From NCBI GenBank assembly GCA_963813075.1, contig CAWEXU010000005.1, forward strand, positions 148,519 through 212,518: 64,000 bases of DNA. The letters run 5' to 3'. This document shows positions 1 through 64,000 of the stretch, one piece after another. Both the position numbers and the translations under genes were made by a program. Positions within the stretch are counted from its first letter, which is position 1. Each line of letters opens with the position of its first letter. The stretch comes from Methanotrichaceae archaeon (GTDB lineage Archaea; Halobacteriota; Methanosarcinia; Methanotrichales; Methanotrichaceae). Below the pieces are notes generated by a model that saw only the letters and a program-made list of their open reading frames with translations, was not told the DNA's origin and ran no database searches.

Positions 1-1365
1 GGCCCGGCCACAGCGGATGGCTCACCCCATATACGCGACCTGAGAGGACCACTGTGGGCCTCCATAGATAACGATGACTCAGAAGACCTGGATCAGCTCA
101 CAGTGGCCGAGCCGCTGGACGACGGAAACACCAGGATCCGGGTAGCAGTGGCGGACGTGGACAGCCTGGTCCATAAGGACTCGGCCATCGATCGGGATGC
201 CCAGGCCAACACCACCTCCGTCTATACCGCGGCCCAGATCTTTCCCATGCTCCCCCTGAAGCTATCCACCAACCTCACCTCTCTGAACCTGAACCAGGAC
301 CGCCTGGCGGTAGTGGTGGATATGACGGTCGCCCCGGACGGCTCGCTGGTCGACTCCGATGTCTACCGGGCAGTGGTGCACAATCATGCCAAGCTGGCCT
401 ACAACAGCGTGGCCGCCTGGCTGGAGGGAAAAGATCCCATGCCTGAGGCGGTCAGCGCCGTGGAAGGACTGGCCGAGAACCTGCTCCTCCAGGATAAGGT
501 GGCCCAGAATATGAAGAGCCTCCGCCATGCCCAGGGCGCTTTGAGCCTGGAGACCATTGAGGCCAAGCCGGTCTTCACGGGGGAGAGGATATCCGACCTA
601 TTGGTCGAGGAGACGAACCGGGCCAAGCAGATCATCGAGGACTTCATGATCGCCGCCAATGGAGTGACAGTCCGCTATCTCACGGAGCGAAATATGCCCT
701 CCATTCGCAGGGTGGTGCGGGTTCCCAAAAGATGGGACCGGATCGTCCAGATCGCCGCTCAGCATGCCTTCAAGCTCCCTGCTAACCCCAGCTCCAGAAA
801 GCTGGAGATATTCCTGAACATGATGAAGAAGAAGGATCCGCTCCGCTTTCCCGATCTATCCCTGGCCGTAATCAAGCTCCTGGGAAATGGAGAGTATGTG
901 GCTGAACTGCCCGGGAAAGAGCCCATCGGCCACTTCGGCCTGGCGGTCAAGGACTATGCCCACTCCACCGCCCCCAACCGGCGCTATCCCGATCTGATCA
1001 CCCAGAGACTGCTCAAGGCGGCCATTGAGAAAAAGCCCCTGCCCTACAAAATAGGTGAGCTGGACCGGCTGGCCGATCACTGCACCCGGAAAGAGGATAT
1101 TGTGGCCAAAGTCGAGCGGCAGGTGAGCAAGTCCGCTGCTGCACTTCTGCTGGAGCCAAGAATCGGAGAGAGGTTTTCCGCCATGGTCACCGGCTCATCA
1201 GAGAAGGGCACCTGGGTGCGGCTGCTGGACATTCCGGTGGAAGGGATGCTCAAAGGAAAAAGAAAGGGAATCGATGTGGGAGACGAGGTCACTGTGGAGC
1301 TGGTCTCGGTGGATGTGAATCTTGGATTCATCGACTTCAAGCAAGTTGAGGATAGGATAGAATAG
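1..1365 (+). CDS. RNB-domain exoribonuclease (RNase II/R family), 5' end outside window
   Basis: The frame is open from position 1 (..LWASIDNDDSEDLDQLTVAE..). It has the RNB motifs SID..DLD, IEDFMIAAN and HFGLAVKDYAHSTAPNRRYPDL, plus a C-terminal S1-like segment. Confidence 0.9.
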   Translation, partial: GPATADGSPHIRDLRGPLWASIDNDDSEDLDQLTVAEPLDDGNTRIRVAVADVDSLVHKDSAIDRDAQANTTSVYTAAQIFPMLPLKLSTNLTSLNLNQDRLAVVVDMTVAPDGSLVDSDVYRAVVHNHAKLAYNSVAAWLEGKDPMPEAVSAVEGLAENLLLQDKVAQNMKSLRHAQGALSLETIEAKPVFTGERISDLLVEETNRAKQIIEDFMIAANGVTVRYLTERNMPSIRRVVRVPKRWDRIVQIAAQHAFKLPANPSSRKLEIFLNMMKKKDPLRFPDLSLAVIKLLGNGEYVAELPGKEPIGHFGLAVKDYAHSTAPNRRYPDLITQRLLKAAIEKKPLPYKIGELDRLADHCTRKEDIVAKVERQVSKSAAALLLEPRIGERFSAMVTGSSEKGTWVRLLDIPVEGMLKGKRKGIDVGDEVTVELVSVDVNLGFIDFKQVEDRIE

Positions 1366-1883
1366 GACGATCGAATAAGCCTGTCAAAGGGGATGGATCC
1401 AGATGGGTCTATCCCCAAAACAGCCTATACAAGAGCGGTTGATAACCGGATATCTGGCTAGAAAATAAGCTGCACTGCATAATACTCTTCTCTTACTACT
1501 CCTCCTGCACAGAAATCTTCCCCAATTCTGTCCCCGCCGGCACCAGTCCCGGGTAGATCAGATCGTACAGCTCGCAGTTGAAGAAGGGGGTCAAGGGCGA
1601 TCCCTTCGGTAGGACAAATTTGCCCATTCTCTCCATTAAGTTTACCGTTCACGTTTTGTTCCATTATTTCCCTATTGTGTCATATCAATTCAAATAGATC
1701 GAAGACCATAACCAATCATTGCAGGCTTTACGGCCAATCTTGGCCGGATAGAGTTCTCCTTTGAAAGCCAGCATTGTGCACCACCAGGTTAGAGTGCTGA
1801 GATCTGTATGCCAACAAGACGACCATCGATATTTGATGTGTAAATGAAAATTGATCGATCATATGAGCTAAAAAGGAGGATTT

Positions 1884-2180
1884 ATGGCAGAAAAAGTAGT
1901 ATCTCCTGATGTCTGTGTGTTCAGCGACGAAAATTTTGAGACCATGAACATTCAGATTGAGCTTCCGGGCGTCGATAAGGATAATATCGATCTGCATTTC
2001 TATGAAGACGGGTTCTATGTAGTGGCCAGGGGGGAAAATGCGAAGTACATGAGTTCCTATTCCCTGATCTTCCCCGTAGAGCCCGATGGTGCGATCGCCA
2101 ATTATGCCAATGGACTTCTTACAGTCAACGTGCCATACAAGAAGCCTTTTTTGCCGGGGGTAAAGGTGAAGATCGACTAA
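1884..2180 (+). CDS. Hsp20/alpha-crystallin family small heat-shock protein
   Basis: IELPGVDKDNIDL and ANYANGLLTVNVP alpha-crystallin motifs; GGAGG ribosome-binding site upstream. Confidence 0.85.
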   Translation: MAEKVVSPDVCVFSDENFETMNIQIELPGVDKDNIDLHFYEDGFYVVARGENAKYMSSYSLIFPVEPDGAIANYANGLLTVNVPYKKPFLPGVKVKID

Positions 2181-2260
2181 GTTTGGAAAAGAACTGGATG
2201 AATGTTCCTGAATTGATATGAAAAAATAATTGATTGGAAATAAAGGGGAAAGGTGAGAGT

Positions 2261-2599
2261 ATGATTGGAGTCTGTCCAGGCTGCGGAAAGCCGTTTAAAA
2301 TAGAGAACGCGGAAAGTGGAGAAGTAGTCTACTGCGAGGATGTATGCATCAATCCGGCTGCCATGCCCACCGGAGAGAGATTGATGCCAGACCAGGCCAC
2401 GAAATTGTATGTGGATGGAAACATGCGAGAGATGAAACGGCAGGATTACATTCAGATGCATGGCTTTGATCCCGAACCGGTGATGCAGGCGGTCAATAAG
2501 TGGAGAGAAGAGCAGGTGAGAAAATGGGCCTCTTCCCAGGGCAATAGTCCTGATGAGGTCGAGGAATGGATTCGAAGGCTGTCGGTTAAGAGGGCCTGA
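2261..2599 (+). CDS. Hypothetical protein with N-terminal CPGC motif
   Basis: ORF with AGGTGA site before ATG 2261; CPGC and CEDVC cysteines; family not recognised. Confidence 0.6.
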   Translation: MIGVCPGCGKPFKIENAESGEVVYCEDVCINPAAMPTGERLMPDQATKLYVDGNMREMKRQDYIQMHGFDPEPVMQAVNKWREEQVRKWASSQGNSPDEVEEWIRRLSVKRA

Positions 2600-2640
2600 T
2601 AGATTATCATGACTTAATCTTGATCGAAATGGTGATAGAG

Positions 2641-2853
2641 ATGGAATGCTGCGATATTGTGAGAAACTTTCTTGAAGGCAGGAAAGGAAAAGAGATAAGG
2701 GTGCTGGTAGAAGGGGGAAGGTTCCAGCCAGTGTCCGGAACGCTTGCCGATTTCAACGAGTCCGCCCTGGTAATCCAGCAGAAGGATGGAACACAATATC
2801 TGTTCGACCTCGATTATGTGATCAGCGTAGCAGATGCAGAGGCGGGTGATTAG
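2641..2853 (+). CDS. Small Sm-like-fold protein (resembles methanogen MM0924 family)
   Basis: GGTGA site upstream; short helix then beta pattern (GKEIRVLVEGG..VSGTLADF..LVI..YLFDLDYVISV). Confidence 0.55.
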   Translation: MECCDIVRNFLEGRKGKEIRVLVEGGRFQPVSGTLADFNESALVIQQKDGTQYLFDLDYVISVADAEAGD

Positions 2854-2961
2854 AGAGATAGAGTACACAAATAATTTTTTGCAAAAGATCGAATAAGCTC
2901 CAGATTGAGAATAAATCAAAGCAATTTCGTTAGGCTGCACCCAATCGGAGGTAAAGCAATC

Positions 2962-4335
2962 ATGCTCTTCGAGAGAATCGTCTCTACTGGTCTGGCCCAC
3001 TACTCATACCTTATCGGCGACAGAAATGAAGCAGTTGTGATCGACCCCAGAAGAGACTGCGAGGTATACATCAAGAAGGCAACCGCCGAGGGCATGAGGA
3101 TAACCCATATTCTTGAGACCCATCGCAATGAGGATTATTTTGTTGGCACCACTGCACTGGCCAGGCGCACGGGAGCAGAGGTCTGGCATGCGGATCCGCA
3201 ATGGGACTACAGATATGGGAAGGCCGCAAGCCCGGGCCAGAGATGGCGGGTGGGCAGACTGGAGGTCGAGGCGCTCTTTACCCCCGGGCACACTCCCGGC
3301 AGCCTGAGCTATCTGCTGCGAGATCCAGACGGCCTGGCCTGGACGGTCTTCACCGGCGATGCTCTTTTTGCCGGTGATGTAGGCCGGATCGACCTGTTGG
3401 GACAGGAGAGAGCAGAGGAGATGGCGGGTCTGCTGTATGATAGCATCTTTCAGACTCTCCTCCCCCTGGGGGATGGTATTTTGGTCTGCCCGGCCCATGG
3501 AGCAGGATCCGTCTGCGGCGAATCCATAGCTGAAAGGCTCTGGACCAGTATCGGCCTGGAGAGGCTGTACAACCCCCGTCTGAAGACAAAAAGAAAAGAG
3601 GAGTTCGTAAATTCCCTGTTAAAAGCCCATCTGGAAAGACCGCCCTATTTCAGCACAATGGAGAAGGTCAATTTGGAGGGCAAGCCAATTTTGGAGACAA
3701 TTCCACAGCTCAAACCCCTTTCAGCGCCTGATTTTGCCGCCCTGGCCGATGAAGCTATGATCCTTGACACCAGAATGGAGCTGGGATACTCTGCCGCTCA
3801 CGTTCCCAACTCCATGTCCATCTGGTCAGGCGGGCTGGCAAGCTTTGCGGGATGGTTTCTCAGCTACGAAAAGCCCATTCTGCTGGTGGCAGAGGGAAAT
3901 GATACCGAGGACGTGGTGCGCATTCTCCTCCGCCTGGGCTTCGATGATATCACCGGTTTTTTGGCGGGTGGGATGCTCAGCTGGCATAAGGCAGGATTGC
4001 AGTCCGATTTCCAGCCTACTATAAGTGTTTCGGATTTCTGCCAGCTGCTGGATGAGGATCTTTCTCCCTGGATACTGGACGTAAGAAGCGAGGCAGAGCT
4101 GGTGAGGGAGGGGACGATTCCGGGTGCGCATCATATTCACATCACCCAGATTGGGGAGCGAATAGAACTGCTGCCAAAAAACAGAAAGATCTATATTTTC
4201 TGTGGCAGCGGCCTGCGCTCCATGATCGCTGCCAGCTACCTCAAAAGGCATGGCTGGACGGATCTGGTGGTCATCCTGGGTGGCATGGCTGGCTGGAGGT
4301 CGATCAACTGCCCAATCATAAGACCCGCGAATTGA
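2962..4335 (+). CDS. MBL-fold metallo-hydrolase fused to two rhodanese domains (persulfide dioxygenase/CstB-like architecture)
   Basis: AVVIDPRRD, ETHRNED, TPGHTPG, FTGDALF and PAHGAGSVCG motifs; C-terminal rhodanese with CGSGLRS; GGAGGT site upstream. Confidence 0.88.
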   Translation: MLFERIVSTGLAHYSYLIGDRNEAVVIDPRRDCEVYIKKATAEGMRITHILETHRNEDYFVGTTALARRTGAEVWHADPQWDYRYGKAASPGQRWRVGRLEVEALFTPGHTPGSLSYLLRDPDGLAWTVFTGDALFAGDVGRIDLLGQERAEEMAGLLYDSIFQTLLPLGDGILVCPAHGAGSVCGESIAERLWTSIGLERLYNPRLKTKRKEEFVNSLLKAHLERPPYFSTMEKVNLEGKPILETIPQLKPLSAPDFAALADEAMILDTRMELGYSAAHVPNSMSIWSGGLASFAGWFLSYEKPILLVAEGNDTEDVVRILLRLGFDDITGFLAGGMLSWHKAGLQSDFQPTISVSDFCQLLDEDLSPWILDVRSEAELVREGTIPGAHHIHITQIGERIELLPKNRKIYIFCGSGLRSMIAASYLKRHGWTDLVVILGGMAGWRSINCPIIRPAN

Positions 4336-4397
4336 AGCGCCTTCAGAAAAGACAGAATATCGGCAGAGGATAGCGAAAAATAAGGAAATGAGGATTT

Positions 4398-5963
4398 ATG
4401 ATAAACAAATTCGGATTAGCTCTCATGACGATGCTTCTGGCATTATCCCTGGGATTGTCGTGGGGCGAAGATACACAGACTGCAAGCATATTGATCAGCG
4501 ACTTTTCTTTCCAGCCTGATTCGATCACTGTTGCAGCCGGGAGCACCGTTGTCTGGACAAATGAGGATTCAGCGCCCCATACGGTAACTGCTGATGACGG
4601 ATCGTTCGAGTCCCCTCGGATGAATAGCGGCGGCAAATTTGAGCATACTTTCCCGCAGCCTGGGAGCTATGAATACCATTGCGCCATTCATCCTGCCATG
4701 AAGGGCGAGATCTCAGTCATCGAGGCCGAGGCTGTTTCCTCTACCTCTACGCCCGCCGTCGGGCTGGACCTGATAGCAGAAGGGCTGGTGGCTCCGATGG
4801 CATTCATGAGCGCGGGAGACGCAAGGATGTTCATCGTCGAGCAGACCGGCCTGATAAGATTGATGCAGGAGGATGGCACAATTCTGGATGAGCCATTCAT
4901 GGACTTGAGCGACAGGATGATTCCAATCTCACCAGGATACGACGAACGAGGTCTTTTGGGACTGGCCTTCCACCCCGAATTCTCCCAAAACGGACGGCTC
5001 TTTGTCTTCTACAGTGCGCCTTTAAGAGATGGCGCGCCAGAAGACTATAGCTGCACCAATCGCATATCCGAGTTCGTGGTCTCGGAGGAGAACCCAAATA
5101 AAGTGGACATGAACTCCGAGAGAATCCTGCTTGAGGTCGATAAGCCTCAGGGGAACCACAACGGAGGAGGGATCGCCTTTGGTCCGGATGGCTACCTCTA
5201 CATTCCCCTGGGAGATGGAGGCGGAGCAGATGACGTGGGAATGGGCCATGCGCCAGAAGGAAATGGCCAATTTACCCAGACATTTCTGGGCAAGATCCTG
5301 CGCATAGATGTGGACCGCCAGGATGACGGCCTGCCCTATGGCATACCGGCAGACAATCCATTCCTGGAAGATGAAGATATTCTCCCTGAAATCTGGGCAC
5401 TGGGATTCAGGAACCCCTGGATGATCAGCTTCGATAAAGGGGAAGAGCACGATTTATTCGTCTCTGATGCCGGCCAGAACCTCTGGGAGGAGGTCGATCT
5501 CGTAACCAGTGGCGGCAATTATGGCTGGAATATCCGGGAGGGCACTCATTGCTTTGATCCCGATAACCCCAATGAATCCCCAGCCAGCTGTCCGGACACC
5601 GGATCCCGAGGCGAGCCGCTGATCGATCCGATTATCGAGTACGGACATGACCTGGGTACGGTGGTGGTTGGAGGTTACGTCTACCGGGGCATGGCAATGC
5701 CTGAGATGGAAGGAAAGTACATCTTCGCCGACTGGTCCAATGACTTTGGGAAGGGGAATGGGACACTGCTCGTAGCCAGCCCCTCAACCGATGGCTTATG
5801 GGATTGGGAGGAAGTATCGGTAGCCGGCAGTTCCAGCGGCCGGATCGATGAGTTCATCCGCGGCTTCGGACAGGATGATGAGGGCGAGATTTATGTTCTC
5901 ACCTCCAGCGAGATGGGGCCAGCTAATCAGACGGCAAAGATATTCAAGATGACTCCTCCCTGA
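4398..5963 (+). CDS. Secreted cupredoxin-domain + PQQ-dependent glucose/sorbosone dehydrogenase-type beta-propeller protein
   Basis: Signal peptide; plastocyanin-like WTNEDSAPHTVT..YHCAIHPAMKG; GSDH motifs ERGLLGLAFHP, NHNGGGIAFGPDGYLY, GKILRIDVD, GFRNPW, GGNYGW. Confidence 0.88.
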   Translation: MINKFGLALMTMLLALSLGLSWGEDTQTASILISDFSFQPDSITVAAGSTVVWTNEDSAPHTVTADDGSFESPRMNSGGKFEHTFPQPGSYEYHCAIHPAMKGEISVIEAEAVSSTSTPAVGLDLIAEGLVAPMAFMSAGDARMFIVEQTGLIRLMQEDGTILDEPFMDLSDRMIPISPGYDERGLLGLAFHPEFSQNGRLFVFYSAPLRDGAPEDYSCTNRISEFVVSEENPNKVDMNSERILLEVDKPQGNHNGGGIAFGPDGYLYIPLGDGGGADDVGMGHAPEGNGQFTQTFLGKILRIDVDRQDDGLPYGIPADNPFLEDEDILPEIWALGFRNPWMISFDKGEEHDLFVSDAGQNLWEEVDLVTSGGNYGWNIREGTHCFDPDNPNESPASCPDTGSRGEPLIDPIIEYGHDLGTVVVGGYVYRGMAMPEMEGKYIFADWSNDFGKGNGTLLVASPSTDGLWDWEEVSVAGSSSGRIDEFIRGFGQDDEGEIYVLTSSEMGPANQTAKIFKMTPP

Positions 5964-6203
5964 AGAGAGGAGAAGGGGATCCCCAAAATCCCCATTTTTA
6001 TTTTTGGAGTTAACATTGATTCTGGTGGGGCGTAAAGGAAAGAGAGTTCAGCTCCAGGCATGCAGACATGTCACCTGGTCAGCATAGCGAGCTGGTGCGG
6101 GAGGGAATAAGTCTTTCGAAGCTTGCCGAACATCTGGAAAGATGTCATCCTGCCAAGAAAAATCCTGATAACGGATCTTGCAGGGCTTATCGATTGAATC
6201 TGA

Positions 6204-6500
6204 TCACGCATATCCCAGATTGAAGTCAATAGGCGTGGATTTTGAAGCAAATGAGCTGCCATGCTCCAGAGCATCTTCAGCGATCTTCTTGAGGAGAGTA
6301 GGATAGATCTCCCCACGATATCTATCCTGGCAAATGCGATCTTTCCCTTGAACTCATCGGCATATTTCTCGAAATAGGGCATCATGGCAATACTATGGGG
6401 GCAGGTGGGACTGAAAAACATCACCACTATCGTCTTTCCTTCTTTTTCAACCACCATCTCCCAGTTCAGATCATCGAGTTCAATTATCGATCTACCACTG
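6204..6500 (-). pseudogene. Thioredoxin-family gene with internal deletion and frameshift
   Basis: The N-terminal part IIELDDLNWEMVVEK..VVMFFSPTCPHS..FARIDIV joins out of frame to GEIYPTLLKKIAEDALEHGSSFASKSTPIDFNLGYA*. The cis-Pro (xPT) segment expected between them is absent. Confidence 0.65.
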
Positions 6501-6527
6501 AAGATTTCTCTGATGCTTCAAAGGTCC

Positions 6528-7913
6528 TCAGATCTCTTGATTTGGCCGGACCTTATAGGCTATCCGAATAGTTATCAGACTGATTAAAGAGAGGACGACA
6601 AAGGCAGCCAGGACCTGCTTCATGCTCAGCAGGAATGTTGGATATCTATCCGGAGTTATATTCGTACCCCCGAGATAGATAGCGAATCCGATGCTGACGA
6701 TGGCCATGCTGGTGGAATTTCCAATTAGCCTCATGGTCTCGGCCAGGCTTGACCCCATGGCGTATCTGTCCTTTGATATTGACCCTAAAATTATCTTCAT
6801 CAATGGCGGATAGAAAAATGCCCCGCCTGCGGAGATCGAAATCATCTCAATCAATGCCAGCAGCAGAGGCGTATCGGAGGAGATCAGGGACATGGGCAAT
6901 AGGCCTGCCAGAGATATCATCACCCCCACAGTGGCAAGGAAATAGAGATTCATGCGGTCTGAGAGACGACCGGCATAAATGGTCAGGGCGGCAGTGACCA
7001 GGGTAGGTGCAAGGAGGAGCATTCCTGCTGACCGGGCATCGAATCCTTTGATGTACTGCAGATATAGGCTGAACAGGAAGACAGCTCCCAGGTTGGACGC
7101 AGTATAAAGCATAATGGCCGCATTGGAGAGGGAAAAGCAGCGATTCAGTCGCAAGAGGTTCATATCAATCACGGGATAGCTGATTTTAGATTGACGCATT
7201 ATGTAAAGCGTTAATACTGCCATTCCAGCCAGGATAAGGAGGCCCCCCCTGAGGGAGGGGAGTTCTGTCAGTCCTCGGATGAACAGAAATAGCTGCATTG
7301 CGATCAGTGCGGAGCCCAAACCATCGAACTTTTGTCCTTTGGATAACGCACATTCACCCGGAAGCCTGTAGCGTATCATTAAGGCCACAAAGAGGCTTAT
7401 GGGAAGTGTCAAGAGGAAGATGAACCTCCAGTTAAAGTAGTAAGTTAAGATGCCCCCCAGAAAAAAACCCAGAGCGAAACCGGTGATATTTGAGGCGATG
7501 TTAATGCCCAGAGCCGCACCCCGTTCCCGTTCTGAGAGGGATAGGCTAAGGAGGGCAAAAGAGGTGCCGAAAACCATAGCTGCACCAAGGCCGGTCATAA
7601 AGCGAGCCATGATCAGAATCGGGGCCGATGGGGCAATAGCTGCGAATAGAGCAGATATAAAATAGATGCCAACGCCAATGGAAAAGACCCTCTTGATCCC
7701 GAATATATCTGCTAACCGTCCGAACGGTATCAAAAACATGGATGCGGCCAGAAAGAAGACCGTGGCCAGCCAGCTCATGGCAACGGCGTTCATCCCGAAC
7801 TCAACTCCAATGGTGGGAATGGCTACGGTAAGGGCGGATACCATGAATGGAGCCAGGAACGAGCCGCCGGCGGAGATCACCAGAAGATGCATTTTAGCAG
7901 GAGATGGAGTCAT
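6528..7913 (-). CDS. MFS transporter (DHA2/EmrB-like, about 14 TM)
   Basis: Hydrophobic 461-aa protein with GRLADIFGIKR motif A, ERGAALG and GRLSDR. Confidence 0.9.
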   Translation of the reverse strand: MTPSPAKMHLLVISAGGSFLAPFMVSALTVAIPTIGVEFGMNAVAMSWLATVFFLAASMFLIPFGRLADIFGIKRVFSIGVGIYFISALFAAIAPSAPILIMARFMTGLGAAMVFGTSFALLSLSLSERERGAALGINIASNITGFALGFFLGGILTYYFNWRFIFLLTLPISLFVALMIRYRLPGECALSKGQKFDGLGSALIAMQLFLFIRGLTELPSLRGGLLILAGMAVLTLYIMRQSKISYPVIDMNLLRLNRCFSLSNAAIMLYTASNLGAVFLFSLYLQYIKGFDARSAGMLLLAPTLVTAALTIYAGRLSDRMNLYFLATVGVMISLAGLLPMSLISSDTPLLLALIEMISISAGGAFFYPPLMKIILGSISKDRYAMGSSLAETMRLIGNSTSMAIVSIGFAIYLGGTNITPDRYPTFLLSMKQVLAAFVVLSLISLITIRIAYKVRPNQEI

Positions 7914-8121
7914 GTAATTTCGTATTGACGTTGGCGTCTTCAGAGGATAAATTTTTGCGTTAGATAGATAAACGATCAGGGATTAATATTGATAGGAATT
8001 TGCATACCCGACCCATGTCCACACAAAAACGCATATGGATATAGTATAATTGGGATTGCATCTGCAAGAGACTTAAAGGCATATTGCGGCTTATCCGCTT
8101 AAGAATGGAGGCTTTTCAAAT

Positions 8122-9006
8122 ATGATATATCCTTATCCGCCTGGCCAAGGCACAGTAAAGTGGATCTCAACCGAATGGCTGGCAGATCACATCGAGGACG
8201 ACGATCTGAAGATCCTGGACGTTCAGCCTAATATCCACGATTACATCATGGGCCATATACCCCATGCAGCCTACTTGAATGAAGGCGTCCTCAGATCTGC
8301 CTGGGAGAGTTTGCCGGCTATGTATGTTCCTCCTGAGAGCTTGAAGCCTATTCTGGATCGAGCGGGAGTAGATCCCGATACGCCCACGGTCATTTACTCT
8401 AGCGCCGGACGCTACAGCCACTGCACTGCCGGCATCGGCGACGGCCTGGAGCAGCCCATGATGGCCTATTCCCTGGCTCGATTCGGCCATAAAAAGCTGT
8501 ATATCCTGGACGGCGGGATTGAGAAGTGGTTAGCAGACGGCCATAAGCTGACTAAGGTATACCCTAGATGCATCAAATCCGATTTCACTGTGGACCTCCA
8601 GAGGGAATACTTTGTGACCTATGATCAGTTTCTGGAAATGAAAGACCAGAACACTGTTATGGTCCTTGATGCCCGCCCGGCCGATATCTATGCCCAGGGA
8701 GGGCTCTGGCCAAAGCTCGGCCATATTCCCGGCGCTCTGAGCCTCCCCTGGAGGAGCCTGATGACCAAGGATAACAGCCGCCTCTTGAAGAGCGACATTG
8801 AACTGAAGGAGATCATAGGAAAGTTCGATATCCGCCCAGAGAAGACCCTGATCGTATACTGTGGCACGGGCAGGGAAGCCACCAACGAGTTCCTCATTCT
8901 TAAGTGGTATTTCGGCCATGAAAAAGTCAAGATATTTGAGGGATCGTTTACCGAATGGACGGCTCATCCTGAGAATCCTACGGTAACCGGCACTGAGCCC
9001 CGGTAG
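8122..9006 (+). CDS. Sulfurtransferase (tandem rhodanese, TST/MPST-like)
   Basis: ISTEWL, GHIPHA, ILDGGIEKW, GHIPGA, catalytic loop CGTGRE and FEGSFTEW signature. Confidence 0.92.
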   Translation: MIYPYPPGQGTVKWISTEWLADHIEDDDLKILDVQPNIHDYIMGHIPHAAYLNEGVLRSAWESLPAMYVPPESLKPILDRAGVDPDTPTVIYSSAGRYSHCTAGIGDGLEQPMMAYSLARFGHKKLYILDGGIEKWLADGHKLTKVYPRCIKSDFTVDLQREYFVTYDQFLEMKDQNTVMVLDARPADIYAQGGLWPKLGHIPGALSLPWRSLMTKDNSRLLKSDIELKEIIGKFDIRPEKTLIVYCGTGREATNEFLILKWYFGHEKVKIFEGSFTEWTAHPENPTVTGTEPR

Positions 9007-9077
9007 TGGGATGCAATCTTGGACAGACGTGTCAGGGAATTCTCGCCCCTGCCAGGTCTTCAGTCTTAAGAATTTTT

Positions 9078-9839
9078 TTATTTCGAAGTGATAATCTTTG
9101 AGCCCAGATCCGAATATAGCTGGGCAACTACCCTGAGGGCTCGATATCCCTTCTCGGTTATCATATAGTCCCCTCTCTCATTCCTCTGCAGAATCATTCC
9201 TCCATCTTGCAGTTTTTGCAGGTGAAAGAGCAGGTTGCCGCCCCGCAATCCAGTGAGCTCAGCGAGAGCTGAAAAGGTCATAGTCTCCGCGAAAAGAGCC
9301 TTTAGAATTTGCAGTCTCTGTTTATTGCTCAAGGGCTCGAGCAGATCGGTTACGGCATCTTCCACAGGAAGGGGCTCCATAGATTCGCCCGTCACATCAT
9401 TATCATGGTATAGTCTGAGCGAACGCATCAGATCTATCTGCTTATCCAACAGCCTGGCGGCCTCAGAGAAGCAGGTTTTGCATTGATCATAAGGAGACTT
9501 CCCGCGCATCTGCTCCAGCTTCGATTTCGCATTGCAGATGGAATCCACGGATACCTCGCTTCCTTTAATCTGATCCAGGTTGTTGTTCAGAAGATCTGAG
9601 AATAGCGCTTTGCAGGTTTTCTTCATATGACAGTCCCCTACCATCTTGCCCTCCAGGCTGCCTTCGATATCATTGGTAGCGTATCCCCGGATTACATCCA
9701 AAAAATCGCTTCTGCAGCCATTGACAATCGAAGCCAAATGCTGCTGGTTTGAGCGTTCCATGAACCTCTTCATGTCCTCATGAATGATATCGAGCTTCGA
9801 CTTTATGGCGTTGACTTCCTTCAGAAGATCCTCATTCAT
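9078..9839 (-). CDS. ArsR-type winged-helix regulator with C-terminal HTH and Cys-containing N-terminal domain (Methanosarcinales Msr-like)
   Basis: C-terminal PLSNKQRLQIL..FSALAELTGLRGGNLLFHLQKL..GDYMITEKG; N-terminal CHMKKTC and CKTC. Confidence 0.8.
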   Translation of the reverse strand: MNEDLLKEVNAIKSKLDIIHEDMKRFMERSNQQHLASIVNGCRSDFLDVIRGYATNDIEGSLEGKMVGDCHMKKTCKALFSDLLNNNLDQIKGSEVSVDSICNAKSKLEQMRGKSPYDQCKTCFSEAARLLDKQIDLMRSLRLYHDNDVTGESMEPLPVEDAVTDLLEPLSNKQRLQILKALFAETMTFSALAELTGLRGGNLLFHLQKLQDGGMILQRNERGDYMITEKGYRALRVVAQLYSDLGSKIITSK

Positions 9840-9983
9840 GATATCATAAAAGGGCCCTGAGAGGAAAAAGGTTTCTATTATGCATCTGAGAGTTAATCTT
9901 GTACATTGGATTATATCTTGTATAGTTTTATGACGCCAAAGTATATATTCCTAACTGGGCAATATAAGGATTGGTGAAGAACC

Positions 9984-10223
9984 ATGAATGTAAAAGACGA
10001 GATACATAGCCAAATTGTCGGTGCCCTAAAGGAAGCAAGGTTTCCCATAAGAACGCCCGAAGAGCTTATAGCTGCCCTGCCCCAGGGTGCTGCCACCAAA
10101 TGCAGGGCAGGTGACGTCGAGCTTACTGCAGGAGATGCGGGAAAGGTCTTGAAGGCGAGCGATTTTCCCTTTAAGGATGCCAGGCAGGTTGCAGATGTAA
10201 TAGTCATGCGGGCAGGGCTATAA
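9984..10223 (+). CDS. MTH865-family protein
   Basis: 79 aa; FPIRTPEELIAALPQGAATKC..DFPFKDA pattern typical of this methanogen family. Confidence 0.8.
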   Translation: MNVKDEIHSQIVGALKEARFPIRTPEELIAALPQGAATKCRAGDVELTAGDAGKVLKASDFPFKDARQVADVIVMRAGL

Positions 10224-10262
10224 AATAATCAGCCTCAAGATACATCCTTTTGATCAGCTATT

Positions 10263-10736
10263 TTAGATTTTTTTCATTTTTTGGAATTTATCTCTCTCAT
10301 CTATGAAATAGATCATGCCCAAACCCATAAAAAACATGAAGCAACCACCCAAGAGGAGAAGTCCGCCCATAAATCCATTTAAAAGAGAGAAAAATCCAAT
10401 AATTATCACAAATTGTGATACTATTATCGCGATTCCTGCACCCAACATGGCGAAAACCTTGGCGATCGATACAATCAATCCGCTTTTGCTCATATCAAAG
10501 AGCATGAAATAACCATAGCCCAAAACAATTTTTATTGAACCCCAAATAGCTGCCTGAAGGAATAAATAAAATGATTTTGCGCCATCGGCAAGAAAAGCAA
10601 ATCCTTCAATGAAATCAATAATGCCCACTAAAACGCAACCAATCGCAGTTAGAGCTATGACTATCTTCCCCATTGTGACCAATGGTTTATCCAATACTGC
10701 CAGCCCTAACTTTTCTATAAGCTCATCTAATGCCAT
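10263..10736 (-). CDS. Hypothetical membrane protein (about 4 TM), AT-rich
   Basis: Four hydrophobic stretches; visibly more AT-rich than its neighbours. Confidence 0.65.
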   Translation of the reverse strand: MALDELIEKLGLAVLDKPLVTMGKIVIALTAIGCVLVGIIDFIEGFAFLADGAKSFYLFLQAAIWGSIKIVLGYGYFMLFDMSKSGLIVSIAKVFAMLGAGIAIIVSQFVIIIGFFSLLNGFMGGLLLLGGCFMFFMGLGMIYFIDERDKFQKMKKI

Positions 10737-10834
10737 CTGATCAGCTTTCCAATATGAATATTATCTATGATAAGTGTTTTCTTTTTCTGGGTGACTATGG
10801 ATAGATGCGGATAGCAGATTCTGCCCTCTGCTTC

Positions 10835-11301
10835 TCAGAGAGACTCCTCTGTCTTTTTTCTGCAGACCAGGACCAGAAAATCCGGTATTCGAGCGCCATC
10901 CATCCGATCCGGGCACATGCTCCTCCAGCGCTCCGGCGGCTCGGGCTCGATCACCCTGGTGATTTGAAATCCGCAGGAGATCAGCCCGTTCATGATGTCC
11001 CCCAGGGTCCGGTGCCAGTAGAAGGTGGGCTCCATGCCGGACTTCGCTCCCCAGGGACAGAGAAATGGGCCCCGCTGAAAGTAATGGTCGACCTTTCTAT
11101 GCAGCCTTCTCCCTTCCTCATCCCTGACCCATCCCCAGACCGGGGTCATGAAGCAGGGATGATTGGCGATGTGCAGATAGGTTCCGCCATCAAAGGATCG
11201 AGCAGATCGCTGCGGTTCGGGTCCCTCTCGCCATAGGATCGATGCCACTCTTCTGCATTGCGGTCCCAGATACGCGTGCCCTGATTCTGATCGAGATTCA
11301 T
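10835..11301 (-). pseudogene. Class I SAM-dependent methyltransferase with the core deleted
   Basis: The N-terminus MNLDQNQGTRIWDRNAEEWHRSYGERDPNRSDLLDP (ATG 11301) is joined out of frame to the C-terminal GG..HPCF..YWHRTLGDIMNGLISCGFQITRVIEP..IPDFLVL. No DLGCG SAM motif remains. Confidence 0.7.
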
Positions 11302-11723
11302 GTGGCGAATTCCTCAGAGAGTTCTGATGCGGCCCGGTTTATATAGGCTCTTCCGACCTGGATTTTCAAAGCGTGACGGCAGAAGGCGAAGAGGCCAAAG
11401 TGCGCTGATGATATCTGGGTGTACTATGAGATGCACAAGGATGAGATTGAGAACCTGGATGAATATGCCAAAAAGCGTGGCCTTGTGAAGGGGCTGATTT
11501 AGGATAAATTATTTTAAATGGATTTTCAATGTTTCCATAAATTATTAGCTATCATAGCCCGGTAGAAGCCAAGCTCCCCAGCCCCCTGGCAATAGGAAAG
11601 AATGCACTTCAATTATTGATTGCTTTGAAGACCCAAATCATAAAATGCAGATACCCAACCACAATACAATCTACCTGAGAAAGCCTTATGCCCTCTTGAC
11701 AACCACCTATCGGACGATCCTCC

Positions 11724-11905
11724 ATGAATATCTCACTTATCCTCGCTCATCCCAGCCTGGGAAGCTTCAACCATGCCATAGCTATTGCAGCCATAAACGC
11801 CCTTGAGGCCAATGGCCACCGCATCAGCTTTCACGACCTTTACCGGGAGCGATTCGATCCGGTGCTGCCCTATGAGGAGATTCCCAAAGGCGCGGATTTA
11901 GAAAA
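11724..11905 (+). pseudogene. N-terminal fragment of flavodoxin-fold NAD(P)H:quinone oxidoreductase
   Basis: ILAHPSLGSFNHAIA..HDLYRERFDPVL is the family N-terminus. Similarity is lost after about 60 codons, and there is no PxWW motif. Confidence 0.72.
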
Positions 11906-12401
11906 TTCTGGCTCTGCTGGGCAGCCCGAGGAATCCGTTCATTCTCAGCTTCGGCTTCATCTTCAGACTGCGCTTAGCCCAGAGCGTCGCAGAAAAACTC
12001 CTAATCCCGGTGGACGGGACAGCTTACAGGGGAAGATGATCAGGTACTTCCAGGGCTGCATCCTCTCTTTTTGGCCCACCATATTTAGGAAGTTCACGGC
12101 GGATTGGCGGAAAAATTTTTGGATTTTGGGAGGAGGAATTATAGTGAAATCAGCTCTATATTATTAAAAATTTGTGCCTAATCTAAAGCAAAAACAACAT
12201 GATGGAATATAGACTTACAAAGAAAAACCGCCATGAATTAAGATTCTCTACATAAATCTTTATCTTTAGTACTTACAAAATGTAAAGAACTAGATGTCAG
12301 GGCAGGTTAAATACGAATAAGTGAATTCCTACAATCTGGTCAAATTGTGGCACATGTCCAGTTTACCAAGAATATGAGAGCCTGATCTCTCGAGGAGGAC
12401 T

Positions 12402-13031
12402 ATGAATAAGGATAATTTGAGTATGAATACTGTGGTTAAGGGCATATTCAGCTTGCTCTTAGCGATAATTACAATATATTCGATCATCCCTCTCTCAGCG
12501 GGGGAAGTCGAAACAGCAACATACTGCGATACGCTTGCCTTCAACAATACAGGCTTATTGGAAAACCACACCATTCCGCTCTTCGATCCGGGCCTTGGCA
12601 ATCTGGTTGGTGTAGACCTGGCCGTAGACCTCGGAGTGGTTCAAACCTACCGCCTTGAGAACGAGGAGAAAGAGGTCCATCAGGTTGGTGCGGAGTCTGA
12701 ATCCATACTTCTGATCACCATGCCAGACGGAAGTTCGATCTCCGCCAATGCCTCCAGCACAGTAAGTGAAGAGCTTGCTGCGTATGATGGTAATACGGAC
12801 TATGAGGGCGCATCCGGAAAGATGGTCGAGGTATCGTCAAAGGGCACTGCTAAAAAGCAGTACCAGGAGCTATCCGATTTCGTCGCCTCATTCCAGAATG
12901 AGACCATCTCCCTCCCTGCGGATATATCCTTCACGAGCTCGACCTCTGGAAGCCTTGTCTTCAGATTATCTACTATCGCTGAGTCCAGAATTTGTGTGAC
13001 TTACACCTATGAGCCAGGTGGCTCAGGTTAA
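12402..13031 (+). CDS. Secreted single-domain protein (choice-of-anchor E-like), paralog of the N-terminal domain of the next gene
   Basis: Signal peptide; FDPGLGNLVGV, MPDGS, TDYEG and ICVTYTYEP match FDPSLGVLTKV, MPDGS, TDFEG and ICVTYYYEP in the 13049 ORF. Confidence 0.75.
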   Translation: MNKDNLSMNTVVKGIFSLLLAIITIYSIIPLSAGEVETATYCDTLAFNNTGLLENHTIPLFDPGLGNLVGVDLAVDLGVVQTYRLENEEKEVHQVGAESESILLITMPDGSSISANASSTVSEELAAYDGNTDYEGASGKMVEVSSKGTAKKQYQELSDFVASFQNETISLPADISFTSSTSGSLVFRLSTIAESRICVTYTYEPGGSG

Positions 13032-13048
13032 AAAAAAGGTGATATAAA

Positions 13049-16000
13049 ATGAAAAAAAATATGATCTTATGGGCAATGCTCATAGGGCTGATATTTTGCC
13101 AGGCGGCATCAGCTCTGAGCTACTCGTCCTGTGCTGTATTCAGCAATACGAGTACAGATTGGCAAAAAACCGAATCCATGGATAAGTTCGATCCAAGCCT
13201 GGGAGTTCTTACAAAGGTCGTTGTGACTGCTGATGCCTGTGCTTCTCAGTCCTTCATAATTGATAGCGAAGACAATTCACCACAATGCTGGAGTGTCACC
13301 TCTGACGCCGTGCTTTCCACGCCAATGCCAGATGGATCGACTCTCGTCCTTGCCCTCCCTGTGCAAGTTCATGATTTCTGTCTAACTGCTGATCAGGAGG
13401 CTGATCCTACAGACTTTGAAGGAACAGACGCGTACAGATTCTTTGTGAAAGACTGTATTGATAGCGAAAAAGAGTTTACAGCGGCTGAGGACCTTCAAGC
13501 ATGGATCGGCCCGGGCAGTGTAAGCTTTACAACCACTGCAGACGGTACTACTGAAATTGACGGATCTGCAAACTTCGACCAGAGGATCCGAACCCATGCC
13601 AATGAAACGATCTGTGTCACCTACTACTACGAACCGTGCAACGATAATAATGCCTGCACCACAGATTCCGTCGTAGACAACAAGTGCGTCTACACTCCAA
13701 TAACCTGCAACGATGGCAATGCCTGCACCGATGACACATGCGATCCAGCTACGGGATGCGTCTTCAATCCCATAAGCTGCAACGACAATAACGCCTGCAC
13801 TGCAGACTCCTGTGACCCAGCAACCGGCTGTGTCAATACGGACATAACTGCAACCTGCAACGACAATGATGCCTGCACTGCAGACTCCTGCGACCCAACC
13901 ACTGGCTGTGTCAATACGGACATAACTGCAACCTGCAACGACAATGATGCCTGCACTGCAGACTCCTGCGACCCAGCAACCGGCTGTGTCAATACGGACA
14001 TAACTGCAACCTGCAACGACAATAACGCCTGCACCGCAGACTCCTGCGACCCAACCACTGGCTGTGTCAATACGGACATAACTGCAACCTGCAACGACAA
14101 TGATGCCTGCACTGCAGACTCCTGCGACCCGGCAACCGGCTGTGTCAATACGGACATAACTGCAACCTGCAACGACAATGATGCCTGCACTGCAGACTCC
14201 TGTGACCCAGCAACCGGCTGTGTCAATACGGACATAACTGCAACCTGCAACGACAATGATGCCTGCACTGCAGACTCCTGCGACCCGGCAACCGGCTGTG
14301 TCAATACGGACATAACTGCAACCTGCAACGACAATGATGCCTGCACCGCAGACTCCTGCGACCCAACCACTGGCTGTGTCAATACGGACATAACTGCAAC
14401 CTGCAACGACAATAACGCCTGCACTGCAGACTCCTGTGACCCAACCACTGGCTGTGTCAATACGGACATAACTGCAACCTGCAACGACAATGATGCCTGC
14501 ACCGCAGACTCCTGCGACCCGGCAACCGGCTGTGTCAATACGGACATTAGCGCAACCTGCAACGATGGCAATGCCTGCACCGCCGACTCCTGTGACCCAG
14601 CTACCGGCTGTGTAAACACTCTGATAGTATGTGATGATGGCAATGCTTGCACCGCAGACACCTGCGACCCGGCAACTGGTTGTGTTTACACTCCAATAGT
14701 GTGCGATGACAGCAATGCCTGCACCACTGATGAGTGCGTCAACGGCGAATGCGTCTTCACTCCAGTAGTGTGCGATGACAGCAATGCCTGCACCACCGAT
14801 GAGTGCGTCAACGGCGAATGCGTCTACACCCCAGTAGTGTGCGATGACAGCAATGCCTGCACCACCGATGAGTGCGTCAACGGCGAATGCGTCTACACCC
14901 CAATAGTGTGCGATGACGGCAATGCCTGCACCACCGATGAGTGCGTCAACGGCCAGTGTGTCTACACACCAATCGTGTGCACCGACAATAATGCCTGCAC
15001 CACCGATGAGTGCGTCAACGGCGAATGCGTCTTCACTCCAGTAGTGTGCGATGACAGCAATGCCTGCACCACTGATGAGTGCGTCAACGGCGAATGCGTC
15101 TTCACTCCAGTAGTGTGCGATGACGGCAATGCCTGCACCACCGATGAGTGCGTCAACGGACAGTGTGTCTACACACCAATCGTGTGCACCGACAATAATG
15201 CCTGCACCACCGATGAGTGCGTCAACGGCGAATGCGTCTTCACTCCAGTAGTGTGCGATGACAGCAATGCCTGCACCACTGATGAGTGCGTCAACGGCGA
15301 ATGCGTCTTCACTCCAGTAGTGTGCGATGACAGCAATGCCTGCACCACCGATGAGTGCGTCAACGGCGAATGCGTCTTCACTCCAGTAGTGTGCGATGAC
15401 AGCAATGCCTGCACCACCGATGAGTGCGTCAACGGCGAATGCGTCTTCACTCCAGTAGTGTGCGATGACAGCAATGCCTGCACCACCGATGAGTGCGAGA
15501 ACGGCGAATGCGTCTTCACTCCAATAGACTGCGATGACGGCGATGACTGCACAACTGACGAGTGCGCCAACGGCGCGTGCGTCAACACTCCAATAGACTG
15601 CAATGACGGCGATGACTGCACAACTGACGAGTGCGTCAACGGCGCGTGCGTCTACACACCACTGGAATGCGATGATGGGGATGATTGTACCACCGATAGC
15701 TGTGCAAACGGCCAATGTGTCTACACTCCAATCGTGTGCAATGACAATAATCCCTGCACCACCGATGCCTGTGTCAACGGCGAATGCGTCTACACACCCA
15801 TAACAAACTGCAATTGCCCGCCCGTATGCCCCTGGTTTATCAAGAATGAGTTGTATGGAGCCTCCTGCACAGAAGTAAAGGTGGTTTCTGCAAGCGAGGG
15901 ACTTCTGGCAAATGACCATAAAGGCGTTGCAGTACTGGATCCTGAATTAATAACCATAGATCCGAAGTACGGAACTCTTGAGGTCCACGAGGATGGGTCC

Positions 16001-16132
16001 TTCATCTACGATCCGACTGGAGCCACAGGCCTGTATTCCGGCCTTTATGTGCAATTCAAGTACAAGGCAACAAGCGAATACTGCGAAGCCAAGTACCCAG
16101 GAATTGCCAAGATCCAGATTCGGTGCAAGTGA
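13049..16132 (+). CDS. Secreted cysteine-rich repeat protein (choice-of-anchor E-like domain, 30 four-Cys CTxDxC repeats, C-terminal Ig/cadherin-like domain)
   Basis: Signal peptide MKKNMILWAMLIGLIFCQAASA; repeats CxDxxACTxDxC..C resembling the Dicty_CTDC type; C-terminal GLLAND..YGTLEVHEDGSFIY. Confidence 0.88.
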   Translation: MKKNMILWAMLIGLIFCQAASALSYSSCAVFSNTSTDWQKTESMDKFDPSLGVLTKVVVTADACASQSFIIDSEDNSPQCWSVTSDAVLSTPMPDGSTLVLALPVQVHDFCLTADQEADPTDFEGTDAYRFFVKDCIDSEKEFTAAEDLQAWIGPGSVSFTTTADGTTEIDGSANFDQRIRTHANETICVTYYYEPCNDNNACTTDSVVDNKCVYTPITCNDGNACTDDTCDPATGCVFNPISCNDNNACTADSCDPATGCVNTDITATCNDNDACTADSCDPTTGCVNTDITATCNDNDACTADSCDPATGCVNTDITATCNDNNACTADSCDPTTGCVNTDITATCNDNDACTADSCDPATGCVNTDITATCNDNDACTADSCDPATGCVNTDITATCNDNDACTADSCDPATGCVNTDITATCNDNDACTADSCDPTTGCVNTDITATCNDNNACTADSCDPTTGCVNTDITATCNDNDACTADSCDPATGCVNTDISATCNDGNACTADSCDPATGCVNTLIVCDDGNACTADTCDPATGCVYTPIVCDDSNACTTDECVNGECVFTPVVCDDSNACTTDECVNGECVYTPVVCDDSNACTTDECVNGECVYTPIVCDDGNACTTDECVNGQCVYTPIVCTDNNACTTDECVNGECVFTPVVCDDSNACTTDECVNGECVFTPVVCDDGNACTTDECVNGQCVYTPIVCTDNNACTTDECVNGECVFTPVVCDDSNACTTDECVNGECVFTPVVCDDSNACTTDECVNGECVFTPVVCDDSNACTTDECVNGECVFTPVVCDDSNACTTDECENGECVFTPIDCDDGDDCTTDECANGACVNTPIDCNDGDDCTTDECVNGACVYTPLECDDGDDCTTDSCANGQCVYTPIVCNDNNPCTTDACVNGECVYTPITNCNCPPVCPWFIKNELYGASCTEVKVVSASEGLLANDHKGVAVLDPELITIDPKYGTLEVHEDGSFIYDPTGATGLYSGLYVQFKYKATSEYCEAKYPGIAKIQIRCK
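13778..14557 (+). repeat. Coding tandem repeat, 10 x 78 bp (CNDNDACTADSCDPATGCVNTDITAT)
   Basis: Near-identical 78-bp units counted directly from DNA and translation. Confidence 0.95.
14702..15805 (+). repeat. Coding tandem repeat, 16 x 69 bp (CDDSNACTTDECVNGECVFTPVV)
   Basis: 69-bp units; the last four are diverged. Confidence 0.95.
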
Positions 16133-16137
16133 AAAAT

Positions 16138-16166
16138 AAAGGGCTAAAAACCCTTTTCTTTTTTTA
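16138..16166 (+). terminator. Probable terminator (short hairpin plus T-run)
   Basis: aaaggg..cccttt followed by a T-rich tract directly after the 16132 stop. Confidence 0.55.
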
Positions 16167-16306
16167 TAGAACAAATACGTGCCCCTGATATTTCTTCTAT
16201 AAGTGCAAAAAAAACAGCCTGGATGTAGATTTTGGATGAGCGGTCCATCGATAGCTTGAACAGGCTAGATATTTAAAAAAGTAAAAATATTCTAAACTTT
16301 CAGGAT

Positions 16307-16651
16307 CTATTTTACTGTAATGGTTACAGGATCGCTGTAAATGATCTCTCCGGTAGTTGCATAATTTTCATCGAGCATGATGATCCGGCATTCAATCTCA
16401 TAGATCCCTGCTCCAGGTGGATGCCAGTTGCTGTTCTTGTTAAGTTCTCCATCGATATAGGTCCTAACCCTGAAATCGCTATTTCCATTATCATCAATAA
16501 CATGGGATCTGATCGGAATTTTCAAGCTCTCGGTCAAATTAAATGAATCTCCGTCTTTCGGAGAAGTGATCCCTATGTCTATCGCCGATGTGGTTCCGAT
16601 GATTGCAAATAATGCAATCAATAGCGCGGCAGTAATTCTCATCTTCCTCAC
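16307..16651 (-). CDS. Small secreted hypothetical protein, Ig-like beta pattern
   Basis: Signal peptide; ITSPKDGDSF..YIDG..GAGIYEI..SDPVTITV resembles bacterial Ig-like domains. Confidence 0.65.
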   Translation of the reverse strand: MRKMRITAALLIALFAIIGTTSAIDIGITSPKDGDSFNLTESLKIPIRSHVIDDNGNSDFRVRTYIDGELNKNSNWHPPGAGIYEIECRIIMLDENYATTGEIIYSDPVTITVK

Positions 16652-17027
16652 CTTAAAGTTTCCTTAGAAGTACTTAATATCAGTATTTGTTATAAGTACT
16701 TAACGACAGTACTATAAGTATTTTTACAGACTTAAAAAAATGGTATCTCTTAACGGGCTCTGATTTTCACTCCTGTATCTTCCAATGGCTCAAGGAGGAA
16801 ATTTCAGCTCTAAAAAGCTAAAATCAGATAAGAAACAAAGGCAGAGACCGATTTGGGCGGATCAAGGGGATCGCGACACCGAGGCCCGCGTGATTTCCAA
16901 ATTTCCGGAGAAGAGTGCATTCACCTTCAGCACGTACCCTTGCCCCTTATGATGTCGAAATTCCCTATCCGCCTAAATGCCCTTTAGTGCGCGAGGGCTC
17001 AACCTTCATGCTGTATCCAATGCCGCC

Positions 17028-17522
17028 TCATTGGTAGGCGACAGCGCTGGTATTAAGTCCGGGATTTTTCAACTTTAGCCTATCTACAATGTATTTTTTC
17101 GATGCAAAGCCCCCCATCCTATCGACCAGGGTCCCATTCAGAAAGACCAGGAGCGTAGGATAGCTGGTTATGTTATAGTCCCGCTCAATCGACTGGTTGA
17201 GGCTTCCATCAATCATTCCAATGGCTGCCTGGCTGCCCAGCTCAATAGATAGCTCATTGACGGCTTGCTTCATTCTCTGGCAGGGATTGCATAGCGGCTT
17301 GTAGACATCCAGGACGAAGAAGGGATAGAGCGCTATGGTCTCGTTCACAGTGCTGTCGTTCAGCTCCAGGACGATGCCGCTGCTCGCCTCTGCATCCGCT
17401 GCCGGTGTGGATGGAGCGGCCGAGGCGGCCCAGGATAGGGCCAGCAGAGCACACAATAGAGCATATATAACCGGATAGATCTGGCGTATTTCTGGCGGGC
17501 TATGCATCCATCTGATCTGCAT
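17028..17522 (-). CDS. Exported thioredoxin-family protein (CNPC)
   Basis: Hydrophobic signal segment; LELNDSTV..LDVYKPLCNPCQRM..YNITSYPTLLVFLNG. Start codon uncertain. Confidence 0.85.
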   Translation of the reverse strand: MQIRWMHSPPEIRQIYPVIYALLCALLALSWAASAAPSTPAADAEASSGIVLELNDSTVNETIALYPFFVLDVYKPLCNPCQRMKQAVNELSIELGSQAAIGMIDGSLNQSIERDYNITSYPTLLVFLNGTLVDRMGGFASKKYIVDRLKLKNPGLNTSAVAYQ

Positions 17523-17569
17523 GAGTTGTCTCTGTCTGAACTTGTCCTCCTCCTCTTCTTCCTTTTCCT

Positions 17570-19150
17570 TTAGCTGGAAAACATCGATGCCGCCCGGCTC
17601 CCGTTCAACTTCATAGAGCAGAAGGAGGGCTCCTGTTCGAATCCGCAGCATAAAAGCTCCTTTACCGCTTCAGGGCTGCGAGCATTGGTGTCATTGGTGG
17701 CGAAGTTTGCCTCCCTGACGATCTCGCCGTTCATGAGCATGGTGGGCGATCCTGATATCTGGAACTGGCCTGCCAGATCGAAGTCCTCCTGGGCATAGGC
17801 CAGTCCCCGGGCGGAGTCGTTGGTGCAGGCGTCAAGCTCCTTGAGGTTAATGGATACCGATTCGAGGCACTCTGCCGTCTTGCCTTCTTTCATGTAGCAG
17901 CGCACATAATCCCAGTACCTGTCAGCCTGCTCCTCCCGGATGCAAATCTGGCGCAGGTTCTCCTGGGCCTCCACCTCGCCGTGCATGGCCATTATGGTAT
18001 TGTTCGGGGCATCCACCGAGCCGATGTACATCACCTTCAAGAACTCTTCTGTCTCCTCTGCATCACTGATGATATCACTCAAGATCCTTTGCATCTGCAG
18101 GCCAAAGGGACACCTGGATACCACGAAAGCCTGGAGGAGAGGCTGGTCTGATTTGGTCATATTAGCGCAGACCTGCTCTGGTGTCAGTCTGGGCGGAGCC
18201 GGAGGGAGGGCTATTTTGCTGGTGTCAAGATTGGGGGCTATCTCTTTCAGCTTTGCAGCCACAGTTTTCTTGTCTTGAATACCTCTCATTCTTCCCGCCA
18301 GCTTGCCGTCCTTGAATATGAGCGTGGTGGGCGCAGCGGTGATATTGTATTTGTTTCTGGTATCGTGGTTGGGCCGGATATCTACCAATGCAAAGGCTGC
18401 CTGGCCCTGAAGCTCTCTGGCCAGCTCGGATATGGTTACATTGTACAGCCGGCAAAAGCCACAGGAATCCATGACTCCGACCAGCACCAGCACAGGCTGA
18501 TACTGAGAGATGGCTGCATCAATGGTCTTGTCTGTGATCAGCATGGCCTGGGATGGATTTTTTGGTCCCGGCTCGATCAGCTCTATGGCCACTCCAGAAG
18601 GCTGATTGGCGGCAGCCGAACCGGCGACAGCTTCGGTTTTTTCCGTGGTCGGGTCACTTGGCGGTAGCACGACCCTGCTGGCATCCAGTTCTGGCTGGAG
18701 CTCTTCCAGCTCCTCCAATAGAGCTGATTTGCTGATATTGCCTCTCATCCTGCTGACTAAAACCCCTTCCTGGAAGAAGAGGAGTGTTGGGAATGCTGAA
18801 ATCTTGTAGTCCTGGACGGTGTTTTTATTCTCACTGCTCCTGGCGTTCATCCTGCCGAACTGAACCTGGCCTCCCAGCTCCTCGGACAGCTCTGAGGTGG
18901 TTTTGTTCATGAGCTGGCATGGGCCGCAGCCAGGATAATAGAAGTCCAGGACAAATAGGGTGCTGCTGTTCTGGATTAATTCGAAGCTCTTATCGGTCAG
19001 ATCCTGAGGACCCGGCAGCGATTCTGAAAATGTTGAGTTGTTGGATGAATTTGAATCCTCAGAAGAAGTTAATCTCAGGGCGGCAGCAGATACCAGCAGG
19101 ATGGCAACGAGAGCAATAATGGCAATTTGGGTGCTCTTCGAGAGAGGCAT
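17570..19150 (-). CDS. Membrane-anchored/exported multi-thioredoxin protein (Trx CGPC + Trx CGFC + GILT/DsbA-like domain)
   Basis: N-terminal hydrophobic helix; DFYYPGCGPC..AFPT; CGFC..AAPT; C-terminal FVVSRCPFG..MHGEVEAQENLRQIC..ISGSPT; several N-x-S/T sequons. Confidence 0.88.
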   Translation of the reverse strand: MPLSKSTQIAIIALVAILLVSAAALRLTSSEDSNSSNNSTFSESLPGPQDLTDKSFELIQNSSTLFVLDFYYPGCGPCQLMNKTTSELSEELGGQVQFGRMNARSSENKNTVQDYKISAFPTLLFFQEGVLVSRMRGNISKSALLEELEELQPELDASRVVLPPSDPTTEKTEAVAGSAAANQPSGVAIELIEPGPKNPSQAMLITDKTIDAAISQYQPVLVLVGVMDSCGFCRLYNVTISELARELQGQAAFALVDIRPNHDTRNKYNITAAPTTLIFKDGKLAGRMRGIQDKKTVAAKLKEIAPNLDTSKIALPPAPPRLTPEQVCANMTKSDQPLLQAFVVSRCPFGLQMQRILSDIISDAEETEEFLKVMYIGSVDAPNNTIMAMHGEVEAQENLRQICIREEQADRYWDYVRCYMKEGKTAECLESVSINLKELDACTNDSARGLAYAQEDFDLAGQFQISGSPTMLMNGEIVREANFATNDTNARSPEAVKELLCCGFEQEPSFCSMKLNGSRAASMFSS

Positions 19151-19164
19151 AGTGATAAGTGAGC

Positions 19165-19190
19165 ATACGGATATATTAGCGTTTTCTTAC
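19165..19190 (-). promoter_or_regulatory. Probable BRE/TATA promoter, conserved in front of both multi-thioredoxin paralogs
   Basis: Minus-strand gaaaacGCTAATATAT lies about 20-30 nt before the ATG at 19150. The same GCTAATATAT occurs at 25921-25930 before the ATG at 25898. Confidence 0.5.
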
Positions 19191-19549
19191 CATTCTGGCT
19201 GGCAGGAATCGCGAAGGTTCTCTTCGTTGCGCTTTTAGAAACTTAAATCTTAATAGTTATCAATACCATTTCTGGCTCACAGATATTGTGAAAGTAATTT
19301 GCCATGGCGACTCATTCTAGTTTGCACATCGTTCAGTCAATTTGATCGAATCCTTGATGCTGGCTCATGATAGTAATCAATTATAAGATCTGATTTTCAT
19401 TTAAATAAAGTTCTTACAAAATGTGCTTCTATCTTTAAGAATCGGGATCTATCTAGATAATTACATCTATTGATCCCGGCAAAATCTGAATTTGGGGGTC
19501 GGGATGAGAGGAAGAAGCAAAAATCTGTTAATGTATTAGGTGGGATGAT

Positions 19550-22500
19550 ATGAAAAATGAAATCTTGATAAAAGGAGATCCAAAATGCACTCGCATAAGA
19601 TCTCCGGAAACTAAATACCGAAATCATTTAAGGAATCATGTGGTGACTATTTTCATCATTTTGGCGGCTATCAGTCTTCTGGCAGTCAGCCCGGCAATGG
19701 GGCAGGCTGTCCAGGCCAGCTCATCCGGCATCTGGACCGATGTAGATGGCGGCAGATATATTTCAGGACTTGACACCAATGTGGTTCGCTGGGGTCTAGG
19801 TCAGGATGGACAGAGCGGATTGCGCTTTGATGGACTGCCTGTCAGCTCCACTTTCGGGCAGGAGTTCTGTCTGGGAAAGCTTACCCATTACAACTACCCA
19901 ATTAGTTATGCGGCTAGCAGGAGCTACATTACAGGTCACAATGCACTTCACGAATCCCTCATTAGGCGATGTCTACTTCACATATGATATGGCCATTGAT
20001 GAAACGGCCAACAGCGGCGATTGTGACGATTGCGCATATAGCCCATGCTCCGTTCCGTGTCCAGACAAAATAACCTGGCCTGCGACCCCCCCGGCAGATC
20101 AGAACTTTACCATCGGTAGTGATACATACACCCTGCAAATAGTGGGTATCAAGGATGCATGTGAAGGCGGATCTTCGCTTCCATACTTTATAACCCAAGA
20201 ATACAAGAATAACGTTGGATATCTTGTGGGAAGAATCGTTCTAACCAGCAGACCTGATGCAATCGACGACTTCTACAGCACAAAGACGAATATGCCCTTA
20301 ACTGTGGCAGCTCCAGGTGTGCTTGGAAACGATTTTGAAAAGAGTGGATTGGATCTTGATGTCGTTAGTTACACACAGCCTGCACACGGTACAGTCACAG
20401 TAGACCTCGAAACCGGATCGATGACTTATACTCCCAATGCAGACTTCTGTGGTACAGATACCTTCACCTATGAGATAACGAATGGCCAGGGCAAGTTCGA
20501 CGAAGCCACAGTGACAATCACAGTTGTCTGCGACGATAACAACAAATGCACAATTGATGCCTGCGTCGATGGTATATGCACCCATACGGAAGTAAACTGC
20601 GACGATGGCAATATCTGTACCGACGATAGCTGCGATCCAGCTACAGGCGAATGCATCCATGAGGATAACACCGCACCATGCGACGACGGCAACGCCTGTA
20701 CCGAGAATGATGTCTGTGTTGAAGGGGAATGTACTGCAGGCACACCTCTGACCTGCAATAATGGACTGTTCTGCGATGGCCTAGAGACCTGCGATGCAAT
20801 CAATGGTTGCCAGGATGGAGCTGATCCGTTAGTAGATGATGGCGTAGCCTGTACCGACGACTCATGCGATGAGACAGCTGACAAAGTTGTGCACACACCG
20901 GTCGATTCTCGCTGCTCGGACGATGATGTCTGTAACGGCATCGAGACATGCGATCCAGCAACTGGCTGTACAAACCCAGACGATTTGGTCTGCAATAATG
21001 GACTGTTCTGCGATGGCCTAGAGACCTGCGATGCAATCAATGGTTGCCAGGATGGAGCTGATCCGTTAGTAGATGATGGCGTAGCCTGTACCGACGACTC
21101 ATGCGATGAGACAGCTGACAAAGTTGTGCACACACCGGTCGATTCTCGCTGCTCGGACGATGATGTCTGTAACGGCATCGAGACATGCGATCCAGCAACT
21201 GGCTGTACAAACCCGGATGATCTGGTCTGCAATAATGGACTGTTCTGCGATGGCCTAGAGACCTGCGATGCAATCAATGGTTGCCAGGATGGAGCTGATC
21301 CGTTAGTAGATGATGGCGTAGCCTGTACCGACGACTCATGCGATGAGACAGCTGACAAAGTTGTGCACACACCGGTCGATTCTCGCTGCTCGGACGATGA
21401 TGTCTGTAACGGCATCGAGACATGCGATCCAGCAACTGGCTGTACAAACCCGGATGATCTGGTCTGCAATAATGGACTGTTCTGCGATGGCCTAGAGACC
21501 TGCGATGCAATCAATGGTTGCCAGGATGGAGCTGATCCGTTAGTAGATGATGGCGTAGCCTGTACCGACGACTCATGCGATGAGACAGCTGACAAAGTTG
21601 TGCACACACCGGTCGATTCTCGCTGCTCGGACGATGATGTCTGTAACGGCATCGAGACATGCGATCCAGCAACTGGCTGTACAAACCCAGACGATCTGGT
21701 CTGCAATAATGGACTGTTCTGCGATGGCCTAGAGACCTGCGATGCAATCAATGGTTGCCAGGATGGAGCTGATCCGTTAGTAGATGATGGCGTAGCCTGT
21801 ACCGACGACTCATGCGATGAGACAGCTGACAAAGTTGTGCACACACCGGTCGATTCTCGCTGCTCGGACGATGATGTCTGTAACGGCATCGAGACATGCG
21901 ATCCAGCAACTGGCTGTACAAACCCAGACGATCTGGTCTGCAATAATGGACTGTTCTGCGATGGCCTAGAGACCTGCGATGCAATCAATGGTTGCCAGGA
22001 TGGAGCTGATCCGTTAGTAGATGATGGCGTAGCCTGTACCGACGATTCATGCGACGAGACAGCTGACAAAGTTGTGCACACACCGGTCGATTCTCGCTGC
22101 TCGGACGATGATGTCTGTAACGGCATCGAGACATGCGATCCAGCAACTGGCTGTACAAACCCAGATGATCTGGTCTGCAATAATGGACTGTTCTGCGATG
22201 GCCTAGAGACCTGCGATGCAATCAATGGTTGCCAGGATGGAGCTGATCCGTTAGTAGATGATGGCGTAGCCTGTACCGACGACTCATGCGATGAGACAGC
22301 TGACAAAGTTGTGCACACACCGGTCGATTCTCGCTGCTCGGACGATGATGTCTGTAACGGCATCGAGACATGCGATCCAGCAACTGGCTGTACAAACCCA
22401 GACGATCTGGTCTGCAATAATGGACTGTTCTGCGATGGCCTAGAGACCTGCGATGCAATCAATGGTTGCCAGGATGGAGCTGATCCGTTAGTAGATGATG

Positions 22501-23859
22501 GCGTAGCCTGTACCGACGACTCATGCGATGAGACAGACTGACAAAGTTGTGCACACACCGGTCGATTCTCGCTGCTCGGACGATGATGTCTGTAACGGCA
22601 TCGAGACATGCGATCCAGCAACTGGCTGTACAAACCCAGACGATCTGGTCTGCAATAATGGACTGTTCTGTGATGGCCTAGAGACCTGCGATGCAATCAA
22701 TGGTTGCCAGGATGGAGCTGATCCGTTAGTAGATGATGGCGTAGCCTGTACCGACGATTCATGCGACGAAGAAAACGACGTAGTTGTGCACGCACCAAAC
22801 GACGGCTTATGCTCGAACAATGACGTCTGTGACGGTATCGAGACCTGCGATCCAGTCGCTGGCTGCCAGCCAGGCACACCTCTGACCTGCGATAACGGTC
22901 TGTTCTGCGATGGTCTGGAAAGCTGCGATCCAGTCGATGGCTGCCTGCCCGGAACCGCTCCGAACTGCGATGACGGCGTAGCCTGTACCACGGACTCCTG
23001 CAACGAGGATGCGGACAGCTGCGATAATGTTGCCGACGACACAAAATGCGATGATAGTGATGCCTGCACTATAGACACCTGTGATGCAGAGCTAGGCTGT
23101 CAGCATGAAGATGTAATCTGCGATGACCGCAATCTCTGCACCACTGATGAGTGCGTTGACGGCGCCTGTGTCTACACGCCCGTAGACTGCGATGACGGCG
23201 ACACCTGCACCGCAGACAGCTGCGACCCAGCAACAGGTGACTGCATCAACACCCCCATAAACTGCAACTGTCCGGAGGCAGAGGATGACGAGTTCGGCCT
23301 GATTTATACCAGCACCTGCAGCCCCCTGGCCATCTCCATATCTGATGGCGTTCTGACAAACGACTTCGACCTTGATGAAGACGACCTTACGGTAGAGCTT
23401 CTGGAGGGGCCAAGCCACGGCACTCTCACCCTGAATCCCGATGGCTCTTTCACCTACAAGCCTGCTCGGGGCTTTATCGGCATAGATAGCTTCACCTACC
23501 GGGCCTTTGACGGAGAGTGCTACTCCGAGCCGGCGACGGTTACGATCTATGTGGCCAAATGCCCCTGGTTCATCAAGAATGAGCTGTATTCGGCAGCCTG
23601 TGGAGCAGATAAGGTAGTTGCGGCAAGCGAAGGGCTTCTGGCCAATGATGCTACCGCGATTGCAATTGTGAATCCAGAACTGATCACAATTGATCCTCAG
23701 TACGGAACTATAGACGTTGCTGAAGATGGCTCATTTGTCTACCATGCGGCCGAGAGCATCACTTCAGGCACATATGTGCAGTTCAAGTACACTGCAACCA
23801 ATGGAGTCTGCGAGGCCAAGTATCAGGGAATCGCCAAGATACAGGTAGTATGCTCGTGA
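19550..23859 (+). CDS. Giant secreted cysteine-rich repeat protein of about 1435 aa (choice-of-anchor K-like domain, Ig-like domains, 79-aa repeats); two +1 frameshifts
   Basis: ORFs 19550, 19806 and 22528 join into one protein when single extra A bases near 19915 and 22537 are removed. Signal segment; LGKLTHYNYPI..IDETAN; PGVLGND..HGTVTV..GTDTFTY; C-terminus paralogous to the 13049 protein. Confidence 0.85.
20754..22770 (+). repeat. Coding tandem repeat, about 8.5 x 237 bp, almost identical copies
   Basis: Units start at 20754, 20991, 21228, 21465, 21702, 21939, 22176, 22413 and 22651 (the last shifted +1 by the indel). Confidence 0.95.
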
Positions 23860-23863
23860 GAGC

Positions 23864-23894
23864 AGAAAGGACCTGGGTCCTTTCTTCTTTTTTT
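23864..23894 (+). terminator. Hairpin terminator
   Basis: AGAAAGGACC-tg-GGTCCTTTCT inverted repeat followed by a T-run, 5 nt after the stop. Confidence 0.7.
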
Positions 23895-24313
23895 GCAGGG
23901 AAGATTCTATTATGGCTGATAGCTGTTTTTGGTATCCGTCGACTTGGCATTCTGAGTGGGTAACGGATCATGAGTTCTATCAGTGACATGTTCTCCGTGC
24001 GCTCTGTGTCTCCAGCCTGAAAAACTCGGTTAACGCATACTGTTTTTTCATGCCTTGGGGATCACAAAAGTTCACAGAGTGCGTGCAGAGACGAACTAAA
24101 ACGGCCAAAAACATAGTAACCTGATTTTAGCCCACAAGAAACAGAACCGCGAAGAGCTTTTTAGACTCTGTTATTAATATTAAGCTAAAAATTGAACGAA
24201 AAAAGAGGATACGCACAGGATTCTGCAAGGGGCTATGGGGGATTAGTCCCACCCCCTGCAGTCTGCTGGTCAGAAAGCCAGCAGATCTCCTATAGATAAA
24301 TCGTCCGATGAGA

Positions 24314-25898
24314 TTATTTGTCCGAGAACATCGTCTCCGACCGGCTTTCATTCAGTTCCCTCGAGCAGAACGATGGCTCCTCTTTGAATCCGCAGCATAA
24401 GAGGTCCTTCACCGCTTCAGGACTGCGTGCGTTAGTGTCATTGGTGGCGAAGTGGGACTCTCTGACGATCTCGCCGTTCATGAGCATGGTGGGCGAGCTG
24501 GTTATCTTGAAGCTGGTCGTCAGATCGAAGTCCTCCTGGGCATAGGCCAGGCCGCGGGCGGAGTCGTTGGTGCAGGCGTCAAGCTCCTTTTGGTTAATGG
24601 AGACCGATTCGAGGCACTCTGCTGTATTGCCTTCCTTCATATAGCAACGCACATAATCCCAGTACCTGTCAGTCTGCTCCTCCCGGATGCATATCTGGCG
24701 CAGGTTCTCCTGGGCCTCCACCTCGCCGTGCATGGCCCTAATGGTGTTGTTTTCGGGGTCCACCTCGCCGATGTACATCACCTTCAGGTATTCTTCTGTC
24801 TCCTGTGCATCGCTGATGATATCCGCCATGATCCTTTGCATCTGCAGACCGAAGGGACACCGGGATACCACGAAGGCCTGGAGGAGAGGCTGGTCTGACT
24901 TGTTCATCTTGATACAGGCCTCTTCTGGTGTCAGCTTGAGCTGGGCGAGTGGGAGGGACACATTGCTCAAGTTCAGGCCGGGCTCTATCTCCTTCAGCCT
25001 TGCCACAATGGTAGCCTTATCCTTGTTGCCCTGCACAATTCCCGAGAACTCGCCGTCCTTGAAAATGAGGGTGGCGGGAATGCCGGTGATGTTGTATTTC
25101 TCTCTGGTCTGGACGTTAAGCCTGGTGTCTATCAAACCCAGGGCCATCTGCCCATTGAGCTCTCCGGCCAGTTCCGAAATTGTGTCATTGAACAGCTCAC
25201 AGTAAGGGCAGGGATTGGTGAATCCCACTACCACCAGCAATGGCTGGTACTGAGAGATGGCTGAATCTATGTTCTTGTCTGTGATCAGCATGGCCTGAGA
25301 TGAATTGCTTATCCCTGGCCCGATAAGCTCTATGGCCCCTCCTTGAGGCCGATTGGCTGAAGCGGAGCCAGCGACAGCTTCGGTTTTTTCCTTTGTCCGG
25401 TTAATTGGCGGGAGCTCTACCCGGCTTAGCATCCAGTTCTGGCTGGAGTTCTTTTAGCTCATCCAGGAGATCTGATTTGCTGATATTGCCTTTCATCCTG
25501 CTGACCAGAACCCCTTCCTGGAAGAAAAGGAGTGTGGGGAAGGATGAAATCTTGTAGTCCCGGACGGTGTTTCTGCTCTCTCCGCTCCTGGCGTTAATCC
25601 TGCCGAACTGGACCTGCCCATGAAGTTCATTTTCCAGCTCTAATATGGTATTATTCATGAATTGGCATGGGCCGCACCCTGGATAATAGAAGTCCAGGAC
25701 GAACATGGAGCTGTTGTTCAGCATGGATGCCATCTTCAGATCAGTCAGTTCCATTGGATCTTTGATCTGATCTGCAATAGTTGCGGGGGGTAATGATTTT
25801 GACTCCTCTGCAGGGAGGAATCTCAACACCGTTGCAGATATCAGCAGTAGGGCAATCAAGGCGATTATGCCAATTTTGTGGCTCCTCAGGAGAGGCAT
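24314..25898 (-). CDS. Second multi-thioredoxin protein (Trx CGPC + Trx CPYC + GILT/DsbA-like), one frameshift near 25430
   Basis: ORFs 25401-25898 and 24314-25432 together are colinear with the 17570-19150 protein; extra base in gat gct (a)agc cgg. Confidence 0.85.
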
Positions 25899-26040
25899 AC
25901 TGTCACATGAGTACCTGCGAATATATTAGCATTTCCAGTGAGGCATCCATTAAATCAAAAATAGTTAAAAATGCATCACGTGCTATGTTATCGATTTTCT
26001 TGAATATTATATCAAAAAAGCTGAATTGACAGGATCAGGA

Positions 26041-26101
26041 ATATACCAATACCAGGATTATACCATGAGTATACCATGAGTATACCAGGAATATACCAGA
26101 A
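26041..26101. repeat. Intergenic 11-bp-period TATACCA array
   Basis: TATACCA at 26059, 26070, 26081 and 26092; AATACCA in register at 26048; a further TATACCA at 26042. Confidence 0.8.
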
Positions 26102-26202
26102 GGACTTAATCCAGCAAATCGCCTTTTGATGAGGATTTCTTTAATATCAAACTCAATAATCACTGTAGAATAGATTTTCGCAACAGAGGACACCGGGAAG
26201 CT

Positions 26203-26472
26203 CTAATTTTCGTCTTCTTTTGGATTCTCTCCGGCATTGAGTATGGTGCATATCTCTGTAAGACACAATAGCATCTTTTCGCCAGATGGGGTGATCTTGT
26301 ATAACTTTTCATCTTTTATCAAATAGCCATTCTCAGTCAGCCAGTTGAGATATGCGCCAGCGTTTTTGAAGTTGAGGTTGATCTGATAGACTATCCTTGT
26401 TTTGCTCGCACCATTCTTCCCGCAGAGATTCAGAATGCTGCTCAGCACCTCCAACCTGGTCCGCCTTGCCAT
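26203..26472 (-). CDS. Small winged-helix transcription regulator (archaeal HTH_45-like)
   Basis: RRTRLEVLSSIL..GASKTRIVYQINLNF..YLNWL..YKITPSG pattern. Confidence 0.85.
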   Translation of the reverse strand: MARRTRLEVLSSILNLCGKNGASKTRIVYQINLNFKNAGAYLNWLTENGYLIKDEKLYKITPSGEKMLLCLTEICTILNAGENPKEDEN

Positions 26473-26562
26473 CTCAATCCTCTCAAAAAATATTTGACAG
26501 TATCATGTTTTGAATGCTGATAAATCTTTCGTAAAAAAACAGGATTCTCAAGAGCTGACGAA

Positions 26563-27018
26563 TCAGATCTGCAATAAGGCGACAATCTTGCCGTCGAGCT
26601 CTTGGGCAGACTTTTGCAACCTTGGATCCTCAATTGACATCAGCTTTGCCAGGTCTCTTCTCAGAGGGCCGAGGACCAGATATGCCTCCTTGCCCCTGGC
26701 GGCAGATGTAATTTCCTGGAGCCTCTCCAGCCTCTGCATCATGTCATCCGGTCCATGCAATAGATCGGACAGCTCTTTTAATGCTCTGGCCACCTGTCTT
26801 CCCCGGTCGGTCAGCTCCAGGTATCTTACCCTCCCCTCCGGCCGGGAGGTCATCAGCCCATGCTCCTCCAGCTCGCGGATGATGCTTGAGGTATGGGGGA
26901 AGGTGGAGTCTATGTGCTTGGCGATCTGCGCGGCATAAACCGGCTCCATCTCGCTTATGGCCAGGAGGGCAAGAGACGGCTTCTCCCTGAGGAAAAGCCG
27001 CTCTAAAGGCTCTTTCAT
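26563..27018 (-). CDS. MarR-like winged-helix regulator
   Basis: LFLREKP..YAAQIAKHIDSTFPHTSSIIRELEEHGL..GRVRYLELTDRG. Confidence 0.8.
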   Translation of the reverse strand: MKEPLERLFLREKPSLALLAISEMEPVYAAQIAKHIDSTFPHTSSIIRELEEHGLMTSRPEGRVRYLELTDRGRQVARALKELSDLLHGPDDMMQRLERLQEITSAARGKEAYLVLGPLRRDLAKLMSIEDPRLQKSAQELDGKIVALLQI

Positions 27019-27045
27019 CTTCGCTTCAGGAACGGTACCTGCTCT

Positions 27046-28017
27046 TCACTCAGTCTCCTGGTCATCCTCAGCCTGGATCTGGACCGGCCTGATGACAACG
27101 GCATCAAGGGCTTCGGCCGGCGGGGTGATGGTCAATTGCTTATCAAAGTCGTAGTAGGTGTCGGTTGTCTCCACGCTGACCTCGACCGCTCCCATCTCTA
27201 TCGATTCATTGAACATGGTCATCTGGCTGGTGTTGATGTCCAGACCGCCGATGATCATTGGCGTCATGGTGTAGCCCATTTTGCTCTGGTATTTAACCGG
27301 GAGATAGGTGCTCTTGGAGATCCAGAGGGTCTTCTCCATCATTCCGGTCTCATTCAGCTCTGTTCTATTGACAGAGGGCATGAGCATGGGATAGGAGACC
27401 AGACTGGCAGCCATGCTGAATGCGTTATCGTAGATGGCATTATTATTCTCTGCCTCTGTGGTTATAATCCGCAGCTTGTAGGCATCTGTGCCGTCGATGT
27501 TCTCCGAGCCTGCCACTTCCACCTGGGAGAGATTGAAGGTCTCGGCCATGGCCATTACCTGGTTATTTCTGCCCAGTCCCCAGATCTCCTCTGAAGTCCT
27601 TGGATCCAGAAGGCTGGTCCAGTTGCCGCTCTCATCCATGATATAGGTCGAGTTGCCCAATTGATAGACATCGGCTTCGGTGGTGGTGGTGTTCTTCTCC
27701 AATCCAGGCTGCTCTGCCTCGATGGTGGTTGAGCCCTTGGCATGGGCCTGCTGGCCAGCGAGGTTCACAATAGCGGTGGTCTCTGCGCCCTCTTTGATTA
27801 TGGTTGCATTCTCTGGAGTGGCATTTGCCCCTATGGCATTGAGCGTTCTGGTGCGGGACATTGTGCTCTGCAGGCTGTAGCTGGTCAGGTTCTCTGCCGC
27901 GGATAAGGAGAGTACCTTCAGCTCTTCTATGCTCTTTTCCGGCTGATCCTGGGTTTCCGTACAGCCGGATATGGCCAGGGCAGCCAATATCAGAATTATC
28001 ATCAGCAATCTCTTCAT
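27046..28017 (-). CDS. Lipoprotein (LppX/LolA-like beta-rich family)
   Basis: Lipobox LAISGC; GSENIDGTDAYKL, LWISKSTYLPVK and YYDFDKQLTITPP patterns. Confidence 0.7.
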   Translation of the reverse strand: MKRLLMIILILAALAISGCTETQDQPEKSIEELKVLSLSAAENLTSYSLQSTMSRTRTLNAIGANATPENATIIKEGAETTAIVNLAGQQAHAKGSTTIEAEQPGLEKNTTTTEADVYQLGNSTYIMDESGNWTSLLDPRTSEEIWGLGRNNQVMAMAETFNLSQVEVAGSENIDGTDAYKLRIITTEAENNNAIYDNAFSMAASLVSYPMLMPSVNRTELNETGMMEKTLWISKSTYLPVKYQSKMGYTMTPMIIGGLDINTSQMTMFNESIEMGAVEVSVETTDTYYDFDKQLTITPPAEALDAVVIRPVQIQAEDDQETE

Positions 28018-28048
28018 ATCATCATCTCTTAATAAATCACAATAAATC

Positions 28049-28963
28049 TCATCTCTTGGCCTTGAACTTTTCTCCTGTGATCATCTCGAACAGCCGGATG
28101 TAAATCAGGCTGGTCTCTTTGATCACATCATCAGGAAGGGCAGGTATTGCAGGCTCCGCTTGCCCCTGTTCCCTGGCCTGATATAGAAGGTCTTTGTAGC
28201 CCGTCTGCCGATAGTACTGGCGCACATACTCCTTGGAGAGGTCCACCAGTTCGCCTTCCTCGTAGCGCTTTTTATCCCAGAACCGGTCCTCGTCTGCTGT
28301 TCCATAGACATCGACTACCATTATATTCCGATCAGCATCGAAGGCAAGCTCTTTTTTGCCGTCTGCATGGATCAGGCCGCGGCTGGCAACGCTCCGGTTG
28401 ATATCCTCATCGATCTTAAGGACGATCTCCCGAGCATCCTCATACTCCTTAGGCGTCAGGCCGGATATCTCTAGAGCCTCTTCCTTCTTCAATAGGCGGT
28501 CGGTCTTTTCCAGTTTGGTAGAGACCTCCAGAAAGGGTTCGGGCAGAAGCTCGCCGGATCGGACGGTATGCCCGGAGGGAAAACCCAGATCCTGGGCGGT
28601 TATATCTCCCGATTCCACCCGGTCGAAGAGAGAGCCGGCCACATACCAGCGGCAGATCCATTCCAGGGGAATGAGATAGTTCCTGGATTGGGGGGTGATT
28701 TTAGACGAGGGGATTATCTCCACTTTGTGGCAGAGCATGCCGGCTGGCGGCAGATACTGCAGAAAGTGGGTCTTGATTCCCATTCTCTTCGCCCGATCAA
28801 ACCAGTAGACGCCCTCCCGGCTGAGGGTCTCTCCTTTGAAGGGAATAATGGAAGGAATTATCTTATCGAAGACGGAGATATTGTCGGTAAACTGAAACTC
28901 CAGTCGGTCGCCCAGGTCGTATGCCTCTTTGACCTTGCCTTTCATCAGAAGCGTGCGTTCCAT
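28049..28963 (-). CDS. purC: SAICAR synthetase
   Basis: GKVKEAY, TDNISVFD, IPFKGE, IPLEWICRWYVAGS, DGKKE, DEDRFW, LSKEYVR. Confidence 0.95.
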   Translation of the reverse strand: MERTLLMKGKVKEAYDLGDRLEFQFTDNISVFDKIIPSIIPFKGETLSREGVYWFDRAKRMGIKTHFLQYLPPAGMLCHKVEIIPSSKITPQSRNYLIPLEWICRWYVAGSLFDRVESGDITAQDLGFPSGHTVRSGELLPEPFLEVSTKLEKTDRLLKKEEALEISGLTPKEYEDAREIVLKIDEDINRSVASRGLIHADGKKELAFDADRNIMVVDVYGTADEDRFWDKKRYEEGELVDLSKEYVRQYYRQTGYKDLLYQAREQGQAEPAIPALPDDVIKETSLIYIRLFEMITGEKFKAKR

Positions 28964-29032
28964 TGCAGGAGATGTCTCCGGCAAGATAATAATCCTTTGC
29001 TTTTCGGGGAAAAAAGAGATGAGGGAAAGGAC

Positions 29033-30667
<1,635 letters not shown>

Positions 30668-30837
30668 TTAATCTCCTCCGTTGTATTAGATCAAAGCGTG
30701 ATATCCGGTGTTTGAACTTCTATATGAATGTTTTGATAAATGATAAATGAAAAAGGATTCGAGGGGCCAGCACGATGGGCAAATCGATTCGCGTGTCCTG
30801 AGATCCTCGGATCCCATCCGATTTCTGCCCCTGCATG

Positions 30838-31554
30838 CTATGCTTTCCAGAGATCGGACTCCAGCTCCTCCAGCGCCCTGATGACTCCTTCTGCCGCCAT
30901 CTGGAGGAAGGCCTTCCCCTTCTCGGGAGTGGCCGGGGATGGGTTTCCCATGATCCCATTTCCCATCAGGTGACGGACACTTTTCATTATCAGGAATCGG
31001 GGCATCTGGGGAAAATGCTCTTCTGGCTTTCCTTTCACCAGATCGCTGCGAATGGCCATCATCATTGAGGTCTCTGTCTCTCCGGCATGCCCGTCATGCG
31101 GCGTTTCCACTGCTGCCGGGTCGATCAGGTCAAACAATGATACCAGGCTGATCTGCAGGTCGCGCTCCTGCAATGCCATCTGAGAGGCCTCTTTCAGGGC
31201 GGATAAATGCTGGCTCCCGGCATGGCCGGTGAGGATCAGCACCTTTTTGAATCCACTGTCTGCAAATGAAATCAGGATATCTTTAACATATGAGCGCAGG
31301 GCATCGGGGCCCACGGTGATGGTGCCGGGAAAGCCGCGGGTGCTGCGGCAGACCCCGTAGTGGATGGGTGGAGCCAGGAACACCTCCCGCCTCTGGGCAA
31401 CAGCGCGCGCCGTCTCCAGGGCCTGGATGGTATCGGTGAATGTGGGGAGGTGAGGGCCATGCTCCTCAGTCGCTCCCACCGGCAGGATCACCGTCCTGCT
31501 CTCCTTCTGTCCCTCCTCGATCTCCTGCCAGCTCATCTCCTCCAGGAGCTTCAT
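30838..31554 (-). CDS. Creatininase-family protein
   Basis: LPVGATEEHGPHLP..D, FPGTI, GHAG, HAGETETS. Confidence 0.9.
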   Translation of the reverse strand: MKLLEEMSWQEIEEGQKESRTVILPVGATEEHGPHLPTFTDTIQALETARAVAQRREVFLAPPIHYGVCRSTRGFPGTITVGPDALRSYVKDILISFADSGFKKVLILTGHAGSQHLSALKEASQMALQERDLQISLVSLFDLIDPAAVETPHDGHAGETETSMMMAIRSDLVKGKPEEHFPQMPRFLIMKSVRHLMGNGIMGNPSPATPEKGKAFLQMAAEGVIRALEELESDLWKA

Positions 31555-34334
31555 ACCTCGATGACCGCTCCTTCCAGGACATATTCTTCAGGCACCCTCA
31601 GGCCGTAGGCGGTGCTCCCTACAGTCAGGGTGTAGTTACCTGCAGGCCTGGTGTCAAACTGAGTGCCACCGTTGATGGGGCCTTCAGTCGAATATGGGAG
31701 AACCAGGGTAAACTGGCCGTCGGAGTCGCTCACATTGGACTGTCTGTACTCGAAGATCCTGTTCTGATTGGTCAGGATATCCGCGGTGGCTATGACGGTA
31801 GTTCCTGCCGGGGCATTTCCTTTGACCACCGCTCCCGGCACATTCTCGAAGATCTTGACCCACTTCTGGCCGGTGGTGGTGACTGGCGTCTCTGACTCAT
31901 GCACCAGGCGGAAGTGCTGCAGGGCCTCCAGGGGCACAGCGGGAATCGCCGGGCTGGTGGAGCCGATCTCCGCCATATATCCCTTCTCTTTACTGGTTCG
32001 GACGAACTCCTCCAATTCTGTGCGGTTGCTGGTTATCTTGGGCGCTTCGGTGAGGACGGGAACTACCACACCCTCTGCTGCCTCCATTGGCTGATAGGAC
32101 AGTCCTATACCCTGGTTTCCTGACACCTCCGATCCGTCGAAGAAGAACATTCGCGCAGTCATGGACTTGAAGTAGGGCTCTCGCCAGATCTGGAACTGGC
32201 CATAGCTATCTCCCTGCTCCTGCAGGAATGCACCCAGATAATTCGAATTGGATATACCGCTCCATGCAGCCATGGCATGGAACTTCCCGGTGGCCATCTG
32301 CTGGTCGACCATCACATACTTGGTGTTCATATACTCTGACCGGTCACGGTCCAGATCTGCCAGCACCTTCTCTCCCTGACTCTCGTTCTCCGCCAGGAAG
32401 AAGGGAGACGATCCCGGCCGGTCCTGGGTGACGCTGCCTATTCCCTGCTGGAAGGGATTGGCATTGGGAATTCTGTGGCCCACGACCTCGATTAGGTGGC
32501 CGTAATCCCACCAGGACATGATGCCATAAGCGGAATCAGGATATTGGTACCTCCCTTCCACGGGGCGTTCGTATTTCTCATATAGATTCATTCCCGGGCT
32601 GGGGGTATTGTTCTCCAGCCAGGCGGTGGAGGTCAGCCAATCTGAGTCCGGGCCGCCTGCGCCGCGGGCATAAAATGTGCTCCAGCTCATGCTGGGCAGT
32701 ATGATCAATGCGAAGATCAATATCGCCGCGCCAACTACCTTGAGGTTGGACTTTATTATCATGGAGAGATCCCTGCCATTGACATCCAGGTCCAAATCCT
32801 CAAGGCCCACTTTCTGGAGAACCCATGTTACCAGGAATGCAGTCAGAATGGCCACATTGATTCCATAGTAATAGGCAAACCTGTTCTGGGCAAGGACCAT
32901 GACCAGCATGATCAGAGACCATGACAGAAACGCTATATCCACTGCTCTTTGGCTTTTGACATTCCTGATTGCAAGCAGGAGAAGCGCCAGGAGGGCAAAG
33001 GTGAATGTCGTCAACAGGAGAGCAAGCCCTCCGTTGGCCTGAAAGTGGAAGAACCCTTCCACCCAGCCTATGCCCGGGAACCAGGTGAGGACATTGCCCA
33101 GTCCATTGGCAAATAATGGTGATACCTCACCGACGGTGGCCGCTCCACCCGACCTCTGCTGGAAGATGGACAGCCCCGCCAATAGGGGCCGGGTGAAATC
33201 GGGGATGGCCAGATAGAGTATCGCTGTGCCGACCAGGGTAGCACCCAGGGTCGCTAAAGGATAATAGTACCTCTTAAGGCCGTTCTGGTCCAGATACCGG
33301 GAGAGAAAAGCGAAGACCAATGCCGCTGCCGCACCAATCAGGAGGATGGTGGGCTGGAAGAGGCTGTAGTAGTAGTGGTTGAATCCGTAGTAGGGCTTGA
33401 TGAATGGAAGGAGGGGAATGATAGCTGTCACGAAAGCAATGGCGGAGATGATGCTCAGGTACTCGACGCTTCTCCCCTTCAGATGCTCAAAGATGCTCTG
33501 CCAGAAGACAAAGAAGAGTATCACTCCCACAAACAGGAATCCGGATGACCAGGCATCGATGTACAGCCCCAAAGATATCCCCGTCAAGAGGGAGTAGACC
33601 AGTGGAGTCTTAAATTTGGACCAGTCTTCTCTCAGGGTATCGAAGGTCATGCGCCTTCCGGAGCGCAGAGCCATGAGCAGGAACATCATGGCCATGGTGC
33701 TGAGCAGGATCTCTGCCGCATGGTGGTCTGTGAATCCCAATGTGGTGCGGTTGAATAACTGGCCGGGAAGCACGGCTACGATCAGTGCCGATATGAGGCC
33801 GCAGCTCTTTCCTGCCAATTCCCTTCCAATGAAATAGACCGGGAAGACCAGGAGTGCTCCCAGGACCGCAGGCATAAGGGCGCCAACGGTATCAACGAGA
33901 TGCATGCTGGGATTGCCCAGACCCAGGATCTCAGAGACTATAGCAATTGCCCAGCTGTGGAAGGGGCCGAAATGCAGTGTCGTCCCGGTGGGAAAGTTGG
34001 TCATGGGATCAAACCAAAGCCTCTGATGGTTGATCACCACGCCCTTGGCGAGCATCATGTGATACCAGGCATCGGTCTCGCTGCTGAATAAGACCCCATT
34101 ATCTGTGAAAACGTACTTCCAGTTATAATATGTGCGCAAAAAGAGGGAAACGGCTGCAGCCAAAATCAATCCTAGATAAAGGAATATATCGTTATTCTGC
34201 CAGAAGCCGGCCGATCTCTTTGTCTTGGTCTTTTTTTCCAGGGGGACGGACGGGATATCATGCTGACTGGCCTCCTGGCCACCAGCCGTGATTTTTTTCC
34301 CTTCATCGCCCTTTCCATCCGATCTCTTAGACAT
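31551..34334 (-). CDS. aglB: Archaeal oligosaccharyltransferase (STT3 family)
   Basis: DAWYH, FDPMTNFP, GFTDHHAAE, QNRFAYY, SWWDYGH and NPFQQG motifs; multiple TM helices. Confidence 0.95.
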   Translation of the reverse strand: MSKRSDGKGDEGKKITAGGQEASQHDIPSVPLEKKTKTKRSAGFWQNNDIFLYLGLILAAAVSLFLRTYYNWKYVFTDNGVLFSSETDAWYHMMLAKGVVINHQRLWFDPMTNFPTGTTLHFGPFHSWAIAIVSEILGLGNPSMHLVDTVGALMPAVLGALLVFPVYFIGRELAGKSCGLISALIVAVLPGQLFNRTTLGFTDHHAAEILLSTMAMMFLLMALRSGRRMTFDTLREDWSKFKTPLVYSLLTGISLGLYIDAWSSGFLFVGVILFFVFWQSIFEHLKGRSVEYLSIISAIAFVTAIIPLLPFIKPYYGFNHYYYSLFQPTILLIGAAAALVFAFLSRYLDQNGLKRYYYPLATLGATLVGTAILYLAIPDFTRPLLAGLSIFQQRSGGAATVGEVSPLFANGLGNVLTWFPGIGWVEGFFHFQANGGLALLLTTFTFALLALLLLAIRNVKSQRAVDIAFLSWSLIMLVMVLAQNRFAYYYGINVAILTAFLVTWVLQKVGLEDLDLDVNGRDLSMIIKSNLKVVGAAILIFALIILPSMSWSTFYARGAGGPDSDWLTSTAWLENNTPSPGMNLYEKYERPVEGRYQYPDSAYGIMSWWDYGHLIEVVGHRIPNANPFQQGIGSVTQDRPGSSPFFLAENESQGEKVLADLDRDRSEYMNTKYVMVDQQMATGKFHAMAAWSGISNSNYLGAFLQEQGDSYGQFQIWREPYFKSMTARMFFFDGSEVSGNQGIGLSYQPMEAAEGVVVPVLTEAPKITSNRTELEEFVRTSKEKGYMAEIGSTSPAIPAVPLEALQHFRLVHESETPVTTTGQKWVKIFENVPGAVVKGNAPAGTTVIATADILTNQNRIFEYRQSNVSDSDGQFTLVLPYSTEGPINGGTQFDTRPAGNYTLTVGSTAYGLRVPEEYVLEGAVIEV

Positions 34335-34449
34335 CAAAGCCCACAAGACCGTTCTATCCTCATAAACGTTTTGAATCAACCTTTGGCCAAAGCATGATAG
34401 AAGGATAAGGTGTACATAGGATCCTGGTGTATTGGTTATAAAAAAATGA

Positions 34450-34523
34450 TGGGCCCGACGCGATTTGAACGCGTGACCTCACGGTTATCAGCCGTGCGCT
34501 CAACCTGGCTAAGCTACGGGCCC
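34450..34523 (-). tRNA. tRNA-Ile(GAT)
   Basis: GGGCCCG acceptor stem, anticodon arm CACGG-CTGATAA-CCGTG, T arm ACGCG-TTCAAAT-CGCGT; CCA not encoded. Confidence 0.93.
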
Positions 34524-34676
34524 GGTCCGCACTCTGCATTACCGGTCCCATTAATAACTGTTTCCCTAAAGCACCCCTGAGCAAAGGTCACGGGGCGGCC
34601 TTTGCCCAAGGTGCGTCAGGTCCTCAGCTCTTCGACAGCCTTAAATCAATGCAGCCAGATTATGATCATGGTGCTT

Positions 34677-35090
34677 ATGGACCCTACCAATACTGAAAAT
34701 AATAATGCTAAAGAGACTAAAGAGGATCTTGAAGGCCTCTATGATCTGGCCATACCTCTGAGCATGCCGGTTACTGTCATACGCGAGCTGGTGGAGAAGT
34801 TCGATGTCGAACCTGTATTGCGGCCGGGCAAGATGGATATGACCGGCGAGGTTATGGACAGAGAGATTCTGGTGCTCAGAGGGGACCTGGAGACCGTCAA
34901 GGCGGTCGAGAAGTATATGTTCGAAGCCCTGGACAGGAAGATCGCCCAATGGAGTTCGAAGGACCGAGAAGAGAAGTACAAGAAGTACTCACGAGGAGCA
35001 GGCCAGTTTGAGGCTGAAGGAGGTAAAAGAGAACCCCGAAGCGGTAAACAGCTGGGAGCTTACCTCAGAGTGATGGCGATTCTGCTCTAA
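34677..35090 (+). CDS. Hypothetical protein (3' end possibly frameshifted)
   Basis: LYDLAIPLSMP..LVLRGDLETV globular segment; the C-terminus reads more naturally in another frame after about 34990. Confidence 0.55.
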   Translation: MDPTNTENNNAKETKEDLEGLYDLAIPLSMPVTVIRELVEKFDVEPVLRPGKMDMTGEVMDREILVLRGDLETVKAVEKYMFEALDRKIAQWSSKDREEKYKKYSRGAGQFEAEGGKREPRSGKQLGAYLRVMAILL

Positions 35091-35112
35091 AGAGAAAGAT
35101 CTGCGGACTGAA

Positions 35113-35460
35113 TCAGTCTATCAGTACCCATTTGTTTTTCCCCTCCCAGAGCTTAAGGGAGTAGAGCCTGATCGACGTGGCCTCCATCTCTTTTTTCAGC
35201 CGCTCTGCGATCCACCGGGCTATGCTCTCGGCAGTGGGGTTGGGAAGGATTTCATTCAGACAGCTGTGATCCAGCTCCTGCAGAGCGGATCCCAGGATCT
35301 TCTTGAGTTCATAGAAGTCCATGACGAAGCCGTCCTGGCCCACCTGGCCCTCCACCACCATCTCCACCTGGTAAGTATGGCCATGCATGTGAGCGCATTT
35401 TCCCGAATAGCCGGGCAGGCTGTGGGCCGCATCGAACTCTGCGATCAGGCCGAGCTTCAT
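35113..35460 (-). CDS. queD: 6-carboxytetrahydropterin synthase
   Basis: FDAAHSL, CAHMHGHTY, VMDF, LDH, NPTAE. Confidence 0.92.
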   Translation of the reverse strand: MKLGLIAEFDAAHSLPGYSGKCAHMHGHTYQVEMVVEGQVGQDGFVMDFYELKKILGSALQELDHSCLNEILPNPTAESIARWIAERLKKEMEATSIRLYSLKLWEGKNKWVLID

Positions 35461-35577
35461 TCCTGGACACCTCCCCGCCTTCTTTCGACCTCGCCCCGCC
35501 GATCGAGCGTTTTTCGCATCAAATTGCCTTCTTGCAGCATGAACGGACGAATGCTTCCTGGCTTATTAAATAGCTTA

Positions 35578-36369
35578 TCATATGACATCTGCCGGCAGAT
35601 CCGCCAGGATCCTCAGAGCCTCTGCCTCCATGAAATGCAGCTGTGCCGGGATGATCAGGATGTGAAGAGGTCCGCAAAAGTCATAGTCCGGCAGACGGCT
35701 GAGGCGGTCGGCCTTCACCGTTGCGTCTCGAGATCCTGCCCTGGCTATGCCCACCGCAACCGCCTCAGACAGATGGTCCTCGCCGGCATTGGCCTCCATC
35801 TCGCTGAGCAGATCCGCGCCCTGGTTTATGGTCATATATCTCTCAACCGGATCCATCTGGATATCGAGGAAGAGCATGGTGTGAAGGTTGCGCTCCCGGT
35901 TTTCCATCAATACCTGGTAAGGGGTCTGGGGAATGATCCTCTTTCCCCTGGATATGTAGGGGAAGGGAATGGTGGTGGATCGGCCGAAGCGATAGTTCTG
36001 CAGTCCGCAAAGACCGGATACCGCAGTGACAATGGAGCTGGAATGAATCAGATCGGTCTTGATCCCCATCTTTATCGCTCTGAGCCTCAGGTCCAGGTGG
36101 GTGGTGGAGACCATAGCATCCCCCCCGGAGAGAAATACGATCTCCCGATCTCTGGCCTCCTCCAGCCAGGCGGGGTCCACCTCCACCTCCTGTCGCGATA
36201 GAATATGGATCTTCTTTTGGTAGAGTGCTTCCATCTTCTCCAGGGTGGTTCCCATCAGCCGGGAGGTATAAAACTCGGCATAGACGCCATCTGCAGAGCG
36301 AATAGCATCCAGGCCTTTGAGGGAGATGTCCTTTTCGTCATAAAGGCCGAGGCCTATGAAGTGGAGCAT
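35578..36369 (-). CDS. dph5: Diphthine synthase
   Basis: MLHFIGLGL, AEFYTS, GDAMVSTTHLDL, GLQNYRFG, LHTMLFLDI, GPLHILI. Confidence 0.95.
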   Translation of the reverse strand: MLHFIGLGLYDEKDISLKGLDAIRSADGVYAEFYTSRLMGTTLEKMEALYQKKIHILSRQEVEVDPAWLEEARDREIVFLSGGDAMVSTTHLDLRLRAIKMGIKTDLIHSSSIVTAVSGLCGLQNYRFGRSTTIPFPYISRGKRIIPQTPYQVLMENRERNLHTMLFLDIQMDPVERYMTINQGADLLSEMEANAGEDHLSEAVAVGIARAGSRDATVKADRLSRLPDYDFCGPLHILIIPAQLHFMEAEALRILADLPADVI

Positions 36370-36468
36370 GACCATTCCTGGGATCGCCAGTTTAAAAAGC
36401 TCCCCTCTTGGCCAGTTAGTCCTGTCCAGTTCGTCAGGTCTATATTCCATCCCTGCAAAGTGGGGGAT

Positions 36469-37123
36469 ATGATTGGCAGGACAACTCAAGTAGTCGATTG
36501 CCGGGAGAGCATGGGTCTGGCCAAAGGGGGCGGACTGGCCCAGAGGGGCACCCTATCCGAGGCGACAAAGCCGGATGTTATCGCCATAGCCATGTCTCCG
36601 GGGAGGCGACACATCACCAAACCCGTCTGCGAGATGACATATGGTCTGCGCCGGGAGGGGATCCAGACCAGTGTCCTGGTTTTGGAAGGAGGGACCGGGG
36701 TTCCGGATAGCTTTCCCCAGGGGTCGCGAGGCTACGGACCGACCTTCGGCTTGTCGGAGAAGGAGGTAGAACAGGTAGCGCGCCATAAGATCGCCGTCTT
36801 CCATATGGGAAATGTCCGTTCCCATGTCGTTTTCAAGGCAAAGGAGATCCTCTCTCAGGTGGACATTCCTGCGGTGGTGGTTGCCCAGTGTCCCATGGAC
36901 CTGGAGGACTTCGCCAAGGAGGGCGTCAAGGACCAGGCTGGTCAAGCCTTCCAGGCAGAAGACGGAAACCATGGGTGAGGTGGTGGATCTTGTCACCGGC
37001 ATCACCAGGGGTTCGACCTGCAACCGGGTCAAGCTCAACCAGCTGGCTAAGGTTTTAAACAAGCATCTGGCAGAGATAAGCGATCGCGAAGCTCGAGAAG
37101 CTGCCAATAAGAAGAAGCGATGA
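36469..37123 (+). CDS. mcrC: Methyl-coenzyme M reductase operon protein C, frameshift near 36931
   Basis: MIGRTTQVVDCRESMG..GGGLAQRGT, MSPGRRHITKPVCE, GNVRSH, EDFAKEGVK/TR..VTGITRG; extra G in gtc aag (g)acc agg. Confidence 0.92.
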
Positions 37124-37161
37124 ATGGATTTTAATACCATTTTTTTGTAGAGATGGCCCGA

Positions 37162-38337
37162 ATGAAGCTGATTGTGATTTTAGGGGACGGCATGGCCGAT
37201 CTCCCTCTGGTGGAACTGCAGGGCAGGACCCCGCTGGAGGTGGCAGATAAGCCCAATATGGACCGTCTGGCCAGAGAGGGAAGAAGCGGACTGGCGCTAA
37301 CAGTACCGGACGGATTTCCGCCCGGAAGCGACGTTGCCAACCTCTCGGTGGCCGGCTATGATCCTCGCCGGTTCTACACCGGCCGCGCTCCACTGGAGGC
37401 GGCGTCCATGGGAGTGCATCTGGAAAAGGGAGATATCGCCTTTCGCTGCAACCTGGTCACCATAGACGATGGCATAATGATAGACTACAGCGCCGGGCAT
37501 ATCAGCACCGAGGAGGCCAGAGAGCTGATCGAGGCCTTAAGGCCCTTGATGCCCAAAGAAAGGCTTTATGCCGGAGTCAGCTACCGACATCTTCTCGTCC
37601 TGGAAAAGGGTGCCGGGGCGGTCTGCACTCCGCCTCATGATATCAGCGACCAGCCTGTAGCTGGTTATCTGCCCCAGGGGGTGGAGGCAGAGGTGCTTTT
37701 GGAGCTTATGGAAGGGGCGAAATCCGTCCTGGCCCGTCATCCGGTGAACCTGAAAAGGATCCGGGAGAATAAGAGGCCAGCGAACGCCATCTGGCTGTGG
37801 GGCCAGGGGCCGAGGCCATCGATGCCCTCTTTCCTTGATCTGTACGGCCTGACCGGGGCCATGATCTCGGCGGTGGATCTCCTCCGGGGGATTGGCGTTT
37901 ATGCCGGCCTGGAGGTGATAGATGTCCCCGGGGCTACGGGAACGATTGACACCAACTACTCCGGCAAGGTGAATGGAGCCATCGATGCCCTCTTGCGCCA
38001 CGACTTCGCCTATCTGCATATCGAGGCCCCGGACGAGGCCAGCCATGAGGGTGACCTGGATCAGAAGATCCGCGCCATTGAGCTATTAGATCAGCTGGTT
38101 GTCGGCCCGGTGGTAGATAGACTGGAAAAGAGCAAAGAGGACTGGCGCATTCTCCTCCTTCCCGATCATGCCACCCCCATCTCCATCAAGACTCACAGCC
38201 GGGATCCAGTGCCGTTTGTCATCATGGGAAAGGGAATCGAACCGGACGACGTAGACCGTTTTAATGAGCAATCGGCAAAGAAGGGCGGATATGGCAGGGT
38301 GGATGCCACAGATCTGATCGGGATGCTGGCAGCATAA
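37162..38337 (+). CDS. apgM: Cofactor-independent phosphoglycerate mutase, archaeal type
   Basis: GDGMAD, PGSDVAN, GRAPLEA, HIEAPDEASH, PDHATP..THSRDPVP. Confidence 0.93.
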   Translation: MKLIVILGDGMADLPLVELQGRTPLEVADKPNMDRLAREGRSGLALTVPDGFPPGSDVANLSVAGYDPRRFYTGRAPLEAASMGVHLEKGDIAFRCNLVTIDDGIMIDYSAGHISTEEARELIEALRPLMPKERLYAGVSYRHLLVLEKGAGAVCTPPHDISDQPVAGYLPQGVEAEVLLELMEGAKSVLARHPVNLKRIRENKRPANAIWLWGQGPRPSMPSFLDLYGLTGAMISAVDLLRGIGVYAGLEVIDVPGATGTIDTNYSGKVNGAIDALLRHDFAYLHIEAPDEASHEGDLDQKIRAIELLDQLVVGPVVDRLEKSKEDWRILLLPDHATPISIKTHSRDPVPFVIMGKGIEPDDVDRFNEQSAKKGGYGRVDATDLIGMLAA

Positions 38338-39283
38338 TGGATCTACGGGATCGCTTTAGAGGATGCCTGTTAGGAGGGGCGGCGGGAGATGCCCTGGGAA
38401 TGCCGGTCGAGGGGTATACCGCGGAGCAGATCCAATCCCTTTTCGGCCGGATAGAGGATATGCACTCCCCCCCGGAAGGCCATTTTCATGCCTGCCACCG
38501 GCCCGGCCAGTTCACCGATGATACGGAAGAGACTCTGATCCTGGCCGAGTCGATAATTGAGCACAAAGGCTTTTCTGCAAACGGTTTTTCTGAGAGGCTC
38601 ATGAGATGGGGGTCGACCTGGAGCCTGGACCAAGGCTCTGGAGCGGGGTGGGATTTGCCACCCGCTCTGCGGTGGAGAGCATGATCGCCGGCACTCCCTG
38701 GCAGGAGTCGGGCATAAGCATACCGACATGCGGGTCGGCCATGCGCGCCGCCCCCATCGGCCTATTCTATCATGCCGACCTGGGACTGATCAGAAGCTAT
38801 GCTGACCTGCAGAGCCTGCCCACCCATTCCGCTCCCGCCTCCCGGGCAGGCGCTGTGGCAGTGGCTTCAGGCGTCGCCTTAGGCCTTTTGGACCTCCCTA
38901 AAGAGATGATCCTGGAGGGTGCTGCCCGCCAGGCAGCGAGGTTGGATCCGGATCTTGCCGGGCGGCTCCTCTGGGTCCGAACTCTTATTGACCTGCCGCC
39001 AAAAGATGCCCAGGATATGATCAGGAACTCGCCCCTGGCCAGGGAGACGGTGGTCTGTGCCTTCTACTGCTTTTTGCGCTTCGAGCCGGAGGAAGGACTG
39101 GTTGCCGCTGCCAGCGGAGGAGGGGACACCGACTCCATCGCCTCCATCGCCGGCAACCTTTTCGGCGCAGCTTATGGAGCCGGCTGGATACCTGAGCGCT
39201 GGCTGGTCTGGCTCGATCAGAAGGAGAGGATTGAAGGGATTGCAGAGGACCTGTTCAATCTGTCTGAATCCTTTAATCGATAA
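38337..39283 (+). CDS. ADP-ribosylglycohydrolase family protein, frameshift near 38640
   Basis: GCLLGGAAGDALG, FTDDTE, GSAMRAAPIG and GGDTDSIASIAG, split across two frames. Confidence 0.88.
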
Positions 39284-39333
39284 GGCCGATATCATGCGCG
39301 GCGAATTTATATCAGTAGATCTCTGGATATCTT

Positions 39334-40359
39334 ATGATAGATGTAGGAATTGTCGGTGGATCGGGCTACACCGGTGGGGAGCTCTTGCGTCTCCTTGCAA
39401 ACCATCCCGAGGTCAATGTTAAAGCGGTCACCTCCCGCAAGCTTTCGGGAAAGCCCGTGAGCCTGGTTCATCCTCATCTGAAGAGCATTTATTCTCTTAA
39501 CTTTGAGGCGCTCAATGCCAGGGAAGCGGCCGAACGCTGCGATATCATATTCACCGGCGTTCCCCACGGAACGGCCATGGACTGGGTTCCAGAGCTCCTG
39601 GATGCAGGGGCTAAGGTGATCGACCTCTCCTCGGACTACCGCCTGCCGGTGGATGTCTTTGAGAAGACCTATGGCATGAAACACCGTGCTCCCAGGGATG
39701 CGGTCTTCGGCCTGCCCGAGCTTCATCCCGAGGTGGCAGGAGCATTGCTGATCGGCAACCCCGGATGCTACCCTACCGGAGCTACCCTGGCCGTGGCACC
39801 CTTGGCCCATGCCGGCCTGGTGGAACGGGTGGTCTACGACTCCAAATCGGGGATCTCCGGCGCAGGGATAGAGCCCACCGAGACCAGCCACTATCCCAAT
39901 ATGGCCCAGAATGTCATTCCCTATAAGATCACTAACCACAGACACGTCCCAGAGATAAAGCAGGAGCTAGAGCGCCTCTCACCTGGCATCAAGGTGAACT
40001 TCACCCCTCATGTCATCCCCTCCGTCCGGGGTATACTGACCACGGCGCACGTATTCGCCAAAGAGGGAGCAGAGGATACCCTGCAGGACAGGGAAAAAGT
40101 GGCCAGGATATACAGCGATTTCTACAAAGATGCGCCTTTCGTCCGCCTGGCTGATGGAGTGCCCCGACTTGCTGCCGTGCGCGGCTCCAACTTCTGCGAT
40201 ATAAGCTTTGAGCCCGAGAAGGGCAGCGACCGATTGGTGGTCATCTCCGCCATAGACAACCTGGTTAAGGGCGCGTCCGGCCAGGCCATCCAGAACATGA
40301 ACCTCATGGCAGGTCTGGACCAGAGGACTGGCCTCTGGTTCCCGGGATTGGCTCCTTGA
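39334..40359 (+). CDS. argC: N-acetyl-gamma-glutamyl-phosphate reductase
   Basis: GGSGYTGGEL, NPGCYPT, SGISGAG, IDNLVKGASGQAIQNMN. Confidence 0.97.
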   Translation: MIDVGIVGGSGYTGGELLRLLANHPEVNVKAVTSRKLSGKPVSLVHPHLKSIYSLNFEALNAREAAERCDIIFTGVPHGTAMDWVPELLDAGAKVIDLSSDYRLPVDVFEKTYGMKHRAPRDAVFGLPELHPEVAGALLIGNPGCYPTGATLAVAPLAHAGLVERVVYDSKSGISGAGIEPTETSHYPNMAQNVIPYKITNHRHVPEIKQELERLSPGIKVNFTPHVIPSVRGILTTAHVFAKEGAEDTLQDREKVARIYSDFYKDAPFVRLADGVPRLAAVRGSNFCDISFEPEKGSDRLVVISAIDNLVKGASGQAIQNMNLMAGLDQRTGLWFPGLAP

Positions 40360-40393
40360 ATATGAGGTGGACGGAAAAGCAGGTGGATTCCTT

Positions 40394-40876
40394 ATGAAGG
40401 TCAGAGATGTGATGAACGTCATGCCCGTCACTGTACAGGCATCGGCAAATGTGAGCGAGGCGGCCAGGCTCCTTCGGGAGAACAAGATCAGCGGGATGCC
40501 GGTTTTGGATGGCGAGAAGCTGTTGGGAGTTGTATCCGAGTCGGACCTGCTCCGACTCTTATCAGTAGAGGGTGAGTCCGAGGGGAGTCTATGGCTGCCC
40601 AGTCCCTTCGAGATATTCGAGGTCCCATTCCGCGACCTGGTGAAGTGGGAGAGGATGCAGTCCAGTCTGAAAGAGATCCCGAATAAGGAAGTCGCAGATG
40701 TGATGAGCCGGAACCTGCATGAGATCGGGCCGGACGACTCCATTGAAGAGGCAGCGAGCATCATGACCCGCCACCGGATCAACCGCCTCCCGGTGGTGGA
40801 GAATGGCCGGCTGGTGGGAATAGTAACCAGGGGCGATATCATATCCGGTCTGGGGATGGCCCATGCAGAGGATTGA
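40394..40876 (+). CDS. CBS-domain protein
   Basis: Two CBS motifs (ISGMPV..GVVSESD; INRLPVV..GIVTRGD). Confidence 0.9.
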   Translation: MKVRDVMNVMPVTVQASANVSEAARLLRENKISGMPVLDGEKLLGVVSESDLLRLLSVEGESEGSLWLPSPFEIFEVPFRDLVKWERMQSSLKEIPNKEVADVMSRNLHEIGPDDSIEEAASIMTRHRINRLPVVENGRLVGIVTRGDIISGLGMAHAED

Positions 40877-42026
40877 GGGCGGGATCTGCGCCATTGAGGG
40901 CGTCCGAGCCTGTGGAGTGCGGGCAGGAAAGTACGGCCTGGCTCTAATCGCCGCCTCTGGTGCGGCGGCAGGGATGTTCACCACCAACCATGTCCGGGCC
41001 GCTCCCCTGACGGTCACCGCAGAGCACCTGGCCGGGGGCCGTCTGGACGGGATAATCGCTAACAGCGGATGCGCGAACGCCTACACCGGACCCCAGGGGA
41101 TGGAGGACGCGAGAAAGATGGCTTCTTTACTGGCCGGATTTCTCAAGACGGACGAGCGGAAGATCGCCGTGGCCTCAACCGGGGTCATAGGCCGGTATTT
41201 GGATATGGATATCATCGGCCGGCTCTTCGATGAGGCAAAGGGGCGCCTGAGATCCGAGGGAGAGGCAAGCTCAGAGGCGGAGAGGGCGATCATGACCACG
41301 GACACCCGGGAGAAGGAGGTGGCTGTAGAGCACCAGGGCCTGCGGGTGGCAGGGATAGTCAAGGGCGCGGGGATGATCGAGCCCAACATGGCCACCATGA
41401 TATGCTTTCTTTTTACAGATGCTGATTTTTCCGCGGAGGTGCTGAAAAGCTGCCTGGCTGATGCCGTCCAGGATAGCTTCAATATGCTTACCGTGGATGG
41501 TGACACCAGCACCAATGATATTGTCATTCTCACCGCCACCGGCAGAACGCAGGGCCGGATAGAGGACTTCTCTGAGGCTTTGAGGTTTGTCTGCATGGAC
41601 CTGGCCAGGCAGATGGCCAGGGACGGGGAGGGGGCGAGCAAATTCTTCGAGACGAGCGTCACCGGGGCCCGCAATGAGGCCGATGCCCGGCTGGCGGCCA
41701 AAGCGGTGGCAAAAAGCAGCCTGGTCAAGACCGCAGTATTTGGGGCCGATCCCAACTGGGGGAGAATCATCTGTGCGGTGGGCTACTCCGGGGCGGAGAT
41801 GGACCCGGATCTGGTCACACTGGGGCTGGAGGGCTCCGGACTGAAGGTCGATCTCGTCCAGAGGGGCCGGATCGCAGAGGAGGTGCTGGACAGGGCCAGG
41901 GAGATAATGTCCGGGAAAGAGATCATAATCAATATCGACCTGGGCCTCGGAGAGGCCAAGGCGCGCAGCTTTGGCTGCGACCTGACCCATGAGTATGTGA
42001 ATGTGAACGCCAACTATACGACCTGA
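40863..42026 (+). CDS. argJ: Ornithine acetyltransferase
   Basis: NSGCANA, STGVIG, KGAGMIEPNMATM, DGDTSTND, DGEGASK, DPNWGR. Confidence 0.97.
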   Translation: MQRIEGGICAIEGVRACGVRAGKYGLALIAASGAAAGMFTTNHVRAAPLTVTAEHLAGGRLDGIIANSGCANAYTGPQGMEDARKMASLLAGFLKTDERKIAVASTGVIGRYLDMDIIGRLFDEAKGRLRSEGEASSEAERAIMTTDTREKEVAVEHQGLRVAGIVKGAGMIEPNMATMICFLFTDADFSAEVLKSCLADAVQDSFNMLTVDGDTSTNDIVILTATGRTQGRIEDFSEALRFVCMDLARQMARDGEGASKFFETSVTGARNEADARLAAKAVAKSSLVKTAVFGADPNWGRIICAVGYSGAEMDPDLVTLGLEGSGLKVDLVQRGRIAEEVLDRAREIMSGKEIIINIDLGLGEAKARSFGCDLTHEYVNVNANYTT

Positions 42027-42027
42027 T

Positions 42028-43467
42028 ATGTTTAGGGACCAGCGTTTGGGGGAGACAAGCCGTGACATTCTGGATTATCTGTCCAGCCGGGAGGCTGACC
42101 AGAGGATCTTTAAGGCCGATCTCCTGGTGGACAGAGCCCATCTTGTCATGCTGAAAGAAAAGGGCCTGATATCGGAAGAGGTTTACTCGAAGATCATTTC
42201 TGCTCTGGACGAGATCGGAGAGGGACTGCCCCTCGAGAGCGGAGAGGATATTCACGAGGCGATTGAGGCAGCAGTCATCGACCGGGTGGGTCCGGAGGGG
42301 GGGAGGATGCATACCGCCCGCTCTCGCAATGACGAGGTGGCAACATGCATCCGCCTGGCCCTGAGAGAGGAGATGCTGGAACTGATGGCCGAGGAGCTGG
42401 CCTATATCAGAACGCTGGTCCGTCTGGCGGCGGAGCATAAAGAGACCATCATCCCCGGGTTCACCCACACCCAGCATGCCCAGCCCACCACCCTGGCCCA
42501 TCACCTCCTGGCCCATTCTGATGCCGCTTTTCGCGACCTGGGACGACTGGAAGACGCCTACAGCAGAGTCAATCAGAATCCCCTGGGTGCGGCGGCCTTT
42601 GCCTCTACCGGCTTTGATATTGACCGGTCCAGGACAAGCGAGCTTCTGGGATTCGAGGGACTGGTGGAAAACAGCATGGATGCGGTCTCCAGCCGGGACT
42701 TCATCCTGGAGGTCATGGCTGCTCTCTCCATCATCATGATCAACTGCAGCCGCCTGGCCGAGGAGATGATCCTCTGGTCTACCACTGAGTTCGGCTATCT
42801 GGAGCTGGATAACCTTTATGCCTCCACCAGTTCCATCATGCCCCAGAAGAAAAATCCGGATACCGCAGAGCTGGCCCGCGCCAAGACCGGATCGACCATC
42901 GGCTCATTCATGGCCGCTTTATCCATCTGCAAGGCCCTGCCAATGAGCTACAACCGGGATCTTCAGGAGGTCACAGCTCACCTGTGGCGAAGCTTAGACT
43001 GGACGCGCAGCACCGTGAGGATCCTGGAGGGATCCATATCCACCCTCAAGTTCAATACCGAAAGGATGGAAGAATGCTCCGGCACGGGCTTTTCCACTGC
43101 CACCGAGCTGGCCGACTCCCTGGTGAGGATCACCGGTATGCCATTTCGCACCGCACACCGCATTGTGGGCCGGATCGCCGCCGGGAAAGATGTGCCGGGA
43201 TTGGCCCGGCTGGATGAGATCAGTCTGGAGGTCTGGGGATTCTCTGTCAGCGAGCGGGGTTTTTCCGAGAATGATCTATTGAGGGCAATCGATCCCAAGA
43301 GCAATGTGGCTCTGCGGGCGAACACCGGCGGTCCGGCGGCAGCAGAAACCGCAAGGATGATCCTGGAGAGGGAGAGGATGATCTCAGCTGAAAAGGAGCG
43401 TCTGGCCGGAATGCGAAGCCGGGTGGATGGAGCGATAGAGGTTCTGCTCTCTATAATGAAATCTTGA
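42028..43467 (+). CDS. argH: Argininosuccinate lyase
   Basis: EDIH, HTARSRND, GFTHTQHAQP, SSIMPQKKNPD, YNRDLQ. Confidence 0.97.
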   Translation: MFRDQRLGETSRDILDYLSSREADQRIFKADLLVDRAHLVMLKEKGLISEEVYSKIISALDEIGEGLPLESGEDIHEAIEAAVIDRVGPEGGRMHTARSRNDEVATCIRLALREEMLELMAEELAYIRTLVRLAAEHKETIIPGFTHTQHAQPTTLAHHLLAHSDAAFRDLGRLEDAYSRVNQNPLGAAAFASTGFDIDRSRTSELLGFEGLVENSMDAVSSRDFILEVMAALSIIMINCSRLAEEMILWSTTEFGYLELDNLYASTSSIMPQKKNPDTAELARAKTGSTIGSFMAALSICKALPMSYNRDLQEVTAHLWRSLDWTRSTVRILEGSISTLKFNTERMEECSGTGFSTATELADSLVRITGMPFRTAHRIVGRIAAGKDVPGLARLDEISLEVWGFSVSERGFSENDLLRAIDPKSNVALRANTGGPAAAETARMILERERMISAEKERLAGMRSRVDGAIEVLLSIMKS

Positions 43468-43502
43468 GTTAAATTGATCTGGAATTCAGAGGATATGCAA
43501 TC

Positions 43503-44402
43503 ATGAGTACACTGGTAACAGGCGGCGCGGGGTTCATCGGCTCGAATCTGGTGGAGGATCTCTTGCAGGCAGGCGAGGATGTGGTGGTCCTGGACAATAT
43601 GCACACCGGTAGCCTTGAGAACCTGACAGGTTTGGAAGGCCGCCTGGAGCTGATCAAGGGCAGCTGCAACGATCTATCCCGCCTGGACCTTCATCCCCAG
43701 AGGATCTACCACCTGGGAATACCATCATCCTCGCCCATGTACAAGAAGAATCCATATCTGGTGGGGGAGGCGATTAACGGCTTTGCCTCGGTCTTCGAAC
43801 TGGCCCGAAGGTCGGGATCGCCGGTGATCTATGCCTCCTCTTCATCCCTTTATAGCGGCCTTATCCCTCCTCACCGCGAGGACATGGCCATCCAGGTGAC
43901 CGACTACTACACCGAAGCCCGGCTGGCCATGGAGAGGTTGGCACAGCTTTATCAGAGGCTTTACGGCATCCGATCGGTGGGCTTGAGGTTCTTTTCCGTC
44001 TACGGTCCCAGGGAAGGGGCAAAAAAGCATTATGCCAACATGGTCACCCAGTTTCTCTGGGAGATGAAAGCGGGCAGAAGGCCGCTGGTATACGGCGATG
44101 GCAGCCAGACCAGGGATTTCACTTATGTTCTGGATGTGGTGCGGGCAATGCGGCTGGCCATGAATTCAGACTACCACGGGATACTGAATGTGGGAACGGG
44201 CGAATCCTATAGCTTCAAAGAGGTGATAGAGCTCTTGAACCGGATGATGGATCTGTCCCTGGAGGCGCAGTACACCGAAAACCCCATAAAAAACTATGTC
44301 ATGCACACTCTAGCTGATACCTCCAAGGCGGAAAGGACGATTGGATTCAGATCGAGGTTCGGCCTGAAAGAGGGGATGGAAGAGATGATCCGGTTCTACT
44401 GA
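43503..44402 (+). CDS. NAD-dependent epimerase/dehydratase
   Basis: TGGAGFIGS, ASSSSLY, YTEAR at the YxxxK position, GDGSQTRDF. Confidence 0.92.
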   Translation: MSTLVTGGAGFIGSNLVEDLLQAGEDVVVLDNMHTGSLENLTGLEGRLELIKGSCNDLSRLDLHPQRIYHLGIPSSSPMYKKNPYLVGEAINGFASVFELARRSGSPVIYASSSSLYSGLIPPHREDMAIQVTDYYTEARLAMERLAQLYQRLYGIRSVGLRFFSVYGPREGAKKHYANMVTQFLWEMKAGRRPLVYGDGSQTRDFTYVLDVVRAMRLAMNSDYHGILNVGTGESYSFKEVIELLNRMMDLSLEAQYTENPIKNYVMHTLADTSKAERTIGFRSRFGLKEGMEEMIRFY

Positions 44403-44439
44403 GGCCGGCCAATACCGGCAAATCAGAATTTTTGCAGCC

Positions 44440-45156
44440 ATGAATCTATTATCTTTATACCATAACGTCGATTTACTGAATCGCAAGACCGTACTGGACC
44501 TGATCGAGGTGAACGAGAGGGCGAAGATCCTGGATTTGGGGTGCTCTGATGGCCAGTTTGCCCTGAGGATCGCCGAGAAGGCGGGAACATTTGACATCTT
44601 CGGCATCGAGTTTTTAAAGGAGGCTGCGCAGCAGGCCAGAGACCGGGGAATAGGAGTCTGCCAGGCGGACCTGAACCGGACCCTGCCCCTGGCAAGGGAA
44701 TGCTTCGATGTCGTTCATGCCAATCAGGTCATAGAGCACCTGTCAGAGACTGACCGGTTCATCAAAGAGATTTATAGAATTCTCAAGCCCGGCGGTTATG
44801 CTGTTATATCCACCCCCAATCTGGCCAGCCTGCATAACATCTTCTCTTTAATTTTGGGAAAGCAGCCATTTGCTGCCCATGTGAGCAACGAGGTGATTGT
44901 GGGAAACTCTCTTGACCCCAAATGCGGAATGCGCCATCTTAGCCGGGGGGAGGTTCATCTGAGGATCTTCACATCAGAATCTTTCAGAGATCTGTTCCGC
45001 TACCATGGATTTGAGGTGGAGCAACTTGTCGGAGTTGGGTACTACCCCTTTCCCTGTCATTTGGCCTCTGTTCTCTCCAGGCTGGATAAGACTCATTCCG
45101 TCTATCTGACAATGAAAGCGCGCAAATCTGCGAAAATGAGCCAGGAGCGGATTTGA
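44440..45156 (+). CDS. Class I SAM-dependent methyltransferase
   Basis: ILDLGCSDG, FDVV..VIEH, LKPGG..STPN. Confidence 0.9.
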   Translation: MNLLSLYHNVDLLNRKTVLDLIEVNERAKILDLGCSDGQFALRIAEKAGTFDIFGIEFLKEAAQQARDRGIGVCQADLNRTLPLARECFDVVHANQVIEHLSETDRFIKEIYRILKPGGYAVISTPNLASLHNIFSLILGKQPFAAHVSNEVIVGNSLDPKCGMRHLSRGEVHLRIFTSESFRDLFRYHGFEVEQLVGVGYYPFPCHLASVLSRLDKTHSVYLTMKARKSAKMSQERI

Positions 45157-45211
45157 TAAGGGTGCATGCATCGCAAAGAGGGATATTCGCAGGACACATA
45201 AGGCCGGTGAC

Positions 45212-46312
45212 ATGAGAATAATGCAGACCCCGGTCAGGCTCTTTGCCACCGGCGGAGTGGAAAGCTATGTTCGCAACCTATCCCGAGAGCTTGTCTGTAT
45301 GGGGCATGAGGTAGGGGTGATCTGCGCGGACGGGCCGGGGGAAAACGAGGTCGATCCGCGCATCCAGACAAAAAAACTGAAAAGCTGGGGAAAGGTTGCC
45401 AATACCAGCATCACCCCAGATCTGCCAATAGCCCTGCATAGAGAGGACTATGATATCCTTCACACTCATCTTCCTACTCCCTGGAGCGCAGACTGGAGCG
45501 GCCTGGTCTCACGCTTAAAGAAAAAGCCCTTTGTCCTGACATACCATAATGATATAATGGGTGAGGGATGGGCGGGAAAGATTGCCCAGCTCTATAATAG
45601 AACCGCTCTGAAGCTGCTCCTGAGGTCTGCGGGCAGCATCATTGTGACCAGGAACCAATATGTATCGCCATATCTTGAGGAATATGCCGGGAAGGTCTTC
45701 TTCATACCCCTGGGGATAGATGTCCAGGCCTTCAGGCCCCAGGCAGCTCCACTGAAAGGCGACATATTCTTCCTCAGCGTCCTGGATGAGTTCCATCGGT
45801 ACAAAGGGCTGGAGGTCCTCTTTGCTGCCCTGAAGATCATAAAGCAGCAACTGCCTGATGTACTGCTGGTGGTGGGTGGAAGGGGTAGCATGCTCGACTA
45901 TTACCGGCAGTTGGCCGGCTCTCTGGGAATCGGAGACAATGTGATCTTCGCTGGTTTTGTCCCCTCTGAGAAGCTCGCTGAGTACTACAATGGCTGCAGG
46001 CTCTTTGTCCTCCCCTCCACCGATCCCAGGAGGGAGGGTTTTGGGATCGTTCCCCTGGAGGCGATGGCCTGCAAAAGGCCGGTGGTTGTCACCGAGATCA
46101 TGGGCATGGCCGGGGACATAAAAGAGTATGGAGCAGGAATGGTGACAAGATGCAACGATACAGAGGGCCTGGCCCTGTCCATCCTCACCATCCTGAAGGA
46201 TGATGACCTGGCAGAAAGGATGGGGGCAGAGGCGAGAAAGCTTGCCATTGAGAAGTACAGCTGGACTGGAGCGGCAGAGCAGATTGAAAGGGTCTACCGG
46301 GAATTGCTCTAA
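45212..46312 (+). CDS. Glycosyltransferase family 4
   Basis: GGVE, YKGLEVL, EGFGIVPLEAMAC. Confidence 0.92.
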   Translation: MRIMQTPVRLFATGGVESYVRNLSRELVCMGHEVGVICADGPGENEVDPRIQTKKLKSWGKVANTSITPDLPIALHREDYDILHTHLPTPWSADWSGLVSRLKKKPFVLTYHNDIMGEGWAGKIAQLYNRTALKLLLRSAGSIIVTRNQYVSPYLEEYAGKVFFIPLGIDVQAFRPQAAPLKGDIFFLSVLDEFHRYKGLEVLFAALKIIKQQLPDVLLVVGGRGSMLDYYRQLAGSLGIGDNVIFAGFVPSEKLAEYYNGCRLFVLPSTDPRREGFGIVPLEAMACKRPVVVTEIMGMAGDIKEYGAGMVTRCNDTEGLALSILTILKDDDLAERMGAEARKLAIEKYSWTGAAEQIERVYRELL

Positions 46313-46314
46313 AG

Positions 46315-47286
46315 ATGGAATTGATAAGCGTAATCGTGCTGAATTATAATGGCAGAGGATTTCTGGACGGCTGCCTCTCATCTCTGGCCTCCCAGAGCTA
46401 TTCAGGCTTTGAAGTGGTAGTGGTGGATAATGGATCTATTGACGGCAGTTGCGAATATATAGAGGCGAATTATCCCTGGGTCAGGCTGGTTAAAAACGAT
46501 GAGAACCTGGGGTTTGCCGGGGGGACCAATGCCGGGATCAGGGCGGCAAAAGGGGACTATATCCTCACCCTGAATAACGATACCAGGGCAGACAGTCGGT
46601 TCATAGAGGAATTGATCCGTCCCATGGCCGATCCCAGGGTAGGCGTATGCGCCGCCAAGATGCTGTTTCCTGATGGGCGCATCAACTCCGCCGGGATATG
46701 TGTCTCCCGCAGCGGAGCGGCCTGGGACCGGGGAATGTTCGAGCCGGATCGAGGGCAGTACGATTCGGTGGAGGAGGTATTTGGTGCCTGTGCGGGAGCG
46801 GCCCTCTACCGGAAAAAGATGCTGGATGATATCGGATTGTTCGACGAGGATTTCTTTTTATACCTGGAGGATGTGGACCTGGCCATGCGAGCCCGTCTGG
46901 CCGGCTGGAAGTGCATATACGTGCCCCGGGCTAAAGTCGTTCACCACCATGGAGGTACTGCCGGAGTGGGATCGGATCTGGCGGTCTATTATGGCAACAG
47001 GAACATCCTCTGGTATCCGGTCAAGGATTTTCCTCTCATTCTTCTGATCACCTCTCTGCCTTTTATCCTGGGCAGAAATCTGGCAACGATTCCCTACTAT
47101 GCTCTGCGCGGTCAGGGCAGGGTCATCCTTAAATCGAAGCTCGATGCTCTGAGGGGTCTGCCAAAGATGCTGAGAAAGAGAAAGAGATGTGGTGCGGCAG
47201 GATATTCCGGAGATAAGAGTTCGCAGATTTATCTATCGCTGGGCAGAGATCAAGAGGCATTAGAAATGTGGATTTGTAGAGTATAG
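46315..47286 (+). CDS. Glycosyltransferase family 2 (C-terminus possibly frameshifted)
   Basis: VIVLNYN, VDNGSID, NLGFAGGTN, LNND, FDEDFFLYLEDVD. Confidence 0.92.
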   Translation: MELISVIVLNYNGRGFLDGCLSSLASQSYSGFEVVVVDNGSIDGSCEYIEANYPWVRLVKNDENLGFAGGTNAGIRAAKGDYILTLNNDTRADSRFIEELIRPMADPRVGVCAAKMLFPDGRINSAGICVSRSGAAWDRGMFEPDRGQYDSVEEVFGACAGAALYRKKMLDDIGLFDEDFFLYLEDVDLAMRARLAGWKCIYVPRAKVVHHHGGTAGVGSDLAVYYGNRNILWYPVKDFPLILLITSLPFILGRNLATIPYYALRGQGRVILKSKLDALRGLPKMLRKRKRCGAAGYSGDKSSQIYLSLGRDQEALEMWICRV

Positions 47287-48029
47287 GGAGCTTATAAAAA
47301 TCCTCACCATCAGCGATCTGAAGGTGAAGTACCAGAGTTCGGTTTTGGGATTTGCCTGGTCTACTGCTGAATCCCCTTCTGCTGATGCTAATCCTCTATC
47401 TCGTATTCTCCAATGTATTCAGGGCGACAGAGGATCACTTTGCTCTTTACCTTCTGATAGGGGTGATAAGCTGGCGCTTTTTTGCCAATGGAACCACATC
47501 AGCCATGAACGCCATTGTAAGCAAACTCGAGCCTGGTGACAAAGATCTTCATCCCCAGAGAGGTGCTGGTTCTGAGCACAATTCTGTCTGCTCTTATAAG
47601 CTCGCTGCTGGAGTTCTTGGTGCTAATCCCTTTTCTCATCGTGCTTGGCGCAGGACTATCACCGTATATACCTTTATTTCTCATAATTCATGCCATTTAT
47701 TTCCTTATAGTCTATGGAATAAGCCTGATCCTTGCAGCTCTTTATGTCTATTATCGAGATCTCACTCAGATCTGGAATGTGATCATCCAGATGGGGTTTT
47801 TCCTCTCGCCGATTGTGTATCCGTTATCTGCAGTTCCGGCTGAATATATGGATTATTATATGCTAAATCCAATGACCAGAATAATTCAGATGTACCGCGA
47901 GGTTCTGCTGTATCACCAACTTCCTCCTCTGGGACTATTGCCTTCACCCTTTCGGCAGGGCTTTTTATCGCGATTATTGGCTCATACATATTTCACCGGC
48001 TAGAACGCAGATTCGCGGAGGAGATCTGA
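47266..48029 (+). CDS. wzm: ABC-2 polysaccharide export permease, several frameshifts
   Basis: YRELI..DLKVKYQSSVLGFAWS/LLNPL, KIFIPRE, YYRDL, FFLSPIVYP, LNP and FAEEI* spread over three frames. Confidence 0.85.
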
Positions 48030-48074
48030 TTGCTGCTTCAAGGATTCAGACGGCCCAGGTTCACAAGAGACAAA

Positions 48075-48640
48075 TTGGAACTTGGCAACAATGCCGTTGT
48101 TGTTGAGGGCCTTTCGAAGAGGTTTCGAATACCTCAAGAAAAGAAGCGCACGGTTTATGAGAACTTGATCGGTCTATTCCAGGGAAGAGCCGGCAACTAT
48201 GAGGAGTTCTCCGCCCTTAATGATGTGAGCTTTTCCGTCAAGCGAGGCGAGACCTTTGGAGTGATTGGCCCAAATGGCTGCGGCAAGAGCACTCTTCTCA
48301 AGGTTTTGGCTGGTGTGCTGTATCCGGATGATGGACGGGTCATGATTAACGGGAAGATCGCGCCGTTTCTCGAGTTGGGTGTGGGATTCCAGCCGGAGCT
48401 TTCCGCCAGGGATAATGTATACCTTTATGGTGCCATCATGGGACTGACTGGCAAGGAGGTGAGCCGCCGTTATGAGGAGATCATGGACTTTGCTGAGTTG
48501 AAACGCTTTGAGAATATGAAATTGCGCAACTTCTCCTCGGGCATGTATGTGCGGCTGGCCTTTGCTACAGCGATTCATACTGATCCGGAGATTATGCTGG
48601 TGGACGAGGTTCTCTCTGTGGGTGACGAGGCCTTCCAGAA
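48075..48640 (+). CDS. wzt: ABC polysaccharide export ATPase, truncated at the junction
   Basis: [47 protein letters not shown], then an abrupt loss of similarity. Confidence 0.9.
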
Positions 48641-48650
48641 TTCAGCTATC
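48631..48650. other. Archaeal/bacterial sequence junction (probable chimeric join)
   Basis: Both flanking genes are cut mid-domain, GC content and codon usage change abruptly, and GAATTC lies at 48638-48643. Confidence 0.9.
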
Positions 48651-49825
48651 CGCCCAAGGACTACGCCAAGTGGGGCGAGCTTTGCCATCAGTGGGCCAAA
48701 CACTGCGTCGAGAAATACGGGCGCGCGGAGGTCGAGCGGTGGTGGTGGGAGGTCTGGAACGAGCCCAATATCTCCTACTGGAAAGGCACGCGCCAGGAGT
48801 ACTTCAAGCTCTACGATTATGCGGTGGAAGGCGTGCGGCGTGCCCTGCCCAGCGCGCGCGTGGGCGGACCGCACACGGCGGGCGGGGCGGGCGGGACATT
48901 CCTGCGGGGGTTCCTGGAGCACTGCCTGCGCGGCACCAACTATGTGACAGGGCGCGTGGGCTCGCCGCTGGATTTCGTGGCCTTCCACGCCAAGGGCAAT
49001 CCGAGGTATGCCGACGGCCATGTGCGCATGGGCATCAGCGCCCAATTGAAGAATGTGGATGATGGCTTCGCTACCGTGGCGGCGTTCCCGGAGCTGAAAG
49101 ACAAGCCGGTGGTCATTGGCGAGTCCGATCCAGAGGGCTGCGCCGCCTGCCGCGGGCCGCAGCTCGGCTACCGCAATGGCACCATGTATTCCAGCTACAC
49201 CGCCGCCAGCTTTGCGCGCAAGCTCGACCTGGCGGCCCGGCACGGCGTGAACTTCCAGGGCGCGTTGACCTGGGCCTTTACCTTCGAGAACCAGCCGCTC
49301 TTCGCCGGATTCCGCCAACTGGCCACGGGCGGCATTGACCTGCCCGTGCTCAATGTCTTTCGCATGTTCAGCCAGATGGACGGCCGGCGCCTACCCGCGC
49401 GCAGCACCCTGGACGCCGGGGTGGACAACATGGCCAGCGCGGGCGTGCGCGGGACAGCCGACGTCTCCGCCCTGGCCTCCCTCGGCGAGCGCCGCATGGC
49501 CGTTCTCGTCTGGCACTACCACGACGACGACGTGCCCGGCCCGTCGGCCGATGTCGATCTCGTGCTGCGCCGCCTGCCCTTCTCGGAGCGGAACGTCAAA
49601 GTCAGCCACTACCGGGTGGACGCGGACAACAGCAACGCCTACACGGTCTGGAAGAGCATGGGCTCGCCGGCCGCGCCCAGCCCGGAGCAGTACCAACAAC
49701 TGGAGAAAGCCTCGGCACTGGCGCTGTTGTCCACGCCCAACACAGTGCGGGTGCAGGATGCCCAGGCGCGCCTGCAATTATCGCTGCCGCGTCAGGGCGT
49801 GTCGCTGTTGGTGCTGGAATGGTGA
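48641..49825 (+). CDS. GH39 beta-xylosidase-like glycoside hydrolase, N-terminus missing
   Basis: Open from 48641: FSYPPKDYAKWGEL..WWWEVWNEPNISYW..VGGP..FHAKG..IGESDPEGCAAC; in-frame stop at 48623 in the archaeal sequence. Confidence 0.9.
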   Translation, partial: FSYPPKDYAKWGELCHQWAKHCVEKYGRAEVERWWWEVWNEPNISYWKGTRQEYFKLYDYAVEGVRRALPSARVGGPHTAGGAGGTFLRGFLEHCLRGTNYVTGRVGSPLDFVAFHAKGNPRYADGHVRMGISAQLKNVDDGFATVAAFPELKDKPVVIGESDPEGCAACRGPQLGYRNGTMYSSYTAASFARKLDLAARHGVNFQGALTWAFTFENQPLFAGFRQLATGGIDLPVLNVFRMFSQMDGRRLPARSTLDAGVDNMASAGVRGTADVSALASLGERRMAVLVWHYHDDDVPGPSADVDLVLRRLPFSERNVKVSHYRVDADNSNAYTVWKSMGSPAAPSPEQYQQLEKASALALLSTPNTVRVQDAQARLQLSLPRQGVSLLVLEW

Positions 49826-49831
49826 CGGATC

Positions 49832-52560
49832 CTACCGAGGGAGGCTGTCACGCTGCAGGACGGCCTGAACGATGGCGTCGGCCAGGGCTTTCATCCCCTT
49901 GTCGCCCGGGTGCCCGGCGACGCCATCGTGCGTGAAGGATCGTTCCGAACGCGCGGCGTTGGCGGCCTCGCGGCCGAGCGGGCCGGCGTCGACGAAAATG
50001 CCGTCCGGCTTCCTGACAGGCCTGGCGGAGCACCTCGTCCTTGGCGGCATCGGCCCAGAAACAACTGCGCACCACCACCAGCGGATGGCGTTTCGCCAGG
50101 GCGCATCTCAGGATGTTCATCACCCCGGCCTTGAATTGCGCCTTGGCGTCCTCGGAGTCCAGCGCCGGCACATTCTCGCCGATGGCCAGAACCACCAGGT
50201 CGGGGTCGAACGCGAAGAGGTCCTTCATTTGCCGCGTCCACGTCATAGGTCGCGTAGTTGCGCTCGAAATCCGCAATGTTCCTGACCATGATCTGGGGCG
50301 TCGACCCGGTATGCTGGGCGAGGGCGCCGGTGACGAGATGGACGTAATCCTTGTCCTCGGAACTGGCCGCCATGCCCCAGTTCCCGGTCCAGCCGATATC
50401 CGCTTTGGGGCCGTGCAAGGTGATGCTGTTGCCCAGGAAGAGAATCCGGCGGATGGCCGAGGGCTTGACCTCCGGCTCGGCCGTGACCGGAAACATGGAG
50501 ATCCGGAACTTGGTGCAGCCATAGGGGATGAGCGTGACTGGCTCCGGCCGGTTTCGACCTGGCGGCCGGCAGCAGCGGCAGCCGGGGGGCTTTCGGGTCG
50601 GGATTCCAGGCGACCTCGACCGCATTGGCCCGCAGCTTCAGGGGCGCCGCCAGCGGCCAGTCCCATCGGGCGGGCATCGCCGCGCGCTCGACCGTCAAGC
50701 CGGGCTCCTGCACGTCCAGCGCGAACTTCCACCGGGCGGAGGGATCGGGCGTGTTGGCGTCCGTGGTGTCCGGGATGGGCAGCGCGAAGAGCAGCGGGCC
50801 GTAGGAGACCGAGGCGTAGGGCACGCCCCGGGTGCTGTTCTCCTCCGGGATCGTCACCGGCGTGGCTCGATGCGCGCCGTCGTAGGGCGGGCCCGACGCG
50901 GCATCGCGTCCCGTCTGCACGCGTGGCGGTCATCGGCAGGTGCAGCCGGACGGTGTCGCCCGGCTTCCAGGTCCGGTTGACGCGCGCGAAACCCTCTGGC
51001 GTTCCGCTCGACCGCGACGGCGGAGCCGTTCACGCTCAGGGTGGGAGCCGCGCACCAGCCGGGAATGTGGAAGTCGAGCGGGAAGGCCGCCTCCCGCGCG
51101 GGCTGCACGGAGATCTCGATGGTTTCGTTGAAGGGATAGTCGGTCTTGCAGGCGATCACGACCGGCACGCGGTCGGCCACCAGCGCCGTCACCTTGCAGG
51201 GGCCGTAGCAGGTCGCCGCCAGGCCGTTGTCGTAGGTGGCCATCCACATGTGCGTGACATACCACGGCACGATGCGGTTGAGCGCGGCGGTGCAGCAGAG
51301 CGGCGAGTGCTTGCGCTGATAGGCGCCGCCACCGGCCCTGCGGCCCGTGCGGGAAGTCCGGCGACAGGTTGGCGAACCGGTTGGGGCTCTGGAAATAGAC
51401 GTGGGTCTTGAAATCGCGCGACACCGTGGCCGGCCCCGCGTTGAAGAACGCCCGCTCGAGCCCGGTCCGCCATCCGGCCTTCGCCGGTCACGGCGAGCAG
51501 GCAGACCTGGCTCCACACGTATCCCGCCACATCGCAGGTCTCGCTGCCCCGGAACGCGCCCGTGGGACCATACCACTCGTCGGAGACCGGCACGCCGTGG
51601 GGCTGCATGGCGACGCGCTCCAGCAGGTCGTGCCAGCCGACGGCCGCCTGGAGGTAGCGCGCGTCGCCCGTCCACAGATAGCCCACGGCCCAGGGCGTGG
51701 TGCTTTCGATGAATTCGACCACGTGGGCGTTGTCCACCGTCGTGCCCGGCTTCAGGTCCGGCGCCTTGCGGTAGCGGTTCAGACTCGGCAAGAGCGCCGC
51801 CGCCTTCCTGCTTGAACATGGCGTCCAGCGCCGTCGGCGATGCCCGGGTTGCCCGTCCAGCAGTAGGTGTCAAAAGCCGGCCACGGATTCGACAGGTTGC
51901 CGGTGATCGACCGCAGACAGTCGGGGTCTGCGCCGTAGGCCTTCTCGAGCGCCTCCAGAATGTGCTTGTCGCCCGACCCGGCGTAGAATCCCGTCATGGC
52001 GCGCCCCAGCAGGCCGCAGGCCCAGAGCGGCCAGCCCTCCAAGGCGGCGGTGACCGCCTTCCGGTCGTCGGGATTGTTCCGGTCGAGCCACCAGAGGAAG
52101 AGCAGGCCGTTGGTGTTCATGTGGTCGGCCACGGCGTAGAGCCGCCGTCTTCGCCTGCTGCGATCAGCGCCTCGTCGTGCAGGGCGTAACCCAGGCGGGC
52201 CAGGCCGTCGAACCAGTAGCCGCCCCCTTCGTAGGGCCAGGCGCCCTTGTACCAGAAGAGTCCTTCACCGGTCATCTTGTGGTCGGGAGCCCAGGCCCGC
52301 TTGAACTCGTCGTCATACTCGTCCATGTGGCCGGTGAAGCCGTCCCGCGCGGCCAGGCACCAGTCGCGCAGCCAGCCGGCGGGTTCCACCGCGCCGGGAG
52401 GCAGCGGGAGGAACGCCGGACGCGTCGGCGGCTCAAAGGGCCGCGCGTAGTTGACCCGGTTGGAGGCGGCCGGGGTCGCTGGCGAAGCTGCTGAGGCCGT
52501 GTTCCAGCTCGAAGCCGCCGCGGCGAGAACGAGAGCCAATTCCAGAGATGCGCGCTTCAT
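49832..52560 (-). CDS. Secreted GH127/GH146-like beta-L-arabinofuranosidase fused to C-terminal SGNH hydrolase; many frameshifts
   Basis: Signal peptide; LPPGAVEPAGWL, WPYE..YW.DG, SETC, PLCC, TDYPF, GPLLFAL, LIPYGCTKFRI; then in frame FLGNSIT..IGEN..HPGDKGM. Confidence 0.78.
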
Positions 52561-52648
52561 GTTGAGATGTTTTGCTCTTGGCCAGAATCGCGGCGATCGA
52601 CCCGCCATGCCGTGTCGATGCTCCGCAGCTGTCCGCGATCCGCGAAGT

Positions 52649-54763
52649 TCACCGGCTGCCGCTGATCCTCAGGTTTCGACCGACGAGATAGACCGGATTC
52701 TCATTCAGTGTGACCCGGCTGGCGGTGGCCAACGTTTGCCCCATCAGGTCCGTCAGAGAGGATAGCTGGCCTCCCACCGCCACTGTCTGTTCGCCGTGTG
52801 TTGTCCACGCGATAAGGAGATCGCTGCCATCGCCACGGCGGTAGGAAACGTTGAACAAATCGCCAGTTTGCATTACCTGTTGGCATTTCCCGCCGGCGGT
52901 CAGCCAGATGAATGTGCCTGCGGCCACCATGGCCGGCTTGGGCGCGCAGTTGAAGGACTGGTGATGGATCAATCCGAAGTTGTGTTCGTTGTAGTCGCGG
53001 GTGATGCCGTCGTCCTTCAAGTCGTACCAGAAGACTTTCTCGACCACCGGCGTGGATTGCAGCAGCGCCAGGGTACGGACGGTGTGGCGCGCCTGGGCCG
53101 CCAGGTCACTGCCCCCGCTGGTGCGGTGCGTGGGATAGCCGATCTCGGTAATCCACGTCCTGGTCTTGACCCCGGCGGCCGCTACTTTGCCGGCGATGTT
53201 GGTGACTTCGTTGACCAGCCCGGAGGATTCCGGCGGGCGAGGATAGCGATAGGGGTGAATCGACCAGGCATCCATGGCCTCGGGCCCGGCGGTGCGGACC
53301 GCGCCCAGGATGTTCTCCGCGCACTTCGCGCCATATTCACCGCCGATGCCGACCACGGTCAGATCAGGAAAGGCCTTTTTGACGGCGGCATAGACCGGCT
53401 TGAGCAGGCGCCCGTAAGCCTCGCCGTCGTGTGCGCCCGGCCGGCCGTTCATGCCGCAACCGCCCACCCACTCATTCCAGATTTCGAACATCTTCACCGT
53501 GTCGCGCGTTTGCCGCGCCAGGTCCACCGCGTAAGCGGCAAAAGCCTGGATGCTCTCCAGTGAGTTGGGGTAGGCGCCGTTGTCGTAGAGCCGGTTGGCG
53601 TAATCGAAGATGATCAGCGGCCGCATGCCGACTTCGCGGGCGTGAGCCAGATACTTGGAGGCATAGGCTGGCATGGCCAATTGCCCCTTTTGCGTTTCAT
53701 ACGAGCCCCAGGAGATCTCGTCGCGGAACTGGTCGATGCCAAAGCGCCTCATCAGCTCCATGCACTCCAGTGGGTAGGAACCTTGTCCGAAGTGAGTGCA
53801 GACGCCCACAAAGTCGGACCGTGCCGGGACGGCTCCACCCGCCAGGGCCGCGCAGGCGAAGGAGCGCGTCTCCACCGGTCGTCCGGCCTGCAGCAGCTCG
53901 ATCTTGCAGGAGTACCAACCCGGTCGGTCCAGCGTGAAGCGCGCTTCGGTGCCATCCGCCGCACTCTCGCCACGCGCCACTTCGCGCCCAAAGAAGTCAC
54001 CCACACTCCAGCGGACGCGCTCGCCCGGCCCTGTGATGCGAAGGGCTACTGCGTCGCCTACGGAATAGACATTTCCGAAACGCCGATTCTGGGTCTCCAC
54101 CTTGATGGGGTGGGACTCCGTCGGCCTGGCCTTCACGACTGCGGCATCATCGATCCAGAGGCTGCCCTGGCCCTTGAAGCCCGCGCGTGGCCGGTCGATG
54201 ACGATGCCCGCCAGCTTGAGAGGGTAATCCTTGCGGCGGTTGCCGTCGCCACCCCACGCATCACCCCGGCTATCCAGCATGCCCGCCGCGAACTGCCAGC
54301 CGGCTTGGTTGTGGTGGAGGACGTCCACTTGGTGCCACTCGCCGCCGGCGTCGGTAAAGCGCAACCGCAGGACAAACGGCGTGCCATCGCCCTTGAACCA
54401 GAAGCCAAACCCGAGGCCCGGCTGGGTGAACTCCGCCTGGCCATTGACCTGGATGTATTCCAGGCCCGGCTTGCCGGCGAAAGTGTAGTCCACGCGCAGA
54501 GAAGCAGCGCCGCCGTTACGCTCGGTCGCATCCCGGCGCACACTGGCTTCGGCCTGTTGCTCGCCCCGCTCGGCGCGCCAGTTCAGCGTGGCGCCCTCGA
54601 AATCATCCACGACGCGGGCCGTTTCAAACAGCAGTTCGGGTGGAAGATCCAAGGGCACGGCTTCCACCGTCTGCCAATCGGTCGCGGCGGCCAAGGCGAG
54701 TTGCATCGAAGCCAGGCCAGCCAGGGTGGTGACCATCCACTGCGTTTGGAATCGTCGTGCCAT
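52649..54763 (-). CDS. Secreted clan GH-A glycoside hydrolase with N-terminal carbohydrate-binding-like domain
   Basis: Signal peptide; beta-sandwich DDFE..WIDD; GVCTHF, EIWNE, SIHPY, WITEIGY, FWYD, NFGL..PKPA. Confidence 0.8.
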   Translation of the reverse strand: MARRFQTQWMVTTLAGLASMQLALAAATDWQTVEAVPLDLPPELLFETARVVDDFEGATLNWRAERGEQQAEASVRRDATERNGGAASLRVDYTFAGKPGLEYIQVNGQAEFTQPGLGFGFWFKGDGTPFVLRLRFTDAGGEWHQVDVLHHNQAGWQFAAGMLDSRGDAWGGDGNRRKDYPLKLAGIVIDRPRAGFKGQGSLWIDDAAVVKARPTESHPIKVETQNRRFGNVYSVGDAVALRITGPGERVRWSVGDFFGREVARGESAADGTEARFTLDRPGWYSCKIELLQAGRPVETRSFACAALAGGAVPARSDFVGVCTHFGQGSYPLECMELMRRFGIDQFRDEISWGSYETQKGQLAMPAYASKYLAHAREVGMRPLIIFDYANRLYDNGAYPNSLESIQAFAAYAVDLARQTRDTVKMFEIWNEWVGGCGMNGRPGAHDGEAYGRLLKPVYAAVKKAFPDLTVVGIGGEYGAKCAENILGAVRTAGPEAMDAWSIHPYRYPRPPESSGLVNEVTNIAGKVAAAGVKTRTWITEIGYPTHRTSGGSDLAAQARHTVRTLALLQSTPVVEKVFWYDLKDDGITRDYNEHNFGLIHHQSFNCAPKPAMVAAGTFIWLTAGGKCQQVMQTGDLFNVSYRRGDGSDLLIAWTTHGEQTVAVGGQLSSLTDLMGQTLATASRVTLNENPVYLVGRNLRISGSR

Positions 54764-54799
54764 GCTCCAGGTTCAGACGGCCTGCCGGGGGCCGGGCAT

Positions 54800-55639
54800 T
54801 CAAGACGAAGGAGAAATCAGCGTCGGCCCGCCTGCCAGGCGTGTGAAAAAGTCCTCCGCGGTGGCGCTGGTGGCGGTGGCCAGATCCTCAAAGGTGCAGC
54901 CCCGCACCAGCGCGGCGAATGACGCCGTCTCTTTTACATGGCCCGGCTCGCAGCGCTTGCCCCGGTGTGGCATGGGCGCGAGGTAGGGGCAATCGGTCTC
55001 GAACATGAACCGGTCCAGGGGCGCGGCTTTGAGCGCCTCGCGCGTCTCGTGGCTGTTCTTGTAGCTCAAATTGCCGGTGAAGCTGACCAACCCGCCCAGA
55101 TCGAGGATGCGGCCCAGCGTGGGCAGGTCGCTCATGAAACAGTGGAACACCGCCCGTACCCGGCCAACCCACGGGCGCAGGCGCGCCTCGGTATCCTCGA
55201 ACACCTCCCCGCGTTGGTGGACCACCAGGGGCAGGCCGAGTTCGGCCGCCACCTCGATTTGCTGCTCGAGCAGCGCGTGCTGTCGCTCCTTGAACCGGGC
55301 GTCTTCGGCTGGGTTGCCGCCTTGGTTGGAAGGCAGGCGGTAGTAGTCCAGCCCCGTCTCCCCGATGGCGACCACGCGCACGTGCCGGGCCAGGGCCCGC
55401 AACGCGGGCCGCAGATCCTCCGGCGCTTCGAGCGCGTGGTTGGGGTGCCAACCGATCGCTGCATACAGTCCAGGGTGTTTCTCGCTTAACCGCACCACCG
55501 CCTCGCTCGTCTCCAGGTCCGTGGCCATGCACACGATCTTGCCCACGCCGGCCTCGGCCGCGCGTGCCAGCACCTGCCCGAAGTCCTCCTCGAAACACCG
55601 ATCGCTCAAGTGGGCATGGGTATCGTAGATGAACGCCAT
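54800..55639 (-). CDS. tatD: TatD-family DNase
   Basis: DTHAHL, GWHP, AIGETGLDY, VFHCF, ETDCPYLAP. Confidence 0.93.
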   Translation of the reverse strand: MAFIYDTHAHLSDRCFEEDFGQVLARAAEAGVGKIVCMATDLETSEAVVRLSEKHPGLYAAIGWHPNHALEAPEDLRPALRALARHVRVVAIGETGLDYYRLPSNQGGNPAEDARFKERQHALLEQQIEVAAELGLPLVVHQRGEVFEDTEARLRPWVGRVRAVFHCFMSDLPTLGRILDLGGLVSFTGNLSYKNSHETREALKAAPLDRFMFETDCPYLAPMPHRGKRCEPGHVKETASFAALVRGCTFEDLATATSATAEDFFTRLAGGPTLISPSS

Positions 55640-55884
55640 AAGTTGACCGAGGCTAGCCGGGGTGAAAGGGGAAGTCGAGGGCGCGGTGGGAGTGGAGGAC
55701 GACAACCGGAACCGAGGAATTATTGCGATGTAACTAGCTATTTACCAGTATTTAATGTAATTGTAACAGACCGGCAGGCAGCTCGTGTCCTGGTACTTCG
55801 CGAAAAGAAAGCTGGACAGGGCCTGGGGTTTCCCTGTAAACGGAAACCGCAGTTAGCACAAGTTTACCTAACAACTACATTATT

Positions 55885-57294
55885 ATGCGTACTAACAAGT
55901 GCATGGTATTGGTGATGACGCTCGGTGCTGGCCTGACGGTTTGCCAGGCTCAGACAGCCGCAACCACAACACCTCCGCCCCAACCAAGCGAGTTCGAGCA
56001 ATTCGTCACGGAGAGCAAGAACCCCGCTCCCTGGCTGACTTGGGGGGCTGATTTCCGCGTCCGGGACGAGTATGTTGACAAAGCCAACATGCTCCCGGGG
56101 TCTGCTACCGCTGAGAGGAACGTCATGCGGATGCGCACGCGTCTCTGGAGTTCCGTCGCTCCGGTCGAGGGCATCGCACTGAATATGCGCCTGGCGTGGG
56201 AAGCCCGCTACTTCTTCCGCCCAGACCCACCGGCCGTTCCGGGTGGGCACTCCGGCAGCTTCGATGAAATCCTCTTCGACAACATGAACCTGCGGTTCAC
56301 CAACCTGTTCAACACCCCGACCACCTTGACGGCGGGCCGGCAGGACTACCTGACCGGGATTGGCAGCGGATGGTGGCTGATGGATGGCACCCCGCTGGAT
56401 GGCTCGCGCACCTACTTCCTGGATTCAGCGCGGCTGACCTACGACCTGGCGGATGCGAAGACGGTCATCAACGGCATCTTCGTCTATCAGAAGGCCAACA
56501 GCGACGCCTGGTTGGCGCCCATAAACCAGCAAAGTTACCGCTATTACCTCACCGAGCAGGACCAAATGGCTGGCATCCTATACCTGCAGAACAAGTCCAT
56601 CGAGAAGACCCAGCTCGACCTCTACTTCGTGTTGGACAATGATGACAAGGTCATGGCTAACGGCAACGAGGGCTACATTTATGCTGTAGGTGCCCGCGGG
56701 GTGGTGGACGCGACGGACCGGGTCAAGATTTCCGGCGAAATCATGCCGCAGTTCGGCTCACACTGGAATTACTCCACCGCGCAGGTCCAGAACTACCAGG
56801 CGCTGGCGGCCCAGAGCCAAATCACCTACTCCTTCAAGGACAAGCTCAACAACACGGTTCGCGCCGGTTACGAGTTCCTCTCCGGCGACGACCCGACCAC
56901 GAGCGAATACGAGCGCTCCGATTTGATTTGGGGCCGATATCCTCGCTATTCCGAGCTTCTGGTGTACAACCCGACCACGGGCCCGCGGACGGGCGACTTG
57001 GGCAACTACCATCGCTTCACAGCGGGTTGGAGCATCAACCCCTTCCGCAAGACGCAGTTTGCCCTCGACTATCACGCCCTTTTCTCAGTGGAGCATGAAG
57101 CCGTGTATGGTACCCAGACGACAGGCGATTTTCGCGGCCACCTCGTGACTGCGTTGCTTGAATACACCTTCAACAAGCACCTCAAGGGACATCTTCGCGC
57201 CGAGTTCTTCGCCCCTGGCAGCTACTATGATGGCACTGGTGCCAGCAAAGAAATGGAGACGTTCCTCCGGGCCGAACTCTACGGCACTTGGTAG
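55885..57294 (+). CDS. Alginate-export-family outer-membrane beta-barrel
   Basis: Signal peptide; GADFRVR, GRQD, DGTPLDGSRT, YEFLSGDDP; amphipathic strands; terminal aromatic W. Confidence 0.8.
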   Translation: MRTNKCMVLVMTLGAGLTVCQAQTAATTTPPPQPSEFEQFVTESKNPAPWLTWGADFRVRDEYVDKANMLPGSATAERNVMRMRTRLWSSVAPVEGIALNMRLAWEARYFFRPDPPAVPGGHSGSFDEILFDNMNLRFTNLFNTPTTLTAGRQDYLTGIGSGWWLMDGTPLDGSRTYFLDSARLTYDLADAKTVINGIFVYQKANSDAWLAPINQQSYRYYLTEQDQMAGILYLQNKSIEKTQLDLYFVLDNDDKVMANGNEGYIYAVGARGVVDATDRVKISGEIMPQFGSHWNYSTAQVQNYQALAAQSQITYSFKDKLNNTVRAGYEFLSGDDPTTSEYERSDLIWGRYPRYSELLVYNPTTGPRTGDLGNYHRFTAGWSINPFRKTQFALDYHALFSVEHEAVYGTQTTGDFRGHLVTALLEYTFNKHLKGHLRAEFFAPGSYYDGTGASKEMETFLRAELYGTW

Positions 57295-57326
57295 GACGTC
57301 GCCGCGAGTTACATCCGATTTCGAGC

Positions 57327-57362
57327 CAGGGCCGGTCCTGTCAGGGGCCGGCCCTGTTCTTT
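57327..57362 (+). terminator. Rho-independent terminator
   Basis: CAGGGCCGGTCCT-gtca-GGGGCCGGCCCTG hairpin followed by TTCTTT. Confidence 0.75.
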
Positions 57363-57568
57363 GGGGATTTCGACTCCACCGCGCAAATGGCGCAAATCCG
57401 CCATGAACCACGTAGCCACCGACGTCAGTCGGCGCACTTCTTCATCCAGACGATTCAGCGCGGACTGACGACCACGGCTACCCGCCACCGTTTCGCGGCC
57501 CCGAGGCACGATTCGAGGGTTGCGGAAGCTCGCCGCGCTTTCTGGGACGGCAAACCCCGCGCCACCGA

Positions 57569-57766
57569 TTACCGGATGGGCGTGTTCTCCGCTTCCATGT
57601 TCGCCACCAGATCCTTTTCCGCCAGAACCCAGTCCTCGAGCTTCAACGCGCCGCGGTCCAGTTTGTCGCGGTAGAGGTGGTAGGCGTGATCGCGGACGGC
57701 TCCCTTGGTGATGCCGGGGGTGAACGGCTGAGGCTGCTCAACGTTTTTGACTTCTTTGGTCTTCAT
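57569..57766 (-). CDS. Small hypothetical protein (DUF2934-like pattern)
   Basis: VRDHAYHLY..EDWVLAEKDL. Confidence 0.6.
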   Translation of the reverse strand: MKTKEVKNVEQPQPFTPGITKGAVRDHAYHLYRDKLDRGALKLEDWVLAEKDLVANMEAENTPIR

Positions 57767-57937
57767 AGCTTGGCCTTTCCGTGGTTTGTAGGAATATAGT
57801 GGCCATCAGCCGGAGACGCAACCTCGATCCGGCGAGGGTGCCATTTGACACCCCCGCCAGATCCGACCAGGGCCCAATGCGGCTGGGTTGACGTCCGCAC
57901 GGTCGATACGCCACATTGGCGGCGCTAACGGACTCAC

Positions 57938-59071
57938 ATGGACGCCGACATCCAAGTCATCCCGCTGTCGCGCCGCGGGCGGGACCTGAACAGGTTTCTC
58001 GCCTTCAGCGATCACATCTATGCGCGCGATCCGCTCTGGGTCGCACCGCTCCTGATGGACCTCAAGAAGGTGTTCAGCGACGCCAACCCGCTTTTCGACC
58101 ACGCCGAGATGCGCCTTTGGATGGCCGTCCGCCAGGGGCGCGACGTAGGGCGCATCGCCGCCCTGCTCGACCGCCAGCACAACGAGATCCAGTGCGACAG
58201 CGCCGTGTTCTTTGGTTTCTTCGAGTGCGAGAACGACCCCGGGGCTGCGGCGGCCCTGTTCCAGGCCGTGTTCGACTGGGCGAGCGAGAAAGGCCTTCGC
58301 CGCGTGCTCGGTCCCATGAACCCGACCTCAAACGACGAATGCGGATTGCTGGTGGAGGGATTCGACTCCTCACCCACCCTGATGATGACCTACAATCCGC
58401 CCTACTATGCCCCGTTGATCGAAGCCAACGGGTTTCGCAAAGCCAAGGATCTTCTCGCCTACAACATTGATCTCAAGAGCGAGCCAATGGACCGTCTGGC
58501 CAGGCTGGTGGCCCGGGCTCGGAAGAAGTGGCCCGAACTCAGCTTCAGGCCAATCCGACGCCGCACCCTTGACCAGGATCTGGCCAAGATCAAGGAGATC
58601 TACAACACCGCGTGGGAGCGCAACTGGGGCTTTGTGCCCATGACCGACCGCGAGGTGGATTTCATGGCCGAACGCCTCCGCCCTCTCCTCATGGTGGACA
58701 TTTCCTGGCTGGCTGAGACCGACCGCGAGCCGGTGGGATTCCTGCTGGCCCTGCCGGACTACAACATCGCTTTCAAGCCTCTGCGCGGCCGGCTGCTCAC
58801 CCCGGCGCTCTTCCAAGCCCTGCCCTATCTGCTGAACTGGAAAACTCCCCCCGGCTGCAGGGTCATCACCCTGGGGGTCAAGGAGGCCTACCGCGGCAAA
58901 GGCATCGAGTCGGTCATGCTCTTTGAGGGCCTGCGCGAAGGGTTCAAGGCGGGCATCACCGCCGCCGAAGCCTCGTGGATCCTCGAGGACAATGTCATGA
59001 TGAACCGGCTCATGCAGGTCTATGCCGGCCGGGTCTATAAACGCTATCGCATCTACGAGCGGGAAACCTGA
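57938..59071 (+). CDS. GNAT-family N-acetyltransferase (YghO-like)
   Basis: VGRIAA, FFGFFEC, GPMNP..ECGLLVEGF, YNPPYY, NWGFVP, LGV..YRGKG, SWILEDN. Confidence 0.85.
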   Translation: MDADIQVIPLSRRGRDLNRFLAFSDHIYARDPLWVAPLLMDLKKVFSDANPLFDHAEMRLWMAVRQGRDVGRIAALLDRQHNEIQCDSAVFFGFFECENDPGAAAALFQAVFDWASEKGLRRVLGPMNPTSNDECGLLVEGFDSSPTLMMTYNPPYYAPLIEANGFRKAKDLLAYNIDLKSEPMDRLARLVARARKKWPELSFRPIRRRTLDQDLAKIKEIYNTAWERNWGFVPMTDREVDFMAERLRPLLMVDISWLAETDREPVGFLLALPDYNIAFKPLRGRLLTPALFQALPYLLNWKTPPGCRVITLGVKEAYRGKGIESVMLFEGLREGFKAGITAAEASWILEDNVMMNRLMQVYAGRVYKRYRIYERET

Positions 59072-59192
59072 GCGGCCCTCCCCTTTCTTTCCTATTGTCG
59101 AAACGTCTTCGGCGCCTAAGATCATGAGGTCGAGGCCCTGCGGCCCCGGTCTTGACTCCGGCTGCGTATCAGCCGATATACCATCGACATCT

Positions 59193-59699
59193 ATGCTGTG
59201 TTGTGTCTGCAAGCAGAAAGAGGCCACCGTGCATTTGACCCAAATCGTGGGTGAAAAAATGCAGAAGGTGGACCTGTGCGAGGAATGCGCCAAGGAAAAG
59301 GGCGTGAACGATCCCACCGGCTTCTCGCTGGCCGATCTGCTGATGGGACTCGGCGCCTCCCAGGAGATTGCTGAGGCTGCGGGGAGTTCGGAATTGCGGT
59401 GCCCGCAGTGCGGCTTCTCTCAGGCTGATTTCAAGAAGGCCGGCCGCCTCGGTTGCGCCGACTGCTACACCACCTTCGCCGAGGGCCTCGAGGGCTTGCT
59501 CAAGACCATGCACAAAGGGGTCCGTCACAAAGGCAAGGTGCCCCAGTCCCTGCGCGGCGCCCAGGATTTGCAGGACAAGCTGGCCTCGCTCCAGAAGAAG
59601 CTCGATCGCGCGGTGGCGGAGGAGAATTTTGAACAGGCCGCCCGTGTCCGGGATGAGATCAAAGCGGTGAAAACGCGGGTGGCTGAGCCGACGGCATGA
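59193..59699 (+). CDS. mcsA: McsA (zinc-finger/UVR-domain activator of McsB)
   Basis: Four CxxC pairs, ATVHLTQ, GRLGCADCY, HKGKVP, ENFEQAARVRDEIK. Confidence 0.93.
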   Translation: MLCCVCKQKEATVHLTQIVGEKMQKVDLCEECAKEKGVNDPTGFSLADLLMGLGASQEIAEAAGSSELRCPQCGFSQADFKKAGRLGCADCYTTFAEGLEGLLKTMHKGVRHKGKVPQSLRGAQDLQDKLASLQKKLDRAVAEENFEQAARVRDEIKAVKTRVAEPTA

Positions 59700-60805
59700 A
59701 CATCTACGATTTTCTTCTTTCACCCTCAGAGACGGCCCGGCGCGAGGGACCGAACAAGAGCATTGTGCTTTCCAGCCGCGTGCGGCTGGCGCGCAACCTC
59801 AAGAACCTTCCCTTTCCCGGCTGGGCCAAGAAACCCGACCGGATGCGGGCCTTGGACATCATCCGGCCGGCGGTCGAGAACCTGCCGCAGATGGTCGCCT
59901 GCTTCACGGAGGCCATGGACAACCTGGGCTCCCTGGACAAGCAAATCATGGTGGAACGCCACCTGGTGAGCCGCGAGCATACGGCCCGGGGCGCCGGCAG
60001 CGGGGTGGTCCTGAGCAAGGATGAAACCCTCTGCGTGATGATCAACGAGGAGGACCATCTCCGGATGCAGGCCCTCCTGCCCGGAATGCAAATCCGGCAG
60101 GCCTGGAACGCCATTGACGACATCGACAGCCGCCTCGAGAAGAAACTCGACTACGCCTTCAATGGCAAACTTGGCTACCTCACGGCCTGCCCGACCAACT
60201 TGGGCACAGGGATCCGGGTCAGCGCCATGCTGCACCTGCCCGGACTCGTTCTCTCCGAGCAGATCAATCCCATCATCCAGGCGGTCAATAAGCTTGGGCT
60301 GGCCGTGCGCGGCCTCTATGGGGAAGGCACTGAGGCGCTTGGCAACGTTTTCCAGGTGTCCAACCAGATGACCCTCGGCGAAAGCGAACCTGAAATCGTG
60401 GAACGGCTCTGCAAGGTGGTGGCTCAACTGATTGAGCACGAAGAGAATGCGCGTCGCACGCTGCTGGAGAAGAAGCCGAAATCGGTCTTCAACCACGTTG
60501 GCCGCGCCTACGGCATTCTGGCCAACGCCCACATCATTTCTTCCAAGGAAACACTTAACCTGCTTTCGTTGCTTAAGTTAGGATCGGATCTTGGGATGTT
60601 CCCCGGTGTGGAGACCTATCTGATGGACGAATTGTTCATTGTCACCCAACCGGCCCACATCCAGAAACAGATTGCGGGCAAACTCGAAGCCGAACAGCGT
60701 GATCTGCTGCGCGCCGACCTCTTGCGCGATCGACTGCGCAACGTGCGGCGCCCGGCCCAGCCTCCTAATCCACCAACCCCGCTGGACAAATCGGGGGAAG
60801 CCTAG
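59696..60805 (+). CDS. mcsB: Protein arginine kinase
   Basis: [50 protein letters not shown]; lies between mcsA and clpC. Confidence 0.95.
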
Positions 60806-60824
60806 CACCTTTGCACCGGCATCT

Positions 60825-63345
60825 ATGAGCGATGATCTAAGCAACTTCACACCGCGGGCCCAGCAGGTGCTGGCGCTGGCCCGGAAGGAGGCCGACCGTT
60901 TCAACCACACCTACGTCGGCACCGAGCACCTGCTGCTGGGCCTGATCACGCTCGGCCAGGGCGTGGCCGTGAACGTCCTGCAGAAGATGGGCCTCGACCT
61001 CGAGACCGTGCGCCTGGAGGTCGAGAAGCAGGTGGGCAGCGGTCGGCGACCAGAAGATGGTCGGCAACGTGCCCTACACGCCGCGGGTCAAGAAGGTGCT
61101 GGCGCTGGCGGCCAAGGAGGCCAAGGCGCTGAACCACACCTACGTCGGCACCGAGCACATCCTGCTGGGCCTGCTGCGCGAGGGCGAGGGCGTGGCCGCG
61201 CGCGTGCTCAAGAACCTGGACGTGGACATCGAGCAAACCCGGCAGGAGATCCTGAAGGAGCTGGATCCGAATTTCGACCGGCGCCGACGGAGGAAGGCGG
61301 AGCCGAGCCGCCGGAGAAGCCGCCAGGCCGACAGCCGAGAAGAAGGGCGAAGTCAAGACGCCCGGCGCTGCAGCGCCTTCGGCCGCGACCTGACCGAGCT
61401 CGCGCGCAAGGGCGAGCTGGACCCCGTGATCGGCCGCGCGGACGAGATCGAGCGCGTGATCCAGATCCTCTGCCGCCGCACCAAGAACAACCCGGTGCTG
61501 CTCGGCGAGGCCGGCGTGGGCAAGACGGCCATCGTCGAGGGGCTGGCCCAGGCCATCGCCCGGGGCAACGTGCCCGAGCTGCTGCGCGACAAGCGCGTCA
61601 TCACGCTGGACCTGGCCCTGATGGTGGCCGGCACCAAGTACCGCGGCCAGTTCGAGGAGCGCATCAAGGCGGTGATGGACGAGATCCGCCGCGCCAAGAA
61701 CGTCATCCTCTTCATCGACGAGCTGCACACCATCGTCGGCGCCGGCTCCGCCGAGGGCGCGATGGACGCCTCCAACATCATCAAGCCGGCCCTGGCCGCG
61801 GCGAGCTGCAGTGCATCGGCGCCACGACCCTGAACGAGTACCGCAAGTACATCGAGAAGGACGCCGCCCTGGAGCGCCGCTTCCAGACCGTGAAGGTCGA
61901 AGCCCCCTCCGTCGAGGAGACCATCGCAGATCCTCAAGGGCCTGCGCCCGAAGTACGAGGAGCACCACAACGCCGAGATCACCGACGACGCCATCGAGGC
62001 CGCCGTGCAGCTGTCCGACCGCTACATCACCGACCGCTTCCTGCCGGACAAGGCCATCGACGTGATCGACGAGGCCGGCGCGCGCGCGCGCATCGGCGCC
62101 ATGACCCGCCCGCCGGAGGTCAAGGACATCGAGGCCGAAATCGAGCGCCATCAAGGCGGCGCAAGGAAAAGGCCATCAAGGAGCAGCACTTCGAGGCGGC
62201 CGCGCAGCTGCGCGACAAGGAGAAGCAGGCGCAAGGACAAGCTCGAGAACCGTCCTCGGGGCCTGGAAGCCAGCCGCGACGAAAAGCGCGTGAACGTGGA
62301 TCGAGGAGGACATCCTGCCAGGTCGTCTCCAAGTGGACCGGCGTGCCGCTCCAACGATGGAGCAGGGCGAGGCCCAGCGGCTGCTGCGACATGGAGGAGG
62401 AGCTGGCGCAAGCGGTCATCGGGCCAGGAGGAGGCCGTCGCCGCCATCTGCAAGGCGCTGCGCCGCTCGCGGGCGGACCTCAAGGATCCGCGCCGGCCGA
62501 TCGGCTCGTTCATCTTCCTCGGGCCGACCGGCGTCGGCAAGACGCTGCTGGCCAAGGCGCTGGCCGAGTTCATGTTCGGCGACGCCGACGCGCTGATCCA
62601 GATCGACATGTCCGAGTACATGGAGAAGTTCACACGTCTCGCGCCTGGTCGGGTCGCCGCCGGGCTACGTCGGCTACGAGGAGGGCGGCCAGCTCACCGA
62701 GACAGGTGCGCCGCCGGCCCTACTCCGTGGTGCTCTTCGACGAGGTCGAGAAGGCGCACCCGGACGTCATGCACATGCTGCTGCAGATCCTGGAGGAGGG
62801 CAAGCTGACCGACAGCCTGGGGCGGGCGGTCGATTTCCGCAACACGATCGTCATCATGACCTCGAACGTCGGCGCCGAGACCATCCGCAAGGGCGCGACC
62901 TGGGCTTCGCCCCCATCGAGCGACGAAAGCGAGCTACGAGAAGATGCGCGAGAAGATGCTGGAGGAAGCCAAGCGCGTCTTCCGGCCCGAGTTCCTGAAC
63001 CGCGTCGACGACGTCATCGTCTTCCGCTCGCTCACCAAGCCGACCTGATCGAGATTCTCGACCTCGAGGTCGCCAAGGTGATGGAGCGGCTCAAGGGCAA
63101 GCGAACTCACCCTGGAGCTGGACGACCAGGCCAAGGACTTCCTGGTCGAGAAGGGCTACGACCCGCAGTACGGCGCGCGCCCCATGCGGCGGGCCGTCGA
63201 GCGCTTTCTCGAGGACCCGCTGGCCGAGGAGATGCTCAAGGGCAGCCTGCACGACAACGAACCGGTCCAGGTCAACCTGCGGGACGGCAAGCTGGTCTTC
63301 AGCCAAAAATCGGCCGGGCAGCAGGCCGGAGCGCTGTCGAGCTGA
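60825..63345 (+). CDS. clpC: ATP-dependent Clp protease ATP-binding subunit; numerous frameshifts
   Basis: NFTPRA, two ClpN repeats (YVGTEH), [26 protein letters not shown] segment, [17 protein letters not shown], spread over several frames. Confidence 0.92.
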
Positions 63346-63378
63346 GCGCTACTTATCGAGCTTCTCCACCAACTCGGG

Positions 63379-64000
63379 CTATGGGCTCATGCGCTGAAAC
63401 CGGATGCGCCTCACGTAGCCATAGTTGCTTTCCGTGATGATCACATTGCCGAAGGGGTCCGTGTTGACGGCGCGAACGCGGGACACCTTGGCGGTGGCGG
63501 GGTTGGCGTAGAACCAGTGGCCGTCGCCCACCCGGAAGTTGTTGGCGTCGCTGCCATTCACCCAGCGATGGACGATGCCGGCCGGATCCACGTACCAGAT
63601 GCGGTTGCCAGGACTGTGCTCGCAGGTGAAGAAACCCCCGTTGGGCAGAAACCAGACGCAGCGGGGGGCAATCAGGCCTGTTTCAAGGGCCGGAAAACCC
63701 TCGCCGCCGCCGGACTGGGTGCCGTTGCCCGCGATGGGCGTCCGGACGTTGTTGGTGCTCAAGCGGTAGATCTGGTTGGCGCCGCGGTCGCTGACGAAAA
63801 GGTCCCCGGTGCGCTCGTCGCCCACGATGTTGCCCAACTCCCTGAAATCGTTGCGGACGAGCCGGATGCCGCCCGTGGGAGTCCACTGATAGATGTTGGT
63901 GGCTGTGCCGCCCGAGCCGTAATAGACGAGCGACTCATCGCTTTTGACCCAGAGGGCGCGCCCATCACCCATGGGGACGGCGGCAGTGAACAGTGTGGTC
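63379..64000 (-). CDS. NHL-repeat/beta-propeller protein, 5' end outside window
   Basis: [42 protein letters not shown]. Confidence 0.7.

Follow-up and report, generated by a model that had tools for sequence, protein, structure and literature searches.

Methanothrix is a main acetate-using methanogen in anaerobic digesters and granules, and its sheath is known to need disulfides. PDI has an a-b-b'-a' layout with CGHC motifs, GILT is marked by an active-site CxxC and a CQHGx2ECx2Nx4C signature, and CGYC is the DsbC motif. Sheath disulfides in methanogens have been published, as have DsbD and an exported thioredoxin (PMC6242892, PMC11576556), so the premise of the original prediction, that surface disulfides are unexpected in these organisms, was overstated. 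Specifically, sheathed methanogens of Methanotrichales carry a DsbD and signal-peptide thioredoxin pair, labelled 'DsbB' there (PMC11576556), and a CcdA-linked thioredoxin is described from Methanosarcina (PMC6262447). Archaeal sheath (SH) proteins, found in archaea only, have a core of two six-stranded antiparallel sheets (PMC11576556), and CTDC repeats are known from matrix proteins that Dictyostelium secretes (PMC4931340).

Here, a locus within a window of 64,000 nucleotides from a Methanothrix metagenome-assembled genome (completeness 83%) was compared with these systems. The explanation we favor, at about an even chance, is that secreted Cys-rich stalks are accompanied by an accessory membrane-anchored multi-thioredoxin (multi-Trx) enzyme of the PDI/DsbC type, an isomerase or proofreader rather than a dedicated oxidase.

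Locus organization and state of the assembly

Table 1. Features of the locus, in window coordinates
Feature	Coordinates	Strand	Basis
Stand-alone choice-of-anchor E protein, secreted, 209 aa, one Cys pair	12402..13031	+	NF033208, E 5.9e-20
Cys-rich secreted protein 1 (Cys-rich-1), 1027 aa, 132 Cys	13049..16132	+	Profile matches, Cys counts, homolog model
Small secreted protein, 114 aa	16307..16651	-	ORF; synteny in G022, L029, L036
Exported single thioredoxin, CNPC motif	17028..17651	-	PF00085; 6 sequons
Oxidoreductase 1 (Trx-GILT-1), 526 aa	17570..19150	-	Profile matches, alignment, structure comparison
AT-rich spacer, 399 bp, between divergent oxidoreductase-1 and Cys-rich-2 genes	19151..19549	.	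Sequence
Cys-rich secreted protein 2 (Cys-rich-2), 1435 aa, 138 Cys after removing bases 19916 and 22539	19550..23859	+	
Oxidoreductase 2, 527 aa if base 25427 is an error	24314..25898	-	Profiles, other-run contigs, tree
Winged-helix-like ORF, 88 aa	26206..26472	-	ORF

The neighboring genes named in the original prediction exist, namely, the CNPC thioredoxin, the 114-aa secreted ORF, and the winged-helix-like ORF, while the 'Ig-like' label given to the 114-aa product found no family behind it (zero Pfam or NCBIfam matches in the profile scan). The winged-helix ORF is a putative assignment by the first reading and its motif, and no evidence for this ORF regulating the locus was seen. The 209-aa protein is a paralog of the Cys-rich-1 head (27% identity), and its gene is kept upstream of the Cys-rich-1 homolog in G022, G032, and L029. 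The signal peptide of the CNPC thioredoxin starts at an internal Met, and its gene overlaps the 3' end of the multi-Trx gene, so the two are likely co-transcribed; the same succession is found at G022 site 2 and in G032, L029, L034, L035, and L036. The AT-rich spacer may serve as a promoter region common to the genes on either side.

The second unit, presented originally as an intact pair of a protein of about 1435 aa and an oxidoreductase, is split as assembled into three ORFs (19550-19987, 19806-22541, and 22528-23859) and two ORFs (25401-25898 and 24314-25432), and becomes open once bases 19916, 22539, and 25427 are removed, giving frames of 1435 and 527 codons. In contigs from other public runs, a single base is missing at 19916 (X2 and X15), at 22539 (X7), and at 25427 (X5 and X2), and 10 of 68 control genes in the same assembly show frame changes. 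The three single-base insertions are probably assembly errors. At 25427, four other runs span the site with no deletion listed, and oxidoreductase 2 may therefore be a genuinely broken allele.

Architecture and disulfide state of the Cys-rich proteins

Cys-rich-1 is arranged as a signal peptide, a choice-of-anchor E beta-sandwich head, CTDC-type repeats, and a C-terminal 'CPWF' Ig-like domain, in line with its predicted secretion. The original count of 30 four-Cys repeats with 120 Cys held for 29 CTxDxC repeats; the first of the 30 is degenerate with three Cys, leaving 119 repeat Cys. All 28 repeat-to-repeat intervals contain four Cys, as do all 21 full intervals of the paralog C4. The protein matches PF00526 (Dicty_CTDC), a repeat of 24 aa with four Cys, at 599 bits (cut-off 27; E 4e-185) over 28 stretches, and its repeats are free of Lys and Arg, with Cys making up 16.5% of the residues, Asp 15.7%, and Asn 10.7%. 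Cys-rich-2 is organized as a choice-of-anchor K head, Big_9, CTDC repeats with 79-aa units, a further Big_9, and the CPWF domain; each 79-aa unit has 10 Cys, as first described, and the start motif was found 10 times. The heads match NF033208 (choice-of-anchor E) and NF038131 (choice-of-anchor K). In an AlphaFold model of a shorter homolog (P0276), the repeats form beta-hairpins without CxxC knuckles, and the head has about eight long strands and matches a bacterial choice-of-anchor family, with no sheath protein among its listed Foldseek matches.

The head domains carry a disulfide signature: in 13 of the 15 domains, Cys are gained or lost together as the nested pairs 28-189, 64-136, and 80-111. 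Together with the constant four-Cys repeats, this suggests from sequence that the Cys-rich proteins are disulfide-bonded, as predicted. The even-Cys fraction was 0.45 in 221 predicted exported proteins and 0.49 in cytoplasmic ones, figures that depend on a crude signal-peptide rule and an error-prone assembly. Binding of metal (Zn, Fe, or Ni) or sulfur by the repeat Cys as thiolates in a reducing habitat, with the enzyme keeping them reduced, would fit the abundance of Cys, Asp, and Asn without Lys or Arg and the finding (see below) of reducing partners but no oxidant pathway; it is highly improbable in view of the nested Cys pairs, the secreted Dictyostelium matrix proteins built from the same repeat family (PMC4931340), and the knuckle-free modelled hairpins.

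Multi-thioredoxin oxidoreductases

The profile scan recovered the predicted Trx-Trx-GILT/DsbA-like architecture of oxidoreductase 1, which comprises an N-terminal membrane anchor, Trx(CGPC), Trx(CGFC), and a GILT-like domain (CPFG and eight invariant Cys); oxidoreductase 2 reads Trx(CGPC)-Trx(CPYC)-GILT-like(CPFG). The third domain has CPFG rather than a CxxC. It matches GILT (PF03227) at 24.8 and 27.9 bits, above the cut-off of 22.4, with GILT atlas feature matches of 0.93-0.95, and the DSBA Pfam match is marginal (26.9 versus 25.6 bits). Set against the GILT signature, the domain has CPFG and MHGEVEAQENLRQIC, with the resolving Cys and two signature Cys missing. All 22 aligned homologs keep both CxxC motifs, the Cys of CPFG, three cis-Pro, and another eight Cys, and CP[FY]G accounts for 291 of the 301 third-domain motifs counted. 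Across 115 homologs, CGPC (64) and CGYC (45) are the commonest CxxC motifs, with CPYC and CEHC among those of the second domain. Reductases have CGPC as their canonical motif too, and motifs cannot separate an isomerase from a reductase.

As in the PDI family, the oxidoreductases, which are predicted to be exported, contain two or more thioredoxin-fold domains with a CxxC. Structure comparison of the Trx domains gave Z of about 19 and an rmsd of about 1 Å over about 104 residues, and the best Foldseek matches were ERdj5, ERp72, a QSOX oxidoreductase fragment, and PDI, which hold at the domain level only because TM is about 0.2. The ER PDI profiles TIGR01130 and TIGR01126 score below cut-off (50.4 versus 344 and 64.9 versus 107 bits), and no Pfam match to the DsbC N-terminal dimerisation domain was found at E 0.01. 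The GILT-like family is large and membrane-anchored (1564 representatives at E up to 0.001), includes FKBP prolyl isomerase fusions in 2 of 48 long homologs, and is represented in Ca. Aenigmarchaeota by a membrane protein with 52% identity to the domain of the locus enzyme.

The enzymes are placed outside the cell by their sequon density and lipobox-bearing homologs: N-glycosylation sequons number 2.3 per 100 aa compared with 0.40 in cytoplasmic proteins, the mean across 115 homologs is 2.36, and 10 of the 115 have lipobox-like motifs. Together with the N-terminal hydrophobic helix, these features agree with the predicted export, and the oxidoreductases are membrane-anchored and likely outward-facing.

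Synteny and distribution across the genus

At 6 of 11 homolog loci (4 of 9 without the present genome), a Cys-rich gene is no more than 2 kb from the enzyme gene, against a chance expectation of about 1% (19/1981 genes), so the predicted synteny is non-random. Two or three lineages show the adjacency, with the genes arranged divergently, convergently, or in tandem. The tail-to-tail unit emphasized originally is less conserved than the head-to-head pair of Trx-GILT-1 and Cys-rich-2, which recurs in G022, L029, and L036.

CTDC repeats were found in 46 of 59 Methanothrix genomes and in 3 of 300 from the rest of the phylum; the repeat proteins are a genus-specific expansion. The enzyme is patchy (8 of 59 genus genomes), and the expected co-occurrence was borne out in part: it is present in all three genomes richest in CTDC matches (83, 44, and 24), but a match to its GILT-like domain is absent from 39 of the 46 CTDC-positive genomes, including the near-complete G005, G019, and G026. 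CTDC count and enzyme presence are associated (Mann-Whitney, p 0.019; 0.051 without the present genome) with kinship and assembly type as confounders. In Methanothrix, the GILT-like domain is fused to one to three Trx domains; elsewhere it is mostly stand-alone. Of 400 other genomes of the phylum, 8 have such stand-alone homologs, and none of the 10 loci has a Cys-rich neighbor.

The linkage of enzyme and substrate is thus real but loose, and the 'dedicated substrate-plus-foldase cassettes' of the original prediction are unsupported, given the 39 enzyme-free genomes and the 5 of 11 loci without a Cys-rich neighbor. That each enzyme folds its own neighbor alone is very unlikely, even though the window holds two enzymes and two substrates and a divergent arrangement is conserved in G022, L029, and L036: in G022, one enzyme is flanked by two substrates while another copy has none, no thioredoxin gene neighbors the remaining three large CTDC genes of the present genome, and the two oxidoreductases are sisters in the tree and hence a recent duplication.

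A general envelope reductase or repair enzyme (for oxidative or metalloid stress), adjacent to Cys-rich genes only because both gather in variable surface-gene sites, for example the one near the thermosome gene, is unlikely. The loci without a Cys-rich neighbor point this way, one of which adjoins a putative arsenite-methyltransferase-like (ArsM-like) gene, as do further neighbors (ArsR, rhodanese, and CcdA) and the Pfam naming of GILT as a reductase family. At the thermosome/RLI-like site, the enzyme is present in G079, G027, and G030, with the Cys-rich gene in G079 and absent in the other two. Against a general role, the adjacency is repeated in the G028 copy, which falls in its own clade and orders its domains differently, and the three most CTDC-rich genomes all carry the enzyme.

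Redox partners

The lack of a DsbB/VKOR electron sink, noted originally for the window, extends to 105 family genomes (completeness of 90% or more in 64): neither VKOR (PF07884) nor DsbB (PF02600) was matched in any, with positive controls matched, although a divergent oxidase would escape these profiles. An Erv/ALR profile had no match in five genomes, and no control matched either. Candidate CcdA partners are present, with nine CcdA/DsbD_TM (PF02683) matches in the genome and the membrane Cys pair kept in four of four full-length proteins inspected. One enzyme copy (G027:C80) lies directly behind an exported Trx and redoxin-CcdA pair. Of the 59 genus genomes, 57 encode a CcdA-linked type of exported thioredoxin, to which the published DsbD-thioredoxin pair (PMC11576556) would correspond. 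The CcdA-type membrane partners favor an isomerase or reductase over an oxidase.

Eight tandem-rhodanese proteins inspected in the genome mostly have signal-like N-termini, and several of their genes adjoin CcdA-thioredoxin genes; they carry a CxxC loop, and their second domain lacks the canonical catalytic Cys. These proteins, the substrates that appear disulfide-rich although DsbB/VKOR was not found, the DSBA/GILT match of the third domain, and the CPYC and CEHC motifs could be read as marks of a primary oxidase (DsbA/MdbA-like) whose electrons go to a membrane acceptor that escaped recognition or directly to sulfane sulfur or O2, possibly via the rhodaneses; a review describes the rhodanese PspE with DsbC as partly substituting for DsbA/DsbB (PMC5403849). 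Such a role is quite improbable: being missing from most CTDC-bearing genomes, the enzyme cannot be the main oxidase of the genus, its DsbA-like domain lacks the second Cys in 291 of the 301 motifs counted, the second domains of the rhodaneses are without the canonical catalytic Cys, and the membrane partners identified belong to the reducing CcdA type.

A broader picture, tentative and rather unlikely, is that Methanothrix performs eukaryote-style surface oxidative folding without a known oxidase: Dictyostelium-type disulfide stalks expanded genus-wide, a GILT-like monothiol domain (DPANN/CPR type) was fused to Trx at least twice, in some lineages, to give a PDI analogue for the longest stalks, and an undescribed anaerobic oxidant, perhaps sulfane sulfur via exported CxxC-loop rhodaneses coupled to CcdA, makes the bonds.

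Proposed mechanism and implications

Under the favored isomerase/proofreader reading, the Cys-rich proteins would acquire up to about 65 disulfides as they fold extracellularly, giving an extended beta-hairpin chain that may hold the head at a distance from the cell or sheath. Near-identical repeats would be prone to mispairing, and the CGPC/CxxC domains could break wrong bonds, with the single-Cys GILT-like domain (CPFG) either trapping the substrate as a mixed disulfide or acting as a binding platform. Reducing equivalents would come from the intact CcdA/DsbD-type membrane proteins. Since DsbB and VKOR were not found, the bonds would arise non-canonically, through trace O2, polysulfide or small disulfides, or a membrane oxidase that escaped recognition. 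The enzyme would then be a patchy booster atop the genus-wide exported-thioredoxin/CcdA system, repeatedly kept beside heavy Cys-rich clients and tied to none.

The locus offers a defined reporter substrate, with identical repeats and that predicted disulfide load, and a candidate catalyst, which makes the making or proofreading of extracellular disulfides in a strict anaerobe directly testable. It would supply a first function for a large uncharacterised GILT-like family and points to a candidate adhesin family across the genus.

Comparison with known systems

Literature searches found neither the Trx-GILT-like fusion nor archaeal CTDC stalks. Like the ER PDI family and the QSOX module, the locus enzyme joins several exported thioredoxin domains in one chain with CxxC and cis-Pro loops; it differs from PDI in its CGPC, variable CxxC, and CPFG motifs in place of CGHC, its lack of b-b' domains, its membrane anchor, and its GILT-like third domain. 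With DsbC/DsbG or ScsC and their partners DsbD/CcdA/ScsB, it shares an exported oxidoreductase and CcdA-type donors, and CGYC/CPYC motifs are common among its homologs as in DsbC/DsbG, but it has tandem domains in one chain and no DsbC dimerisation match, and the oxidising DsbA/DsbB pair of the Dsb pathway was not found here. GILT and its uncharacterised DPANN/CPR homologs resemble the third domain in the above-cut-off match, an HG..E...N....C core, and structural Cys, with CPFG standing for CxxC in the locus enzyme. The stalks share the 24-aa repeat in a secreted protein with Dictyostelium EcmA/EcmB/PsiA and the heads with bacterial choice-of-anchor E/K proteins; they differ from both in being archaeal and ending in the Methanothrix 'CPWF' Ig-like domain, with no PEP-CTERM-type tail seen. 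A described system in the same order is the DsbD-thioredoxin pair (PMC11576556), for which extracytoplasmic thiol exchange was likewise proposed for surface disulfides; it is a core, single-domain system without linkage to clients, whereas the locus enzyme is patchy, multi-domain, GILT-like, and often beside Cys-rich genes.

Composition of the locus and its reconstructed frames

The Cys-rich secreted proteins, the multi-thioredoxin oxidoreductases (enzyme hereafter), and the side features encountered in the window and in the extracted loci (L numbers) are collected in the table. The genome holding the window, G000 (31 contigs, 2.71 Mb, completeness 82.8%), is an error-prone assembly, with a frame change in 10 of its 68 conserved control genes. 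As assembled, Cys-rich-2 is split into three ORFs and oxidoreductase 2 into two; contigs from independent public sequencing runs lack one base relative to the window at 19916 (X2, X15), 22539 (X7), and 25427 (X5, X2), and once these three bases are discounted, Cys-rich-2 reads through 1435 codons and oxidoreductase 2 through 527. The stitched proteins of the original prediction are therefore probably right, although they are reconstructions and not intact as assembled, and the break at 25427 is less certain because four further runs span it with no deletion there among the indels listed. Contigs from RNA libraries (X15, X16, X19) span portions of the two Cys-rich genes and of the two enzymes, but say nothing about whether, from which strand, or how strongly these are transcribed. 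The five spacers examined yielded no regulatory motif, and the repeats in them were short and mostly two-copy.

Coordinates of the genes and side features of the locus and of related loci
Feature	Position	Strand	Description
Cys-rich-1	13049-16132	+	1027 aa, 132 Cys; 29 CTxDxC repeats plus a degenerate 3-Cys first repeat
Oxidoreductase 1	17570-19150	-	526 aa
Cys-rich-2	19550-23859	+	138 Cys after reconstruction
Oxidoreductase 2	24314-25898	-	527 aa after reconstruction
Upstream sulfur/redox genes	2905-9006		Lactamase-rhodanese fusion, secreted cupredoxin-GSDH fusion, MFS transporter, tandem rhodanese
Extra thioredoxin-like ORF	6074-6517	-	CPHS motif, no signal peptide, apparently frameshifted
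Tandem repeats upstream of oxidoreductase 2	26036-26103		Five to six 11-nt repeats, within a 155-bp stretch (25997-26151) skipped by contigs of three runs
Thermosome-side sites	28049-30667; L012, L022, L026		Usually also purC and a lipoprotein gene
Six CxxC-loop rhodaneses	L059:967-3596, L064:4272-7209, L063:4403-5230, L065:1252-2262		G000 contigs C22, C16, C30; signal-like N-termini in most, Trx-CcdA fusions near three
Exported thioredoxin + redoxin-CcdA pairs	L062:1039-4961; L061, L018		Within ArsR/arsenic-type clusters
Wider secreted Cys-rich family	L065:8455-16172, L066:584-14057, L068:1366-6769		G000 contigs C30, C31; modules shared with the proteins of the locus: choice-of-anchor E, SdrD_B, Big_9, N- or C-terminal CPWF domain

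Probable disulfide signature of the Cys-rich secreted proteins

Cys-rich-1 matches the Dicty_CTDC (E 4e-185) and choice-of-anchor E profiles; the predicted length and Cys richness hold for this protein, while the thirty four-Cys repeats proposed for it fall short by one, the first being degenerate. The first repeat also has three Cys in the shorter homolog P0276, leaving odd mature counts (131 and 57), and the spare Cys could serve in an intermolecular link, for example to the sheath. Reducing agents are needed to split the sheath hoops of Methanospirillum and Methanothrix, which are thought to be disulfide-linked (PMC6242892, PMC10593813). Head-domain Cys are gained or lost as nested pairs (28-189, 64-136, 80-111) in 13 of 15 distinct heads, the two exceptions having one shifted Cys and a single Cys; judged from sequence, this is the pattern that structural disulfides would be expected to leave, and we infer from it the strongest evidence here for oxidised Cys.

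In a model of P0276 (mean pLDDT 76), long beta-strands make up the head and each repeat forms one beta-hairpin; the C-terminal domain is modelled with lower confidence. Its fold is not assigned because the Foldseek matches are too weak (best TM 0.12), the top one being the Cys-rich heavy chain of the Entamoeba Gal/GalNAc lectin (E 4e-6), followed by jelly-roll capsids and PNGase. Searching by sequence matched the CTDC repeats to none of the solved structures, and the atlas search with the head domain returned nothing but unnamed clusters below 0.9. Of 59 Methanothrix genomes, 46 carry CTDC repeats, versus 3 of 300 other phylum genomes. In Dictyostelium, CTDC proteins are secreted and serve in the matrix or as signals (PMC4931340). 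An adhesion role of the Cys-rich proteins is plausible. The tails inspected have no transmembrane or PEP-CTERM-type segment, and their CPWF domain, common to about eight other places in G000, is a candidate anchor. The domain recurs in the wider Cys-rich family and may be a Methanothrix anchoring module.

Domain architecture and probable location of the multi-thioredoxin enzyme

Oxidoreductase 1 combines a hydrophobic N-terminal helix, two canonical thioredoxin domains (Z ~19 versus solved thioredoxins), and a GILT/DSBA-like third domain, and the named homologs of the whole protein come from Methanothrix and Methanotrichaceae. Both CxxC pairs, the CPFG Cys, three cis-Pro positions, and eight further third-domain Cys are invariant across 22 aligned homologs, with CGPC found in 20 of them. 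N-glycosylation sequons reach 2.3 per 100 aa in the enzyme versus 1.46 in predicted exported and 0.40 in predicted cytoplasmic proteins, and lipobox-like motifs occur in 10 of 115 homologs; both features point to an enzyme that faces outward. Its best structural neighbours are, at the domain level only, ER PDI-family proteins and QSOX fragments.

With 1564 representatives, the family of the GILT-like domain is large, and the atlas places DPANN/CPR clusters in it; outside Methanothrix, its closest members are membrane proteins in which the domain stands alone, including one of Ca. Aenigmarchaeota. Of the 301 third-domain motifs counted, 291 read CP[FY]G, an FKBP fusion appeared in two of 48 longer homologs scanned (taken from 150 listed), and sequence comparison with solved structures gave no match for the domain.

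Linkage between the enzyme and the Cys-rich genes

The GILT-like domain was found at 11 loci in 8 of 59 genus genomes, and a Cys-rich secreted gene lies within 2 kb of the enzyme at six of them (both in the window, G022 site 1, G028, G032, and G079), against a chance baseline of 19 of 1981 called genes of G000 lying that close to a CTDC ORF; no such neighbour is present at the other five (G022 site 2, G027 twice, G030, and G077). Among ten metagenome loci, adjacency was seen in three, two duplicate G027 loci, and five are shorter than 5 kb. In the midpoint-rooted enzyme tree, the adjacent copies group in two subclades within the main clade, except that of G028, which branches in a separate clade (AU test p 0.04, post hoc and marginal), so the associations number two or three and are semi-independent.

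The proposed co-occurrence and synteny hold in part from the enzyme's side, at six of 11 loci, and fail in reverse: the domain is missing from 39 of 46 CTDC-positive genomes. This absence, together with the large CTDC genes on G000 contigs C4, C10, and C30 that have no thioredoxin neighbour, speaks against the dedicated substrate-plus-foldase cassette originally predicted. Twenty other CTDC loci gave no thioredoxin or CcdA match within a flank of ~9 kb where the contig allowed, a control biased low because neither the G000 loci nor any CTDC locus with the enzyme as a known neighbour was included. Stand-alone GILT-like homologs, present in 8 of 400 other phylum genomes, lacked a Cys-rich neighbour at all 10 loci, one of which adjoins a Trx-CcdA fusion. 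Exported thioredoxins related to the enzyme and lacking the GILT-like domain (G008, G019, G026, G027, G030) adjoined a CTDC gene at none of seven loci inspected. CTDC matches are more numerous in genomes with the enzyme than in those lacking it (p 0.019; 0.051 when G000 is left out), a difference confounded by kinship and read type. In four genomes (G000, G022, G030, G079), the multi-thioredoxin locus also has a thermosome gene within 3-7 kb.

Proposed electron flow and the missing oxidant

Neither VKOR nor DsbB was detected in 105 family genomes, with positive controls matching in both searches, which bears out the earlier remark that no such electron sink is visible in the window; for Erv/ALR, the result of 0/5 genomes carries no weight since its positive control was silent too. 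CcdA partners, for which a genome search had been suggested, are present: G000 has nine DsbD_TM matches, some in pairs of an exported thioredoxin with a redoxin-CcdA protein and others as Trx-CcdA fusions, a CcdA-paired exported thioredoxin occurs in 57 of 59 genus genomes, and on contig C80 of G027 the enzyme lies directly behind such a pair. Isomerases are kept in the reduced state by CcdA/DsbD (PMC5403849). Taken together, the missing VKOR/DsbB, the CcdA-type pairs, and this reducing role lead us to regard the enzyme as an accessory isomerase with a proofreading function, a reading for and against which the balance is even. Among 221 predicted exported proteins of G000, a crude test for an excess of even Cys counts showed no bias; either this speaks against oxidative folding across the genome or the test does not pick it up.

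Rhodanese was rejected as the oxidant and retained as a lead only, the canonical domain-2 Cys being absent from all eight tandem-rhodanese proteins inspected; six of the eight have an unusual GECxPCGxGPS loop (CxxC) in domain 1. The genes beside the thioredoxin/redoxin-CcdA pairs in the arsenic-type clusters we take to be ArsR-, permease-, ArsC-, and ArsM-like. The missing oxidant is the aspect of the locus with the most upside.

Comparison with known systems

Medvedeva et al. place DsbD and a thioredoxin with a signal peptide, which they label DsbB, in all 13 of their Methanotrichales (PMC11576556), and a thioredoxin gene lies upstream of ccdA in Methanosarcina (PMC6262447). The literature searched, subscription papers being outside its scope, yielded no description of archaeal CTDC proteins, the Trx-Trx-GILT fusion, or their linkage. 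McCarver et al. (2017) reportedly described membrane-associated M. acetivorans thioredoxins, one of which forms disulfides, and these may bear on novelty here. The locus is real, conserved in part of the genus Methanothrix, and apparently undescribed so far. The enzyme does not qualify as PDI, DsbA, or canonical GILT under the membership criteria applied, and its predicted mode of working is likened to that of PDI/DsbC; the locus is a variant of a known theme, an exported isomerase with a Cys-rich client, and neither a new kind of system nor a dedicated cassette.
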